Positions 1 to 64,000 are shown, counted from the stretch's first letter. The stretch: DNA of 64,000 nt from Alphaproteobacteria bacterium (GCA_965225945.1 CBDDBZ010000039.1:544001-608000), one strand, 5' to 3'. The notes: generated by a model from the sequence alone, not told the origin. Made by a program: numbers and translations.

Positions 1-859
1 TTTCGCCGTGCAAGACGAGGTGACGCGAGAGATCGTCTCGGCCATGGCTTTGACCCTCACTGCCGATGAGCAGGGACGCCTCGAACATAAGAGCACCAAC
101 AATTTAAAGGCCTTCGACTACTACCTTCGGGGTCGCGAACACCATTGGCTGCTGTCGAGGGAGGGAAGTGCTCACGCTAAAGCCATGTTCAATCGCGCTA
201 TCGACCTAGATCCGGAGTTTGCGCCCGCCTACGCGTTCTTGTCGATTCAGCGCGTGTTGGATCACATCAATCAATGGCACGACGCAAACGATCGCCCATT
301 GGAGCACGCCTATGAACTCGCAGAACGGGCGGTCTTGCTGGACGACACCTATGCACGATCCCATTTTACACTAGGAAACGCTAACCTTTGGAAGAGATAA
401 CATGATCAAGCCTTCGCAGAATTCGAAAGGTCTGTTGCGATAGATCCAAATTTTGCTACCGGGTATATGGGGATGGGCTGGGCCCTTCTGTATACGGGGA
501 AGTCGGAAGAAGCGATCGAGTTAATCAATCGGGGCATGCGCCTTGATCCTCATTACTCCGCGGTTCGCCTTCATTGGCTGGCGCAAGCATATTATCAGTT
601 GGGTCGCTACGAGGAAGCGATAGACATTTTGAAGCAACGGATAGTCCGCAATCCCGATACGGACGTCTCCCGCGTTCTGTTGGCGGCGAGTTATGGCCAT
701 CTTGGGCGCGTAGCAGAGGCCAGGGCCGCATGGGCAGAAGCACTTCGGATAAATCCCAACTACTCTCTGGAACACCGCAGGCAGATCTTACCTTATAAGG
801 ATCCATCCGATTTCGATCGCCTCGTCGAAGGGCTGCGCAAGGCGGGTCTGCCGGATTAA
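1..859 (+). pseudogene. 3' part of a TolB-like/TPR-repeat protein (adenylate-cyclase-associated type), interrupted by an in-frame TAA at 398-400
   Basis: ORFs 8-400 and 467-859 share a frame; the bridging sequence translates as WKR*HDQAFAEFERSVAIDPNFATGY, a normal TPR helix pair. Motifs FAVQDEVT, AFDYYLRG and LRKAGLP are typical of these proteins. The gene starts before the window. Confidence 0.8.
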
Positions 860-1123
860 TGGATTTTCCGTTCGGTGATATCGATCCGAAACCTGGTGAC
901 CACGCGTTACATGAGTAACCTCGAATTCGACAGTCCGGAAACAAACTGATCCAAGGTCGATGGGGCATCGAGGCCTGTCGGACTCTCGAGAGATGGTGCT
1001 GATCTCGTGCATGGACACAGATGGCAAGAGGGGCCTCCCAACGTCGGCGGCGCACGCGACCCCGTGACACCCGGCGCCGTTCTCCGCTAGCCTGCGCCAT
1101 GTCAGGACGAGGGGGCCGAGGGG

Positions 1124-1591
1124 ATGGTGGTGTTGGATCGCGTTGAACTGGCGGCGTTGGTCGATGCCGAGGACGCGCGCATCTTCATGCCGCTCAGCCA
1201 TAACGTCGCGAGCGACGGCGAGATGGCCGAACACGGTGCCGAGGGCCGCGATACCGCCTGGATCGACGAGGGAATCGAGACGCTGCGCCAGCGCGTGGCG
1301 CAGCTTGGAACCGGCGTTCACTGGGCGGAGCAGCCGCCCTCGCGCACCACCCACATGATCGCCAATCTGGCGCTGGTGGCGACGCGCCCGGCGGCGGGGC
1401 GCGTGTTGGAGGTGGAGACCCGCTGTCGCTTCCTGGTTCACCGCAACCGGCTGCAGGACGAGACGACGACGCTGATCGGCAAGCGCAACGACACGCTTCG
1501 CCGGGTCGGCGGCGATTGGCGGATCGCAAGGCGCGAAATTCAGCTCGACCAGAACGTCCTTCTGGCCAAAAATCTCTCGGTGTTCTTCTGA
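1124..1591 (+). pseudogene. Aromatic ring-hydroxylating dioxygenase beta subunit, apparently 5'-truncated and without an alpha subunit
   Basis: Motifs HWAEQPPSRTTHMIAN, GKRNDTLR and LDQNVLLAKNLSVFF; the usual N-terminal EARLLD..W segment is absent. Confidence 0.65.
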
Positions 1592-1619
1592 TTCGCTCGC
1601 TCGCGAGGGAGGCAACGGC

Positions 1620-1877
1620 ATGGGCTTGGTCGCAAAGGCTGGGGGGGTCATTCTCGGGGTCGCCGCCGTCTTCTATATCGTGCTGTTCCTGGTCGCCCTG
1701 CCGACGATGGCGAACGCGCCGAGATCGAGCGCGATACACGCCACGTCGGCCAATATTTACCGCACCCTTTATGTGCCGGTACGCGACGCACTGCCGTACG
1801 ACAACTTCGTGCGCCAGCTGATCGTCGACTATGAGCACTACTGGTGCGGCGGCGTCACGGGCTGCGTGCTGCGGTGA
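1620..1877 (+). CDS. Small hypothetical membrane protein
   Basis: GGAGG RBS upstream, N-terminal hydrophobic helix, host-like codon usage. Confidence 0.55.
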   Translation: MGLVAKAGGVILGVAAVFYIVLFLVALPTMANAPRSSAIHATSANIYRTLYVPVRDALPYDNFVRQLIVDYEHYWCGGVTGCVLR

Positions 1878-1917
1878 CGGTGGCGTTCCCGCGCCGCCCG
1901 AGAGCCGCCGGCGCCGG

Positions 1918-2892
1918 TCAGAAAATCTTGGACAGGTATTTCAGCCCGGTATCGGGCAGCACGGTCACAATTCTGGCGGGACCATCGAGGCTGTCTGCGA
2001 GTTTGCGACAGCCGAACAGGTTGGCGCCCGAGCTGCCTCCCGCCAGGATGCCTTCCACCTTGGCCAGTTCGCGGGTCATGGCGAAGGCGTCCGCATCGCT
2101 AAATTGCAACATCTCGTCGACGATCGCGAAGTCCATGCACTTGGCGATATGGTCCTCGCCGATACCCTCCACCTGATAGCTGCCGATCTCGGAGGAATCG
2201 ATCTTTCCGGTCTTGAAGTAGGTGTAATAGATCGAGCCGATCGGATCCGGCATCACCACCTTGATCCGGGCGTCCTGTTGCTTCAGGAAGCGGCCGGCCC
2301 CCGACACCGTCCCGCCGGTGCTGCCGGAGGCGACGAAATAGTCGAGCCGGCCATCCATCTGGCGCCAGATTTCCGGCCCGGTGGTGCGGTAGTGCGCATC
2401 GGCGTTCGCCGGATTGTCGTACTGATTGATCATGAACGAGTTCGGCGTGGTCTCGGCGATCGCGCGGGCCTTGCGGACGTAGTGTTCCTCGCTGTCGGGG
2501 GGCGCGTCGGTCGGGCAGACGATGATCTCGGCGCCGAAGGCCTTCAGCGCCGCTTGCTTCTCCGCGCTCACCTTGTCGGGCATGGTGAGCACCGCCCGAT
2601 AGCCCTTGATCGCCGCGATCATCGCGACGGCGGCACCGGTGTTGCCGGAGGTGTTCTCGACGATGGTGCCGCCCGGCGCGAGCTCGCCGGCGGCTTCCGC
2701 GGCGGCGACGATGTGGTGGACGATCCGATCCTTGACGCTGCCGCTGGGATTGAAGAATTCGAGCTTGGCGAAGACCTCGATACCCTCTTGGCGAAACAGT
2801 TTCCTCAGCGGGACCAGCGGCGTATTGCCGATTGTTTCCAACAAGTCCGTCGCGGTGGAACCGACATCGATCACGTCATCTCTCTCGAGCAT
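1918..2892 (-). CDS. PLP-dependent cysteine synthase / cystathionine beta-synthase family protein
   Basis: IGNTPLV, KLEFFNPSGSVKDR (PLP lysine), TSGNTG, STGGT and VEGIG motifs. Confidence 0.92.
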   Translation of the reverse strand: MLERDDVIDVGSTATDLLETIGNTPLVPLRKLFRQEGIEVFAKLEFFNPSGSVKDRIVHHIVAAAEAAGELAPGGTIVENTSGNTGAAVAMIAAIKGYRAVLTMPDKVSAEKQAALKAFGAEIIVCPTDAPPDSEEHYVRKARAIAETTPNSFMINQYDNPANADAHYRTTGPEIWRQMDGRLDYFVASGSTGGTVSGAGRFLKQQDARIKVVMPDPIGSIYYTYFKTGKIDSSEIGSYQVEGIGEDHIAKCMDFAIVDEMLQFSDADAFAMTRELAKVEGILAGGSSGANLFGCRKLADSLDGPARIVTVLPDTGLKYLSKIF

Positions 2893-3243
2893 GGCTTAGA
2901 CTCCCGGAGCGAGGGGCGGGCGAATTCCCGTCTTCGGGGGCAGGCGGGTGCCCCGGCGACCGCTCCCTCCCCCGATATCGCCCTAGACGGCATCGAGGGA
3001 AGCTTCGAGCGATGATACGACCTTCACCTCGGGCCGGGGAAGAGCAGCGCATGGGTTCGAGGGGGTCCGGCGGCGCGGAGGCCGGCCCAGGCAAGCGTGA
3101 GCGTCCCGCTCCGCCTTCTCCACCTGGCTGGTCTACCCGCCGGGCGCCCTGGCACGGCGCCTCATGGAGCCACGATCTCGCAAGATTCGGAAAATGATAC
3201 ACGGGAGTGCACCCCTAGTCCGAGGCAGATTTTCGGGTTACGG

Positions 3244-3272
3244 TTGACGGAACCCATAACTCAGGTTAGTCT
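3244..3272 (+). promoter_or_regulatory. Sigma70-type promoter of higBA with an overlapping TAAC-N4-GTTA palindrome (possible HigA operator)
   Basis: TTGACG (3244-3249), 17-bp spacer, TAGTCT (3267-3272), about 11 nt before the higB ATG. Confidence 0.6.
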
Positions 3273-3283
3273 GACACGAATCG

Positions 3284-3571
3284 ATGATACGCAGCTACAG
3301 GGATAAAAAGACCGAAGCCTTCGCCAATGGTGAATTCGTGAAGCAATTCTTGAGCTTTGCCGAGCAGGCTCAACGGCGTCTCGTATACCTGAATGCGGCC
3401 GACAGCCTTCTTGCCTTGCGGAATTTTCGGAGCAATCGGTTGGAAGCCCTGTCAGGCGACAGAAGAGGCCGGTACAGCATACGCATTAATCTGCAATGGC
3501 GGATATGCTTCGAATGGCCGGACGACGCGACGGGGCCGCATAACGTGGAAATTGTAAATTATCACAGGTGA
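3284..3571 (+). CDS. higB: HigB family toxin (RelE/ParE superfamily)
   Basis: MIRSYRDKKTE...SNRLEALSGDRRGRYSIRINLQWRICFEW...VEIVNYH; toxin lies upstream of the antitoxin. Confidence 0.92.
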   Translation: MIRSYRDKKTEAFANGEFVKQFLSFAEQAQRRLVYLNAADSLLALRNFRSNRLEALSGDRRGRYSIRINLQWRICFEWPDDATGPHNVEIVNYHR

Positions 3572-3579
3572 GAAGGACG

Positions 3580-3888
3580 ATGATCAACCTGCCCCCCATA
3601 CATCCCGGCTCATTCCTCAAGGAAGAGCTGGAAGAGTGTGGCATACTGCCTGCACATCTGGCGAATGCTATTGCCGTGCCAAAGAACCGCATCTCTGAAA
3701 TTGTCAACGGCAAGCGCGGCATAACCGGTGATACGGCCCTGCGGCTCGGGCATTATTTCGGGACCGGTGAAAAGGTCTGGATGAATCTGCAAAGCGAATA
3801 CGAGTTGGCCCTGGCGAGACAAAGCGCCGGTGGCGATATCGCCGCGCTGCCCACCTTACAGGATGATTCGCCGGCCGTTGCGAAGTAA
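3580..3888 (+). CDS. higA: HigA family antitoxin (HTH)
   Basis: PPIHPGSFLKEE, RISEIVNGKRGITGDTALRL and WMNLQSEYEL motifs. Confidence 0.92.
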   Translation: MINLPPIHPGSFLKEELEECGILPAHLANAIAVPKNRISEIVNGKRGITGDTALRLGHYFGTGEKVWMNLQSEYELALARQSAGGDIAALPTLQDDSPAVAK

Positions 3889-3928
3889 GCCGTTACCAAC
3901 GTGTTTCCTCGCGAAGAATGGCGGCTGT

Positions 3929-4086
3929 GGGTTTGTTGAAAAAGTCTGTGAGGCGACCGCTCTGGAGTTCGGGGCGCAAGAATTGAATTGATGAAGGGCC
4001 GGAGCCAACATCTTCTTTCGTCGAGAGCGGTTGCCACGAATCAATCTTTCGAGTCCAAAGACCCAAGTTATTTTTTCAACAAACCC
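3929..4086. mobile_element. 158-bp MITE with 15-bp terminal inverted repeats and a 5-bp target duplication
   Basis: GGGTTTGTTGAAAAA (3929-3943) and TTTTTCAACAAACCC (4072-4086) are perfect inverted repeats; GCTGT flanks both ends (3924-3928, 4087-4091); no transposase. Confidence 0.75.
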
Positions 4087-4424
4087 GCTGTCCCAATTAC
4101 CCGCCCCAATGTGCGTACTATGTTTCAAGTTGGTTTTTTTGCCATCCGTTCCGAGGTCGGGTTCGGACATAGCCCTTCTTGCGCGGAGGCCGGAACGGGA
4201 CGGTGCCTTCGTCCGCCCGATCGTCGCTCGCGCGCATCACGATCGATGACGATCTTTTCGCCTGTCCGCCCATGACCGTGTACCTCCGGTGTCCCATCGG
4301 GACGATTGGTCTCCGAACCGCGTCACGCGAAAGCCCCGGACGCGCGCGAGGCCGGGGATGTGGGGGCGAATATTCGCCATCTCGACCCCTGCCGAGCGTT
4401 GCGCCGAGGCGCGGGCGGGACTAG

Positions 4425-5675
<1,251 letters not shown>

Positions 5676-5688
5676 GGGGCATCGCGCG

Positions 5689-6621
5689 ATGCGCATCGCC
5701 GTGATGGGCGCCGGCGGGCTCGGCGGCAACTACGGCGCCCGGCTCGCCGCCGGAGGCCAGGACGTCGCCTTCATCGCCCGGGGCGCCAACCTCCGGGGCT
5801 TGAGAGATCGCGGCCTGCTGGTTACCAGCGAGGCGCTCGGCGACATTCGCCTCGATAAGGTGAGGGTGAGCGACGATCCGGCCGAGATCGGCCCGGTCGA
5901 CGTGGTGCTGCTGACGACCAAGCGCTACGACCTGGAGGCCGCCGCCGAGGCGACGAAACCCTTGCTCGGGCCGGAAACGGCAGTGATCTCGCTGCTGAAC
6001 GGGATCGATTCCGAGGCTCGCATGGTGGCGATCCTGGGGCCTCGTCACGTCGTCGGCGGCGCCGCCTACACCACGGCGCATCTGCTGGAGCCGGGGCGCA
6101 TACGCCATGTCTCCGGCCCTCAGCGAATCGCCGTCGGCGAGCTGGACGGCCGGATCTCGCCCCGCCTCGAGGGCTTCGCCGAGGTTGCGGAGGCGGCCGG
6201 CATCGAGACCCTGGTCAGCGACGAGATCCAGGCGCTGATCTGGGCCAAGTTCGTCCTGCTGGCCGGGATCGGCGGCGTCTGCGCGCTGGCCCGCCAGCCG
6301 GTCGGCGCCATCCGCGAGGACGCGGAGCTGCGCGCGCTCAGCCATCTCTCGATGGCGGAGATCGTCGCCGTGGCCGAGGCGGAGGGCATCGAGATCCCGG
6401 GCGCCGAGGCGGCGGGCGCCGCCTTCATCGAGAATTCCGCCGCCGATCTGGAGCCCTCGCTGCTGGTCGATCTCAATCGCGGCCGCCGCTTGGAAGTGGA
6501 GTGGTTCTCGGGCGAGATCCTGCGCCTCGGCCGCCTGCACGGCGTCGCGACGCCGATCCATCAGGCGATTTGGGCAGCCCTTCGCCCCTTCGCCGCCGGC
6601 CTCGGCACCCCCGGGTCCTGA
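5689..6621 (+). CDS. panE: 2-dehydropantoate 2-reductase (ketopantoate reductase family)
   Basis: GAGGLG Rossmann motif, LLNGI, IWAKF and SLLVDL..GRRLE motifs. Confidence 0.85.
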   Translation: MRIAVMGAGGLGGNYGARLAAGGQDVAFIARGANLRGLRDRGLLVTSEALGDIRLDKVRVSDDPAEIGPVDVVLLTTKRYDLEAAAEATKPLLGPETAVISLLNGIDSEARMVAILGPRHVVGGAAYTTAHLLEPGRIRHVSGPQRIAVGELDGRISPRLEGFAEVAEAAGIETLVSDEIQALIWAKFVLLAGIGGVCALARQPVGAIREDAELRALSHLSMAEIVAVAEAEGIEIPGAEAAGAAFIENSAADLEPSLLVDLNRGRRLEVEWFSGEILRLGRLHGVATPIHQAIWAALRPFAAGLGTPGS

Positions 6622-6727
6622 GGCGGGTCGCGAAGGGCGCCGCCGCCGGGCGGCGACTGGCGTTTCGGCCGGGGAATCCCTAAATTGTGGGAACGCGAAG
6701 TGCGCATCGATTAAGGGGAGCCCGGTC

Positions 6728-6973
6728 ATGGCGAACGCGCCGGAAGCCTTGATTCTGGATCTGGTCGAGTGGGTCGCCCGCCGAGCCCGACCCTACGACG
6801 AGGTGATGGAAGCTTGGCGGACCTCCTGCCCGCGCTTGCCGGTCTGGGAGGACGCGGTGGCGCGCGGGCTGGTGGCGCGCCGGCGGGAAGGCTTCGAGGT
6901 CGCCCATGTGGTCGTCACGCCGAGGGGCGAGGAGCTCCTGGCGCTCAATGGTCGCTGCGTCCGGGCGGCCTGA
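6728..6973 (+). CDS. Small conserved hypothetical protein (winged-helix-like)
   Basis: GGGGAG RBS; LILDLVEWV...YDEVMEAWRTSCPRLPVWEDA motif recalled from proteobacterial small proteins. Confidence 0.65.
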   Translation: MANAPEALILDLVEWVARRARPYDEVMEAWRTSCPRLPVWEDAVARGLVARRREGFEVAHVVVTPRGEELLALNGRCVRAA

Positions 6974-6990
6974 TCAGGGGTCCGGCGGCG

Positions 6991-7974
6991 GTGAAAATTA
7001 CCATCCTGGACGATTATCACGACACCCTTCGCCACCTTCCCTGTTTCGCCGAGCTCGACGCTCACGCGGTCGCGATCTGAAACGATCATTGCCAGGACCT
7101 CGTTCCGCTGGCGGAACGACTGGCCGAGACCGAGGCGCTGGTGCTGATCCGCGAGCGAACGCATATCCGCGCGCCACTGCTGGAACGACTGGCGAACCTT
7201 CGCCTGATCAGCCAGCGGAGCGTCTATCCCCATATCGACATCGAGGCCTGCACGCGCCTCGGCATCGTCGTCTCCTCGGACCTGCACATGGGCACGCCGA
7301 GCCACGCGACGGCCGAGCTCACCTGGGGCCTGGTGTTGGCGGCGGCGCGGCAAATCCCGCAACAGATGGCCTCGCTGCAAGCCGGCGGCTGGCAGATCGG
7401 CGTCGGCACGAGCTTGCGCGGCAAGACCCTCGGAATCCACGGCTATAGCCGCATCGGCGCGACGGTCGCCGGAATCGGGCGGGCCTTCGGGATGGAGGTG
7501 CTGGTCTGGGCCCGCGAGGCCTCGCGGGAGCGCGCGGTGGCGGAGGGCTACCGGGCGGCGTCGAGCAAGCGCAGGTTTTACCAAACGGCGGACGTGATCT
7601 CGCTCCACATGCGCCTGGTCGACGCCACTCGCGGATGCGTGACGCGGGACGACCTCGCCCGGATGAAGCCGAGCGCCATCCTGGTCAACACCAGCCGCGC
7701 CGGGCTGATCGAGGAAGATGCCTTGGTGGACGCGCTGCGCGCCGGACGGCCGGGGATGGCGGCGGTCGACGTCTATGAGGCCGAGCCCGTGACCGACCCG
7801 GCGCATCCGCTGCTGAGGCTTCCCAACGTGGTGGCGACGCCGCACATCGGCTACGTCACGGCGGAGGAATACGAGCAGCAATTCAGCGACATCTTCCGCC
7901 AAATCACCGCCTTCGCCTCGGGCATCCCCAGCAACGTGGTCAACCCCGAGGTCCTCGACCACATGCGGTGCTGA
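6991..7974 (+). pseudogene. D-2-hydroxyacid dehydrogenase family protein with an in-frame TGA at 7078-7080
   Basis: GTG start at 6991 gives [35 protein letters not shown], in frame with ORF 7141-7974 ([20 protein letters not shown]). Confidence 0.85.
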
Positions 7975-7998
7975 TTAACGCCCGCCACGACGTCGGCC

Positions 7999-9201
7999 TC
8001 AGCGCCATTTGGCGCGGGCGTTGTTGAGCCAGGTCGGGTTGAGACGCACGCAGTAGGCGCCGGCATCTCGCAGCCGGCGGCACGAGGTGAGCGATTCGTC
8101 CTTCCCCAAGGCTACGAGCAAGGCCCGGTATCGCGTCACGCCGCCGCGTGCGCTCGCCACCACGGCGGGCTGGCTCTTCGCCGCCATTCGGCCCAGCGCG
8201 ACGCGGCGCTTCTCGATCTCGCCCAGCGCCTTGGCACGGCTGGAGTAGGAGCCGATAACAAGCCCCCAGCCCGGAAACGGTCCGGCTTCCAGGACGCTTT
8301 CGCGCGGCCGCTGCTTCGAGGGCGCGCACTGGGCGCCCGGCAAAACGTGCGGCGGCGGCGTGGTCACAACCTGGCCACCGCGCTGGCCCAACACGCCGAG
8401 GGGGCGTGACGCCTTGCCGGCCCTTGCGAAGGCCGCGTCGACGAGCTCGCGCGCCTTACCGGCGCGCGCCTGACGGCTCGGCCCGCCCATGATCACCGCG
8501 ACCACCCGGCGCCGGCCTTTCCTGGCCGAGGCGACTAGGTTGAAGCCGGCGGCGCAGGTGAAGCCGGTCTTGATCCCGTCCGCGCCCCGGTAGCTGGTCA
8601 ACCAGCCGTTGACGGTGCCGAAGCGCTGCTTGCCGTAAGTCGCGCTGGTTCGGGAGAAGAGCGGAAAATGCCGGGGAAAATCGCGCATCAGCGCCCGCGC
8701 CAGGAGCGCGATGTCGTGGGCGGTCGTGACCTGTCGTCGGTCGGGCAGCCCCGTCGCATTGGTGAACCGCGTCGCGCGCATGCCCAGCGCCCGCGCTTTC
8801 TCGGTCATCGCCCGGGCGAAGGCGCGCTCGTCCCCCGCCACCGCCTCGGCGAGGACGACGGCGGCATCGTTGGCCGAGCGCAGGATGGTGGCGTTCAGCG
8901 CCTCCTCGAGCGTGATCGTTCGCCCCTTTATCAGGCTCAATTTGACCGCCGGCTGGGCCGCCGCGGCGGCGGAGATGAGAAGCGCCTGCCCGAACGCTAG
9001 GCGTTTCGCGCGGATCGCTTCCAGGACCAGGTAGGCGGTCATGATCTTGGTCAGGGAGGCGGGGTAGCGTGGTGCCCGGTCATGCGACGCCTGCATGATG
9101 GTGCCACTCTCGGCGTCGAACACGATGCTCGCCCATTCGGCCCGAGCGGGCCCGGCCGAGAGCAGCAAGCCGGCTACCAGAAGCCACCGCCTGAAACCCA
9201 T
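7999..9201 (-). CDS. D-alanyl-D-alanine carboxypeptidase (peptidase S11) with a C-terminal SPOR-like domain
   Basis: Signal peptide; PASLTK (SxxK), SAN (SxN) and KTG motifs. Confidence 0.9.
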   Translation of the reverse strand: MGFRRWLLVAGLLLSAGPARAEWASIVFDAESGTIMQASHDRAPRYPASLTKIMTAYLVLEAIRAKRLAFGQALLISAAAAAQPAVKLSLIKGRTITLEEALNATILRSANDAAVVLAEAVAGDERAFARAMTEKARALGMRATRFTNATGLPDRRQVTTAHDIALLARALMRDFPRHFPLFSRTSATYGKQRFGTVNGWLTSYRGADGIKTGFTCAAGFNLVASARKGRRRVVAVIMGGPSRQARAGKARELVDAAFARAGKASRPLGVLGQRGGQVVTTPPPHVLPGAQCAPSKQRPRESVLEAGPFPGWGLVIGSYSSRAKALGEIEKRRVALGRMAAKSQPAVVASARGGVTRYRALLVALGKDESLTSCRRLRDAGAYCVRLNPTWLNNARAKWR

Positions 9202-9507
9202 CGTCCCCCGTCCTCGCGACGAATTACGCGCGGGAACGGCGCATCGCCCTCCCCTCTCCCCTGAATATGGCTACGCTCGGGGAAGACGCCAGTGACCACC
9301 GACACGGATCGCGCGGCGCGTCCAGCGGCGCGGGCGCCATCACGCCAATGGAGGGACCAACCCGAAGACCATCCCCCGCCGGCGCCCGCGGTCGCTTCGA
9401 CGAGCCAGATGCCCACAGCTCCCACACCACACCGTGGGGCACGACCATCAGCTGGATTTCGTATGACACCAAACGCGATAAATGGCGACTCCTCTGCGCG
9501 GACAGAC

Positions 9508-10044
9508 TTAAGCCGCCAGGCGGAAGAAGACCACCACGACGGCGGCGAGTTGGACGAGGTTGATCCCGAAACTGGCGCCATGGAGCAGACCGAACCGTCG
9601 CCGCGCCCGCTCGTCACCCGCCGCGCGGGCGGCCCTCAGCGCCTCGATTCGGGGGCGGATCACCAGGTCGGCGAGGAGGAACAGCGCGGCGACGGCCCAC
9701 AGAACCCAGCTCTCCCAGCGATAGAAGATCAGCAGCGCCGCCGCCGTAGCGCAGACCAGCAGGACACGGTAGTACAGCGGAAAAAGCGAGGACAGTAGCC
9801 GTGCTCAGCGCGGCGACGGCCCACAGAACCCAGCTCTCCCAGCGATAGAAGATCAGCAGCGCCGCCGCCGTCAGCAGGACACGGTAGTACAGCGGAAAAA
9901 GCGAGGACAGTAGCCGTGCGCCTGCTCGCGCTCCAGCGCGCGGAAGACGACGGGGGCCAGCGCGAGGGTGAAGAAACTCATCGCCCCCAGCATCAGCGCA
10001 TTGAGAAAAGCCGCAACGGTGTGAAAGTTTATGTATTCAACCAT
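9508..10044 (-). pseudogene. DUF4149-like membrane protein broken by a 1-bp loss near 9920 and an internal tandem duplication
   Basis: Reconstructed protein MVEYINF...LAPVVFRALEREQA/ARLLSSLFPLYYRVLL...IRPRIEALRAA...RFGLLHGASFGINLVQLAAVVVVFFRLAA* (stop 9508-9510). Confidence 0.7.
9682..9919. repeat. Tandem duplication of 123 bp (9682-9804) and 114 bp (9806-9919)
   Basis: The copies are identical except that the 9 bp AGCGCAGAC is missing from the second. Confidence 0.95.
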
Positions 10045-10109
10045 CGCTCGCCTGATTTCGTCATCGCGAGGCCGCGCCGGGCGGATTCGACCAAGCTCGA
10101 AATGCACTA

Positions 10110-11288
10110 GTGTCCTGATCGATAAATTGATATGATTATGTCTCTATTTGTTTTCAGGAGGCGCGATTGATGGCGAGAGTGGCGGTGACGATCTCTTTGA
10201 GCGATGACGAGCGCGCCGAATTGGAGGCGCTGTCTCGTCGTCGCAAGACGTCGCAGGGGCTTGCGCGGCGGGCTCGGATCGTCTTGGCGGCGGCGGAAGG
10301 GTTGGAGAACAAGGAGATCGCCGTTCGTCTCGAGGCGAGCGCGGACACCGTGGGCAAGTGGCGTCGCCGCTATGCGGCGGAGGGCCTCGACGGTCTGTAC
10401 GACGAACCCCGCCCCGGCGCGCCGCGTCAAATCGGCGATGACGCCATCGCGGAAGCGGTCCGGCTGACGCTGGAAGAGACGCCGCCGGACGCGAGCCATT
10501 GGAGCCTTCGCTCGATGGCGCGGGCGAGCGGCAACGCGCCCTCGACCATTCATCGCATCTGGCGGGCCTTCGGCTTGCAGCCGCATCGCTCGGAGACCTT
10601 CAAGCTGTCGAGCGATCCCTTCTTCGTGGAGAAGGTCCGCGACATCGTCGGTCTGTATTTGGCGCCGCCGGATCGTGCCCTGGTTCTCTGTGTCGACGAA
10701 AAGAGCCAGATCCAGGCCTTGGACCGTTCCCAGCCCCTCTTGCCGATGCGCCCCGGGCAGGCGGAGCGGCGCAGCCACGACTACAAGCGCCACGGCACGA
10801 CCTCTCTCTTCGCGGCCCTCGACATCGCCACGGGAGAGATCATCGGCAAATGTTTCCCGCGCCATCGGGCCCGAGAGTTCCGCAAATTCCTCGACCTCGT
10901 CGAGGCGAACGTCCCTGCTGATCTCGACATCCACATCGTCATGGACAACTACGGGACCCACAAGACCAAGGCGATCCGCGACTGGTTCGCCAAACGGCCG
11001 CGCTGGCAGGCCCATTTCACACCCACCAGCGCCTCCTGGCTCAACCAGGTCGAGCGCTGGTTCGGGCTGCTGACCGACAAACAGATCAGGCGCGGCGTCC
11101 ATCGCTCCACCAAGGAGTTGGAGCGCACCATCCTCGACTACATCGACACGACAAACCAGAACCCCAAACCCTTCAAATGGACCAAATCCGCCGATGACAT
11201 CCTCGGCGCCATCCAGCGCTTCTGCCTCCGAACAATCGAAATCGCTGAACAGCAGGCGAAAATCATGCGAACTTCGGAATCGGGACAC
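10110..11288 (+). mobile_element. IS630-family element, copy 1
   Basis: Ends GTGTCCTGAT / ATCGGGACAC; CTAG at 10107-10110 and 11288-11291 (TA duplication). Confidence 0.95.
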
Positions 11289-11291
11289 TAG
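10167..11291 (+). CDS. IS630 transposase
   Basis: N-terminal HTH; CVDEK, VMDNY and [13 protein letters not shown] motifs intact; the ATG at 10170 is the likelier start. Confidence 0.95.
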
Positions 11292-12043
11292 CCGTGCATG
11301 GTGAGGCCGCCCGATACGCTGATGGTCTGCCCGGTGATGTAGGCGGCATCGTCGCTCAGAAGAAAGGCGACCATGCCCGGATAATCCTCGGGCTGCGCCA
11401 GGCGGCGCATCGGAATGGCGCGCTCGAGCGCACCTCTGAGCTTCTCCGGGATCGCGGCCAGCAAAGGCGTGTCGGTAGGCCCGGGGCAGACCGTATTGAG
11501 GGTGATCCCCTTGCGTGTCAGCTCGCGCGCGAGCGTCTTGTTGAAGGCGATGACGCCGCCCTTGCAGGCGCTGTAGACCGCCTCGCCCGAGGAGCCGACC
11601 CTGCCCGCGTCGGAGGAGATGGTGACGACCCGGCCGCCGCCCCGTTCCACCATCTTCTTCAGCACCACGTGGCTCATGTTGATCGGCCCATAGAGATTGA
11701 GGTCGATCACCTTGCGCCAGAGTTCCTGGTCGTTGTCGAGGAAGGGCTCGGGCTTGTCCCAGCCGGCGTTGTTGACGAGGCCGGTGATCGGACCGGCGGC
11801 GGCCTCGAAGGCCCCGACGTCGCGCTGGACGGCATCATAGGAGGTGATGTCGGTGGCGAAGGCAATTGCCCGACCGCCGGCGCCCTCGATCGCCGCCTTG
11901 GTCTCCTCGCCGCCGGCGGGGTTGATGTCGAAGATGCCGACGAGGGCGCCTTCCTCGCCCAGCCGGCACGAAATCGCCCGCCCGATGCCGCTGGCCCCGC
12001 CGGTGACGGCGATGATTTGATCCCGCAAGCCCCGCATGCCCAT
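11288..12043 (-). CDS. badH: SDR oxidoreductase, BadH-like 2-hydroxycyclohexanecarboxyl-CoA dehydrogenase
   Basis: [42 protein letters not shown] and [10 protein letters not shown] motifs. Confidence 0.75.
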
Positions 12044-12199
12044 TCTCCCAAGCCGTCGCAGTGACCACCAATGACACCAACCGCCTTAAAGCATGATCCG
12101 ATCATATGGAATCGTTTGATGGTGGCAAATCGGCCTCTGGGGCAGGCGCGGCGCCGCGCTCCCCCGGCCTCGGGCACTTTACCAGCCGGACCTCTTATA

Positions 12200-13363
12200 C
12201 CGGTGACCCCATGATGTGACTCTTGGGGGGATTCCCTCGGTGCGGATTTTGTGATTCCCTCACTCCCACACAACATATGGTGGGGTTGAGATGGTTGCGC
12301 TCAAGATACGGGATGATATGACGGCGGATGAGCTTCGGCGCTGGGCCCGCACCTCGGCCCGGGGTCGGGCGGCGGCGCGGGCCTACGCGATCGCCAACGC
12401 GCTGGAAGGGATGAGCCGGGACGAGGCGGCGCGCTTGGCCGGGATGGAACGCCAAGCGTTGCACGACGCGGTCGTTCGCTACAACGCCGAAGGGCTGGCG
12501 GGACTGTTCGATCGTCCCAAGGGTCGCCCTCCCTTCCGCTTGAACGCGGACGAGGAGGCGGCCTTGAAGGCGGTCGTCCTCGACGGGCCGGATCCCGAGC
12601 GCGACGGGATCTCGGCCTGGACCCGCGCCGATCTCTGCCGTTGGGTGGAAGAGAGGTTCGCCAAGACCTATCACCCCTCCTCGATGAGCCGGGTGCTGCG
12701 ACGACTGGATTTGTCGCGCCAGAAGATACGCCCGGCCCATGCGAAGAAGGACCCGGAGGCCGAGGAGAGCTTCAAAAAAGGGGGCTTCGCGCGCGCCTGA
12801 AGGCGGTTCGCGAGGCCCATCCCGGCAAGCGCGTCGAACTCTGGTTTCAGGACGAGGCCCGCGTCGGCAACAAGGGGCGGGTCTGCCATCGCTGGTGGCG
12901 CCGGGGAGAGCGCGCCAGGGGACCCAGGCAGATCGGCTACCAATGGGCCTATATCTATACCGTCGTGCATCCGGCGAGCGGCGCCGACTTCACTCTCGTG
13001 CTCCCCGCCGTCAATGCCGATCTCATGAACCTGTTCCTCGCCCGCTTCGCCGCCACCCTGCCCGAGGACGTCCACGTCGCGATCGTCCTCGACGGCGCCG
13101 GTTGGCACGACCCCAGGGCACTCGACATCCCGGAGAACCTCACTCTGGTCTTCCCGCCGCCCTACTGTCCCGAGCTCAATCCCGTCGAGCGTCTGTGGCT
13201 CTACCTCAGAGACCGCTTCCTCTCGATCCGCGTCCTCGACGACACCAACGCCATCATCGACGCCTGCTGCGCCGCGTGGAACAAACTCCTTGACGAAGAG
13301 GACCGAATCCAATCTCTCTGCGCATACCCCTGGATCATGGAGATCAGTTCATAGGCTCACTGG
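12200..13363 (+). mobile_element. IS630-family element of a second type, with a two-ORF frameshifted transposase
   Basis: Imperfect inverted ends CCGGTGACCCCATGA and TCATAGGCTCACTGG, with TA on both sides (12198-12199, 13364-13365). Confidence 0.9.
12291..13354 (+). CDS. IS630 transposase: OrfA (12291-12800, HTH) joined to OrfB (DDE) by a probable -1 frameshift
   Basis: Slippery AAAAAAG at 12774-12780; OrfB has WFQDEAR, LDGAGWH and PPYCPELNPVERLW. Confidence 0.88.
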
Positions 13364-13365
13364 TA

Positions 13366-14523
13366 TTAGCCCAGGGCTCGATCGGAGCGTCGCGGAATCT
13401 GGGCGTCGCGATGTACGTAGACCCCGATCAGCAGGCCGAACCCCATCAGCAACGTCACCATCGCCGTGCCGCCATAAGAAACCAGCGGCAGCGGCACGCC
13501 GACCACGGGGACCAGCCCTGTCACCATGGCGATGTTGATGAAGACGTAGACGAAGAAGGTGGCGGTGATGCCCATGGCGACCAGGCGGCCGAACTGGTTG
13601 CGGGAGCGGAGCGCGATCGCAAAGCCGTAGGTCAGGATGGCGATGTAGAGGCCGACCAGCACCAGACAGCCGATCAGCCCGAGTTCCTCCGCCAGCATGG
13701 TGAAGATGAAATCGGTCTGCTGCTCGGGCAGGAAATTGAGGTGGCTCTGCGTGCCCTGCATGAAGCCCCGGCCGAGCACGCCGCCGGAGCCGAGCGCGAT
13801 CTTCGACTGCAGGATGTGATAGCCGGCGCCCAAGGGATCGCTCTCGGGATCGAGGAAGGTCAGCACGCGCTGGCGCTGATAGTCGCGCAGCCCGTAACGC
13901 CAGGCGAAGGGCACCACCACCAGGACCAGGGCCACCGCCAGGGCGAATTTCCAGATCCGGACACCGGCCTGGAAAAATAGCACCATCGCCACGATGGCGA
14001 TCAACACCGCCGTGCCCAAGTCGGGTTGGCGCAGGACCAGGGCGATGGGCGCGAGCGCCATCGCCAACGGCGGGATCAGCAGGATCGGCCGGCCGATATC
14101 CTCGTGGCTGATGCCGTGAAAATAGCGCGCCAGCGCCAGCACCAGGGCAATCTTCACCACCTCCGCGGGCTGAAGCTGGAAAAACCCGAGGTCGACCCAG
14201 CGGCGCGCGCCCATGCCGATGGTACCCATGACTTCCACCGCCAGCAGCAGCGCCAGGGCGAGGGCGTAGATGACATAGGCATGGCGCAGCCAGAAGCGCA
14301 CGTCGACGAGCGCGATCGCCACCATCATCACCAGGCCGATGGCGAAGCGCGCCATCTGTCGCGACGCCCAGGGCGAGACAGAGCCGTCGGCGGCCGAATA
14401 GAGCATGGCGAAGCCGATCGCCGCCACCAGCGTCACCAACAGCACCAGCAGCCAGTTGACGTCCAAAATCTTCTGCCCGAGCGACAGCTTCTCCTGGCGC
14501 CGGGCGTCGGGACCGAGGCTCAT
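13366..14523 (-). CDS. rodA: Rod shape-determining protein RodA (SEDS family)
   Basis: QPAEVVK, QPDLGTA, LPEQQTDFIF and PLVSYGG motifs; directly after PBP2. Confidence 0.96.
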   Translation of the reverse strand: MSLGPDARRQEKLSLGQKILDVNWLLVLLVTLVAAIGFAMLYSAADGSVSPWASRQMARFAIGLVMMVAIALVDVRFWLRHAYVIYALALALLLAVEVMGTIGMGARRWVDLGFFQLQPAEVVKIALVLALARYFHGISHEDIGRPILLIPPLAMALAPIALVLRQPDLGTAVLIAIVAMVLFFQAGVRIWKFALAVALVLVVVPFAWRYGLRDYQRQRVLTFLDPESDPLGAGYHILQSKIALGSGGVLGRGFMQGTQSHLNFLPEQQTDFIFTMLAEELGLIGCLVLVGLYIAILTYGFAIALRSRNQFGRLVAMGITATFFVYVFINIAMVTGLVPVVGVPLPLVSYGGTAMVTLLMGFGLLIGVYVHRDAQIPRRSDRALG

Positions 14524-16397
14524 CCGCGTTCACCCGTGCGCGTCGAGCGCGCCGCGAGGCGGCCCAGCGCCCTTCGGCGGACCGGATCGCGACGCAGCAG
14601 CTCGCTCATCAGGTCCTTGGCGACGAGGGCCGCCTTGGCGCCGGAGCCGCCGTGCTCGATGATCAAAGAGAGCGCATAACGCGGCGCCTCGAGGGGGGCG
14701 TAGGCGACGAAGAGGCCATGGTCGCGCTGCTCCCAGGGGGTGTCCTGGGCGGGCTTGCCGCCCTTCGAGCGTTCCGTCTTGGTAATACGGCGGACCTGCG
14801 ACGTGCCGGTCTTGCCGGCCATGCGGACCCCGCCCTCCAGGCGCGCTCTGCGGGCGGTGCCGCGGCGACCGTTGACGACCCGGTCCATGGCCTCGCGCAC
14901 CACCTCCAGGTGGCGCGCCGCGAGTCCGAGGGAGGGCGCCTCGCCCGCGTCCTCACCCGCGTCGCCAACGACGTGGCGCAGCAGTCGCGGCCGCACCGCC
15001 CGACCGGTGGCGAGCCGGGCCGTCATCGTCGCGGCCTGCAGCGGCGTGAACAGCATGTAGCCCTGACCGATGCCGGTGATCAGCGTTTCGCCCTGCTGCC
15101 AGGGCTTGCCGGTAAGCGCCAGCTTCCACGCCTTGCTCGGCACCAGGCCGGGCCGCTCGCCCTCCAGCTCTATGTCGAGAATTTCGCCGAGGCCGAAGCG
15201 CCGGGCCATGTCGGCGATGCGATCGATGCCGATCCGCTTGCTGGTCTCGTAAAAATAGACGTCGCAGGACTGCTCGATGGCCTCGCGCATATCGACATGG
15301 CCGTGTCCGCCGTAGCGGTGGCGCCAGCAATAAAAGGTGTGATTGCCGAGCTTCAGCTTGCCGTTGCAGAAGACCCGTTGCCCGGCGCCGACCAGGCCGG
15401 AGCCAAGCGCCGCCAGCGCCACCACCATCTTGAAGACGGATCCGGGCGGATACTGACCGGAAATCGCCTTGTTGGTGAGCGGCGCTCTGGGGTGATCGCG
15501 GAGCGCCTTCCAGGCCTTGGCGCTGAGGCCGCGATTGAAGGCGCCCGGATCGAAGCTGGGCGTCGAGGTCATCGCCAAGACCTCGCCGGTGTGCGCGTCG
15601 AGCACGACGGCGGCCGCGCTCTCCTCGGCCAGGCGGCCGACGACGCGGCGTTGCAGGTCGTCGTCGACGGTGAGCACGACGTCGCGGCCCGGCTCGCCCT
15701 CCTGGCGTTTCAGCTCCCGGATCTCGCGGCCGAAGGCGTTGACCTCGACCCGGCTGTTGCCGGCACTGCCGCGCAGGCGTCTTTCGAAGATCTTCTCGGC
15801 GCCGTTCTTGCCGATGCGGAAGTCCGGGAGCGTCAGCAGCGGATCGCCGGTGAGCTCGCTTTCCGAGACCGCGGCGACGTAACCCACGACATGGGCCATC
15901 CGCTCGCCCGTGGGATAGTGGCGGCGCTCGCCGACGTCGGTTCTGACGCCGGGCAGATCCGGCAGGTTGACGTTGACCTTGGCGAACTCGTTCCAGCTCA
16001 AATTCTCCACCAGAGTCAGGGTCAGGAAGGGGCGGCGGCGTCCGACCTCGTGCTCGATCCGCGCCAGCGCGCCATCGTTCAGCGACAGCAGACGGGACAG
16101 CCGGCGCACCGTCAGCTCGATGTCCTCCGCCGCGTCGGGATCGAGCAGCACGCGGAAATTCGGTCGATTGCGGGCGAGTTCCGTGCCGAAACGGTCGAGA
16201 ATGCGGCCGCGCGGCGGCGGCAGCAGGCGGACGTTGATCCGGTTCTCCTCGGCCAGCATCCGGTACTGATCGGCCTCCACGACCTGGAGGTAGTACATCC
16301 GGCCGATGAGGGCGCCGAACAGCGAGAGCTTGCCAACGCCCAGCAAGGCGGCCCTGCGGGTGAAGGTCTTCTGCCGCTCGCCGTCGCGCTCGACCAC
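14520..16397 (-). CDS. mrdA: Penicillin-binding protein 2
   Basis: PGSVFK (SxxK), SCD (SxD) and GKTGTSQ motifs; mre operon context. Confidence 0.96.
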   Translation of the reverse strand: MVERDGERQKTFTRRAALLGVGKLSLFGALIGRMYYLQVVEADQYRMLAEENRINVRLLPPPRGRILDRFGTELARNRPNFRVLLDPDAAEDIELTVRRLSRLLSLNDGALARIEHEVGRRRPFLTLTLVENLSWNEFAKVNVNLPDLPGVRTDVGERRHYPTGERMAHVVGYVAAVSESELTGDPLLTLPDFRIGKNGAEKIFERRLRGSAGNSRVEVNAFGREIRELKRQEGEPGRDVVLTVDDDLQRRVVGRLAEESAAAVVLDAHTGEVLAMTSTPSFDPGAFNRGLSAKAWKALRDHPRAPLTNKAISGQYPPGSVFKMVVALAALGSGLVGAGQRVFCNGKLKLGNHTFYCWRHRYGGHGHVDMREAIEQSCDVYFYETSKRIGIDRIADMARRFGLGEILDIELEGERPGLVPSKAWKLALTGKPWQQGETLITGIGQGYMLFTPLQAATMTARLATGRAVRPRLLRHVVGDAGEDAGEAPSLGLAARHLEVVREAMDRVVNGRRGTARRARLEGGVRMAGKTGTSQVRRITKTERSKGGKPAQDTPWEQRDHGLFVAYAPLEAPRYALSLIIEHGGSGAKAALVAKDLMSELLRRDPVRRRALGRLAARSTRTGERG

Positions 16398-16398
16398 C

Positions 16399-16908
16399 TC
16401 AAGCCTCCCCGGGCATCGCCAGACGCCGCCCGATCCAGCCGAACAGCTCGGCGACCAACGGATAGGCCGCGAGCGTGATCAGCAGCTGCAATCCCACCGC
16501 GCCGAAGTCGAACAGGTTCAGATGATAGAGCGAGGCGCCGATCCAGATCCCGACCATCGCCACCGAAGCGAGCAGCGAGAAGCCGAACCAGCCGACCACG
16601 AACGGCCGGCCGGCGAAGGCGCGTCGCTGGTGCAAGGTCGCATACTGCAACGCCACCAGGATCAGCGCGGTGAGACCGAGCGGCGTTCCGCCCAGCACGT
16701 CGGCGACGATGCCGACGAAAAAGGCGGCGCCCGCCGGCATCGTCCTCGGGCTGTTGACCGTCCAATAGTAGACGGCGATCAGGCCGAAGGCGGGCAGCAG
16801 TGCGGCATCGATGCCGAGCGGCAGATGGGCGAGGATGATCAGCAAGATCGCCACCACGGCCGGCACCAGGTCGCGCAACCATTCGAGCGCGCGCGACAGC
16901 GGGATCAT
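16399..16908 (-). CDS. mreD: Rod shape-determining protein MreD
   Basis: Polytopic membrane protein (VYYW, G..AD..GGTPLG) between mreC and mrdA. Confidence 0.9.
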   Translation of the reverse strand: MIPLSRALEWLRDLVPAVVAILLIILAHLPLGIDAALLPAFGLIAVYYWTVNSPRTMPAGAAFFVGIVADVLGGTPLGLTALILVALQYATLHQRRAFAGRPFVVGWFGFSLLASVAMVGIWIGASLYHLNLFDFGAVGLQLLITLAAYPLVAELFGWIGRRLAMPGEA

Positions 16909-16920
16909 GAGCCCACTCTC

Positions 16921-17784
16921 CTACTCCATCGAGCCATCGATCTCTTCCAACACCACCGGCTCGTGGCGGATCAACACGGTGTATTCTAGCCGGTTCCAGT
17001 CGACGAAGGGCGTGACTCGGATCTCGCCCTCCGAAATCGAGGCGACGTGGCCCACCGGCAGGCCCGGCGGCAACAGGCCGCCATGGCCCGAGGTCACCAG
17101 GCGGTCGCCCGGGCTCACCGTCGTATTTTGCGGCAGATATAATAGCTTTGGACGGGCACTGTTGTCGCCGGCCAGGATCGCCCGCATCCGCGAGCCGTCG
17201 ACCCGGACTGGAATGCGACTGTTGAGGTCGTTCAACAACAGCAACCGGGAGGCTCGTTCGCCGACCTCGACCACGCGGCCGGCGAGACCGCCTTCCGCCA
17301 TCGCCGCCTGGCCCGAGACGACGCCGTCGCGCGCGCCGGCCCCGATGATCAACGTGCGCACGAAGGGGCCGCCCGTGTCGGCGATGATGCGGCCGGTCAC
17401 GAAGGAGCTGTGCGGCTCCGGCCGGAGGTTGAGCTGGGCCCGCAAGACGACGTTCTCGCGCTCCAGGCGACGGGCGATTTCCTGCCAATCGGCTAGGCGA
17501 TCCAGGTCGCGGCGCAGGCGTTCGTTGTCCTGTTGCAAGGACCAGACGTTCAGCGCCGCCGAGGCCGCGCCCCGGGCGCTCTCCAACGGGCTTTCCAGCA
17601 CCACCAGGACCGGCGCCAACAGATCCGTCAGCATGGCGCGCAGGCGCACCACCGCCTCGTTGTTGGCCTTGCCGAGGACGAGAAGGACCAAGGCGGCGGA
17701 CAACAGTAGCAGATAAGCCGGTCGTTGGACCACGACGCGCGCCGGAGCCGAAAATCTCGCGATCCGGCCGCTTCTCGGCCTCAC
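16921..17784 (-). CDS. mreC: Rod shape-determining protein MreC
   Basis: TM helix, coiled coil (ENVVLR), GLAGRV and VTSGHGG..PPGLPVG motifs. Confidence 0.95.
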   Translation of the reverse strand: MRPRSGRIARFSAPARVVVQRPAYLLLLSAALVLLVLGKANNEAVVRLRAMLTDLLAPVLVVLESPLESARGAASAALNVWSLQQDNERLRRDLDRLADWQEIARRLERENVVLRAQLNLRPEPHSSFVTGRIIADTGGPFVRTLIIGAGARDGVVSGQAAMAEGGLAGRVVEVGERASRLLLLNDLNSRIPVRVDGSRMRAILAGDNSARPKLLYLPQNTTVSPGDRLVTSGHGGLLPPGLPVGHVASISEGEIRVTPFVDWNRLEYTVLIRHEPVVLEEIDGSME

Positions 17785-17836
17785 CGTGATGTTCCTCGCT
17801 CTGGATCCCCTTCGCCGCTAACGTCGTGCGCCGTTC

Positions 17837-18979
<1,143 letters not shown>

Positions 18980-19067
18980 CTAGCCTCTTAAGCGCCCGGC
19001 GACGCCAGCGTCAGCCCGGATGTCGCCTGAAACAATAACAAGCTTAATACATTATCACGACATATCG

Positions 19068-19083
19068 TAAACATTTTGTTAAC
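19068..19083. promoter_or_regulatory. Candidate CtrA box upstream of mreB
   Basis: TAAA-CATTTTG-TTAAC, one mismatch to TTAA-N7-TTAAC, inside an AT-rich patch. Confidence 0.45.
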
Positions 19084-19132
19084 GATAACCTGCAAAACCA
19101 TGAAACTGCGATCAAAATTCCTCTCTTAGCTA

Positions 19133-20311
19133 GTGTCCTGATCGATAAATTGATATGATTATGTCTCTATTTGTTTTCAGGAGGCGCGATTGATGGCGAG
19201 AGTGGCGGTGACGATCTCTTTGAGCGATGACGAGCGCGCCGAATTGGAGGCGCTGTCTCGTCGTCGCAAGACGTCGCAGGGGCTTGCGCGGCGGGCTCGG
19301 ATCGTCTTGGCGGCGGCGGAAGGGTTGGAGAACAAGGAGATCGCCGTTCGTCTCGAGGCGAGCGCGGACACCGTGGGCAAGTGGCGTCGCCGCTATGCGG
19401 CGGAGGGCCTCGACGGTCTGTACGACGAACCCCGCCCCGGCGCGCCGCGTCAAATCGGCGATGACGCCATCGCGGAAGCGGTCCGGCTGACGCTGGAAGA
19501 GACGCCGCCGGACGCGACCCATTGGAGCCTTCGCTCGATGGCGCGGGCGAGCGGCCACGCGCCCTCGACCATTCATCGCATCTGGCGGGCCTTCGGCTTG
19601 CAGCCGCATCGCTCGGAGACCTTCAAGCTGTCGAGCGATCCCTTCTTCGTGGAGAAGGTCCGCGACATCGTCGGTCTGTATTTGGCGCCGCCGGATCGTG
19701 CCCTGGTTCTCTGTGTCGACGAAAAGAGCCAGATCCAGGCCCTGGACCGTTCCCAGCCCCTCTTGCCGATGCGCCCCGGGCAGGCGGAGCGGCGCAGCCA
19801 CGACTACAAGCGCCACGGCACGACCTCTCTCTTCGCGGCCCTCGACATCGCCACGGGAGAGATCATCGGCAAATGTTTCCCGCGCCATCGGGCCCGAGAG
19901 TTCCGCAAATTCCTCGACCTCGTCGAGGCGAACGTCCCTGCTGATCTCGACATCCACATCGTCATGGACAACTACGGGACCCACAAGACCAAGGCGATCC
20001 GCGACTGGTTCGCCAAACGGCCGCGCTGGCAGGCCCATTTCACACCCACCAGCGCCTCCTGGCTCAACCAGGTCGAGCGCTGGTTCGGGCTGCTGACCGA
20101 CAAACAGATCAGGCGCGGCGTCCATCGCTCCACCAAGGAGCTGGAGCGCACCATCCTCGACTACATCGACACGACAAACCAGAACCCCAAACCCTTCAAA
20201 TGGACCAAATCCGCCGATGACATCCTCGCCGCCATCCAGCGGTTCTGCCTCCGAACAATCGAAACCGCTGAACAGCAGGCGAAAATCATGCGAACTTCGG
20301 AATCGGGACAC
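19133..20311 (+). mobile_element. IS630-family element, copy 2 (near-identical to copy 1)
   Basis: Same ends as copy 1; CTAG at 19130-19133 and 20311-20314. Confidence 0.95.
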
Positions 20312-20314
20312 TAG
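19190..20314 (+). CDS. IS630 transposase
   Basis: Differs from copy 1 at four residues (S/T, N/H, G/A, I/T); DDE motifs intact. Confidence 0.95.
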
Positions 20315-21330
20315 TTCTTGTCCTTGTCGACCAGTCGATTCTCGGCGATCCAGGGCATCATCGCCCGGAGTCGCTCGCCCACCTCCTCGCACGGGTGTGC
20401 CATCGCCTGGCGGCGCATCGCCTTGAAACTGGCCTGATTGACCTTGTTCTCCAACATCCAGGTGCGGGCGAACTCGCCCGACTGAATACTGACCAGCGCG
20501 GCGCGCATGTTGGCCTTGACGTGGTCGTCGATGATCCGGGGGCCCATCAGGTATTCGCCGTACTCGGCCGTGTTCGAGACCGAATAGTTCATGTTGGCGA
20601 TGCCGCCCTCGTAGATCAAATCGACGATCAGCTTCAACTCGTGGATGCACTCGAAATACGCCATTTCCGGCGCGTATCCCGCCTCGACCAGGGTATCGAA
20701 GCCGGCCTTCATCAATTCGCAGACGCCGCCGCAGAGCACGGTCTGCTCGCCGAAGAGATCGGTCTCGCACTCCTCGCGGAAGGTGGTCTCGATGGTGCCG
20801 GCGCGGCCGCCGCCGATCGCGCTGGAATAGCTGAGGCCGATCTCGTGGGCGTTGCCGGTGGCGTCCTGGTGTATGGCCAAGAGACAGGGAACGCCGGCGC
20901 CACGCACGTATTCCGAGCGCACAGTATGACCCGGACCCTTCGGCGCGATCATGAAGACGTCCATGTCGGCGCGCGGCTCGATCAGGTTGAAGTGGATCGA
21001 GAGGCCGTGGGCGAAAGCCATCGCCGTGCCTTCGCGCATGGTGCCGCGTAGCTCGCTCTCCCAGAGCTCGGCCTGGCCCTCGTCCGGGGTCAGCACCATG
21101 ACGATATCGCCCCAGGCGGCGGCCTCGGCCACCGTCTTCACCTGGAAGCCCGCCTGTTCCGCCTTGGCGGCGCTGGCCGATCCGGGCCGTAGCGCCACCA
21201 CGATGTCGGGCACGCCCGAGTCCTTCAGGTTGTTGGCATGCGCGTGGCCCTGGCTGCCGTAGCCCAGGATGGCCACCTTCTTGCTCTTGATCAGGGCTAC
21301 GTCTGCGTCGCGATCATAGTAAACCCGCAT
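20311..21330 (-). CDS. ilvC: Ketol-acid reductoisomerase
   Basis: [24 protein letters not shown] and SNTAEYG motifs. Confidence 0.98.
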
Positions 21331-21381
21331 CTTCGGTCCTCTTTTCCGCTCGTTGATCCCTCAGGATCCAACTCCATTGGA

Positions 21382-21390
21382 ATTATACCA
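21382..21390 (-). promoter_or_regulatory. Extended -10 promoter (TGnTATAAT) for ilvC
   Basis: Minus strand reads TGGTATAAT about 50 bp upstream of the ilvC ATG. Confidence 0.55.
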
Positions 21391-21396
21391 ATCGCC

Positions 21397-22619
21397 CATG
21401 GTACACGACGGCATTTACGTAGGACGTTGAAAAGGTTGTAGGATTCCCGATTCACTCCACGACGAGTCAAGAGGGAAATCATGCGAGACAACCCGATCAA
21501 CGCCCTGCGTGAGACGCTACGATGCGGCTTCGCCTTTCGCAAGAGCCGTCTGGAGAGCCTTTGCGTCTTGGTCTTCGGCGTGTTCGTCGCCCGGACGGTG
21601 AACCTCTCTCACTTGGCCTGCCACTTTCCGGGGCGCGCGCGATCCAGCTCCAACTATCGGCGCCTGCAACGGTTTTTCGAGCAAGTCGATTTCGATTACG
21701 ATCGCCTCGCCGAGTTCCTGGTCGCGATGATGGGGCTCCAGGCGGGGCCGTGGCGGCTGACCATGGACCGGACCAACTGGCGGCTGGGTCGCCGCGACGT
21801 CAACATCTTGATGATCGGCATCGTCAACCGCGCCATCGCCATTCCCGTGTGCTGGCGGGTGCTCGACAAGGCGGGCAATTCCAATACCAAGGAGCGGATC
21901 GCGATCCTCGAACACGTCCTCCGGCTCTTCGGGGTCGACAAGATCGCCAGCCTCCTGGCCGACCGGGAATTCATCGGCGACGCCTGGCTGGCATGGTTGC
22001 AGGAAAAGGCCATCCCCTTTCACATCCGCATCCGATCCAACATCAAGATCGCCAACACGCGTGGTCGCATGGTCAAGGCGAGGGAGCTGTTTCGCGACCT
22101 CAAACCCGGGGAAAGCTGCATCCTCTCCAACGCCAGGCGCCTCTCGGAGGCCAGAAAACCCAAGGCCAGGCCCGTCTTCGTCGCCGCGCTCCATCTCAAG
22201 ACCGGCGAACTGTTGATCGTCGTGACCAACGACGCGCCCGAGGAGGCCTTGGCCATCTACGCCCAGCGCTGGCAAATCAAGACCCTCTTCGCCGCCTTGA
22301 AAACCCGTGGCTTCAACCTCGAAGACACCCACATGACCGACCCGGAGCGCATCTCCAAGCTCACCGCCGTCCTTTCCATCACCTTCTGCTGGGCGCACAA
22401 AGTCGGCGATTGGCTCCACGAGGCCGAGCCGATCCGCCTCAAAACCCACAAAAGGATGGCAAAATCCATCTTCCGATACGGTTTCGAGTGGATAAGGCGA
22501 CAGCTCGTCAATCCTATCGACAGGCGTCAAGCCATTGAGCTGATTCGTTTCCTCGTCCCCGGAAAACCACCAGTCCAGGTGCCCAGGCCAAAGCCAGCAT
22601 GAACGAGTCGTGTACTGTG
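21397..22619 (+). mobile_element. IS4-family element with a 9-bp target duplication
   Basis: Inverted ends CATGGTACACGAC and GTCGTGTACTGTG; CCAATCGCC at 21388-21396 and 22620-22628. Confidence 0.92.
21481..22602 (+). CDS. IS4-family DDE transposase, probably inactive (catalytic Glu replaced by Lys)
   Basis: MDRTNW and LADREF motifs; the YREK motif reads YAQRWQIKTLFAALK. Confidence 0.88.
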   Translation: MRDNPINALRETLRCGFAFRKSRLESLCVLVFGVFVARTVNLSHLACHFPGRARSSSNYRRLQRFFEQVDFDYDRLAEFLVAMMGLQAGPWRLTMDRTNWRLGRRDVNILMIGIVNRAIAIPVCWRVLDKAGNSNTKERIAILEHVLRLFGVDKIASLLADREFIGDAWLAWLQEKAIPFHIRIRSNIKIANTRGRMVKARELFRDLKPGESCILSNARRLSEARKPKARPVFVAALHLKTGELLIVVTNDAPEEALAIYAQRWQIKTLFAALKTRGFNLEDTHMTDPERISKLTAVLSITFCWAHKVGDWLHEAEPIRLKTHKRMAKSIFRYGFEWIRRQLVNPIDRRQAIELIRFLVPGKPPVQVPRPKPA

Positions 22620-22645
22620 CCAATCGCCATTTATGGCGGTGGGCA

Positions 22646-23152
22646 TTACATCTCGTGGGCTCCCCGCGCGATGGCGACCACGCCGGTGCGGGAGATCTCC
22701 ACCAAGCCCAGGGGCCGCATCAGCTTGATGAAGGCGTCGATCTTGGAGGACGATCCGGTCATCTCGAAGACGAAGCTGCAATGGGTCGAATCCACCGCGT
22801 GGGCGCGGAAGATATCGGCGATGCGCAAGCTCTCGATCCGCTCCTCGCCCTTCCCGTTTACCTTGATCAGCGCCAGTTCGCGCTCCACCGAGGGGCCGTC
22901 GAGGGTGAGGTCGGTGACCCGGTGAATCGGCACCAACCGGTCGAGCTGCGCCTTAATCTGCTCGATCACCATCTCCGTCCCGACGGTGACGACGGTGATT
23001 CTCGACAGCTCGTTGGCCTCGTCGACCTCGGCCACGGTCAGGCTCTCGATGTTGTAGCCCCGGCCGGAGAAGAGCCCGATAACGCGCGCCAGCACGCCCG
23101 GCTCGTTGTCGACCAGCACCGAAATCGTGTGCCGTCGATCCGTTGGTTCCAT
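22646..23152 (-). CDS. ilvH: Acetolactate synthase small subunit
   Basis: VLVDNEPGVLARVIGLFSGRGYNIESL ACT domain. Confidence 0.96.
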   Translation of the reverse strand: MEPTDRRHTISVLVDNEPGVLARVIGLFSGRGYNIESLTVAEVDEANELSRITVVTVGTEMVIEQIKAQLDRLVPIHRVTDLTLDGPSVERELALIKVNGKGEERIESLRIADIFRAHAVDSTHCSFVFEMTGSSSKIDAFIKLMRPLGLVEISRTGVVAIARGAHEM

Positions 23153-23208
23153 TGTCGCCGCCACGCCCGGGTGCCTCCGATCGTCCCGCTTGTGTCCCGC
23201 CCGGCCGC

Positions 23209-25011
23209 TCAGACCAGCGCCAAGCCGTCGTCGGTGACCCCCGGTTGGCTTCCCGCGGGGTCGCTCGCCAGGATCATTTCGTTGTGCGGGGCGCCGGAGG
23301 GCACCATCGGCAGGCAGTTCTCCTCCTTCTCCACCAGGATGTCGGCGATCACCGGCTGATCGGATTCGATCATTTGCCGGATCACGTCGTCCAGTTCGTC
23401 CACCGCTGTCGCCCGCAGGCCGACGGCGCCGAAGCTCTCCGCCAGCTTGACGAAGTCGGGCAGCGCCGCGACGTAAGTCTCGGCGTAGCGGCCACCGTGC
23501 AGCATTTCTTGCCACTGGCGGACCATGCCCATCCACTGATTGTTCAGGATGAAGATCTTCACCGGAAGCGAATACTGCCGGGCGGTCGACATCTCCTGGA
23601 TGTTCATCAGGATCGAGGCCTCGCCCGCGATGTCGATCACCAGGGCGTCGGGATGCGCCGTCTGCACGCCGATCGCCGCCGGCAGGCCGTAACCCATGGT
23701 GCCGAGGCCGCCCGAGGTCATCCAGTGCCTGGGCTGGTCGAACTTCAGGTACTGCGCCGCCCACATCTGGTGCTGGCCGACCTCGGTGGTGAAGTAGGTC
23801 TCGCGCCCGGCGATCATCTCCTGCAGGCGCTCGATGGCGTATTGTGGCTTGATGGTCGGGCCGTCCTGCTGGTAGGCGAGGCAGTCGCGGGCCCGCCAGC
23901 CCTCGATCTGGCTCCACCAGGCGCCGAGCGCGTCCCAGTCGCTCGAAAGCCCCTCGCTCTCCCACACGCCCAGCATGGCTTCCAGCACCCGGCCGGCGTC
24001 GCCGACGATCGGCAGGTCGACGATGACGTTCTTGTTGATCGAGGAGCGATCGATATCGACGTGGATCTTGGTCGAATTCGGGCTGAAGGCGTCGAGCCGC
24101 CCGGTGATCCGGTCGTCGAAGCGGGCGCCGATGCAGATCATCAGATCGCAGCCATGCATCGCCAAGTTGGCCTCGTAGGTGCCGTGCATGCCGAGCATGC
24201 CCAGAAACTGCGAATCCGAGGCCGGAAAGGCGCCGAGTCCCATCAGCGTGTTGGTGATCGGGAAGCCGGTCCGCTTGACCAGCCGATGCAACAGTCCCGA
24301 GGCGCGATCGCCGGCGTTGATGACGCCGCCGCCGGTATAGAAGAGCGGCCGCTTGGCCTCCGCCATCAGATGAACGGCACGGCGAATTTGCGCCGGATCG
24401 CCCTCGACGCGGGGACTGTACGACTTGTGGCGAACCTCGGTGGGCGCGGAATAGGGGCCTTCGGCGATGCAGACGTCCTTCGGCAGGTCCACGACCACCG
24501 GGCCGGGACGGCCGTTTGTCGCCACGTAGAAGGCCTCATGGATGACGCGAGCCAAGTCCTCGACCCGTTTCACCAGATAATTGTGTTTGGTGCAGGGCCG
24601 GGTGATGCCGACCGTGTCGGCCTCCTGAAAGGCGTCGTTGCCGATCATGTGGGTCGCCACCTGGCCGGTGAGGCAAATCACCGGGATCGAGTCCATCAGC
24701 GCATCGGTGAGCCCGGTGACTGCGTTGGTGGCGCCGGGGCCCGAGGTCACCAGGACCACGCCGGGCTTGCCGGTCGAGCGGGCATAGCCCTCGGCCGCGT
24801 GGACGGCGCCACCTTCCTGGCGGACCAGGACGTGGCGGACCGCATTCTGCTTGAAGAGGGCATCATAGATCGGCAGCACGGCGCCGCCGGGATAGCCGAA
24901 GATGACCTCGACACCTTGGTCGGCCAGCGCCTTCATGACGATTTCGGCGCCGGACAGGCGCTGCTCGGTGCTCTCTTCGCCGCCGTCGGCGGCGCTCTCG
25001 GTCAGGGTCAT
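23209..25011 (-). CDS. ilvI: Acetolactate synthase large subunit
   Basis: FGYPGGAVLP, TSGPGATN, RFDDR and SGGLGTMG motifs. Confidence 0.96.
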   Translation of the reverse strand: MTLTESAADGGEESTEQRLSGAEIVMKALADQGVEVIFGYPGGAVLPIYDALFKQNAVRHVLVRQEGGAVHAAEGYARSTGKPGVVLVTSGPGATNAVTGLTDALMDSIPVICLTGQVATHMIGNDAFQEADTVGITRPCTKHNYLVKRVEDLARVIHEAFYVATNGRPGPVVVDLPKDVCIAEGPYSAPTEVRHKSYSPRVEGDPAQIRRAVHLMAEAKRPLFYTGGGVINAGDRASGLLHRLVKRTGFPITNTLMGLGAFPASDSQFLGMLGMHGTYEANLAMHGCDLMICIGARFDDRITGRLDAFSPNSTKIHVDIDRSSINKNVIVDLPIVGDAGRVLEAMLGVWESEGLSSDWDALGAWWSQIEGWRARDCLAYQQDGPTIKPQYAIERLQEMIAGRETYFTTEVGQHQMWAAQYLKFDQPRHWMTSGGLGTMGYGLPAAIGVQTAHPDALVIDIAGEASILMNIQEMSTARQYSLPVKIFILNNQWMGMVRQWQEMLHGGRYAETYVAALPDFVKLAESFGAVGLRATAVDELDDVIRQMIESDQPVIADILVEKEENCLPMVPSGAPHNEMILASDPAGSQPGVTDDGLALV

Positions 25012-25202
25012 CGCGCCCACTCCTCGCCCCCCGCGGCGCCGCCGTCTCCGCTCCTCGCGTCCGGCGCCTCGGGGATTGCGTCATGCCCAAATATTTTCGG
25101 GCCCACGAACCAAAGCGCCCGCGTCGCGGCCCTCTTGCCCCTCGACCCTAAGGCCTCGGCGACAGCGGCGCGCGCGCGGACGAACGGCGCGAACATAGCC
25201 AG

Positions 25203-26141
25203 TCACTCTGGAGGGGTCAACAAAAATCGACTCACAATCGGAAAGATTTTATCGAAAAAACATTCTGAATCTTGCGTCAATACATGATTCCACGAACGCA
25301 TCTTGTTTCTCTGCCAGGTGAGCTGACGCTTGGCGTAGCGCCGGCTGGCCTGCTCGGCGGCCCGGGTCGCCTCCTCGAGCGAGACCTCGCCGGCGACGTG
25401 GCGCATCAGCTCGCGCAGGCCCACCGCCTTCATCGCCGGCAGGTCCGGCGCCAAGGCCAGGTCGCGGATGGCCCCGACCTCCGCCATCGCGCCCGCCGCC
25501 AGCATGGCGTCGAGGCGCGCCTCGATCCGCGCGTAAAGCGACGCGCGCGGCAGCTCCAGCGCTAGCCCGAGCCAGGGGTGGGCGAGCCCGGGCGCGGTTT
25601 GGCGCCGCCAGTCGGATAGCGGCCGGCCCGTCGCCGCCAGCACCTCCAGCGCCCGGACCAGGCGTTGGGAATCGCTCGGCGGCACTCGCGCCGCCGTCTC
25701 GGGGTCGGCGCGGGCGAGCTCGGCGTGGAGCGCCGCCGCCCCCTCCGCCGCCAACCGCGCCCGCGTTGCCGCGCTAATCTCGCTCGCAACGTCGGGGATC
25801 TCCGCCAGCCCCTCGGTCAGGGCGTGGAAATAGAGTCCGCTGCCGCCGACCAGGATCGCCACCCGCCCGGCGGCCGACGCCGCCTCGATCGCCGTGACGG
25901 CGGCGCGGCACCAGCGCCCGGCCGAGCCCCCCTCCGCCGCCGGCCAGATGCCGTAGAGCCGATGTGGCGCCAGCGCCTCTTCGGCCGGGCTCGGCCGCGC
26001 GGTGACGATCCGCAGTTCGCGATAGACCTGCATGCTGTCGGCGTTGATGATCTCGCCGTCGAGCGCGCGGGCGAGGCGGAGCGCCAGCGCCGACTTGCCG
26101 CAAGCCGTCGGGCCGGCTATCAGGATCAGGCGTCGGTCCAT
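25203..26141 (-). CDS. miaA: tRNA dimethylallyltransferase
   Basis: GPTACGKS, NADSMQVY and YAKRQLTW motifs. Confidence 0.95.
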   Translation of the reverse strand: MDRRLILIAGPTACGKSALALRLARALDGEIINADSMQVYRELRIVTARPSPAEEALAPHRLYGIWPAAEGGSAGRWCRAAVTAIEAASAAGRVAILVGGSGLYFHALTEGLAEIPDVASEISAATRARLAAEGAAALHAELARADPETAARVPPSDSQRLVRALEVLAATGRPLSDWRRQTAPGLAHPWLGLALELPRASLYARIEARLDAMLAAGAMAEVGAIRDLALAPDLPAMKAVGLRELMRHVAGEVSLEEATRAAEQASRRYAKRQLTWQRNKMRSWNHVLTQDSECFFDKIFPIVSRFLLTPPE

Positions 26142-26219
26142 GGTCTCGGCCACCCTCGGCTCGCCCGGGCGGTCCGGCCTCGGCCGCGCGCCACCGTCGA
26201 GAGCCGCCGGGTGCCTGCG

Positions 26220-27095
26220 ATGAAACACGTCCTGACCCTGATCGGCAAGCCGCTCGACGCGGCCGTGGTCGCCCGCGCGGCGGCGCTCGCCGAAGCCCGC
26301 CGGGCGCCCGAGTGGCTGGCGCCCGGGCGGGCCTGCGACCTGGCGCTCGACGGGCCGCCGCCGGGCGAACTCGAGGCCCGCTTGCGGGCGAGCCTGGCCG
26401 GCGCGGCGATCGATATCGCCCTGCAGCCGGCGGCGGGCCGGCGGCGGGCGCTCCTGATCGCCGACATGGATTCCACCTTCATCACCGTCGAGTGCATCGA
26501 CGAGATGGCGGCGGCCTTCGGCCTCGGCGCGGAGATCGCCCGAATCACGCGCCGCGCGATGCGGGGCGAGTTGGACTTTCCCTCGGCCCTGCGCGAGCGG
26601 GTGGCGATGCTCCGGGGCTTCGCCGTCGCCGATCTGGAACGGGTCTGGCGGGAGCGGGTGAGTTTGACGGCGGGCGGGCGGGTGCTGGTCCGGACCATGC
26701 GCGCGCATGGTGCCTATACGGCGCTGGTCTCCGGCGGCTTCGACGTCTTCACCTCGCGGGTTCGCGCGGCGATCGGTTTCGACTTCGATCTCGCCAACCG
26801 TTTGGCGGTGGACGACGGTCGGCTGACGGGGGAGCTGGTGGAGCCGGTCCTGGACGCCGACGCCAAGCGGGCCACGCTGGCGCGACTGCTGAGCGAACGG
26901 GGGCTCGGGGCCGCCGACGCGCTGGCGGTGGGCGACGGCGCCAACGACAGGGCGATGATCCAGGCGGCGGGCCTCGGCGTCGCCTACCGCGCCAAGCCCG
27001 TGCTGGCCGAGGTGGCCGACGTTCGCGTCGAATTTGGCGATCTCTCGACGCTGCTCTTCATTCAAGGCTACCGCGAGACGGACTTCGTGGTTTGA
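26220..27095 (+). CDS. serB: Phosphoserine phosphatase
   Basis: DMDST, ECIDEMA, VSGGF and GDGAND motifs. Confidence 0.95.
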   Translation: MKHVLTLIGKPLDAAVVARAAALAEARRAPEWLAPGRACDLALDGPPPGELEARLRASLAGAAIDIALQPAAGRRRALLIADMDSTFITVECIDEMAAAFGLGAEIARITRRAMRGELDFPSALRERVAMLRGFAVADLERVWRERVSLTAGGRVLVRTMRAHGAYTALVSGGFDVFTSRVRAAIGFDFDLANRLAVDDGRLTGELVEPVLDADAKRATLARLLSERGLGAADALAVGDGANDRAMIQAAGLGVAYRAKPVLAEVADVRVEFGDLSTLLFIQGYRETDFVV

Positions 27096-27130
27096 AGTCC
27101 GCGCCCCGTTCGCGGCGAAGCTTCGCCCGC

Positions 27131-28612
27131 TCAGCCTTTGTCCAGGCGGACGGCGATGAAGCGCAAGTCGCCGCCACGCTCCAGCAGCAGCAGGACCGAC
27201 TTTCGCTTCGACTTCTTGACCTTGGTGACCTTGCGCAGCACCTCGCCGGGGGTGCCGACTTCCTCCTGCGCCACCTCGACGATCAGGTCGCCCTCGCGGA
27301 TGCCCTTCTCGGCCGCCGCGCCGTCGGGGTCGACCTCGGTGACGACGACGCCGCGAGCGTCGTCGCTAAGGCTGTATTTCTTGCGTCGCTCGTCGGTGAT
27401 GGTCGAGAGCGTCATGCCGATGGTTTCGACCGTTTCGGAAAATACCGGACCCTTTGGTTCGGACGAGGCGACGGTGGTTTTCTCCGCCGCTTCCAGCTCG
27501 CCGATCGCGACGCTTAGCTCGACCTCGGCGTTCTTCCGCCAGACCTCGACCTTGACCTTCTTGCCGATCCGGGTTTCGGCGACGATGCGCGGCAGCTCGC
27601 GCATCTCGGTGACCGCCTTGTCGTCGAAGGTCAGGATCACGTCGCCTTGTTGCATGCCGGCGGCCTCCGCCGGGCCGCCCTCGCTGACGCCGGCGACGAG
27701 CGCGCCCGTGGCCTCTTCCAGGCCCAGGCTTTCGGCGATCTCGTCGGTCACCGTCTGAATGCGGACGCCGAGCCAGCCGCGCCGGGTGCGGCCGAACTCC
27801 GAAAGCTGCTCGATGACGTTCTTGGCCAGCGCGGCGGGAATGGCGAAGCCGATGCCGACGCTGCCGCCCGAGGGCGAGAAAATCGCCGTGTTGATGCCGA
27901 TCACGCGGCCGTCCATGTTGAACAGCGGGCCGCCCGAATTGCCCCGGTTGATCGAGGCGTCGGTCTGGATGAAGTCGTCGTAGGGACCGGCGTTGATGTC
28001 GCGGCCCCGGGCCGAAATGATGCCGGCGGTGACGCTGCCGCCGAGGCCGAAGGGATTGCCGATGGCGACCACCCAGTCGCCGACCCGGGCCTCGTCGGAG
28101 CTGCCCCACTGGACCGCCGGCAGCGGCGCCTTCGCCTCCACCTTCAACAGCGCCAAGTCGGTCTTCGAATCCCTGCCGAGAATCTTGGCCGGCAGCCTCT
28201 CACCGTCGGAAAAGGTGACCGAGACCTCGTCCGCCTCGGCGATGACGTGATTGTTAGTGACGATCAAGCCATCCTTGTCGATGACGAAGCCGGAGCCGAG
28301 CGAGGTCACCCGGCGGGGCCTGTTCTGCTGGTTGCCGGGGGGACGGTTGCGCTCGAAGAATTCCTTGAAGAACTCCTCGAAGGGGGAGCCGGGGGGAAAC
28401 TGGAAGCCGGGCTGGCCCTGGTTGCCCTCGATCTTCTGGGTGGTCGAGATGTTGACGACGCTGGGCGACAGCTCGGCGGCGAGGTCGGCGAAACTTTCGG
28501 GCACCCCGCGCGCCCACGCCGGCGTCGCCAGCGCCACGGCCGTCGCCATGGCCACCACCGCCGCCGCCACGCGGGGCGCCGCAAAGGTCCTCGCCGGCGT
28601 CTCGGCCGGCAT
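27131..28612 (-). CDS. degP: DegP/HtrA periplasmic serine protease with two PDZ domains
   Basis: TNNHV, DLAL and INRGNSGG catalytic triad; the start codon is uncertain. Confidence 0.93.
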   Translation of the reverse strand: MPAETPARTFAAPRVAAAVVAMATAVALATPAWARGVPESFADLAAELSPSVVNISTTQKIEGNQGQPGFQFPPGSPFEEFFKEFFERNRPPGNQQNRPRRVTSLGSGFVIDKDGLIVTNNHVIAEADEVSVTFSDGERLPAKILGRDSKTDLALLKVEAKAPLPAVQWGSSDEARVGDWVVAIGNPFGLGGSVTAGIISARGRDINAGPYDDFIQTDASINRGNSGGPLFNMDGRVIGINTAIFSPSGGSVGIGFAIPAALAKNVIEQLSEFGRTRRGWLGVRIQTVTDEIAESLGLEEATGALVAGVSEGGPAEAAGMQQGDVILTFDDKAVTEMRELPRIVAETRIGKKVKVEVWRKNAEVELSVAIGELEAAEKTTVASSEPKGPVFSETVETIGMTLSTITDERRKKYSLSDDARGVVVTEVDPDGAAAEKGIREGDLIVEVAQEEVGTPGEVLRKVTKVKKSKRKSVLLLLERGGDLRFIAVRLDKG

Positions 28613-28976
28613 ATCCTGCAGAATCGCGTAAATCCCTGACACGCGCCTTCTCCTTGGCTGTAGGGCGGCATCCCCGGACGGAGACCGGCCTCGAATTGTC
28701 GGACAATTAAGCCCCACGACGCATCCTTGCAAGTTCCGTGGGCCCAGCCGCAACTGGGAAGCGATTGCGGCCATTCTATGGCCAAATCGGGGAAAAGTCC
28801 GGCCCCGCGGCCGCAGCGCTGGCGGGTCGCCCTATTCCCGACGCTCGCCGGCGGAAAATGGCCGGCGGAATAATGGCGGGGGGAATAAGGGAGGGCGGCC
28901 CTGGGGCCGCCCTCTGGTATCGCCTTCGGATGGCTCGCCCGGCCATGTGCTCGGGCGTGGAAATACGCCGAAGCGA

Positions 28977-30107
28977 CTACATCCGGTACTCGTCCGGGAT
29001 CAGCATCAGGCTGTCCTGATCCTCGGCCACGGCGGCGTGACAGTCGATGCAGAACTGCATCTTGGCGCTGTTCTCGCCTTTGGTGACGCCGAAAACGGCG
29101 CCGTCCGGCATCACCATGGTGTAGCGCCAGTTGCCGCTCGCCTTGTTGAAGCCGGCGGGCATCTTTTCCATCACAAACAGCGGGCCCGCCGCCATCTTGC
29201 CGTTGCCATGGACGGCGAAGCTGTCCTTGGCCAGGATCGAGCCGACGGGCATCTGCCCGACCTCCTCGAACTTGCCGTAAGCCTTGCCGGTCGCATTCGC
29301 GTAGTTGTTGACCAAGCGGCCACCATGGGTATCGGAGACGTAGGGCTGTTTGTTGTAGATGTCCCAGTTCTTGTAAAAGCTGGCGATCTTCAGCCCCGAC
29401 TTGGCGTAACCCGCCACCATCTCCTTCAACAGACACTCGTAGGCGCCCTTGGCCTCGGCCGTGGTCAGCTTCGGCGCGGCGCCGCCGCCGCAGGGGCCGC
29501 ACGGGCTGCAGGCGCCGCAAGCCTTCTTGGCGGCGCAGGGGTTGCACGCGCCGCAGGCCTTCTTGGCGGCGCACGGGTTGCAGGCACCGCAAGCCTTCTT
29601 GGCGGCGCAGGGGTTGCAGGCACCGCAGGCCTTCTTGGCGGCGCAGGGGTTGCACGCGCCGCAGGCTTTCTTGGCGGCGCAAGGGTTGCAGGCCGACGCC
29701 GTCACCAGGCGCGGGATCACGCACTTGCTGGAATAGCTGGCGGCACCACCGCCGCAGGGGTTGCACGGGTTGCACGCCCCACAGGCCTTTTTCGCCGCGC
29801 AAGGATTGCACGCACCGCAGGCCTTCTTGGCGGCGCAGGGGTTGCACGCGCCGCAGGCCTTTTTGGCCGCGCATGGATTGCAGGCGCCACAGGTCTTTTT
29901 CGCGGCGCAAGGGTTGCAGGCCTTGCAGGCCGCCACCCGGATCGCGCCGTCGGCGGGTTTCACGAGCGCCGCCGGATTGGCGAGACCGTCCGCGCCGCCC
30001 CGGGCGAACGTGGCATCGGCGAGCGCGATGGCGCTGGCGGCGACGCCGGCGCCGACGAACAGCTGGATCATCGTGCTCGAAAGCAGATTGGCTTTATGCG
30101 ATTTCAC
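28977..30107 (-). CDS. Secreted Cys-rich repeat protein fused to a cytochrome P460-like domain
   Basis: AGGAGG RBS before GTG; signal peptide; two blocks with 4 and 5 CNPCAAKK units; C-terminal domain with GSILAKDS, GNWRY and CIDCH (CXXCH). Confidence 0.85.
   Translation of the reverse strand: MKSHKANLLSSTMIQLFVGAGVAASAIALADATFARGGADGLANPAALVKPADGAIRVAACKACNPCAAKKTCGACNPCAAKKACGACNPCAAKKACGACNPCAAKKACGACNPCNPCGGGAASYSSKCVIPRLVTASACNPCAAKKACGACNPCAAKKACGACNPCAAKKACGACNPCAAKKACGACNPCAAKKACGACSPCGPCGGGAAPKLTTAEAKGAYECLLKEMVAGYAKSGLKIASFYKNWDIYNKQPYVSDTHGGRLVNNYANATGKAYGKFEEVGQMPVGSILAKDSFAVHGNGKMAAGPLFVMEKMPAGFNKASGNWRYTMVMPDGAVFGVTKGENSAKMQFCIDCHAAVAEDQDSLMLIPDEYRM
29490..29930 (-). repeat. 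Two blocks of coding 36-bp tandem repeats (ACGACNPCAAKK)
   Basis: 12-codon periodicity; variation between units is almost all at synonymous positions. Confidence 0.95.
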
Positions 30108-30197
30108 GACCCGGGCCTCCTGGATGTTACCTCAGCCTCCCTGGGCGGTGGTGCCGACGCTCCCGATCGGTCGCGCATCACCTCCCTTGAGGGGCGG

Positions 30198-30243
30198 ATA
30201 CTAGCGAGGCCGACTCGTCACGCCTCATAAACACTGTGTGATG
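30198..30243 (-). promoter_or_regulatory. Palindromic operator plus -10 box upstream of the P460 fusion gene
   Basis: Minus strand: CATCACA-N5-TTTA-N5-CGTGACG-N12-TAGTAT; same layout as 30786-30831. Confidence 0.65.
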
Positions 30244-30285
30244 CTGCGCCGCAGCAAAATGGCTTCGGCACAAGCGGGAATCGAA

Positions 30286-30316
30286 ACGCCGCCGTCGGCT
30301 AAGCCGGCGGCGGCGT
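30286..30316 (-). terminator. GC-rich stem-loop just after the small Cys-rich gene
   Basis: ACGCCGCCGTCGGC-TAA-GCCGGCGGCGGCGT, 14-bp stem with one mismatch; the U-tract is short. Confidence 0.5.
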
Positions 30317-30336
30317 CTTCGACGATCGCGCGCGCG

Positions 30337-30651
30337 CTATTTCTTCTTCTTGGCGGCGCAGGGATTGCACGCCCCGCAAGCCTTTTTGGCGGCGCAGGGA
30401 TTGCACGCGCCACAAGCCTTTTTCGCGGCGCAAGGGTTGCACGCGCCGCATTTCTTCTTGGCGGCGCAGGGGTTGCAGGCCTTGCAGGCCGCGACCTGGA
30501 TATAGCCGGTCGCCTTGCTCGCGGCCGCCGGATTGCTCAGCCCGTCGTTGCTCGCCGCGCCGGCATGGCCGATGGCGCCGAGCGCGAGCGTGGCGCCGAG
30601 CACGAGCGGCATGAAGGTGCTGGAAAGAAGTTTGGACTTGTGGGAACTCAT
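30337..30651 (-). CDS. Small secreted Cys/Lys-rich repeat peptide (104 aa, 12 Cys)
   Basis: AGGAGG RBS; leader homologous to the neighbour's (SHK..LLSST, DGL.NPAA, I.VAACKAC); four CxxCNPCAAKK units. Confidence 0.88.
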   Translation of the reverse strand: MSSHKSKLLSSTFMPLVLGATLALGAIGHAGAASNDGLSNPAAASKATGYIQVAACKACNPCAAKKKCGACNPCAAKKACGACNPCAAKKACGACNPCAAKKKK

Positions 30652-30785
30652 GGATCGACCTCCTGTTAGTGGCAACGGCACCTCCGGTCGCCTCGGCCGC
30701 GCCCTCGCGCCACCGCCTTCCTCGAGCCGTTGCCTTTTCCCGCCGCGCCGACGACCATCGCCAGCGCGCGCCGGTTAGATGAGGC

Positions 30786-30831
30786 ATTCTATGCGGCGAT
30801 CCACGTCACGAATTGTAAAGAATCTGTGATG
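30786..30831 (-). promoter_or_regulatory. Palindromic operator plus -10 box in the divergent region upstream of the small Cys-rich gene
   Basis: Minus strand: CATCACA-N5-TTTA-N5-CGTGACG-N12-TAGAAT. Confidence 0.65.
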
Positions 30832-30887
30832 ACGCGACGCGCCTCGACGGTGGCGTTCCTATAACTAGGGCGCGAGGGAGGCGAGAG

Positions 30888-31730
30888 ATGACGATCGGCC
30901 GCATGAGCTTGGCGATCCTGCTGCTGCTGGCGGCGAATTTGGCGCGGGCCGGTATCGTGGCGCCGGAGAGCGTGGGGGTGCCCGCCGGCGCATTCGTCCA
31001 AGGCTCCGACCGGGCCGAGCGGGAGGCCGCCTACCGATTGGACGAGCGCGCCTACGGTCACGACCTCACCCGGCGCGACAAATGGTACGAGGACGAGCCC
31101 CGCCGACGCCTGGAGCTGCCGGCCTTCCGGATCACCAAGACGGCGATCACCAACTGTCAATACGGCCAATTCCTGGCCGCGAACGACCGTGCCGCCCCCG
31201 ACGTCAGGCGCGACGTCTGGAAGAGTTACGGGCTGATCCATCCCTATTCCCGGACCCGCCGCCATGCCTGGCGCGACGGCGCGCCGCCGCCGGGACGCGA
31301 GGACCACCCCGTGGTCCTGGTGAACCACGCCGACGTCCGGGCCTACGCGGCCTGGCTGTCGGAGACGACGGGCGTCACCTGGCGGTTGCCGAGCGAGGCG
31401 GAGTGGGAAAAGGCGGCCCGCGGCAGCGCCGGGCGCCGCTATCCGTGGGGCGACGCGTTCGAGGCGGGGCGCCTGAACAGCCACGACGCGGGGCCGTTCG
31501 ATACCATGGCCGTCGGCCGCTTTCCCGACGGCGCCAGCCCCTTTGGCCTGCTGGACGCCGCCGGACAGGTCTTCGAATGGACGGCGACGACGGCCGGCGC
31601 CGGGCGCCATATCGTCAAGGGCGGCTCGTGGGACGACAAGGGCTGCGGGGTCTGCCGTCCGGCGGCGCGCCATTCCAGACCCGATTTTCTCAAGCACATC
31701 CTGGTCGGCTTCCGGCTGGTGCGGCAATGA
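30888..31730 (+). CDS. Secreted FGE-sulfatase (SUMF1/EgtB/PvdO family) domain protein
   Basis: Signal peptide; HPVVLVN, RLPSEAEWEKAARG, YPWG, GQVFEW, KGGSWDDKGCGVCR and GFRLV motifs. Confidence 0.9.
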   Translation: MTIGRMSLAILLLLAANLARAGIVAPESVGVPAGAFVQGSDRAEREAAYRLDERAYGHDLTRRDKWYEDEPRRRLELPAFRITKTAITNCQYGQFLAANDRAAPDVRRDVWKSYGLIHPYSRTRRHAWRDGAPPPGREDHPVVLVNHADVRAYAAWLSETTGVTWRLPSEAEWEKAARGSAGRRYPWGDAFEAGRLNSHDAGPFDTMAVGRFPDGASPFGLLDAAGQVFEWTATTAGAGRHIVKGGSWDDKGCGVCRPAARHSRPDFLKHILVGFRLVRQ

Positions 31731-31809
31731 TGCTAGAGAGGGCGAGGCGCGGACGTCTCGGGGGGTCTTTCAATCTCCTCGAAACGGCGAATGATCGGGA
31801 GCCATCGCG

Positions 31810-32517
31810 ATGGCGCTGTTCGACGAACTCGAGACCGAACGCATCGAGGAGATGCTGCAGGCGGGAGCTGAGATCGAGGAATGCTACCGGGTGCTGCGCA
31901 AGGTCGACGCCAACATCGTCGGCGAGATTCTGAAAGGCCACGGCACCTTCTACGAATGGGATCACTACCCGCCGGGGGACGTCTTCGACGACGAGACCCA
32001 TTGCCAGTATTATTACCATTCGCACCGGCCGGAGGGGAGCGAGCACGGCCATTTCCACACCTTCGTTCGGGCCGGCGCCCTGCCCGCGGGGTTGACGCCC
32101 CTAGCCCACGAGGGCGAGGAGGAATGGCCCGCCGGCGACGACCGGATCGCCCATATCGTTGCCATCGCGATGGAGAAGCGGGGCTATCCGACCCATCTCT
32201 TCACCACCAACCGCTGGGTGACGGGCGAGACCTTCCATGCCGCCGACGGCGTGATCGGCGTGATCGACCGCTTCGATATCGATCACGCCTACCCCTCCTG
32301 GCCCGCCAACCGGTGGCTGACGGCCATGGTCAAATTGTTCCGCCCGCAGATCGAAGTATTGTTACGCCAGCGTGACGAAAAGATCGGTGAGTGGGCGGCG
32401 GCGCATCCGGGCGCGGACGTCTACGAGGACCGGGAGCTGGAGGTCACCTCGAAGTCACCGATTTCCGTCATCCGTCAGATCAAGACCCTAAGGACAGCCC
32501 TGCGCGGCCGGCGCTGA
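31810..32517 (+). CDS. His-rich conserved hypothetical protein (DUF6969-like)
   Basis: HYPPGDVFD, YYYHSH, EHGHFHTF and LFTTNRWVTGE motifs; family name from recall. Confidence 0.7.
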   Translation: MALFDELETERIEEMLQAGAEIEECYRVLRKVDANIVGEILKGHGTFYEWDHYPPGDVFDDETHCQYYYHSHRPEGSEHGHFHTFVRAGALPAGLTPLAHEGEEEWPAGDDRIAHIVAIAMEKRGYPTHLFTTNRWVTGETFHAADGVIGVIDRFDIDHAYPSWPANRWLTAMVKLFRPQIEVLLRQRDEKIGEWAAAHPGADVYEDRELEVTSKSPISVIRQIKTLRTALRGRR

Positions 32518-32533
32518 CGCCGAGGGTCGCTCC

Positions 32534-32667
32534 AGAGCAATATCCGAACGGATGGAACCAGTGCGGTTCAATCCGTTCGGATATTGCTCTATTCTTCAAG
32601 ATGTAGAGCAGCTTTATCCGCCAGTTGGATCGCTGAAAGCGATTTTCTTCTGGCGAATGCTGCTCTA
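32534..32667. repeat. Double-hairpin intergenic palindromic element (RIME/Bru-RS-like)
   Basis: Hairpin 1 (32534-32590) has a perfect 20-bp stem AGAGCAATATCCGAACGGAT; hairpin 2 (32604-32667) runs TAGAGCAGC...GCTGCTCTA. Confidence 0.8.
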
Positions 32668-32681
32668 GCGAGGAGCGAGGC

Positions 32682-33095
32682 ATGAGCGAGAAATTCGAGA
32701 AGTCCGAGGCCGAATGGCGCGCCGAGTTGAGCGAAGAGCAGTTCTACGTGACCCGGCTCAAGGGGACGGAGCAGCCCTTCACCGGCAAATACTGGAACGA
32801 GAAGCGCGAGGGCGTCTACGCCTGCATCTGCTGCGGCGAGGAACTCTTCCTTTCCGATCACAAGTTCGATTCCGGCACCGGTTGGCCCAGCTTCTGGCAG
32901 CCGATCGACAAGGCCAAGGTGCGCGAAGAGCACGACCACGGCCTCGGCATGCACCGGGTCGAGGTGCTGTGCGAGAAGTGCGACGCGCACCTCGGCCACG
33001 TCTTTCCCGACGGGCCCCGGCCGAGCGGCGCGCGCTATTGCCTGAACTCGGCCTCGCTGGCGCTGAAGGCGAAGCCGGGCGACGGCGAAGGATGA
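32682..33095 (+). CDS. msrB: Peptide methionine-(R)-sulfoxide reductase
   Basis: [21 protein letters not shown] and RYCLNS motifs; two CxxC zinc pairs. Confidence 0.97.
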
Positions 33096-33136
33096 CGGGC
33101 GAGGCGGCGTTCCTGGACGACCTCGGGGCCTGAGCG

Positions 33137-34120
33137 GTGGCGTGGGCCGGCCGCCTCGGGTTTGCGCTGGCGGCCTCGATTCTCGCCGCGCCCGGGACAT
33201 CGCGCGCCGACGTCTGCGCCCTGGTCGACCGGGCGACGGCGGCGCGCGCGGCGGCGATATTGCGCGCCGCCGAACGATTGCTGGTCGACGATTGGTTCCG
33301 GCCGATTACGATTCGCCGGGTCGAAATTCGCGCCGAGCGTGGCCTCCACCGAGTGGTGGTGAACGCGGAGGTATCGCTCGATCTGGCTTACGCCTACGTC
33401 GACGACGGGGCATCGGGCTACCGGCGCGTCGGCGCCGCCCTCGATTGCTTCAGCCGCTGGCCCGATTCGATTCCGGCGACGCCCTTCACCTCCTCGGCCC
33501 CGGCGCGGTCTTGGCGGCCACCCGACAACCTGGCGGGCGAGCCCGGCGACGTCGGCATCCTCGGTCTGCTCGAACTCCCGGGCCTTGCGGACGATCCCCC
33601 GCGGCTGGACATCCGGGTCCATCCGGCCCCGAATACGGCGTCGCGGCCGATCCGCCGGCTCGGCCATCCGAGCGCCCTGGCGACGCGCGAGTTCGACTAC
33701 GAACGGCCGGGCGCGATCGTGCTTGCCCGGCACGCCGGCTGGTACCGAGTTCGCCTCCGCCGCGGTGTTGCCTGGATCCCGGAGGGCGAGGGCATGCGCT
33801 TTCACGCCGTGGCGGATCTCGTGCGGGACAACCTCGCCTATCTCACCGCCGCTTGGGACGGGCGGCTCCGGGCGGCGGCGGGGGTGGAGAAGGATGTTCG
33901 CTGGATCGTGCCGGCCTGGCGCAGGCGCATGGGCCATCCCATATCGGTGGAGCTGCGAGAGTCCCGCGAGCGTGGCGGGGAAACCTGGCTCCGGATCGCG
34001 ATTCCCTGGCCGCCGCCCTGCGACGGCGACGAGCCGACGCGGGTCGTCGCCGAGGGCTGGGTCCCGGCCAGGGCGGCGGACGGGCGGCTCGCCGTCTGGT
34101 TCTTCTCGCGGGGCTGCTGA
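33137..34120 (+). CDS. Hypothetical exported protein
   Basis: Signal-like N-terminus, SH3-like GWYRV/AWIP segments, C-terminal WFFSRGC. Confidence 0.6.
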   Translation: MAWAGRLGFALAASILAAPGTSRADVCALVDRATAARAAAILRAAERLLVDDWFRPITIRRVEIRAERGLHRVVVNAEVSLDLAYAYVDDGASGYRRVGAALDCFSRWPDSIPATPFTSSAPARSWRPPDNLAGEPGDVGILGLLELPGLADDPPRLDIRVHPAPNTASRPIRRLGHPSALATREFDYERPGAIVLARHAGWYRVRLRRGVAWIPEGEGMRFHAVADLVRDNLAYLTAAWDGRLRAAAGVEKDVRWIVPAWRRRMGHPISVELRESRERGGETWLRIAIPWPPPCDGDEPTRVVAEGWVPARAADGRLAVWFFSRGC

Positions 34121-34358
34121 GCCCCGTCGCGGGTGGTTCCGTCGGCTCGGACGATGCGCTAGCCTGGCCTCGCCCGCTCGGGTCGATTCGCCGGGGAACG
34201 GGTGGTCCGACCAGGTCGAGATCGGCTCGGTCGAGATCGGCTTCGGGCCGGGTTTCGAGGCGGGCGAATTCGGAGCGAAGCGAACGCGGAGCGACGACGC
34301 CATGGAACAGGTCAAGTGGGCCAACGGCTACCGGCTCCACTCGGCGGCGCGTCTCCTG

Positions 34359-35321
34359 ATGCCGGACATCAGCCGCACCGCCCAGCCGAAGCCGCGCGAC
34401 TACGCCTATGATCTGGAGGGCACGCTCGACGCCGTGCTCTCGCTCCGCTCGGAAATCCCGGAGGACGCCTTCACCGCCTCGATCCTCGGCACCGAGCGGG
34501 AAGGCCACGGGGTGCTGATCGGCGATGACGGCCTGGTGCTGACCATCGGCTATCTGATCGCCGAGGCGGCACAGGTCATGCTGGCGGCGATGAACGGCAA
34601 GGTCGCCGGGGCCCGGATCGTCGCCTACGACTACGACAGCGGCTTCGGCCTGGTCAGGGCCTCGGAGCCGCTCGACGTCCGGCCGATTCCGATCGGCATC
34701 TCGCGCGGCGTCGCCGTCGGCGACCGGATGGTGGTCGGCGGTCATGGCGGCACGGGCCAATCGCTGGCCGCCAAGGTGGTTTCCAAGCGGGAGTTCGCGG
34801 GCTATTGGGAGTATCTCCTGGACGAGGCGATCTTCACCGCGCCGCCGCATCCCAACTGGGGCGGCGCCGCGCTGATCGGCGAGGACGGCAAGCTCGCCGC
34901 CATCGGCTCGCTCTTCGTGCAGGACGCGGTGACCGGCGAACAGGCGATGCGCGGCAACATGTTCGTGCCGATCGACTTGCTCAAGCCGATCCTGCCGGAG
35001 CTTCTCGCCAATGGGCGGACCAGCAAGCCGACCCGGCCCTGGCTCGGCATGTTCACGACCGAGATCGAAGGCCATCTGGTGGTCGCTGGCCTGGCGCACG
35101 GCGGCCCGGCGGAGCGAGCCGACGTCCGGGTGGGCGACATCGTCTTGGGCGTCGCGGGCGAGGGCGTGCACAGCCTGGCCGAAATGCTGCGCCGGATCTG
35201 GTCGCTCGGCGGCGCCGGGATCGAGGTGCGCATGACCTTCCAGCGCGAGGACAAGCTGGTCGAGGCGGTGATCGATTCGGCCAACCGCTACGACTTCATG
35301 AAGGTCTCGCACCTCCACTGA
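34359..35321 (+). CDS. S1C/HtrA-like protease homologue with PDZ domain and a degenerate catalytic triad
   Basis: GHGVLI, LTIGYLI, PNWGGAAL and RPWLG motifs. Confidence 0.85.
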   Translation: MPDISRTAQPKPRDYAYDLEGTLDAVLSLRSEIPEDAFTASILGTEREGHGVLIGDDGLVLTIGYLIAEAAQVMLAAMNGKVAGARIVAYDYDSGFGLVRASEPLDVRPIPIGISRGVAVGDRMVVGGHGGTGQSLAAKVVSKREFAGYWEYLLDEAIFTAPPHPNWGGAALIGEDGKLAAIGSLFVQDAVTGEQAMRGNMFVPIDLLKPILPELLANGRTSKPTRPWLGMFTTEIEGHLVVAGLAHGGPAERADVRVGDIVLGVAGEGVHSLAEMLRRIWSLGGAGIEVRMTFQREDKLVEAVIDSANRYDFMKVSHLH

Positions 35322-35351
35322 CGGGGTGGCCGTGGCGAGGAGGAGAAGACG

Positions 35352-35858
35352 ATGGACGGGGCGGAACTGAAGGCGATACAGGCGCCGATCAAGGCGCGCT
35401 ACCGGGACCAGCCGGAGGCGGCGGTGATCACCCTCAGCGCCGAGGGCTCGATCGGCGAGGGCGTCACCTGTTCGGTGGAGACGGGGCGGGCGCTGGTCGA
35501 GGCGGGGCTGCACCCCGCGACCGGCGGCAGCGGCGCGCACGCGTGTTCCGGCGACATGCTGTTGCAGGCCCTCGTCGCCTGCGCCGGCGTCACCTTGAAC
35601 GCGGTGGCCACGGCGCTCGGCCTCGAGCTCGGGGATGCCCGGATCCGAGCCGAGGGCGATCTCGACTTCAAGGGGACCCTCGGCGTCGATCGCGATGCGC
35701 CCGTGGGTTTCCGCGACATTCGCCTTTGCTTCGAGCTCGACGGCGACCTCGACGCGGAGCAGACGGCGACGCTGATGAAGCTCACCGAGCGCTACTGCGT
35801 CGTCTACCAGACCCTGAAGGCGGCACCGCCGATCGAGGTCGCGGTCGGCGCCGGTTGA
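35352..35858 (+). CDS. OsmC family protein
   Basis: CSGDMLLQALVACAG, AEGDLDFKG and TERYCVV motifs. Confidence 0.9.
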   Translation: MDGAELKAIQAPIKARYRDQPEAAVITLSAEGSIGEGVTCSVETGRALVEAGLHPATGGSGAHACSGDMLLQALVACAGVTLNAVATALGLELGDARIRAEGDLDFKGTLGVDRDAPVGFRDIRLCFELDGDLDAEQTATLMKLTERYCVVYQTLKAAPPIEVAVGAG

Positions 35859-35870
35859 ACCGCGGCCCGC

Positions 35871-36749
35871 TCAGCCCATTTCCAGCATTTCCTCGACGTC
35901 GGCCGGTGTCGCCACCTCGCGGCCGGCGGCCCGCGCCATCCGGGCGACGCGAGTGACCAGCTCGGCGTTGCTCGGGCGGCCCTCGCCGACATAGGGATGA
36001 TCGCCGAGGCCGATCGAGACATGCCCGCCCCGCTCGATGATCTCGGGCGTGAGCGCCAGCAGGTCGCCACCGAAGTTGCAGGCGGCCCAATGCACGCGGC
36101 CGCCGCCCGGCAGCATGTCGAGATGCGCCCGCAGCCCCTCCGGCGTTCCCGGATGGCCGGCCAAGACCTCGCCGTCGGTCAGCACGAACAAGAGGAAGGC
36201 CGGCTCCGGCACCGCGCCCGTCTCCAGCAGCGCCAGCGCCTGGCGGGTGAAACCGATGTTCCACGAGACCAGGTAGTGCTTGACGCCCGCTGCAGCGATC
36301 TCGGCCGCGAAGTGTTGCAGGGTGCTCGTGCTGTTGCGGTAGATCAGATCGGTGGTGCGGAAGCGTTTCTCGGCCCGGAGGTAGCGGTCGATGTTGGTGC
36401 TGCCGGTATCCATCGGCGCGAAGTGGGGCCGGGTCGCCGGATCGCGCGCCAGCTCGACGATATGGCCGACCCGGGTCTCGGGCGGCGCGTCGAGGGTGAC
36501 GAAGCCCAGTGTCGGATGGGTCAAGATGTCGGAGCGCTCGCGGATCAGGCGGATGCCCTGGGCATAGGTCTCGGCGTCGTGGGCCGGCTCGCCCGCCGGG
36601 CCGCGGGCGTGAAAATGCACGATCGCGGCGCCGGCCTCGCGACATCTGACGGCGTCCTCGGCGATCTCCTCGGCCGTCCAGGGGACGTTGGCGTTGTCGA
36701 CCCGCATGGCGTATTCGTTGATCCGCGCCTCGATGATCAGCTTGTCCAT
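35871..36749 (-). CDS. Beta-keto acid cleavage enzyme (BKACE/DUF849) family protein
   Basis: VP.TAEEIA, AGAAIVHFHAR, GGHVSIGLGD and SNAELV motifs. Confidence 0.88.
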   Translation of the reverse strand: MDKLIIEARINEYAMRVDNANVPWTAEEIAEDAVRCREAGAAIVHFHARGPAGEPAHDAETYAQGIRLIRERSDILTHPTLGFVTLDAPPETRVGHIVELARDPATRPHFAPMDTGSTNIDRYLRAEKRFRTTDLIYRNSTSTLQHFAAEIAAAGVKHYLVSWNIGFTRQALALLETGAVPEPAFLLFVLTDGEVLAGHPGTPEGLRAHLDMLPGGGRVHWAACNFGGDLLALTPEIIERGGHVSIGLGDHPYVGEGRPSNAELVTRVARMARAAGREVATPADVEEMLEMG

Positions 36750-36765
36750 GGCTTTCCTCCCGGCG

Positions 36766-37101
36766 TCATTCGGCTTCGGCTTCGGCCTCGAGCACTTCCT
36801 TGGCGATTGCCGCCGCCGTCATCGCCGCCGGCCAGCCGGCGTAGATGGCGAGATGGGTGACCAACTCGACGATCTCCTCAGGCGTCACCCCGTTGGCGAG
36901 GGCGCGCACGATATGGCCCCGCATCTGCCGCTCGTGCCCCAGCGCCACCAGGCTGGCAAGCGTGATCAGGCTGCGATCGCGCTTCGAAAGGCCCGGCCGC
37001 TCCCAGATGTCGGCGTAGACGACCTCCTCGGTCAGTTCTACCAGCTTGGGGGCGAAGTCGCGGATGGCGTCGCGGCCGGCGGTGATCGAGAGCTTGGCCA
37101 T
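36766..37101 (-). CDS. Carboxymuconolactone decarboxylase family protein
   Basis: IWERPGLSKRDRSLIT and HLAIYAGWPAA motifs. Confidence 0.92.
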   Translation of the reverse strand: MAKLSITAGRDAIRDFAPKLVELTEEVVYADIWERPGLSKRDRSLITLASLVALGHERQMRGHIVRALANGVTPEEIVELVTHLAIYAGWPAAMTAAAIAKEVLEAEAEAE

Positions 37102-37219
37102 GTATCGTCTCCCTACTACAGTGGAAGCGAATACTAGCGCCTTTCAGGATCGGCCGGATTTTCCTGAAGGCGGAAACTGCTCTCACCTCCGGGCGAGGGA
37201 ACGCCGGCGGGAGAGCTCG

Positions 37220-38161
37220 ATGACCACAGGTTTCGAATTCGGCCTCGACGTCGGGGTTTACGGCCCCCTGGCGCTGCCGATTCACATTCTGCCGCTCGCC
37301 CGCCAAGCGGAGGGGGCGGGCTTCAGTTCGCTTTGGCTCGCCGATCACGTGGTGTTCCCCAAGCAGATCGATTCGAAATATCCCTATAGTCCCACCGGCG
37401 CCTTCCCCGTCGCCGCGACCGAGCCACTGATGGAGCCGATCGCGACCATGGCCGTGTTGGCCGGCGCCACCTCTCGCCTCCGCCTCGGCACCGCCGTTCT
37501 GGTCATGCCCTACCGCAATCCGGTGCTGCTGGGCCGGATGCTGGCGACCATCGACCAGTTCGCCGCTGGCCGTGTCGTGCTCGGCGCCGGCGTCGGCTGG
37601 CTGGAGGAGGAGTTCCTGGCCCTCGACGCCCGCGATTTCGCCGCCCGGGGCGCCGTCACCGACGAGTGCCTGGAGATCGTCAAGGCTGTCGCCGGCGGCG
37701 GGGTCGTGGAATATCGGGGCGAGCACTACGCCTTCGAGGCGATTGAGTGCCATCCGGGCTCCGTCACCCGACCGCACCCGCCGATCCTGATCGGCGGCAC
37801 CAGCAAACGGGCGCTGCGCCGTGTGGTGGAGCAGGGCGACGGCTGGCTTTCCGTCTCGCTCGACATCGCGGGGTTGCGCGAGCACCTCGGACGGCTCGAG
37901 GGGCTCTGCGAGGCCCGCGGCCGGGCCTTCGGCGAGCTGGAGCTGCAGCACAAGATCTTCCTCTCGATCGGCGAGGAGAAAGCCTCGCTCGACGGGACCC
38001 GGGCGCTCGGCACCGGAGCCGTGGAGACGATCCGCGACGACGTCAAACGAATTGCCGATCTCGGCTTCCGTGGCGTGATCATGCGCTATATCGGCCGCGA
38101 CGCGAACGAGCAGCAGGTCCAGATCGACCGCTTCGCCGACGAGGTCATGGCCCACGTCTGA
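37220..38161 (+). CDS. LLM-class oxidoreductase, resembling F420-dependent subfamilies
   Basis: WLADHVV.P..I.S.YPY, LGTAVLVMPYRNP, GVGWLEEEF and PPILIGG motifs. Confidence 0.85.
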   Translation: MTTGFEFGLDVGVYGPLALPIHILPLARQAEGAGFSSLWLADHVVFPKQIDSKYPYSPTGAFPVAATEPLMEPIATMAVLAGATSRLRLGTAVLVMPYRNPVLLGRMLATIDQFAAGRVVLGAGVGWLEEEFLALDARDFAARGAVTDECLEIVKAVAGGGVVEYRGEHYAFEAIECHPGSVTRPHPPILIGGTSKRALRRVVEQGDGWLSVSLDIAGLREHLGRLEGLCEARGRAFGELELQHKIFLSIGEEKASLDGTRALGTGAVETIRDDVKRIADLGFRGVIMRYIGRDANEQQVQIDRFADEVMAHV

Positions 38162-38228
38162 GGGAGACTTTCGAGGCGGACACTGAACCCGGGATCGCCC
38201 GGGAACCGGCCGAGGAGAGGAGAAGGGC

Positions 38229-38948
38229 ATGGCGCGAGACGGCATTGAGGCCTGCGTCTTCGACGTCTTCGGGACCGTCGTGGACTGGCGCGGCTCGCTC
38301 GCCCGCGATGGCCGGGCGCTGGGCGCCGCAAGGGGAATCGATCTCGACTGGGAACGCTTCGCCCGGGACTGGCGGGCGCTCTACCAGCCGGCGATGGAGT
38401 TGGTGCGGAGCGGCCAGATGGGCTTCGTCAAGCTCGACGTGCTGCATCGCCAGAACCTGGTCGAACTGCTGGCGCGCCACGCCATCGAGGCCCTGTCGGA
38501 GGCGGAGATCGATGACTTCAACCGCGCCTGGCACCGGCTCGATCCCTGGCCGGACGTGGTCCGGGGGCTGACCCGGCTGAAGTCCCGCTTCACCATCGCC
38601 ACGCTCTCCAACGGCAACGTGGCGCTGATCGTGGCCATGGCCAAGCGGGCGGGTCTGCCCTGGGACACGGTGCTGGGGGCCGAGGTGGCACGGCACTACA
38701 AGCCCCAGCCCGAGGCCTATCTGAACGCCGTCGATTTTTTGAGCCTGGAGCCGGCGCAAGTGCTGATGGTGGCGGCGCACAACGCCGATCTGGTGGCCGC
38801 GCGAGCCTGTGGCCTCTCGACCGCCTTCGTCGCCCGACCGACGGAATACGGCCCCGAGCAGAACCGCGACGCTAAGGCCGAGCACGATTTCGACTTTGTC
38901 GCCCGGGACTTCGGCGACCTCGCCGACCAGCTCGATTGTCCCGCCTGA
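38229..38948 (+). CDS. Haloacid dehalogenase, type II
   Basis: FDVFGTVVDW, LSNGN, YKP and MVAAH..DL motifs. Confidence 0.9.
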   Translation: MARDGIEACVFDVFGTVVDWRGSLARDGRALGAARGIDLDWERFARDWRALYQPAMELVRSGQMGFVKLDVLHRQNLVELLARHAIEALSEAEIDDFNRAWHRLDPWPDVVRGLTRLKSRFTIATLSNGNVALIVAMAKRAGLPWDTVLGAEVARHYKPQPEAYLNAVDFLSLEPAQVLMVAAHNADLVAARACGLSTAFVARPTEYGPEQNRDAKAEHDFDFVARDFGDLADQLDCPA

Positions 38949-38959
38949 AGGAGCCTGAA

Positions 38960-39841
38960 ATGACCGAATCCACTCACCGTTACGTCCGCCCCGAGCTGTT
39001 GATCGAGACCGAGGAGCTGGCGGCCGGGCTCGGCGCGCCGGGCTTGCGCCTGTTCGACTGCACGGTCCATCTCGACCCCGATCGGAAGCAGGTCTACACG
39101 GTCCGCAGCGGCCGCGCCGATTATGATGGCGGTCACATCCCGGGCGCCGTCTTCCTCGATATCCAGGCGGAGCTTTCGGTGGCCGACAGCCCTCTCCGCT
39201 TCACTTTCCCACCGACCCAACACTTCGCCGCCGCGATGTCGGCCCGAGGCGTCGGCCCGGAGAGCGAGGTGGTGCTCTACAGCAGCACCAAGGCACAATG
39301 GGCGACCCGGGTCTGGTGGATGCTCCGCGCCTTCGGCTTCGAGGGCGCCAGGGTCCTGAACGGCGGCCTCTCCAAGTGGCGGCGCGAGGGGCGGCCGCTC
39401 GACCGCGAAACACCCAGCCATCCACCGGCCACCTTCGAGGCCAGGCTTCGGCCCGAGATGGTGGCCGACAAAGCGGACGTGCTGGCCGCTCTCGACCAGG
39501 CGGGTTGTCTGTTGGTGAACGCGCTCAGCCCCGAAAAGCACCAGGGCGAGGGCATTCCTTACGGCCGCGCCGGGCGCATCGCAGGCTCCGTCAACCTGCC
39601 GGCCGACGACCTGTTGGACGCCGAAAGCGGCTGCTTCCTGCCGGCGGCGGCTCTGGAAGCGCGCCTCGCCCTGGTCGGGGTGCGCGACCACGCGCGCGTC
39701 ATCACCTATTGCGGCGGTGGCATCGCCGCGACCGCCGACGCCTTCGCCATGGCGCTACTGGGTCTGGACGCGGTGGCGATGTACGACGCCTCGCTCTCGG
39801 AATGGGCCAACGATCCGGCCCTGCCGATGGCGACCGGCTGA
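38960..39841 (+). CDS. Tandem-domain rhodanese / sulfurtransferase
   Basis: GHIPGA, RVWWML, YCGGG active-site loop and YDASLSEW motifs. Confidence 0.9.
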   Translation: MTESTHRYVRPELLIETEELAAGLGAPGLRLFDCTVHLDPDRKQVYTVRSGRADYDGGHIPGAVFLDIQAELSVADSPLRFTFPPTQHFAAAMSARGVGPESEVVLYSSTKAQWATRVWWMLRAFGFEGARVLNGGLSKWRREGRPLDRETPSHPPATFEARLRPEMVADKADVLAALDQAGCLLVNALSPEKHQGEGIPYGRAGRIAGSVNLPADDLLDAESGCFLPAAALEARLALVGVRDHARVITYCGGGIAATADAFAMALLGLDAVAMYDASLSEWANDPALPMATG

Positions 39842-39853
39842 GGCGGGCTGAGC

Positions 39854-40369
39854 ATGCCCACGATTCACGTCTCGAACCTGGCCGATCTCGAGGCTCGCCT
39901 CCATGCCGTCAGGCCGAGCCATCTGGTCTCGATGCTGGCCGACGACGCGTTTCCCGAAACGCCCGAGTGGATCGCCGACGCCGATCATTTGCGGCTCCGC
40001 TTCCACGACATCGCCGAGCCGCTGCCCGATCACGTGGCCCCGGGGGGGCATCACCTCCACTCGCTGATCGACTTCGCCCGGGGCTGGCCGGGCGAGGCGC
40101 CGATCGTCGTCCATTGCTTCGCCGGCGTCAGCCGCTCCACGGCCGCGGCCCTGACGGTGCTGGCATTGCACAATCCGGGCCGCGAGGCGGAGGCCGCGGC
40201 ACTGCTCCGGGCCCGCGCCCCGCACGCCTATCCCAATCGGCTGATGATCCGCCTGGTGGACGAGATCCTGGCGCTCGACGGCCGCCTGGTCGCCGCCGTC
40301 GAGGCCATGGAGGAGCCGGATTACCAGACCCTGGGAACGCTGGTGGAGCTCCCGCTCCGGCTGGAGTGA
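39854..40369 (+). CDS. Protein-tyrosine phosphatase-like protein
   Basis: HCFAGVSRS (CX5R) motif. Confidence 0.88.
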   Translation: MPTIHVSNLADLEARLHAVRPSHLVSMLADDAFPETPEWIADADHLRLRFHDIAEPLPDHVAPGGHHLHSLIDFARGWPGEAPIVVHCFAGVSRSTAAALTVLALHNPGREAEAAALLRARAPHAYPNRLMIRLVDEILALDGRLVAAVEAMEEPDYQTLGTLVELPLRLE

Positions 40370-43300
40370 TATCCCGCCAAGCGCCATGAATGGCGACTTC
40401 CTGGCCGCCGCTTTTTTTGATCACCGCTCGCGCGGCCCGTCGGGGGAGCGGGGCGGCCGGAACTTACATCGAATGGTTTCAGACGGCGCGGACAACGCTC
40501 TACCATCGCGTCGCGCGCGCGGCCGAGCAGGCGGAACAGCTTGCCGGCATCGGAGCCCAGCATTGTGCTCCGGGTGGTCTCGCCTTTATCGTCGGCGCCG
40601 GCGAGGGCGAGATAGGCCTCGAAGGCGGCCAGGTAGGCATCGGCCTGGGCGCAGAAGGCGGCGTTCTCCCGGTATTCCCGTGCGAGCCGGTCGCCGGCCC
40701 TTTCCTCGCCGCCCGGGCGGCGGATCAGCTTGGAGAGGAAGTGACCGTCGCTCGCCGGCGCCGATTTCTCCGCGAGGTCGAGCCGGGCGAGATCGAGGCC
40801 GAGCCGGTTCAGGGCATTTTCGATAGCAGCGAGGCTGGAGAGGAAATCACCGGCGGCCACCCCGTCCTCGGCGATCCCGCTCGTCTCCGGGGCCGGCAGC
40901 GCCTTCGGCCGGCCGGCCTCCGGCGTGGGTTCCGCCACCTCCAGGGTTCGCGCGGTTAGCTCGCCCAGATCGTCGACATGGCGGGCCAGGCGCGAGACCA
41001 GCGAATCCGTCGTCGCCGACAGCGCCATCAATCGCGCCTCCAGCATCGCCGCGCGCTGATCGGCGAGGTCGCTGGCGCCGGCTATCGCCTCGCCCGCCTT
41101 TCGGATCAAGGCCTCCACCCGTTGGTCGAGCCGGCTCTCGGCGCCCTCGACGCGGTCGATGAGGGTCGCCAGCAGGCCAGCGATCTGCTCTTGCCGTTGG
41201 CTCAGCTCGCAACCTGCCTCGACCAGTCGCGTGAGCTCGCCCGAGGTCTCGGCCTGGAGTTCTTGGATCCGCCCGTCGAGCTCCCGTGCGCCGTCGCGTA
41301 GTCGATTAGCGCCTTGTTCGGCGGTGGCACCCAGGCGTTCGATATCCTCGGCAACCTTGCTCGCGGCCGCCGCGCCCTGGTCGCCGCCGGCCTCGAGCGC
41401 TGTCGCCGCCGTCGCCACCGCCCGCGTACCGCGCTCCATCGCGGCTTCCATCGCCGTCGCCGTCCGCGCCAATTCGGCCCGCGCCGCCTCGGCCGCGCCG
41501 AGGCTCTCCCGGCCCTCGCGGTACAGATTCGCGCGTGTCGCCGCGCCCTCGCGGACGAAGGCTTCGAGCTCCGCACGGGCCCGGCCGACGGCCTCGACGA
41601 GCGTCGATTCGGTCGTCTCGGCCACGCCGTCCGTCCGCTCCAGTAAGGTCGCGAGCGCGCCCAGGCCTTCGTTCAGCCGCGCGAGCCGCGCCTCCGCCTC
41701 GGCGAATTCGTGTGCGGCCGCCTGGAGCCCGCTCGTCCCCACGCTCGCCGCCCGATCCAGCGCCTCGACACCGTCGTCGAGTTTCGCCGTCGTCGAGGCC
41801 AGCGCCGCCCCGGCCCTGGCGCCGGCCTCGGCGATGTGGTCGAGCTCCTCTCCGAGGGCGCGGCCGAGCACCTCGACCTCGCCCGCCTGGTTCCGGGCCG
41901 CCGTCAGCAGTCGCGCGCCGTCGCCGGCGAGCCGTTCGCCCATGCCCTCGAGCCGGGTCGTCGCCTCGTCGAGGCTCGCCGTCAGGGCCGCTCGCTGTGC
42001 TTCCACCGAAGCGGCCAGCGCGTTGCCCTTCCGGGTCACCGCGTCCGCCATGGCGTCGAGGCTCCGCAACCGCTCAGCCATGGAGGCGGCAAGCGATTCG
42101 GCGCTCGTATCGCTCGCCTGGGCGCTCTCCGCCAGAGCTTCGCGGTGGCGCGCCAGGACCTCGCCCATGGTCCGCGCGCGCGCCTCCGCGGCGTCGGCGG
42201 TTTCGTCGAATACCCGGCCCAGTCGGGTCATCTCCGCCTCGATCGTCCGCAGACGGTCCTCGGCGCCTGCAAGCGATTCGCCGAGCCCTTCGATCCTGGT
42301 CCCGATTCGATCGGTCGTGGCACCCAGCTCGAGCTGCCTGTCGCCAAGCATCGTTGCCGCCGAGGCCAAGACCTCGGCCTGGGTCTGGGCGTCGCTCGCC
42401 AGGGCCTCTTCTCGCTCGGCGAGCGTCGCGGCCTCTTCGCCCACGATGCGCATTGCCCCTTCCAGCGCCTCGTTCGCGGCCTCGATCCGCCGCGCGCTCT
42501 CGGCGCCGGCGCCGGCCAGGGCCGCCTGGTGATCGCCGAGCTCGTCCGTCGCCTGGGCCAGGCGATCCACCGCCTCGACTCCCAACCGGGCGAGCGCCTC
42601 GGCCCGGACTTCCAAGCGATCGCCGGCGTCGTCCAATTCCTGGACGCTCACTTCAGCCGCCGTCGAGAGCGCGCTTCGCCGCGCCTCGAATTCGTCACCC
42701 GCCTGGCGCACCGCCTCGGCGACGCCGAGCGCCACCTCGACCGCGCGCGCACCGCGCCGGGCGATGCTCGCCTCGATCGCGCGGGCCCGTTCGTCGACCT
42801 GCCGCGAGGTGCCCTCGATCCGCTCGGCGTCGCGGCTCAGCAACTTGCTCATCCGCGAGACCCGGCTGTCGAGATCGTCGAGTACGCCGTCGAGCCGAGC
42901 CGCCTGGGCATCGAGCGCGAGCCCGGCCTCGCGGCCCCGAACCTCCGCCAGCGACACCGTCGCCATCAGCAACGAGGCCTGGTCGCGGATTGCCAGGCCG
43001 ACCTCGCGGGCCCGCTCGGCCGCTTCGCCGACCATGCTCGCGGCCAGCTCGCCGCGGCGTCGGAGACTGGTTTCCAGGTCCTTGTGGTGATAGGCGATAA
43101 GCTCCGAGGCGCGAGCCAGCGAGCGGGCCCGTTCGTCGAGCTGGCGGGCGCTCTCAGCCGAGCGCGCGTTCGCCTCCTCGGCGGTCTTGCGCAGCAGTTC
43201 GGCGCGATGGCCGAGCGTTATCTCGCTTTCCCGCGCGGCCTCCGCCGCCGCGTTTACCACCGTGGTCAAGGCCTCGATCGAGCGCTCGGTTGCCGTGCGG

Positions 43301-43711
43301 GCGATCTCGGCGTGGCGCTCCAGGCCGGCCGCGACCGAGCGCATGCGCGCATCTCCCCCGGGCGCGGGGAAGGCCAAGGCGTCGAGACGGGCCTTCGAGC
43401 GCCCTGGCGTGGCGCTCGAAGGCCTCGCCCCGGCGGAGATAGAGCAGCACCAGCCATAGCAGGATCGCCGGCGCCGCCACCCCCGCCGCCGCCATCGCCA
43501 ACTCGTGCGCCGGCAGCGCCACGAAGGCGCGTGCGCCGGTTTGATGGACGATGTAGCCCAGGACGAGAGCGAACCAGGCGAGGGTGGCGCCGACGCCGAT
43601 CAGCGGAACTCGACGATGCCCGCCGGCGCGCGCGCCGGCGACGTCGACCTCGGCCCGGGGCTCGCTGGCGACCAGCGGCAGGGCGGAATTGGGGAGTTCG
43701 ATCTCGGCCAT
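40321..43711 (-). pseudogene. Large membrane-anchored coiled-coil protein (TipN/GPR-like polar scaffold) split by a 1-bp frameshift near 43394
   Basis: ORF 43154-43711 has two TM helices ending LLWLVLLYLRRG...ALE and continues as ARLDALAFP in the frame of ORF 40321-43377; C-terminus YLAAFE...TMLGSDAGKLFRLL. Confidence 0.7.
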
Positions 43712-43724
43712 GGCGGGCCTCGTC

Positions 43725-44411
43725 TCAATTTCGGCTTCGGATCGTGGCGCGGGCCGCGAAAAGCTTCGGCGCGGGCCGCGCGACGGTGGGGTGGCGAACG
43801 TGCTGGACCATGTAGAAGCGCGGCGCCGGACCGGTATGGGTCACCGACATGGAGAAGCGCACGATGCCGTCGGGCGGCACCCGGCCCTGGCTGAAGCGCA
43901 GCAGGTCGCGCGGCTCCAGAATGTCCTCGACCTTGGCGAAGACGTCGGACCTGAAGGGCCGGTTGACTTGTGCCGACTGAGCGAAGGAGAGGCCGTCGTA
44001 ATAGTCGCTGGCGACGCCCGGGCGTTTTTCCAGCTCGATGTTGAAGAATTGCCAGGTGCCGGTGGTCCGGTTGCGCACCACCTTGACGAGCGCGAAGCCG
44101 GTCTGGTGGGAGGTTTTGACCCGGCTGCCGAAGCTGCGGGACACCGTGACGAAAACGATGGCATCGCCTCCGTCGACGATTTCCTCCCGCAGGACGAAGG
44201 GATCGGCGAGCGTGCCGGTGCCGCTGACGCCCAGCAGGCGAAGGTTGGCCGAGGCCTCGGCGAAGGTCACGCCCTCGAGCGTGATGGCCCCCGCCCCGGC
44301 CGGCGAGGCGGTCCCCAATAGCAGGGCCGGGAACATCCCGAACGACAGGATCAGCGCCCGGAAGCCCTTACGAATCAAATGCTTGTCGACGTTTCTTGGC
44401 ATAACCGCCAA
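43725..44411 (-). CDS. Hypothetical exported protein
   Basis: Signal-like segment, then G.GT..DPF...EE and SDYYDGLSF; host-like codon usage. Confidence 0.65.
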   Translation of the reverse strand: MAVMPRNVDKHLIRKGFRALILSFGMFPALLLGTASPAGAGAITLEGVTFAEASANLRLLGVSGTGTLADPFVLREEIVDGGDAIVFVTVSRSFGSRVKTSHQTGFALVKVVRNRTTGTWQFFNIELEKRPGVASDYYDGLSFAQSAQVNRPFRSDVFAKVEDILEPRDLLRFSQGRVPPDGIVRFSMSVTHTGPAPRFYMVQHVRHPTVARPAPKLFAARATIRSRN

Positions 44412-44487
44412 TTATCCGGGCGGTCGGGCGCGAAAGTCAAAGGGTATTGCGGCGTTCTTCCCCGCCAGCGTGGCGGATTTGCCACCG

Positions 44488-45552
44488 TCAGAGGCGCGCC
44501 ATCACCTGCTCGGAGAAGGCCTGCGCGAAGTGCCATTTGGCGTCCACGCCGGTGGCGAACATCAGCTCCTGCAAGCCCTCCGCCTCCAACGCGCGGATGG
44601 TCTCGATCAGCTCGTCGGCGGTGCCGACCAGGCAGGTATCGCGGATGAGCTGCTCGTCGATCAGCTCGGCCTCGCCCGGATGCAGGTAGGTGTAGTGGTA
44701 CTCGTGGGTGCGGAAGTGGCGGTGGGCCTCCGGCGTCTCGGCCACCAGCTCGCAATAGGGCTTCCACAGCCGCTGCAGGAAGTCCGGCGGCTCCCGTCCC
44801 TTCTCGTGCACCTGGTCGTGGAAATAATACACGCTGGCCATGACGTTGGGGCCGATCGCGCGCTTCACCCGATCGGAGGCGACCGCCTCGCCCGGCTCCA
44901 GCAGCACGATGTTGGTGAGCGCGCAGTTGAGGAAGCCGTCGAGCGGCCGGCCGGCCCGGGCCGCGCCCTGGCGGACATGCGCCATCGCCTGCGGCACGGC
45001 GATGCCGCGCGGTGGGATCGCGAACACCAGGCCGTCGCCGTATTCCCCCGCGAGGCCCATGGCGCGGGGCCCGAAGCCCGAGACGTAGAGCGGGATCTTG
45101 GGCTCCAGGTTCATGTATTTGTGCTCGTGCATCAACATCTTGATCGGCTTGGTGACGCCGTCGAAGGTGTAGTCGACCGCCTCGCCCCGGAGGAGCGCGC
45201 TCAGCACGCGCAGGTATTCGCGGTAATCCGCGATCCGCATCGGCGGCTGGCCCATGGTGCGGGTCGCGGTGTTGCCGGTGGCGATGGCGAGATGGACCCG
45301 GCCGGGCGCGATCCGATTGAGGCTCGCGATCGCCGCGACGTGGACCGGCGGAATGCGGGTACCGGCGATCGAGGTGCCGGTGCCGAGCCGGAGCGTGCGG
45401 GTTTGCTTGGCCGCCAGCGCCAGCACCGCGTAACAGTCGGAGAACAGCATCTGGCTGTCGGTGACCCAGACTGCGTCGTAGCCCAGGTTTTCGGCATGGG
45501 TGAAGAAGCCGATCTCGTCGATATCGGCCATCACGCAGACGCCGAGCTTCAT
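44488..45552 (-). CDS. LLM-class flavin-dependent oxidoreductase
   Basis: AENLGYDAVWVTDSQM, APGRVHLAIATG and AGEYGDG motifs. Confidence 0.88.
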   Translation of the reverse strand: MKLGVCVMADIDEIGFFTHAENLGYDAVWVTDSQMLFSDCYAVLALAAKQTRTLRLGTGTSIAGTRIPPVHVAAIASLNRIAPGRVHLAIATGNTATRTMGQPPMRIADYREYLRVLSALLRGEAVDYTFDGVTKPIKMLMHEHKYMNLEPKIPLYVSGFGPRAMGLAGEYGDGLVFAIPPRGIAVPQAMAHVRQGAARAGRPLDGFLNCALTNIVLLEPGEAVASDRVKRAIGPNVMASVYYFHDQVHEKGREPPDFLQRLWKPYCELVAETPEAHRHFRTHEYHYTYLHPGEAELIDEQLIRDTCLVGTADELIETIRALEAEGLQELMFATGVDAKWHFAQAFSEQVMARL

Positions 45553-46301
45553 CGGCTGCCTCCCTTGCCGGCGAGCTTGCGGCCCGCCGCCGCGAAGCCA
45601 CCGGTCGCGGCGATCAACTGGTTGAGCTGTCGGCCCATGTCGAGGGCGTTGTCGAGGGGCATGTTTTCCGCCGCCCGGAAGCTGTCGCGGGTGAGCTTGA
45701 CGGCACGGCGGTCGAGCGCGGCGAGGCGGCCGGCGAACGCCGTCTTCAGCTCCGCCAGCGCCGCCGCGTCCTCGGCCAGGTGGTTGATCAGGCCGACGGC
45801 ATGCAGCCGCGTCGCCGGGATAGGCTCGCCGAAGAGGGCGAACTCCAGCCCCAGCCTCGGGCCGACCAGGCGAGCCAGCACCGGAGTGCAGACCGCCGCC
45901 GGGAAGCCGTGGCGCATCTCGTAGGCGCCGAACACGGCTTCCCGCGTCGCCAGCACGAAGTCGCAACCCATCGCCAAGGTGAAGCCGCCGGCAACGGCGT
46001 GGCCCTCGACCACGGCGAGGGAGGGGATGGCCGAGCGGTGCAGCAGGTGGAAGATCTCGACCCAGACCTCGTCCTCGGCTAAGGGGTCGTCGGTCGGCTC
46101 GGCGGCGGCCTTGAGGTCCCGCCCCGTGCTGAAGCCGCCGCCGGCGCCCTCGATCACCAAGACTCGGACCTCAGCCTCCCGCCCCGCCGCCCGAATCGCG
46201 TCGCCGAGCGCCCGGGCCGTGCCCAAGTCGATGGCGTTGCGCCGCTCCGGGCGATCGATGACCAGCCGCCGAATCCCGCCTTCGGTATCGATTTGGATCA
46301 T
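45549..46301 (-). CDS. Enoyl-CoA hydratase/isomerase family protein
   Basis: RPERRNA, FSTGRDL and GHAVAGG..LAMGCD motifs. Confidence 0.9.
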   Translation of the reverse strand: MIQIDTEGGIRRLVIDRPERRNAIDLGTARALGDAIRAAGREAEVRVLVIEGAGGGFSTGRDLKAAAEPTDDPLAEDEVWVEIFHLLHRSAIPSLAVVEGHAVAGGFTLAMGCDFVLATREAVFGAYEMRHGFPAAVCTPVLARLVGPRLGLEFALFGEPIPATRLHAVGLINHLAEDAAALAELKTAFAGRLAALDRRAVKLTRDSFRAAENMPLDNALDMGRQLNQLIAATGGFAAAGRKLAGKGGSR

Positions 46302-46379
46302 GACCCGTCTCCCCCGCTTGTCCGCCGGTCGAGGCTATGCGAACGAAGGCGCTCGGCATAGGGAGATCGGAGCCAAGCC

Positions 46380-47312
46380 ATGAGCGTGACCGCGCGGCGT
46401 TCGCTGGATGCGCCCATCGTTCGCCCCGACATGGACGGGCGGATGGGGCGTAATATCAACGGTCCCTCGCTGATCGCGGCGCCGCCGTGGCTGGCGCGCC
46501 CGCTCGCCTGCTATTACCTCTATTTCGCCGATCATCGGGGGAGCTACATCCGCCTGGCGCTGGCCGAGCGGATCGAGGGTCCCTGGCGGATGCACGAGGC
46601 GGGCTGCCTCGAGCTCGCCGATTCGCTGTTTTGCGCCGAGCGGCCGACGCCGCCGGGCCCGCCGCCCGCCGGAACGGCGCCGGGCGAGGATTGGCTTTAT
46701 CCCCACATCGCCTCGCCCGACGTCCATGTCGAGCCCGCCGAACAGCGGGTGCGGATGTATTTCCACGGCCTGATGGCGGATGGCAGCCAGACGACGCGGC
46801 TCGCGCTCTCCGAGGACGGGCTCCGTTTCGAGGTTCGACCGGAGGTACTGGGACCGGCCTATTTCCGCGTTTTCCGCCACGGGCGCCGGCACTACGCACA
46901 CGCCGACCGCAACCGTCTGTTCCGCTCCGCCGACGGGCTCGGCGGTTTCGAGGCGGGACCGACCATCTTCGATCCCGCCACCCGGCACGCTGCCCTGCTG
47001 GTTCGGGGCGATCGGCTGCACGTCTTCTGGACCCGAATCGGCGACGCGCCGGAGCGGATCCTGCACGCCCGCGTGGCGCTGAGAGCCGAGTGGGCCGATT
47101 GGCGGCTAACCGAGGCCCGGGAGCTATTGCGCCCGGAGCATTCGTGGGAGGGGGCGGCGCTTGCCCTTCGCCCGTCGATGCGCGGCGCCAGCGACGCGCC
47201 GGCGAACCAGCTCCGCGATCCCTGCGTCTTCGAGGAGGGCGGCCGAACCTGGCTGCTCTACGCCGCCGCCGGCGAGGCCGCCATCGGTCTCGCCGAGCTG
47301 GAGGGACTGTAG
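46380..47312 (+). CDS. Hypothetical protein with a glycoside-hydrolase-like beta-propeller
   Basis: NINGPSLI, YLYFADH.G, HIASPDV and QLRDP motifs. Confidence 0.7.
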   Translation: MSVTARRSLDAPIVRPDMDGRMGRNINGPSLIAAPPWLARPLACYYLYFADHRGSYIRLALAERIEGPWRMHEAGCLELADSLFCAERPTPPGPPPAGTAPGEDWLYPHIASPDVHVEPAEQRVRMYFHGLMADGSQTTRLALSEDGLRFEVRPEVLGPAYFRVFRHGRRHYAHADRNRLFRSADGLGGFEAGPTIFDPATRHAALLVRGDRLHVFWTRIGDAPERILHARVALRAEWADWRLTEARELLRPEHSWEGAALALRPSMRGASDAPANQLRDPCVFEEGGRTWLLYAAAGEAAIGLAELEGL

Positions 47313-47473
47313 TCGATGGTGAAAAACTCCCTCGGCTTCGCTTCGCCCGTTCCCCTGGCGAACAGCTTCAAACCTGAAGCGCTAGCCAACATCGAACGCA
47401 TCGGAGAAAATGATCTGGTGATCCCTGTTCCGCGTGTCGAGCGAGCGGGAACAGGTGTAAGGGGAGGCAGACG

Positions 47474-48193
47474 ATGTACACCAGGGAGCATGTGTCGGTG
47501 CGGGGCGAGCAAATGGAAGTCCTGATGTTCGATCCCGAGGGACGCGACGGCAATCCGGGGCTGATCGTCTGCCAGCACATTCCCAAGGCGCATGCCGGCC
47601 TGGAGAGCGATCCCTGGCAGATCGGCGTCGGCGAACGACTGGCCAAGGCGGGATATGCGGTGGCCATGCCCTTTCTCTTCCACTGGTGGCCGAGCGACGA
47701 GGACATCGACGTCAAACGACGGGAGTTTCCCGACGATTGGACGGTGGCCGACCTCGCCGCCGCCTATGACGCGTTGCGGAACCGCGAGGGCGTGGACGGT
47801 GCGCGGATCGCCATCATCGGCCATTGCTGGGGTGGCCGGGTGGCCTGGCTCGGCGCCTGCCATAATTCGAACCTGAAGGCCGCGGTGGTGCTTTACGGCG
47901 GCCGGATCAAACTTTCGATGGCGGACAATGCGAGGCCCCCGATCGAGCTGGCCGACCGCATCCCCTGTCCCGTGCTGGGCCTATTCGGAAACGAGGACCA
48001 AAATCCCTCGCCCGCCGACGTCGACGATCTCGACGCCGCGCTGACCGAGGCCGGCGTGGTCCACGAATTCCAGCGCTACGACGGCGCCGGGCACGGTTTC
48101 CAAGACGACTCCAACGCCGAGCGCTACCGAGAGGCCCAAGCCGACGACGCTTGGGAGAAAATCCATGATTTTCTTGCTCGCGTACTGCACTGA
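47474..48193 (+). CDS. Dienelactone hydrolase family protein
   Basis: GHCWGG nucleophile motif, FGNED and YDGAGHGF. Confidence 0.9.
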   Translation: MYTREHVSVRGEQMEVLMFDPEGRDGNPGLIVCQHIPKAHAGLESDPWQIGVGERLAKAGYAVAMPFLFHWWPSDEDIDVKRREFPDDWTVADLAAAYDALRNREGVDGARIAIIGHCWGGRVAWLGACHNSNLKAAVVLYGGRIKLSMADNARPPIELADRIPCPVLGLFGNEDQNPSPADVDDLDAALTEAGVVHEFQRYDGAGHGFQDDSNAERYREAQADDAWEKIHDFLARVLH

Positions 48194-48250
48194 CGCCAGG
48201 GGACGTCGCGGCGCCCCCGGCGCGGCGAACGGCTACGATCCCGAAGCGCT

Positions 48251-49318
48251 TTAGAACGCGGCGGCGGCGGTCGGAACGGTGGCCCGAATTCCGCCGACGG
48301 CGAGGCCCCGGGCATTGAGCACGGGCGGCTCCAGGAAGCGGGCGAGCGCGGCTTCGTCTTCGGGCCTGAACGCATCGAAGCGCCGCAACAGGGCGAGGAT
48401 CGCGACCTCCGCCGCCCGGCCCGCGCCGTCTCGTGCCTTGACCGCGATGCCGAGCCCGGTCTCGACGATTCCCGCGAGGTAGACGCCCTCGGCCCCGGTC
48501 TTGGCCACCACGCGGCCGGCGCAGGTTTCGAGCAGGGTCGAGTTGCCCGAAGCGAGACCCCGAACCATCTCTGGCTGGGCCCACATCGCCCGGGCGATTC
48601 GCCGGCAGGCGGCGGCGCGGACCGGCGCGAGATCGTCGGGCCGGGCGAGGCGGGCGAAGGCGCGCGCCAGCGCCGCCAGCGGCAAGGCCGGATTGGGCGC
48701 CGAGCAACCGTCGATGCCGATGGCCAAATCCGCGCCCTCCAGCCCCGCCATATCCCTGATCGCGGCGAGAATGCGGACTTGCGCGGGATGCGCGGAATCG
48801 AGATAGCTTTGCTTCGCCTCGGCCATGTGGACGACGTGGCTCAGCATGCCGGCGTGCTTGCCGGAACAGTTGTTGTGCGCGGGGCCGGGCACGGTGCCGG
48901 TGGCGAGAAGCGCTTCCAAGGCTTGCGGTAGCCCCGGCCAATGGGCGCCGCAGGCGAGGTCGTCCTCAGCCAGCCCCAGGCGGGCGAGCCAGGCCCGGAC
49001 CGTCTCCACGTGCACCGGTTCGCCCAGATGGCTGGCGCAGGCGAGCGCCACCTCCCGCTCGTCGAGCGCGAAGGCGTCGGCGGCACCGGTCTCGATCAAC
49101 GCCAAGGCCTGCAGCGGTTTGATCGCCGAGCGGGGATAGACGGCATGATCGACCTCGCCCCAGCGGGCGACGCGGCGGCCGTCGGTGTCGACGACGACGG
49201 CGTCCACGGCATGGCGGCTCTCGACCAGCTCGCCGCGCGTTACCGCGACGGTGATCGGGGCGTCACCGGGCGCGCCTGGATCGATTCCTCGGGGCAAATC
49301 GGGCGTCGGATTTTCCAT
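48251..49318 (-). CDS. L-asparaginase II (Rhizobium AnsA type)
   Basis: RSAIKPLQA, CASH.GE, NNCSGKH, DGCSAP and KTGAEG motifs. Confidence 0.9.
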   Translation of the reverse strand: MENPTPDLPRGIDPGAPGDAPITVAVTRGELVESRHAVDAVVVDTDGRRVARWGEVDHAVYPRSAIKPLQALALIETGAADAFALDEREVALACASHLGEPVHVETVRAWLARLGLAEDDLACGAHWPGLPQALEALLATGTVPGPAHNNCSGKHAGMLSHVVHMAEAKQSYLDSAHPAQVRILAAIRDMAGLEGADLAIGIDGCSAPNPALPLAALARAFARLARPDDLAPVRAAACRRIARAMWAQPEMVRGLASGNSTLLETCAGRVVAKTGAEGVYLAGIVETGLGIAVKARDGAGRAAEVAILALLRRFDAFRPEDEAALARFLEPPVLNARGLAVGGIRATVPTAAAAF

Positions 49319-49387
49319 CGTCGCATCCTCGGTTATTCTGCACGACGCGCGCAAGCGGCGCGAATTCGAAGCGGGGCGGGCGCGGCC

Positions 49388-49945
49388 GTGAAGGCACCCA
49401 TCGGGCAACGGGGCTATTTCGCCGTCGGCGTCGAGCGGATCAGCAAGCCGATGAACGCGGGCAACCTGTTCCGCACCGCGCATGCCTTCGGCGCGAGCTT
49501 CCTCTTCACCATCGCCGCCGACTATCCCCGCCGGCGGGCTCCCTCGGACACCTCGCGGTCGCCCTTGCACCTGCCGCTCCACGAATTCGCCGACGTCGAG
49601 GCGCTCCGCCTGCCCGAGGGTTGCCGCCTGATCGGCATCGAATTGCTGGACGAGGCGGTGGAACTGCCGAGCTTTCGCCATCCGCCCCGCGCCGCCTATG
49701 TGCTGGGACCGGAGAAGGGCGCCCTCTCGCCGGCCCTGGTCGCCCGCTGCCAGGAAATCGTCAAGATCCCCAGTGCCTTCTGCATCAACGTCGCCACGGC
49801 CGGAGCCATCGTCATGTACGACCGCTTGATCACGCTGGGTCGCTTCGCCCGCCGACCGCTCTCCTCGCTCGGCGCGGCGGAGCCGCCGCCGGCGCACGTT
49901 CAGGGGGCGCAGATCTTCAGATCGGCGCGAGACGAGGGGAAATAG
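49388..49945 (+). CDS. SpoU/TrmH family RNA methyltransferase
   Basis: KPMNAGNLFR, YVLGPEKG and CINVATAG motifs. Confidence 0.88.
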   Translation: MKAPIGQRGYFAVGVERISKPMNAGNLFRTAHAFGASFLFTIAADYPRRRAPSDTSRSPLHLPLHEFADVEALRLPEGCRLIGIELLDEAVELPSFRHPPRAAYVLGPEKGALSPALVARCQEIVKIPSAFCINVATAGAIVMYDRLITLGRFARRPLSSLGAAEPPPAHVQGAQIFRSARDEGK

Positions 49946-50005
49946 CGCGAATAAGACCTCGCCGCCGCCTTCAAATCGCCGCGTTCGCCGACTATGTTAT
50001 CTGCC

Positions 50006-50518
50006 ATGATTCGCGGAATTATCATAATGGCCCTGGTCGGGCTGTTTCACGCGGGGCCAGCCGGCGCGCAGACGCCGAGCGAGGTCGCCAGCTTCAAGAA
50101 ATGGTCCGCCTACAAGCTGAAGCAGGACCGCGGCACCGCTTGCTACTTGGCCACTCAGCCGAGCTCGAGCCGCCCGAAGGGCGTCAAGCGCAGCGCGATC
50201 TGGCTGTTCGTGACGCACCGCCCCTTCGACAAGGTGCGTGACGAGGTCAGCTTGCACATGGGCTATCCCCTGAAGAAAGACAGCAACGTCGTCGTCGAGA
50301 TCGACGGCAGGAAGAAATACGATCTCTTCGGCCATGGCGAGACCGCCTGGGCGAAGACCCGGGAAATCGACCGCGAGCTGGTGGTGGCGATGCGCAAGGG
50401 CGCCACGATGGTGGTGCGCGGCGTCTCCAAGCGCGATACCAAGACCACCGATACCTATTCGCTGTCCGGCTTCACCCGGGCTCATGGCGCCATCGGCAAG
50501 GCCTGCCCCGGAAAATAG
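50006..50518 (+). CDS. Invasion-associated locus B (IalB) family exported protein
   Basis: Signal peptide, F.KW..Y, AMRKG and DTYSLSGFT...C; conserved position before rlmN. Confidence 0.85.
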
Positions 50519-50550
50519 TTGATTTCACAGGGAACGAAGTAGGAGCCGTC

Positions 50551-51696
50551 ATGGCGATTCCCGCGCGCCCGGAGACGCCGACGCCAGCGGCGGACGCGCG
50601 GCTCGACCTGGTCGGGCTCGACCGGGGCGAGCTGGCGGACGCCCTCGCCCGGCTCGACGTCCCGCAATCCCAAAGGCGAATGCGGGCCGGCCAGCTCTGG
50701 CATTGGCTCTATTACCGAGGCGCCCGCGACTTCGAAGCCATGACGACGATCTCGAAGGCGCTGCGGGCCCGGATGGCGGAGGTCTTCAGGATCTCCCGCC
50801 CCGAGGTCTCGAGGCAGCAACTTTCCCAGGACGGGACGCGTAAGTGGTTGCTGCGCTTCGCCGATGGAGTCGAGGCCGAGGCCGTCTACATCCCCGACAG
50901 CGATCGGGGCTCGCTCTGCATCTCCGCCCAAGTCGGTTGCACGCTCACCTGCGCCTTCTGCTACACCGGCACCCAGCGCCTGGTGCGTAATCTCGGGTCG
51001 GCGGAAATCATCGGCCAGTTCCTGCACGCCCGCGACCGCCTCGGCGAGTGGCCCTCGCCCAAGGAGGCGCGCCTGCTCTCCAATATCGTGATGATGGGGA
51101 TGGGCGAGCCGCTCTATAATTACGATAACGTCGCGGCGGCGCTCCGCATCGCCATGGACCCCGAGGGGATCGCGCTATCGCGCCGGCGGATCACGCTCTC
51201 GACCGCCGGCGTGGTGCCGATGATCGATCGGGTGGGGCGCGAGCTCGGCGTCAACCTCGCGGTCTCGCTGCACGCGGTACGCGACGAGGTGCGCGACCGC
51301 CTGGTGCCGATCAACCGCAAATACCCCATCGCCGAGCTGCTCCGGGCCTGCCGCGACTATCCCGCCGGCAACAATGCGCGCCGCATCACCTTCGAATACG
51401 TGATGCTGCGCGAGGTCAACGATTCGACCGCCGACGCGCGCGAACTGACCCGCCTGTTGCGGGGCATCCCGGCCAAGGTGAACCTCATTCCCTTCAACTC
51501 CTGGCCCGGTGCCGGCTTCGAGTGCTCCTCCAACAACGCGATCCGGCGCTTCGCGGAAATCGTCAACGAGGCTGGCTTCTCGGCGCCGGTCAGGGTGCCC
51601 CGGGGCCGCGACATCATGGCAGCCTGCGGTCAGTTGAAGAGCGCCAGTGAGCGCGCCCGCGGCTCGGCCGTCCCGGGTCGAGGGCCGCGCCCGTGA
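50551..51696 (+). CDS. rlmN: Dual-specificity RNA methyltransferase RlmN (radical SAM)
   Basis: [20 protein letters not shown] and AACGQL motifs. Confidence 0.97.
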
Positions 51697-52688
51697 GCGA
51701 CCTCGAGCATGGCTTTTGCGTCGCGCCGATGATGGACTGGACCGATCGGCATTGCCGCTATTTCCACCGCCAGCTCAGCCGCCGCGCGCTGCTGCACACC
51801 GAGATGGTGACGGCGGAGGCGGTGATCCGGGGCGATCGGGAACGTCTGCTGGGCTTCGATCCGGCCGAGCATCCCGTGGTCCTGCAAGTGGCCGGGGCTG
51901 AGGCGGATCGCTTGGCGCTGGCGGCCGAGATCGGCGCTGGGTGGGGCTACGACGCCCTCAATCTCAACGTCGGCTGTCCGAGCGAGAGGGTCCGCTCCGC
52001 CCGCTTCGGTGCCTGCCTGATGGCGGAACCGGAGAGGGTGGCGGCCGGCGTGGCGGCGATGAAGCGTGCCTCGGGCCTGGCCGTCAGCGTCAAGTGCCGC
52101 ATCGGCATCGACGGCCGCGAGAGCCGGGAGGAGTTTCACCATTTCGTCGAGACGGTCGCCGAGGCCGGCTGCCGGACCTTCATCGTGCACGCGCGGATCG
52201 CCGTCCTGGCGGGGCTCAGTCCGAAGCAGAACCGAGAAGCCCCGCCGCTGAACTACGATTTCCCCCACGGGCTCAAGCGGGCGCGGCCGGAGCTCGAGAT
52301 CGTGGTGAACGGCGCCATCTCGGCGTGGGACGACGTGGCGCACCATCTGGCCCGCGCCGACGGGGTGATGATGGGGCGCGAGGCGTACGGCAATCCCTAT
52401 GTCCTGGCGGCCGTCGACGGTCGGACCTGGAACGATTCGACGCCGCCGCCGAGCCGGGCCGAGGTGGTGGCGCGCATGCTGCCCTATATCGCGGCGCGGC
52501 TGGCCGCCGGCACGCCGTTGCATGCGATGACGCGGCACTTGCTGGGCCTCTACAACGGCCGCCCCGGCGCGCGCGCCTGGCGGCGCTATCTGAGCGAGAA
52601 CGCGCGTGGCGGCGGCATCGAGGTGGTGCGCCACGCCCTGGCCCTGGTGGAACCCGCCGGCGAGGAAGACATCCGCCGCTGCGCCTGA
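51693..52688 (+). CDS. dusA: tRNA-dihydrouridine synthase A
   Basis: [26 protein letters not shown] and GLSPKQNR motifs. Confidence 0.95.
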
Positions 52689-53088
52689 ACGGCGTCAGCG
52701 ATGCTCGGCGCGGAAGGCGGGAAAAAATGAAAGAGAAGAATATCAAAGACGTATACTTGGATGATCTGGCCGCGATGGAAGACCGGATCCGAGTCGAAGC
52801 GCCCGACGGTCCGACTTTCGGACCGGAGTTCTGGAAGAGCGCCAAAATCGTCTACCCCAAGGTTCCGAAAGATCGCCTGACGGTGCGCTTCGACCGTGAC
52901 ATGGTGGAATGGTTCAAGGCGCGGGGCAAAGGCTACCAGACCCGCACGAACGCCGTACTCCGAAGCTTCTACGAGGCTCGGAGAGATATGAAATGATGAA
53001 TTCCAAGAAGGGCTTTTTATAGGGAACAAATCCGCCGGCGAGGAAGACATCCGCCGTTGCGCCTGAGCGGCCTCAGCGGTTCTCGGCG
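52654..53088. repeat. 57-bp imperfect direct repeats (52654-52710, 53032-53088) bracketing an inserted antitoxin gene
   Basis: CCGCCGGCGAGGAAGACATCCGCCG(C/T)TGCGCCTGA...CTCGGCG; five mismatches between copies. Confidence 0.9.
52727..52996 (+). CDS. Orphan BrnA-family antitoxin
   Basis: K..LTVRFDRDMVEWFKA.GKGYQTR.NAVLR ribbon-helix-helix motif; no toxin gene next to it. Confidence 0.85.
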   Translation: MKEKNIKDVYLDDLAAMEDRIRVEAPDGPTFGPEFWKSAKIVYPKVPKDRLTVRFDRDMVEWFKARGKGYQTRTNAVLRSFYEARRDMK

Positions 53089-54203
53089 AGGCGGGTCAGC
53101 AGGAATTCGCGCCCGACCTTGACCGAAGGGCGCCCGCCATAGGCGACGATGTCGGCCGTGGCATAAGTCTCGCGCCAGTTCTCCGGCAGGTAGGAACCGG
53201 TGCCGACGACGTCGATCGGCGCCTTCACCGCGCCCATGACCCGACATTTCGCCGGATTGAAGCCGGAACTGGCGACGATTTTGACCTCGGGGTAGCCGGC
53301 GCCGTCGAGCCTTTCGCGCAGGTGGTAGATCGCCGCCGCCGAGACGCCGGTGCCGACCAGCCAACGCAGCTCGTCTTCGGTCCGATACTGGCGCACCGCC
53401 TTGGGTGCGTGGCGCTCCAGCACGGCGTATGATTTCGGCGGGTCGAGGCCTTCGAGGAAACGACCCCCATGGGTGTCGAGCCGGACCGAGACCCGTCCCG
53501 CCGCCGCCATCTCGGGAAAGCGCTGGCAGACGGCGAGGGAATCCGACACTTCCCGCCCGAAATAATCGACCAGGACGGTCAGCGCATCGTCGGGAAAGCT
53601 TTCGACGAACATCTCGGCGGCCCGGACCGTGTCGCCGGCATAGCCGATCAGCGCGTGCGGCATCGTTCCCATGCCGCCGGCGCCGCCGAAATAGGGCGCG
53701 GTGGCGTCCGAGGCGCAGCCGATGAAGCCCTTGGCGCCGTTCTCGCGCCGGGCCGCCTCGCTGCCGACGCTCGCCGCATAGGCCATCATTTCGGCCATCT
53801 CGGCGCCGGCGCAGTGGCGGGCATCCATGGCGAGGAAGGCGCACGCCGGCATGTCACGGCACATCATATAGGCGTTGTAGGCGGCGACGCAGGCGGGTCC
53901 CAGCTTCTGCAGGTAGATCGTCTCCAGGTCCACCAGGTGAAACAGCGACCCGGTCAGATAGACCAGCGGCTCGCCGGCGCCGACCCAGGCGCCCTCTTGG
54001 TGACAGAGGCGGATCTCGATCTCGATGCCGCGGGCCTCGGCGACCCTGGTGATCCACTCGGCCATGAGGCGCGGCGTGAAGATCACCGGCCGGCGCATGA
54101 ACAGCGCATAGGTGACGTCGACGTCGCCGTTCGCCTCGACGATCCGCTTGGTGCGCTTGAAGTAGTGATCGACGCGCCCGGAAATATCGTCTTCCAGATC
54201 CAT
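53073..54203 (-). CDS. Nicotinate phosphoribosyltransferase-like protein
   Basis: DHYF, MDARH, GTMPHAL, VRLDTHG and ASSGF motifs. Confidence 0.85.
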   Translation of the reverse strand: MDLEDDISGRVDHYFKRTKRIVEANGDVDVTYALFMRRPVIFTPRLMAEWITRVAEARGIEIEIRLCHQEGAWVGAGEPLVYLTGSLFHLVDLETIYLQKLGPACVAAYNAYMMCRDMPACAFLAMDARHCAGAEMAEMMAYAASVGSEAARRENGAKGFIGCASDATAPYFGGAGGMGTMPHALIGYAGDTVRAAEMFVESFPDDALTVLVDYFGREVSDSLAVCQRFPEMAAAGRVSVRLDTHGGRFLEGLDPPKSYAVLERHAPKAVRQYRTEDELRWLVGTGVSAAAIYHLRERLDGAGYPEVKIVASSGFNPAKCRVMGAVKAPIDVVGTGSYLPENWRETYATADIVAYGGRPSVKVGREFLLTRLAENR

Positions 54204-54233
54204 CGCCGCGTCCTCCAGCCGGCTCCGGCGCCC

Positions 54234-55622
54234 CTATTCGGCGGCGGCGGTCCTGAGCGGCGCCGCCCCGCGCTGCTGCTTCAGGGTCTCGGCGACCAGG
54301 AAGGAGAGCTCGAGGGCCTGCGAGGCGTTCAGGCGCGGATCGCAATGGGTATGATAGCGAGAGCCGAGTTGCGTCTCGTCGATCAACTGCGCGCCGCCGA
54401 CGCATTCCGTCACGTCCTTGCCGGTCATCTCGACGTGGATCCCGCCGGCGTGCGTCCCCTCGCCCTGATGGACGGCGAAGAAGCCGCGCACCTCGGCCAG
54501 GATGCGGTCGAAGGAGCGGGTCTTGTAGCCGGTCGAGGATTTGTGCGTGTTGCCGTGCATCGGATCGCAGGACCACACGATCGCCAACCCCTCCCGCTCG
54601 GCGGCGCGGATCAAGGGCGGCAGCTTCTCCAGCACAGACTCGGATCCCATGCGGCAGATCACCGTCAAGCGCCCGGGCTCGTTATTTGGATTGAGCAGGC
54701 CGGCGAGCTGGACCAACTCTTCCGCCTCCAGGCTCGGCCCGGCCTTGAGGCCGATCGGATTTTCGATCCCGCGGCAATATTCCACGTGGCCGCCGTCGAG
54801 CTGGCGGGTGCGATCGCCGATCCACACGAAATGCGCCGAGGTGGCGAACCAGCCGCCGCTGCGGGTGATGGTATCGCGCCGTGTCAGCGCCTCCTCGTAG
54901 GGCAGAAGCAAGGCCTCGTGGGAGGTGTAGAAGGCGGTTTGACGAACTTCCGGCACCTTGTCGCCGGTGATGCCGCAGGCCTCCATGAAGTCGAGAACCT
55001 CGGTGATCCGGTCGGCCATGTCGCGGTAGCGGGCGGCCGCCTCGGTGCCCTCGACAAAGCCGAGATTCCAGCGATGCACCGCGTGCAGATCGCCATAGCC
55101 GCCCTGGGCGAAGGCGCGGATCAGGTTGAGCGTCGCCGCCGCCTGGCTGTAGGCCTGCAACAGCCGTTCGGGATCGGGACGGCGCGAGGCCTCGTCGAAG
55201 TCGATGCCGTTGACGATGTCGCCCCGGTAGGTCGGCAGCTCGAGGCCGGCTTGCGTCTCCGTCGGCGCCGAGCGGGGCTTGGCGAACTGACCGGCGATGC
55301 GCCCGACCTTGATCACCGGAAGCGAGCCGCCATAGGTCAAAATCACCGCCATCTGCATCAACACGCGGAAGGTGTCGCGAATGTTGTCGGGATGAAATTC
55401 GGCGAAGCTCTCGGCGCAGTCGCCGCCCTGGAGCAGAAACGCCCTGCCCGCGCAGACCTCGGCCAGTTGGCGCCGCATCTCCAAGGCCTCGCCGGCGAAG
55501 ATCAGGGGCGGAAAGCTCCGGATCTTGTCGATCGTCGCGTCGAGCGCGACCGCGTCGGGATAGTCGGGTTGCTGCTCGACGGGCTTGCCGCGCCAGGCGC
55601 CCAGGCTCCAATTCTCGGCCAT
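54234..55622 (-). CDS. Class II DAHP synthase
   Basis: [36 protein letters not shown] and CDPRLN motifs. Confidence 0.96.
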
Positions 55623-55718
55623 CCACCTATCCTCGCCGGAAAAATGAGGCGCCTTGTATACCCCTCCGCCCCACCGATGCAAAGACCAGGCGATGCAAGG
55701 AAATGCGGGCGGCCGAAA

Positions 55719-57095
55719 TTATTCCGCCGCGGCTGCCTGTTCGGGCGCGACCTTGGTGCGAAGAGTGACGAACTCCTCCGCCGCCGTCGGATGAATCCCC
55801 ACCGTAGCGTCGAACTGCGCCTTGGTCGCCCCGCATTTGAGCGCGACGCCCGCGAGCTGGACGATTTCCGGCCCGTCCGCGCCCATTATGTGGACGCCGA
55901 GCACCCGCTCGCTCGCCGCGTCGACCACCAGCTTCACCAGCGTGGTCTCCTCGCGCCCGGTGAGCGTGTGTTTGAGCGGGCGGAAGCGGGTCCGATAGAT
56001 GTCGATTTCGCCGTGCCGCGCTCGGGCCTCGGCTTCGCTCAGCCCGACGGTGCCGATCGGCGGATGAGAGAAGACGGCGGAGGCGACGTCGCGATGATCG
56101 GGCTTGCGCGCCGAACCACCGAATTCGGTGTCGGCGAAGGCATGGCCTTCCATGATCGCCACCGGCGTCAGATTGATGCGATCGGTGACGTCGCCGATGG
56201 CGAAGATGTTGTCGCGGCTGGTGCGGCTCCATTCGTCGACCACGACGGCGCCGCTGGGGCTGAGCGCGACGCCCGCGTCCTCCAGGCCCAATTCGGCAGT
56301 ATTGGGATGGCGGCCGGTCGCGAACATCACCTCGTCGCAGGCCAGCATCCCGCCGTCGGTCAGTCGAAGCGCGAGACCCTCCGCCGTTCGCTCGATCGCC
56401 GTGACGTTGACGCCGACGCGAAGGTCGATCCCCTGCTTGACGATCTCCTCGGCCAAGGCGTGGCGAAGGTCGTCGTCGAAGCCGCGCAGGATCTGTTCGC
56501 CCCGATAGAGCTCCGTCACCCGCGCCCCGAGGCCGTGGAAAATGTTGGCGAATTCGACCGCGATGTAGCCGCCGCCGACAATGACCACATGCTCCGGCAG
56601 GCGCGCCAGTTGAAATGCCCCGTTGGAGCTGATCGCGTGCTCGATGCCGGGAAGCGGCGGCAGCGTCGGCGTGCCGCCGCAGGCGATCAGGATCTTCTCG
56701 GCAGTCACACGCTGGCCGCCGAGCTCGACCGTGTGGCGGTCCACCAACCGCGCGCGATCATGCAAGGCGGTAACGCCGGCATCTTTCAGCAAGCGTTCGT
56801 AGATGGCGTTGAGCCGGTCGATTTCCTGGTCCTTGGCCGCGATCAGCCGGGCCCAATCGAAGCTCGGCTCGCCGACCTCCCAGCCGTAGGACGCGGCATC
56901 CTCGAAGTCGTGGCTGAAATGCGCGGCATAGACCAGCAGCTTCTTCGGAATGCAGCCGCGAATGACGCACGTCCCGCCGTAGCGGTACTCCTCGGCGATG
57001 GCGACCCGCGCGCCGTGGCCGCCGGCGATGCGGGCCGCCCGGACGCCCCCCGAACCGCCACCGATGACGAAGAGATCGAAGTCGTGCATGCTCAC
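55719..57095 (-). CDS. gor: Glutathione-disulfide reductase
   Basis: GGGSGG, GGTCVIRGCIPKK, NLTPVA and IHPTAAEE motifs. Confidence 0.95.
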   Translation of the reverse strand: MSMHDFDLFVIGGGSGGVRAARIAGGHGARVAIAEEYRYGGTCVIRGCIPKKLLVYAAHFSHDFEDAASYGWEVGEPSFDWARLIAAKDQEIDRLNAIYERLLKDAGVTALHDRARLVDRHTVELGGQRVTAEKILIACGGTPTLPPLPGIEHAISSNGAFQLARLPEHVVIVGGGYIAVEFANIFHGLGARVTELYRGEQILRGFDDDLRHALAEEIVKQGIDLRVGVNVTAIERTAEGLALRLTDGGMLACDEVMFATGRHPNTAELGLEDAGVALSPSGAVVVDEWSRTSRDNIFAIGDVTDRINLTPVAIMEGHAFADTEFGGSARKPDHRDVASAVFSHPPIGTVGLSEAEARARHGEIDIYRTRFRPLKHTLTGREETTLVKLVVDAASERVLGVHIMGADGPEIVQLAGVALKCGATKAQFDATVGIHPTAAEEFVTLRTKVAPEQAAAAE

Positions 57096-57372
57096 CGGCC
57101 AGCTTCCCGCGTTATCGGTCGCGCGGTGCACGGCAGCATGAAAGGCGCGACGCGTCAATTACCTCTACCACGCCGGCCGCGCGCCACGCCTCAATATCGC
57201 CACATTGGATCGATAGACGAAAGCCTTACGGAGTGTTAGGGGTAAACGCGCATGAAAACACAATATCTGGTATGATTGCACCCCGTCTTGGATGGATATG
57301 CGTCGTTCGCGCGCCACCGGTCGTGGCGCGACGTGACCCGGACCATCGCTCGAATAAGGGTTTCGTGAGCCC

Positions 57373-58122
57373 ATGGCCGGCCATTCACAGTTCAAGAACA
57401 TCATGTACCGGAAGGGGGCCCAGGACGCCAAGCGCGCCAAGGTCTTCACCAAGCTGATCAAGGAAATCACCGTGGCGGCGCGAACCGGTCAGCCCGATCC
57501 CGACATCAATCCGAGGCTGCGCGCGGCGATCCAAGCGGCGCGCGCAGCGAACATGCCGCGCGACAACATCGAGCGGGCGATCAAGCGGGCGACGGCGAGC
57601 GGTGAGGGCGACGCCTATGAGGAGATTCGCTACGAAGGCTTCGGGCCCGGCGGCATCGGCGTCATCGTCGAAGCGCTGACCGACAACCGCAATCGCACCG
57701 CCGCGGAAATCCGCGGCCTCTTTCTCAAAGCTGGCGGACACCTCGGCGAGACCGGCAGCGTCTCCTACCTGTTCGATCGGGTCGGCGCGATCCAGCTCGC
57801 GGCCGAGGTGGGAACGGGTGACGAGGTCTTCGAGGCCGCCGTCGAGGTGGGCGCCGACGACGTCGAAAGTAGCGAGGACGGTCACGAGATCATCTGCGCG
57901 CCGGATTCGCTCCATGCCGTGCGTGAAAGCCTGGAGGCCCACTTCGGCGAACCGAGGAGTGCTGCGCTCGCCTGGCGGCCGCGGACCACGGTGGCGGTCG
58001 ACGAGGAGAAGGCTCAGACCCTGTTCCGCCTGCTCGAGGGCTTGGACGACAACGACGACGTGCAGCGGGTCGCCGCCAATTTCGACGTCGCCGACGATGT
58101 CATGGCGCTCTTGAAGGCGTGA
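57373..58122 (+). CDS. yebC: YebC/PmpR family protein
   Basis: [10 protein letters not shown] and TDNRNRT motifs; upstream of ruvC. Confidence 0.96.
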
Positions 58123-58661
58123 GCGAGGGTGCCATGCGCATCATCGGATTGGACCCGGGCCTGCGCCGCACCGGTTGGGGGGTCATCGAGGCGGAGGGCA
58201 ATCAGCTTCGCCACCTCGCCCACGGCCGCGTCGCCGTCGGGCCTGACCAATCGCTGGCCGCGCGGCTCTGCGAGCTGTTCGAGGCGCTCGGCGAGGTGAT
58301 CGCGGAGCACCGGCCGGGCGAGGCGGCGGTGGAGGAGACCTTCGTCAACAAGAACCCGGCCTCGACCTTGAAGCTGGGCCAGGCCCGAGGCGCCGTGCTG
58401 CTGGCGGCGGCGACGGCGGGTCTGCCGGTCGCGGAGTACACCCCCAACCTGATCAAGAAGTCGATCGTCGGCACCGGCCACGCGGAAAAACGGCAAGTCC
58501 AGGCGATGGTGACGATTCTGCTGCCGGGCGTGACGCGAGCCGATGCCGCGGCGCTCGACGCGGACGCCGCCGACGCGCTGGCCGTCGCCATCTGTCATGC
58601 CCATCTCAGGGCGACGGCATGGCGCGTCGGCGCCGCCATGACGGCGGGAGGGGCGCCATGA
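58119..58661 (+). CDS. ruvC: Holliday junction resolvase RuvC
   Basis: GLDPGL..TGWG, VEE.F, KLGQARG and DAADALAVA motifs. Confidence 0.96.
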
Positions 58662-59263
58662 TCGCCCGCCTCACCGGCCGGGTCGGCGAGGCTGGATCGG
58701 ACCGGGTCGTCGTCGACGTCGGTGGCGTCGGCTATCTGGTGTTCTGCTCCGCCCGGACCTTGGCCGGGCTGCCGGGCGAGGGCGAGGCGAGCCTGCATAT
58801 CGAGACCCACGTCCGGGAGGATCACATCCACCTTTACGGCTTCCTGGAGCCTTCGGAGCGCGACTGGTTCAACCTGCTGCGCGGCGTGCAGGGCGTCGGC
58901 GCTCGGCTCGCCCTCGCCATCCTCTCGGCGTTGGCGCCGGTGGAGCTGATGCAGGCGATCGCCGCCGGCGAGAAGACCATGTTGACCCGGGCACCGGGCG
59001 TCGGGGCTAAACTGGCCGCGCGCTTGATCACCGAGCTCAAGGACAAGGTCGCAGGCCTCTCTCTCGGCCCGGCGGCGGGGCTCGACGGCGGCGCGGCGGC
59101 GCCCCTAGGGCCTGAGAGCGATGCCGTCTCCGCGCTGGTCAATCTCGGCTATCGGCCGGCCGACGCGGCGAGCGCCGTGCGCGACGCCAGCCGGAAATTC
59201 GGCGACGAGGAGGTCAATCTCGAAAGCCTGATCCGCGGCGGCCTCGAGGAGTTGGTGTCGTGA
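58658..59263 (+). CDS. ruvA: Holliday junction branch migration protein RuvA
   Basis: MIARLTG, GVGY, HVRED..LYGF and ALVNLGY motifs. Confidence 0.96.
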
Positions 59264-60312
59264 GCGACGGCGGGCTCCAGCGTCTGGTCGGCGGCGAGGC
59301 CGGCCAGCACGACGTCGCCGAGATCGGAATCCGCCCGCAACGCCTGGACGAGTTCGTCGGACAGGCCGAGGAACGGCGCAACCTCGCCGTCTACATCGAG
59401 GCCGCCAGGCGACGCGGCGAGGCGCTGGACCACGTGCTGTTTCACGGCCCCCCCGGCCTCGGCAAGACGACCTTGGCGCAGATCGTCGCACGCGAACTCG
59501 GCGTCGGCTTCCGCGCGACCTCGGGTCCGGTGATCGTCAAGGCGGGGGATCTCGCCGCCATCCTGACCCACCTGCAGGAGCGCGACGTCCTGTTCATCGA
59601 CGAAATTCACCGCCTCAATCCGGCGGTCGAGGAGATCCTCTATCCGGCGATGGAGGACTTTCAGCTCGACTTGATGATCGGCGAAGGGCCGGCGGCCCGC
59701 AGTGTCAGGATCGATCTGGCGCCCTTCACCTTGGTCGGCGCGACCACGCGATCGGGCCTGATCACCTCACCGCTGCGCGAGCGCTTCGGAATCCCGATCC
59801 GGCTCAACTTTTACAATGTCGAGGAATTGGAGGAGATCGTGCGCCGCGGCGCCGGCGTGCTCGACATGGCACTGGCGGCGGACGGCGCGCGCGAGATCGC
59901 CAAGCGCTCGCGTGGCACGCCCCGGGTCGCGGTTCGCCTGTTGCGCCGGGTCCGCGACTTCGCCGAGGTCTCGGGCGCCGGCAGAATCGACGCGGTGAAG
60001 GCCGACGCCGCGCTTCTTCGCCTGGCCGTCGATGCCCGCGGCCTCGACGCCATGGACCGCCGCTACCTCGCCCTTATCGTCGAGAGCTTCGGCGGCGGCC
60101 CGGTGGGCGTGGAGACGATCGCCGCCGCGCTCTCGGAGCCGCGCGACGCGATCGAGGAGATCATCGAGCCGTTTCTGGTCCAGCAGGGCCTGGTGCATCG
60201 GACGCCGCGTGGCCGTATGGCGACGCCGGCGGCCTACGAGCACTTGGGGCTGGCGGCGCCATCCACCGGCGGCGACCAGCTCGATCTCCTCGGCTCGGAC
60301 GGCGCGACGTGA
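59260..60312 (+). CDS. ruvB: Holliday junction branch migration ATPase RuvB
   Basis: [15 protein letters not shown] and RTPRGR motifs. Confidence 0.98.
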
Positions 60313-60770
60313 TGAGCACTCCCCGGACGAGGCCCGCCTCGCACCACCCGCCGGCATCGGCACATCGCTTCGGGCTTCGCGTCTATTGGGAGGACACGGA
60401 TGCCGCCGGCATCGTCTATTACGCCGACTACCTGCGCTTCATCGAGCGGGCGCGCAGCGATCTAGTGCGCCGCGCGGGGATCGACCAGGCGGCGCTCCTG
60501 GCCGAGGCGGGGATCGCCTTCCAGGTGCGTCGTTGCGTCGTCGACTATCTAGCCCCGGCCCGGCTCGACGACGAGTTGGTGGTCGAGACCCGGCTCCACC
60601 GCCTCGCCGGCGCGCGAATGGAGATGACCCAAACGGTGACCCGCGATGGCGACGATCTGGTTCGCTGCGAGGTCTCGCTCGCCTGCGTCGGACCCGGCGC
60701 TCGGCCGCGCCGCATCCCGGGCGAGGTGCGTCGCGCCCTCGCCCTCCGAACCACAAAGTTGGAAAGCTGA
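60312..60770 (+). CDS. ybgC: Tol-Pal-associated acyl-CoA thioesterase YbgC
   Basis: RVYWEDTDAAGIVYY motif; lies between ruvB and tolQ. Confidence 0.9.
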   Translation: MSTPRTRPASHHPPASAHRFGLRVYWEDTDAAGIVYYADYLRFIERARSDLVRRAGIDQAALLAEAGIAFQVRRCVVDYLAPARLDDELVVETRLHRLAGARMEMTQTVTRDGDDLVRCEVSLACVGPGARPRRIPGEVRRALALRTTKLES

Positions 60771-60773
60771 AGC

Positions 60774-61508
60774 ATGCAACCTCAAGCGGTCGATGCCCTC
60801 GCCCTCGCCGGTTCGGTGGCGGATGTCGACATGTCCCTATGGGGGCTCTTCCTCAAGGCCGACATCGTCGTGAAAATCGTCATCGTGATGCTCTTCATCG
60901 CCTCGATCTGGTGCTGGGCGATCATCATCGAGAAGGTCCTGCGCCTGCGTCGGCTCAGGGCCCAGGCGGACGAATTCGAGGATTCCTTCTGGTCCGGCGG
61001 CAGTCTGGAGGAAATCTACGATCAGATCGGCGGCGAGCCGCAGCACCCGATGGAGATTCTGTTCACCGCGGCAATGCGCGAGTGGCGGCGCTCGACCGCG
61101 CGGGGCATCAGCGACGACAACACGCTCAGGGCCGGCATCCGCGAACGCATCGCCCAGGTGATGCAGGTGACGGTGGGGCGCGAGATGGAGCGGCTGGAGC
61201 GCTATCTGAACTTCCTCGCCACCGTCGGCTCGACCGCGCCGTTCGTCGGTCTCTTCGGCACCGTCTGGGGCATCATGAACAGCTTCCAGGCGATCGCCAT
61301 TTCCAAGGACACCAACCTGGTGGTGGTGGCGCCGGGCATCGCGGAAGCACTATTCGCCACCGCGCTCGGCCTGGTCGCGGCGATCCCGGCGGTCATCGCC
61401 TACAATAAATTCGCCAGCGACCTCGGCCGCTTCGCGACCCGCCTCGAGGGCTTCGCCGGCGAGTTCAACGCCATCCTCTCGCGCCAGCTTGAGGAGGGGC
61501 GCGGCTGA
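60774..61508 (+). CDS. tolQ: TolQ
   Basis: STAPFVGLFGTVWGIM and PGIAEAL.ATA.GL motifs. Confidence 0.95.
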   Translation: MQPQAVDALALAGSVADVDMSLWGLFLKADIVVKIVIVMLFIASIWCWAIIIEKVLRLRRLRAQADEFEDSFWSGGSLEEIYDQIGGEPQHPMEILFTAAMREWRRSTARGISDDNTLRAGIRERIAQVMQVTVGREMERLERYLNFLATVGSTAPFVGLFGTVWGIMNSFQAIAISKDTNLVVVAPGIAEALFATALGLVAAIPAVIAYNKFASDLGRFATRLEGFAGEFNAILSRQLEEGRG

Positions 61509-62005
61509 TGGCGATACGACCGGGCAATGGCGAGGTCGTCGTGGCCAGCCGTCGGGTCTATCGGCCCATGTCGGAGATCAACGTCACGCCGTTCGTCGAC
61601 GTCATGTTGGTGCTGCTGGTGGTCTTCATGATAACGGCGCCGCTGCTGACCGTCGGCGTCACGGTGGACCTGCCGGAGAGCCGGGCGAAAGCGATCCCGG
61701 GTTCCGACACGCCGCTCACCGTCTCGATCGACGCCGCGGGTCAGGTCTACCTGCAGGACAGCAGAATTCCGCTCGACGAACTGGTGCCGAAGCTGACGGC
61801 GATCATCGCCGCGCGCGGCGAACGGGGGCGGATTTTCATCCGGGGCGATCGAGCGATCAATTACGGCGCGGTGATGCAGGTGGTGGGAACGCTGAACGCG
61901 GCCGGCTTTCGGCGCGTCGCCCTGGTGACCCATCCGCCCCGCTCGCGGCCCGACCGGCCGGCGAGCGAGAGCGGGCCGAGGACGGAGAGCACGGACGGAA
62001 AGTGA
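61508..62005 (+). CDS. tolR: TolR
   Basis: EINVTPFVDVMLVLL motif. Confidence 0.95.
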   Translation: MAIRPGNGEVVVASRRVYRPMSEINVTPFVDVMLVLLVVFMITAPLLTVGVTVDLPESRAKAIPGSDTPLTVSIDAAGQVYLQDSRIPLDELVPKLTAIIAARGERGRIFIRGDRAINYGAVMQVVGTLNAAGFRRVALVTHPPRSRPDRPASESGPRTESTDGK

Positions 62006-62014
62006 GCCAAAAGC

Positions 62015-63073
62015 GTGCGCTTCGCCCTCGTCATATCCCTGGCACTCCACGCGAGCCTGATCGTGATGACGGTCTACGGCCTGCCGCATGTGCTAGACCG
62101 GCCACCGGCGGCGGAGCAACCGCTCTTGGTCGAGCTGGTGGAGATCGCCGAGGAGACGACGCCGCAACTACCGGAATTGCAGCCGATCGACGAAACCCGC
62201 CCCGAGGACGTGGCCGAGGCCCGGCCGGCGGCGGCCGAGGAGGCGGAACGGGTGGAGGCGCCGCCGGCCGCCCGGGCGCCGGCACCCGCCCCACCGGCGG
62301 AAGTGAAGGTCGCGCGCGCCGTCCCGAGCCCGGCCGCGCCCCCGCCGCCGCCGGCGCCGGTCCCCGCGGCCAAACCCGCGCCCACCCCGCCGCCCATCCC
62401 CGCGACGTCGGCCAAGCCGGCCGAAATCAAACCGGCCACGCCACCACCACCGCCCGAGGTCAAACCTGCCCAGGCCGAGGAAAAGCCGCCGCCGGAGGTA
62501 AAGCCCCCGCCGCCGCCGCCGAAGCCGATCGAGGGCCGGGCGGTAGAAAGCGCGCCGAAGCCGAAGCCGAAACCGGCGGTGCCGCCCAAGAAGGATTTCG
62601 AAAAGGCGATGAGCCGCGTCGCGGCGCTCCTGGACAAGAGCAAGCGGGACACGCCCGAGGCGGCGAAGCAAGGCGAGCGGGTGACGGCGCCGTCGCCGCG
62701 CGGCGACAAATCGGCGCGTCGCCTCGCCACCACCTCGCCGGCGTGGCTCTCTCAAAAGCTGACCATGCGAGAGATCGACGCGATCCGGCTGCAGATCGAG
62801 CGCTGCTGGTCGATCCCCGCCGGCGCCAGGGAGGCGGGCGAGCTGGTCGTTCGCGTGCGGATTCTACTGAGGCCCGACGGCTCGTTGATTCGCGTCGACA
62901 TCCTCGATCGCGATCGTCTCTACGCCCGCGGCACCTTCTATCGAGCGGCCGCCGACAGCGCGCGGCGCGCGGTCCTCAAATGCATGCCGCTGCGCAATCT
63001 ACCGCCGGAGAAGTACGATGAATGGCGCGAGGTGACGTTGAACTTCAACCCGCGCGAGATGATCGGACGATAG
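62015..63073 (+). CDS. tolA: TolA-like cell envelope protein
   Basis: SLALH TM anchor, Pro/Lys-rich linker, C-terminal QIERCW...SARRAV.KC.P domain. Confidence 0.88.
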   Translation: MRFALVISLALHASLIVMTVYGLPHVLDRPPAAEQPLLVELVEIAEETTPQLPELQPIDETRPEDVAEARPAAAEEAERVEAPPAARAPAPAPPAEVKVARAVPSPAAPPPPPAPVPAAKPAPTPPPIPATSAKPAEIKPATPPPPPEVKPAQAEEKPPPEVKPPPPPPKPIEGRAVESAPKPKPKPAVPPKKDFEKAMSRVAALLDKSKRDTPEAAKQGERVTAPSPRGDKSARRLATTSPAWLSQKLTMREIDAIRLQIERCWSIPAGAREAGELVVRVRILLRPDGSLIRVDILDRDRLYARGTFYRAAADSARRAVLKCMPLRNLPPEKYDEWREVTLNFNPREMIGR

Positions 63074-63101
63074 CGCCGAACTTTCGATGGAGAGAACGCC
63101 G

Positions 63102-64000
63102 ATGTGCCACATCCGAGCCGCCTTCGCTCTCATGGTCATGCTGACCCTATCGTCTCTCGGCCATGGCGTGGGCGCCGTCGAGGTCGACATCACCAGGGGC
63201 AACGTCGACCCGCTGCCCATGGCGGTTCCCGACTTTCACGGCACCGAGGAGGAGTCCCGGCGCGTCGGTCGCGACATGGCGGGGGTGATCTCGGACAACC
63301 TGGAACGCACCGGCCTATTCAAGCCGGTCGACCGCAAGGCCTTCCTGGAACGGCCCGAGGACATGGTGGTGCAGCCGAACTTCTCGCAATGGCGGGTGAT
63401 CAACGCCCAGGCCCTGGTCACCGGCAAGATCGCGGTGAAGTCGGACGGCCAGCTCAGGGTCGAATTTCGCCTTTGGGACGTGTTCGCCTCGGAACAGATG
63501 GACGGCTTCGGCTACGAGACCACGCCGGGCAACTGGCGGCGAATCGCGCACATCATTTCCGATGCCATCTATAAGCGGCTTACCGGCGAGGAAGGCTATT
63601 TCGATACCCGAATCGTCTATGTCGCGGAGAAAGGGCCGCCGGACCGCCGGCAGAAGCGCCTGGCGATCATGGACCAGGACGGTGACAACAATCGTTTTCT
63701 CACCGACGGCAGCTATCTGGTGCTGACGCCACGGTTCTCGCCGAGCCGCCAGGAGATCACCTATCTCTCCTACTATCGCGACAAGCCGAGGGTTTACATT
63801 TACAACATCGACACCGGGCGCCAGGAGGTGTTGGGCGATTTCCCGGGCATGACCTACGCCCCCCGCTTCTCTCCCGACGGCGACCGGGTGATCATGAGCT
63901 TGGCGCAGTCCGGCAATTCCGAGATCTACACCATGGATCTCCGCACCCGGGTCATTCGTCGCCTGACGAGAAACCCGGCGATCGACACCTCGCCCTGCTA
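63102..64000 (+). CDS. tolB: TolB, truncated by the window end
   Basis: VDITRGNVDPLPMAVP, AHIISDAIY.RLTGE.GYFDTRI, MDQDG and PRFSP repeats. Confidence 0.95.
   Translation, partial: MCHIRAAFALMVMLTLSSLGHGVGAVEVDITRGNVDPLPMAVPDFHGTEEESRRVGRDMAGVISDNLERTGLFKPVDRKAFLERPEDMVVQPNFSQWRVINAQALVTGKIAVKSDGQLRVEFRLWDVFASEQMDGFGYETTPGNWRRIAHIISDAIYKRLTGEEGYFDTRIVYVAEKGPPDRRQKRLAIMDQDGDNNRFLTDGSYLVLTPRFSPSRQEITYLSYYRDKPRVYIYNIDTGRQEVLGDFPGMTYAPRFSPDGDRVIMSLAQSGNSEIYTMDLRTRVIRRLTRNPAIDTSPC

Follow-up and report, generated by a model that had tools for sequence, protein, structure and literature searches.

Between positions 28,977 and 32,517, the window (the 64,000-nucleotide stretch of alphaproteobacterial DNA analysed here) carries a copy of a widespread gene set that corresponds to no described system, in which exported proteins with tandem Cys arrays, one of them joined to a haem domain, are encoded beside an FGE-sulfatase-fold protein and a DUF6969 protein, the latter being the hub of the module. 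The periplasmic poly-cysteine arms and the catalytic haem would constitute a general haem-plus-thiol-arm redox mechanism, a proposal to which we give slightly better than even chances. Our literature search returned nothing on DUF6969 (PF22308), the NPCAAK repeat or a Cys-rich cytochrome P460, and nothing linking FGE-sulfatase, periplasmic copper and Cys-rich proteins, in agreement with the initial annotation, in which the combination was not recognised as a described system.

Gene arrangement and Cys-array proteins

Two adjacent Cys-rich genes with a common leader, and divergent FGE-like and DUF6969 genes, had been described from this region, and ORF calls recovered all of them where they had been placed (Table 1). 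Because the arrangement recurs in other genomes, it is not attributable to chance. The suggestion that the genes are co-regulated gained some support, since a dyad motif common to the upstream regions of both Cys genes and the FGE operon suggests that they share regulation.

Table 1. Features of the module and its flanks (positions in the window)
Feature	Position	Strand	Basis
Do-family protease	27131-28774	-	Pfam
376-aa exported Cys-array/P460-haem protein gene	28977..30107	-	ORF, Pfam P460, orthologs in 16/20 related loci
P460-type haem domain, aa 216-376	28980..29462	-	AF2, Foldseek, profile alignment to NeP460 2je2
CXXCH of P460-type domain, aa 353-357	29037-29051	-	translation
Glu314 of P460-type domain	29166-29168	-	profile alignment to NeP460
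Lys294 of P460-type domain	29226-29228	-	profile alignment to NeP460
Cys array 2, aa 140-206	29490..29690	-	translation, tandem repeats
Inter-array linker, aa 119-139, KC.IPRL.TA motif	29691..29753	-	conserved in P460 fusions
Cys array 1, aa 61-118, CxxCNPCAAKK units	29754..29927	-	translation, tandem repeats
Pro-region, aa 31-60, NP.A and IRVAAC-type motifs, also in free peptide	29928..30017	-	coordinates counted by hand
Signal peptide, aa 1-30, conserved K..LLSST motif	30018..30107	-	translation; cleavage site inferred
Dyad motif GTCAC-N15-TGTGA, 110 nt upstream of P460-fusion start codon	30217..30241	.	
Free 104-aa exported array peptide gene, 12 Cys	30337..30651	-	ORF, translation
Array of free peptide, aa 56-98	30358-30486	-	
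Dyad motif copy 2, divergent intergenic region	30805..30829	.	
-10-like CCTATAAC, 28 nt after dyad motif copy 2	30858-30865		
Secreted FGE-sulfatase-fold protein, 280 aa	30888..31730	+	Pfam FGE-sulfatase E 9e-43
CGVC of FGE-fold protein, aa 253-256	31644-31655	+	
DUF6969 protein, 235 aa, without signal peptide	31810..32517	+	Pfam E 2e-83
Invariant His cluster of DUF6969 protein	32008-32058	+	
msrB (SelR/MsrB), lineage-specific follower of DUF6969	32682..33095	+	NCBIfam TIGR00357, 187 bits; Pfam

The gene of the 376-aa protein has a GTG start with AGGAGG 8 nt upstream, and its translation contains 38 Cys and one CXXCH. The ORF of the free peptide extends over 30337-30681 on the minus strand (114 aa, with an alternative upstream start at 30681), and the likelier start, with AGGAGG ahead of it, is the ATG at 30651, giving 104 aa with 12 Cys. 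Both genes were shown to encode Sec-type exported proteins with a common order of an SHK..LLSST signal, a pro-region (NP.A, (I/V)(R/Q)VAAC) and arrays, and the K..LLSST motif is also found at the N-terminus of array proteins in many Alphaproteobacteria. In the DNA, the arrays consist of a 36-nt unit repeated in tandem, with 11.4 copies at 29498-29921 and 3.8 at 30346-30481. One Cys follows each Asn-Pro in the repeats, and the remaining composition is restricted to Lys, Ala, Gly, Asn and Pro without aromatic residues. This strict N-P-C motif is kept in the arrays of Alpha-, Beta- and Gammaproteobacteria, and the Cys number of the array proteins ranges widely, from 19 to 99. Neither Cys protein of the window matched any NCBIfam family, including the RiPP, bufferin and HvfA models. 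Contigs from RNA libraries span the module genes, including the whole free-peptide gene, which is weak evidence since DNA carry-over is possible.

Conservation of the module

All counts were drawn from related genomes with our own ORF calling and motif thresholds. The layout of the window was found in 16/20 related loci. Among 251 genomes of the class, DUF6969 was present in 29 of the 31 that bear arrays, compared with 28 of the other 220, and in 22 of the 23 with an FGE-like ortholog; conversely, 28 of the 57 DUF6969 genomes, which include the unpublished genome G262, have no arrays. The association survives shuffled gene order across three proteobacterial classes. The linkage of the four genes proposed at the outset therefore stands as a conserved module but not as an obligate set: the FGE-like gene was found in 45 of 101 loci, and of the 46 loci flanked on both sides by 3 kb or more, 34 contain array ORFs.

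The initial annotation had also counted msrB and degP in the neighbourhood. Both are present here, but their linkage is lineage-specific: msrB lies behind DUF6969 in 14/16 module loci of the window's relatives versus 3/80 wider loci, and degP was observed as a neighbour in just the two same-genus loci. Sulfur-transport genes (PF04143) occur in 16/101 loci from several lineages, within 100 nt of DUF6969 in five of them; 5 loci contain multihaem cytochromes and 9 a small cytochrome c.

Haem domains of the array proteins

Pfam Cytochrome_P460 (PF16694) matched aa 245-363 of the 376-aa protein at 29.8 bits, just above the cut-off of 27. The AF2 model of the P460-type domain (pLDDT 86.4) had McP460 (6hiu) as its best Foldseek match (E 2.7e-6, prob 1.00), and every one of the 13 PDB matches at E<=1e-3 was a P460 or c'-beta protein. 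The fold and the C-terminal CXXCH, invariant in 24/24 sequences, are thus those of cytochrome P460 (NeP460 2je2/2je3, McP460 6hiu) and c'-beta. Lys294 aligned with NeP460 Lys70, the cross-link position, and the column holds Lys in all 24 sequences, Phe in 7ead and Met in 7s5o, Phe or Met being typical of c'-beta (profile alignment); the residue table in the available part of PMC11928373 gives Lys70, Phe61 and Met79 at this position. Glu314 (Glu in 22/24 sequences) was aligned to NeP460 Glu96 across an insertion, and the domain keeps the cross-link Lys and, to the extent that this alignment holds, the carboxylate at the distal-base position, on which hydroxylamine oxidation depends. It differs from cytochrome P460 in the about 185 residues added before the domain (signal, pro-region and two Cys arrays) and in that fusions of this type are found in non-nitrifying Alphaproteobacteria. 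In the available text of the 2025 P460 review, 'fusion' is absent and 'cysteine' is used only for the CXXCH motif (PMC11928373).

The Cys scaffold had been proposed to be wired to a haem, and the tie to a haem domain proved nearly general: among the best 120 longer array proteins the domain is of P460 type in 93 and of SoxA/TsdA type in 25, and 2 lack both, so that 118/120 carry a haem domain. In the relatives from Beta- and Gammaproteobacteria the same arrays lie on both sides of the SoxA/TsdA domain PF21342, which scored above the cut-off in 6/6 fusions tested; Pfam found P460 only, and no PF21342 domain, in the 376-aa protein of the window. The SoxA-like domain has an invariant Cys 39 residues past the His of CXXCH (13/13 sequences) and also matches CCP_MauG peroxidase profiles. 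Arrays have been fused independently twice to catalytic, low-potential c-haems. The potentials given in the accessible parts of the sources are -400 mV for NeP460 and -340 mV for McP460 (PMC11928373), and several hundred mV lower than +198 mV for the Cys/His haems of TsdA (PMC9562282).

A similar logic is seen in SoxYZ/SoxAX and TsdA, in which sulfur intermediates travel on a protein Cys and S-S bonds are made by a low-potential c-haem with a Cys ligand; in the portions available of these papers, the SoxYZ cysteine carries the Sox intermediates (PMC5336275) and the haem Cys ligand of TsdA forms Cys S-thiosulfonate (PMC4423706). Unlike SoxYZ, the module has no SoxY or SoxZ fold and has dozens of Cys instead of one. 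Unlike SoxAX and TsdA, the window protein has a P460 domain, and a profile search found no PF04143 in the window's genome (assembly 96.6% complete), so that sulfur import cannot belong to its mechanism.

FGE-like and DUF6969 proteins

The FGE-like protein matched PF03781 over its full length, signal peptides were found in its orthologs, and CG[VI]C is present in 42/45 of these. Aerobic FGEs (SUMF1 and bacterial FGEs) have the same FGE-sulfatase domain, an active-site Cys spacing of CxxxxC and a CxPxR substrate motif. The arrays contain C-x-P, and the FGE-like protein has two Cys between GGSW and the C-terminal GFR motif, which we take to be the site of the copper-binding Cys pair of FGEs. It differs from aerobic FGEs in the CxxC spacing, in the periplasmic signal peptide and in its closest solved chain, which is ToxD and not an FGE; its PDB alignments to true FGEs end before the CxxC loop. 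In NCBIfam it is far below the equivalog cut-offs (EgtB, OvoA, SenA, PvdO and GldK; best 56 bits versus 350-500), and no sulfatase gene was found among the recurrent neighbour clusters or in the scanned part of the window genes.

The DUF6969 protein matched PF22308 at 279 bits versus a cut-off of 27. In 53 sequences YYYHSH and EHGHFH are invariant or almost so, and many His, Asp and Glu are invariant. Its AF2 model is of high confidence (pLDDT 94.1), and structure searches matched the protein to no solved structure. Since the protein has no signal peptide, it could meet the arrays only prior to export.

Proposed mechanism and alternatives

In the haem-plus-thiol-arm mechanism, the arrays would be flexible multi-thiol arms with a capacity set by repeat number, two of them tethered to the P460-type haem in the 376-aa protein and an untethered one forming the 104-aa peptide, which may be a detachable carrier or sink. 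A low-potential, open-coordination haem would bind and oxidise arm thiolates, which would give the arms S-S or S-X bonds, and would hand the electrons on, on the model of the SoxA/TsdA haems acting via their cysteine ligand and of the SoxY carrier cysteine. The FGE-like protein would act in the periplasm through its own CxxC, with these same CxPC thiols as its target, and DUF6969 would be a cytoplasmic metalloprotein needed by the arrays. The net role would be the capture and oxidative handling of thiol-reactive species within an envelope stress response. Of the candidate species reactive sulfur is the most probable, with soft metals, Cys modification and oxidant scavenging as live rivals; the first choice would be sulfide or thiosulfate, kept as protein persulfide or thiosulfonate. 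The mechanism with sulfur as its substrate is tentative, the chances being somewhat against it.

Counted for the sulfur/haem reading were the haem fusions, the published properties of such haems, the conserved Lys, aligned Glu and Cys, the PF04143 and cytochrome neighbours, the dependence on DUF6969 (29/31), the dyad motif and the RNA-library contigs. Counted against it was the Dsb system, which normally oxidises free periplasmic thiols. The mer contexts described below, DUF6969 without arrays, and the chemistry of P460, which in the available part of PMC11928373 is so far that of hydroxylamine and NO and not of sulfur, were counted against sulfur, as were the lack of PF04143 in the window's genome and the rare bufferin fusions with Cytochrom_C/FGE-sulfatase and MerC (PMC12452194, available in part).

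The best-surviving alternative, possible but doubtful, is a metallothionein-like periplasmic buffer, in which the arrays would bind Cu(I), Hg, Cd and Zn stoichiometrically, the periplasmic FGE-like CxxC protein and the cytoplasmic DUF6969 would handle the same metal, and the haem would tune metal/thiol redox. The arrays are, like metallothioneins, of low complexity, aromatic-free, rich in Cys, Lys, Ala and Gly and variable in copy number, and the invariant His cluster of DUF6969 and ECF sigma or anti-sigma genes in 6 loci are consistent with such a role. In locus L035, an array peptide, an ECF sigma, NrsF and DUF6969 stand in a row beside merT/P/A, and L035 and L038 each have a MerA-like oxidoreductase and a DedA-type protein. 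Also in favour are the copper-enzyme nature of FGEs and, in the part of PMC12452194 that was available, the occasional fusion of bufferin domains to Cytochrom_C and FGE-sulfatase or to MerC. A passive sponge, however, would leave unexplained the catalytic-type haem on 118/120 of the longer array proteins and the Asn-Pro ahead of almost every Cys. The loci have no conserved genes for copper or metal efflux, the array proteins matched no metallothionein family in NCBIfam or Pfam, and they differ from metallothioneins in being exported, in their strict Asn-Pro-Cys unit and in being nearly always found with a haem domain and DUF6969.

Less likely is Cys modification, by which DUF6969 (before Sec export) and/or the periplasmic FGE-like protein would convert the Cys of NPC/CxPC to a different residue, the product being a metallophore or reactive scaffold and the system an MNIO-free counterpart of bufferins and oxazolins. 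The strict N-P-C across three classes resembles an enzyme recognition motif, the CxPC of the arrays is similar to the CxPxR of FGE substrates, and DUF6969, found in almost all array genomes, is highly conserved. The FGE-like gene accompanies CxPC-dense arrays in 23/34 loci versus 3/20 loci with single-Cys arrays, a difference confounded by phylogeny. Against modification, the FGE-like protein has CxxC instead of CxxxxC in a loop that cannot be aligned to true FGEs, about half of the DUF6969 genomes have no arrays, and Beta-type array peptides have the signal peptide as their sole leader. Bufferins and oxazolins (BufA/HvfA with MNIO and a DUF2063 partner), as described in the available parts of PMC11252979 and PMC12452194, likewise carry a Sec signal and a repeated Cys motif, vary in length up to the size of proteins, have a cytoplasmic metalloenzyme dedicated to them (putative here) and are now and then linked to cytochrome c, FGE-sulfatase or Mer. 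In contrast, the partner here is DUF6969, the motif is NPC and not EGKCG, no bufferin or HvfA model was matched in NCBIfam or Pfam and no RiPP family in NCBIfam, and a search of the window's genome (96.6% complete) found no MNIO (PF05114), with a Caulobacter control matched. It is similarly improbable that DUF6969 proteins form a new class of multi-histidine metalloenzymes in the cytoplasm that chemically rewrite the Cys of the NPC repeats prior to export, with the FGE-like protein as periplasmic finisher of CxPC; their Sec substrates would include small peptides as well as whole haem proteins, and they would open a second way, independent of MNIO, to Cys-derived metallophores or redox scaffolds in the periplasm.

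We give equally little credence to an oxidant or N-oxide scavenger, in which peroxide, NO or hydroxylamine would react with the haem, the tethered thiols being a built-in reductant or nitrosyl acceptor. The P460 domain seems to retain both hallmarks of the hydroxylamine-oxidising P460s (the carboxylate through the alignment across an insertion), and the CCP_MauG matches of the second haem domain, the msrB of the window's relatives, an OsmC-like gene and two HtrA-type proteases near the module in the window, and NrsF-type anti-sigma factors linked in 3 loci fit this role. However, the links to msrB, OsmC and degP are particular to certain lineages, the loci share no conserved system that would re-reduce the arms, and the sulfur-transport neighbours would be left unexplained. 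That the genes are adjacent without a common function is scarcely credible and already disfavoured, since the association persists through shuffled gene order in three classes and genome co-occurrence (29/31 and 22/23) far exceeds the background of 28/220, even though the set is not obligate.

The module and its array proteins

All of the genes named in the initial annotation were found in the window, whose assembly has a size of 6.27 Mb and a completeness of 96.6%, and they are summarized in the table. The translations confirmed that the P460 fusion and the free array peptide have a common signal peptide (K..LLSST) and a common pro-region, followed by CxxCNPCAAKK units, and the arrays are encoded by 36-nt tandem repeats. 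The domain boundaries of the fusion were counted by hand from the translation. No NCBIfam name was obtained for either Cys protein or for DUF6969 (Pfam PF22308).

Features of the module and its surroundings (positions in the window, or amino acid residues where marked aa)
Feature	Position	Strand	Remarks
Do-family protease	27131-28774		
P460 fusion	28977-30107	-	376 aa, 38 Cys, one CXXCH; GTG start, AGGAGG 8 nt upstream
Signal peptide of fusion	aa 1-30		
Pro-region of fusion	aa 31-60		
Array 1 of fusion	aa 61-118		
Conserved linker of fusion	aa 119-139		
Array 2 of fusion	aa 140-206		
Haem domain of fusion	aa 216-376		
36-nt repeats	29498-29921		11.4 copies
Dyad GTCAC-N15-TGTGA	30217-30241		110 nt upstream of the P460-fusion start
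Array peptide	30337-30681	-	114-aa open reading frame
36-nt repeats	30346-30481		3.8 copies
Start of 104-aa peptide	30651		ATG with its own AGGAGG; 12 Cys
Second dyad GTCAC-N15-TGTGA	30805-30829		between peptide gene and FGE operon
FGE-sulfatase-fold protein, secreted	30888-31730	divergent from Cys genes	E 9e-43
DUF6969	31810-32517	divergent from Cys genes	E 2e-83
msrB	32682-33095	divergent from Cys genes	
327-aa open reading frame	33137-34120		signal-like N-terminus
Second trypsin/PDZ protease	33585-35318		
OsmC-like protein	35352-35855		
Two-domain rhodanese	38936-39838		
1018-aa open reading frame	40324-43377	-	
Transposase genes DDE_3 and DDE_Tnp_1	19190-20311 and 21481-22599		flanking ilvC

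Linkage and distribution of the module

Of 41 related genomes, 24 contain DUF6969, and 20 DUF6969 loci of 16 kb each were compared. The linkage proposed from the window was borne out in that the array-P460 fusion, the FGE-like gene and DUF6969 occurred in the window's divergent layout in 16 of the 20 loci, with msrB downstream in 14 of these 16. The degP gene, which had been placed beside the module and is present in the window, was adjacent to it only in the two loci from the window's genus. The remaining four loci contain DUF6969 paralogs without FGE or P460; a secreted [N/S]PC-repeat peptide still adjoins DUF6969 in two of them, both of which encode a MerA-like oxidoreductase together with a VTT/DedA protein. 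In one of these two, locus L035 (G032:C26), the genes for an NPCAAK-repeat peptide, an ECF sigma factor, the anti-sigma factor NrsF and DUF6969 (about 5500-11302) stand in line immediately upstream of merT, merP and merA, and a DedA/VTT protein and a MerA-like oxidoreductase are located upstream of this row.

The module is common. In a collection with one genome per species, at least 553 DUF6969 loci were counted, and 456 proteins longer than the peptide share its repeat (E<=1e-3). The best 80 of the at least 553 loci span Alpha-, Beta- and Gammaproteobacteria (this set overlaps the set of 20, since at least L050 is on the same contig as L034), and an open reading frame with at least five xPC repeats was found in 54 of the 80, or in 34 of the 46 with flanks of 3 kb or more on each side. 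The order of the genes varies from lineage to lineage. The minimal array unit is Asn-Pro-Cys; it takes the form of NPCAAK with a single Cys per unit at one extreme (Beta) and of pure runs of CNPC at the other (Gamma). The hosts include bacteria driving nitrogen, iron, sulfur and phosphorus cycling, with Nitrosomonas, Gallionella, Sideroxydans and Accumulibacter among the record titles, and also marine and sponge-associated Alphaproteobacteria; DNA matches include sponge and marine-sediment metagenomes. Azospirillum and Hyphomicrobium, both tractable, are likewise among the record titles with DUF6969.

To evaluate the dependence between the genes, 251 genomes were drawn evenly from the class, including the window's own. 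DUF6969 was found in 57 of them (one being the unpublished G262). Arrays, called from at least three NPCAAK pattern hits or at least two NPC-x3-NPC hits per genome, were found in 31 genomes, 29 of which also have DUF6969 (the exceptions are G158 and G172), and DUF6969 was present in 28 of the 220 genomes lacking arrays. Orthologs of the FGE-like gene (E<=1e-60) occurred in 23 genomes, 22 of them with DUF6969, and the two genes are adjacent in 17. According to these counts, which come from non-independent related genomes and from thresholds of our own, DUF6969 is the hub of the module, on which the arrays and the FGE-like gene depend, and not the reverse.

Among 101 loci, the sulfur-transport family PF04143 was found in 16 (within 100 nt of DUF6969 in five), DUF302 in 13, DUF2336 in 11 (mostly array-less), ECF sigma or anti-sigma genes in six and multihaem cytochromes in five. 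In the Beta and Gamma versions of the module at L054, L077, L078, L066 and L052, a multihaem cytochrome c (about 435 aa, with C7/C554/MtrC-like Pfam matches) adjoins DUF6969 or the PF04143 transporter. In 12 of the 101 loci (for example, L070:8665-9153 and L042:11165-11602), a secreted protein of about 160 aa is encoded beside DUF6969. It has three conserved Cys and a C-terminal SCPLN.TP motif and looks cupredoxin-like, but no Pfam family was found for it. The window's own genome, at 96.6% completeness, yielded no PF04143, NrsF or MNIO (bufferin/HvfA-type maturation enzyme) gene.

Haem domains attached to the arrays

The Pfam P460 match of the fusion was barely above the cut-off (29.8 bits against 27). 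A structure model of the haem domain, made from 24 orthologous domains (pLDDT 86.4), gave 13 structural matches at E<=1e-3, all of which were P460 or c'-beta, with McP460 (6hiu, E 2.7e-6) at the top. In the profile of the 24 domains, the invariant Lys294 aligns with the Lys of NeP460, at the position of Phe in TtCP-beta and Met in NeCP-beta, and Glu314, kept in 22 of the 24 domains, aligns with the Glu of NeP460 in an alignment that crosses an insertion. A 2025 review (PMC11928373) gives Lys70 and Glu96 as the P460 residues of NeP460, with Phe61 and Met79 at the cross-link position in c'-beta. Since Lys294 and Glu314 align with these residues, the window domain appears by sequence to be a catalytic P460, and may form the cross-link and be active. 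The same review describes P460 haems as five-coordinate and very low-potential (-400 mV for NeP460 and -340 mV for McP460); the word 'fusion' is absent from it, and cysteine is named there only for the CXXCH motif.

In the Beta and Gamma loci, the arrays flank another mono-haem domain, which matched the SoxA/TsdA cytochrome family PF21342 in all six cases tested. An invariant Cys, the putative haem ligand, follows the His of CXXCH at a distance of 39 residues in all 13 sequences. When the best 120 of the 456 longer array proteins were classified with our own HMMs, 93 were of the P460 type, 25 of the SoxA/TsdA type and two of neither. In one array protein (P0110, 244 aa, 24 Cys), the C-terminal domain resembles neither P460 nor SoxA and lacks a CXXCH, and at L095 (9259-9729) a second P460-type domain gene is located 1 kb past DUF6969, besides the array-P460 fusion.

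DUF6969 and the FGE-like protein

DUF6969 has no signal peptide and is unusually conserved, with 48-82% identity to the window protein among 53 sequences, in which the invariant residues include H52, D57, D60, Q66, Y68, Y69, H70, H72, E78, H81, H83, H115, N134, R135, W136, R188 and D189. The structure model was confident (pLDDT 94.1, pTM 0.92) and places histidines on neighbouring strands, and we infer that DUF6969 is a metalloenzyme or a metal-binding protein. A PDB sequence search and Foldseek (E<=1e-3) gave no matches, the best Z in the wide VIA-align search, 7.5, covered only a 58-residue helical hairpin, and the Atlas fold search returned DUF6969 clusters only; DUF6969 would add a metalloprotein fold for which these searches found no solved relative. 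A complex prediction with residues 31-104 of the peptide (signal peptide omitted) scored 0.00, which argues neither for nor against an interaction. In a search for fused forms of DUF6969, only two longer proteins were found, one of them with an SH3_3 domain. In loci without Cys arrays (L063, L068, L071, L082, L084, L097, L103, L106, L024 and others), a DUF2336 gene often directly follows DUF6969 (18-135 nt), which suggests a second, array-independent context for DUF6969.

The FGE-like orthologs carry signal peptides throughout and share the near-invariant motif GGSWDD.GCG[VI]CR; CG[VI]C was present in 42 of 45, one having CGVY and two being unassessable. The FGE-like protein fell below all NCBIfam equivalog cut-offs, its closest solved chain is ToxD, and its CGVC loop gave no alignment to true FGE. 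A literature search turned up only other repurposed FGE folds.

Regulation and expression

Two copies of the dyad are located in the module (table). The whole genome has 29 sites, against five for the reversed control. In 12 of 17 module loci, a relaxed dyad precedes the array gene by 72-125 nt; the dyad is followed by a -10-like box of the CCTATAAT type, which is conserved. We dropped an ECF sigma-F reading of the motif because the window's genome does not have NrsF and the motif has the form of a dyad rather than of a -35/-10 pair; for a sigma-32-like reading of the box, no matching -35 element was seen. Contigs from two metatranscriptome libraries of one study are at least 95% alike to the module (most at least 99%) and span the entire peptide gene; the P460 fusion, DUF6969 and msrB are covered in part, as is the FGE-like gene in one library only. 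These contigs may include DNA carry-over and cannot show level, strand or operon structure.

Proposed mechanism and alternatives

The three strongest lineage-independent facts are the tie of the arrays to either of two catalytic c-haem domains of low potential, their dependence on DUF6969, and the freely varying repeat number. SoxAX loads a carrier cysteine, and in TsdA (PMC4423706) a thiosulfonate is formed on the haem-ligand cysteine. Taken together with the properties of P460 haems, these facts suggest that the arrays would be multi-thiol arms, oxidised or loaded by the tethered haem, with the free peptide as a detachable carrier or sink. This general mechanism is, on balance, probable. Reactive sulfur is the substrate of first choice in view of the neighbouring sulfur-transport, multihaem and cytochrome c genes, and the mechanism with this substrate is put forward tentatively; the absence of a sulfur transporter from the window's genome weakens the sulfur reading there.

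That the module instead buffers metal is rather unlikely, although the array composition, the mer and ECF contexts of some loci, and the Buf1-Cytochrom_C-FGE-sulfatase and MerC fusions in the MNIO landscape paper (PMC12452194) are in its favour; in that paper, 'P460' is absent, as is 'cytochrome' as a separate word. Modification of the array cysteines, modelled on HvfA and bufferins (PMC11252979), seems improbable, and scavenging of oxidants or N-oxides equally so.

If the arms do act as a thiol relay driven by the haem, they would represent periplasmic sulfur, metal or oxidant chemistry of a kind so far unrecognised, and the P460-type haem would gain a role outside nitrification. The parts of the module are new members of known domain families, but taken as one system, the arrays and DUF6969 correspond to nothing that has been described. 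The combination had been regarded as undescribed, and our search, which covered papers without their supplements, agreed, with no paper found on DUF6969, PF22308, the repeat, or P460 with 'cysteine-rich'.

Other genes of the window

The second trypsin/PDZ protease, the OsmC-like protein and the rhodanese are encoded in the 7 kb that follow the module downstream, and their linkage to it was not conserved in the wider loci. The 1018-aa open reading frame had no Pfam family at E<=1e-5. For the 327-aa open reading frame no Pfam or NCBIfam family was found; its C-terminal half shows 57% identity to an open reading frame at the equivalent place in a locus of the same genus (L026). The housekeeping gene ilvC is flanked by two transposase genes.
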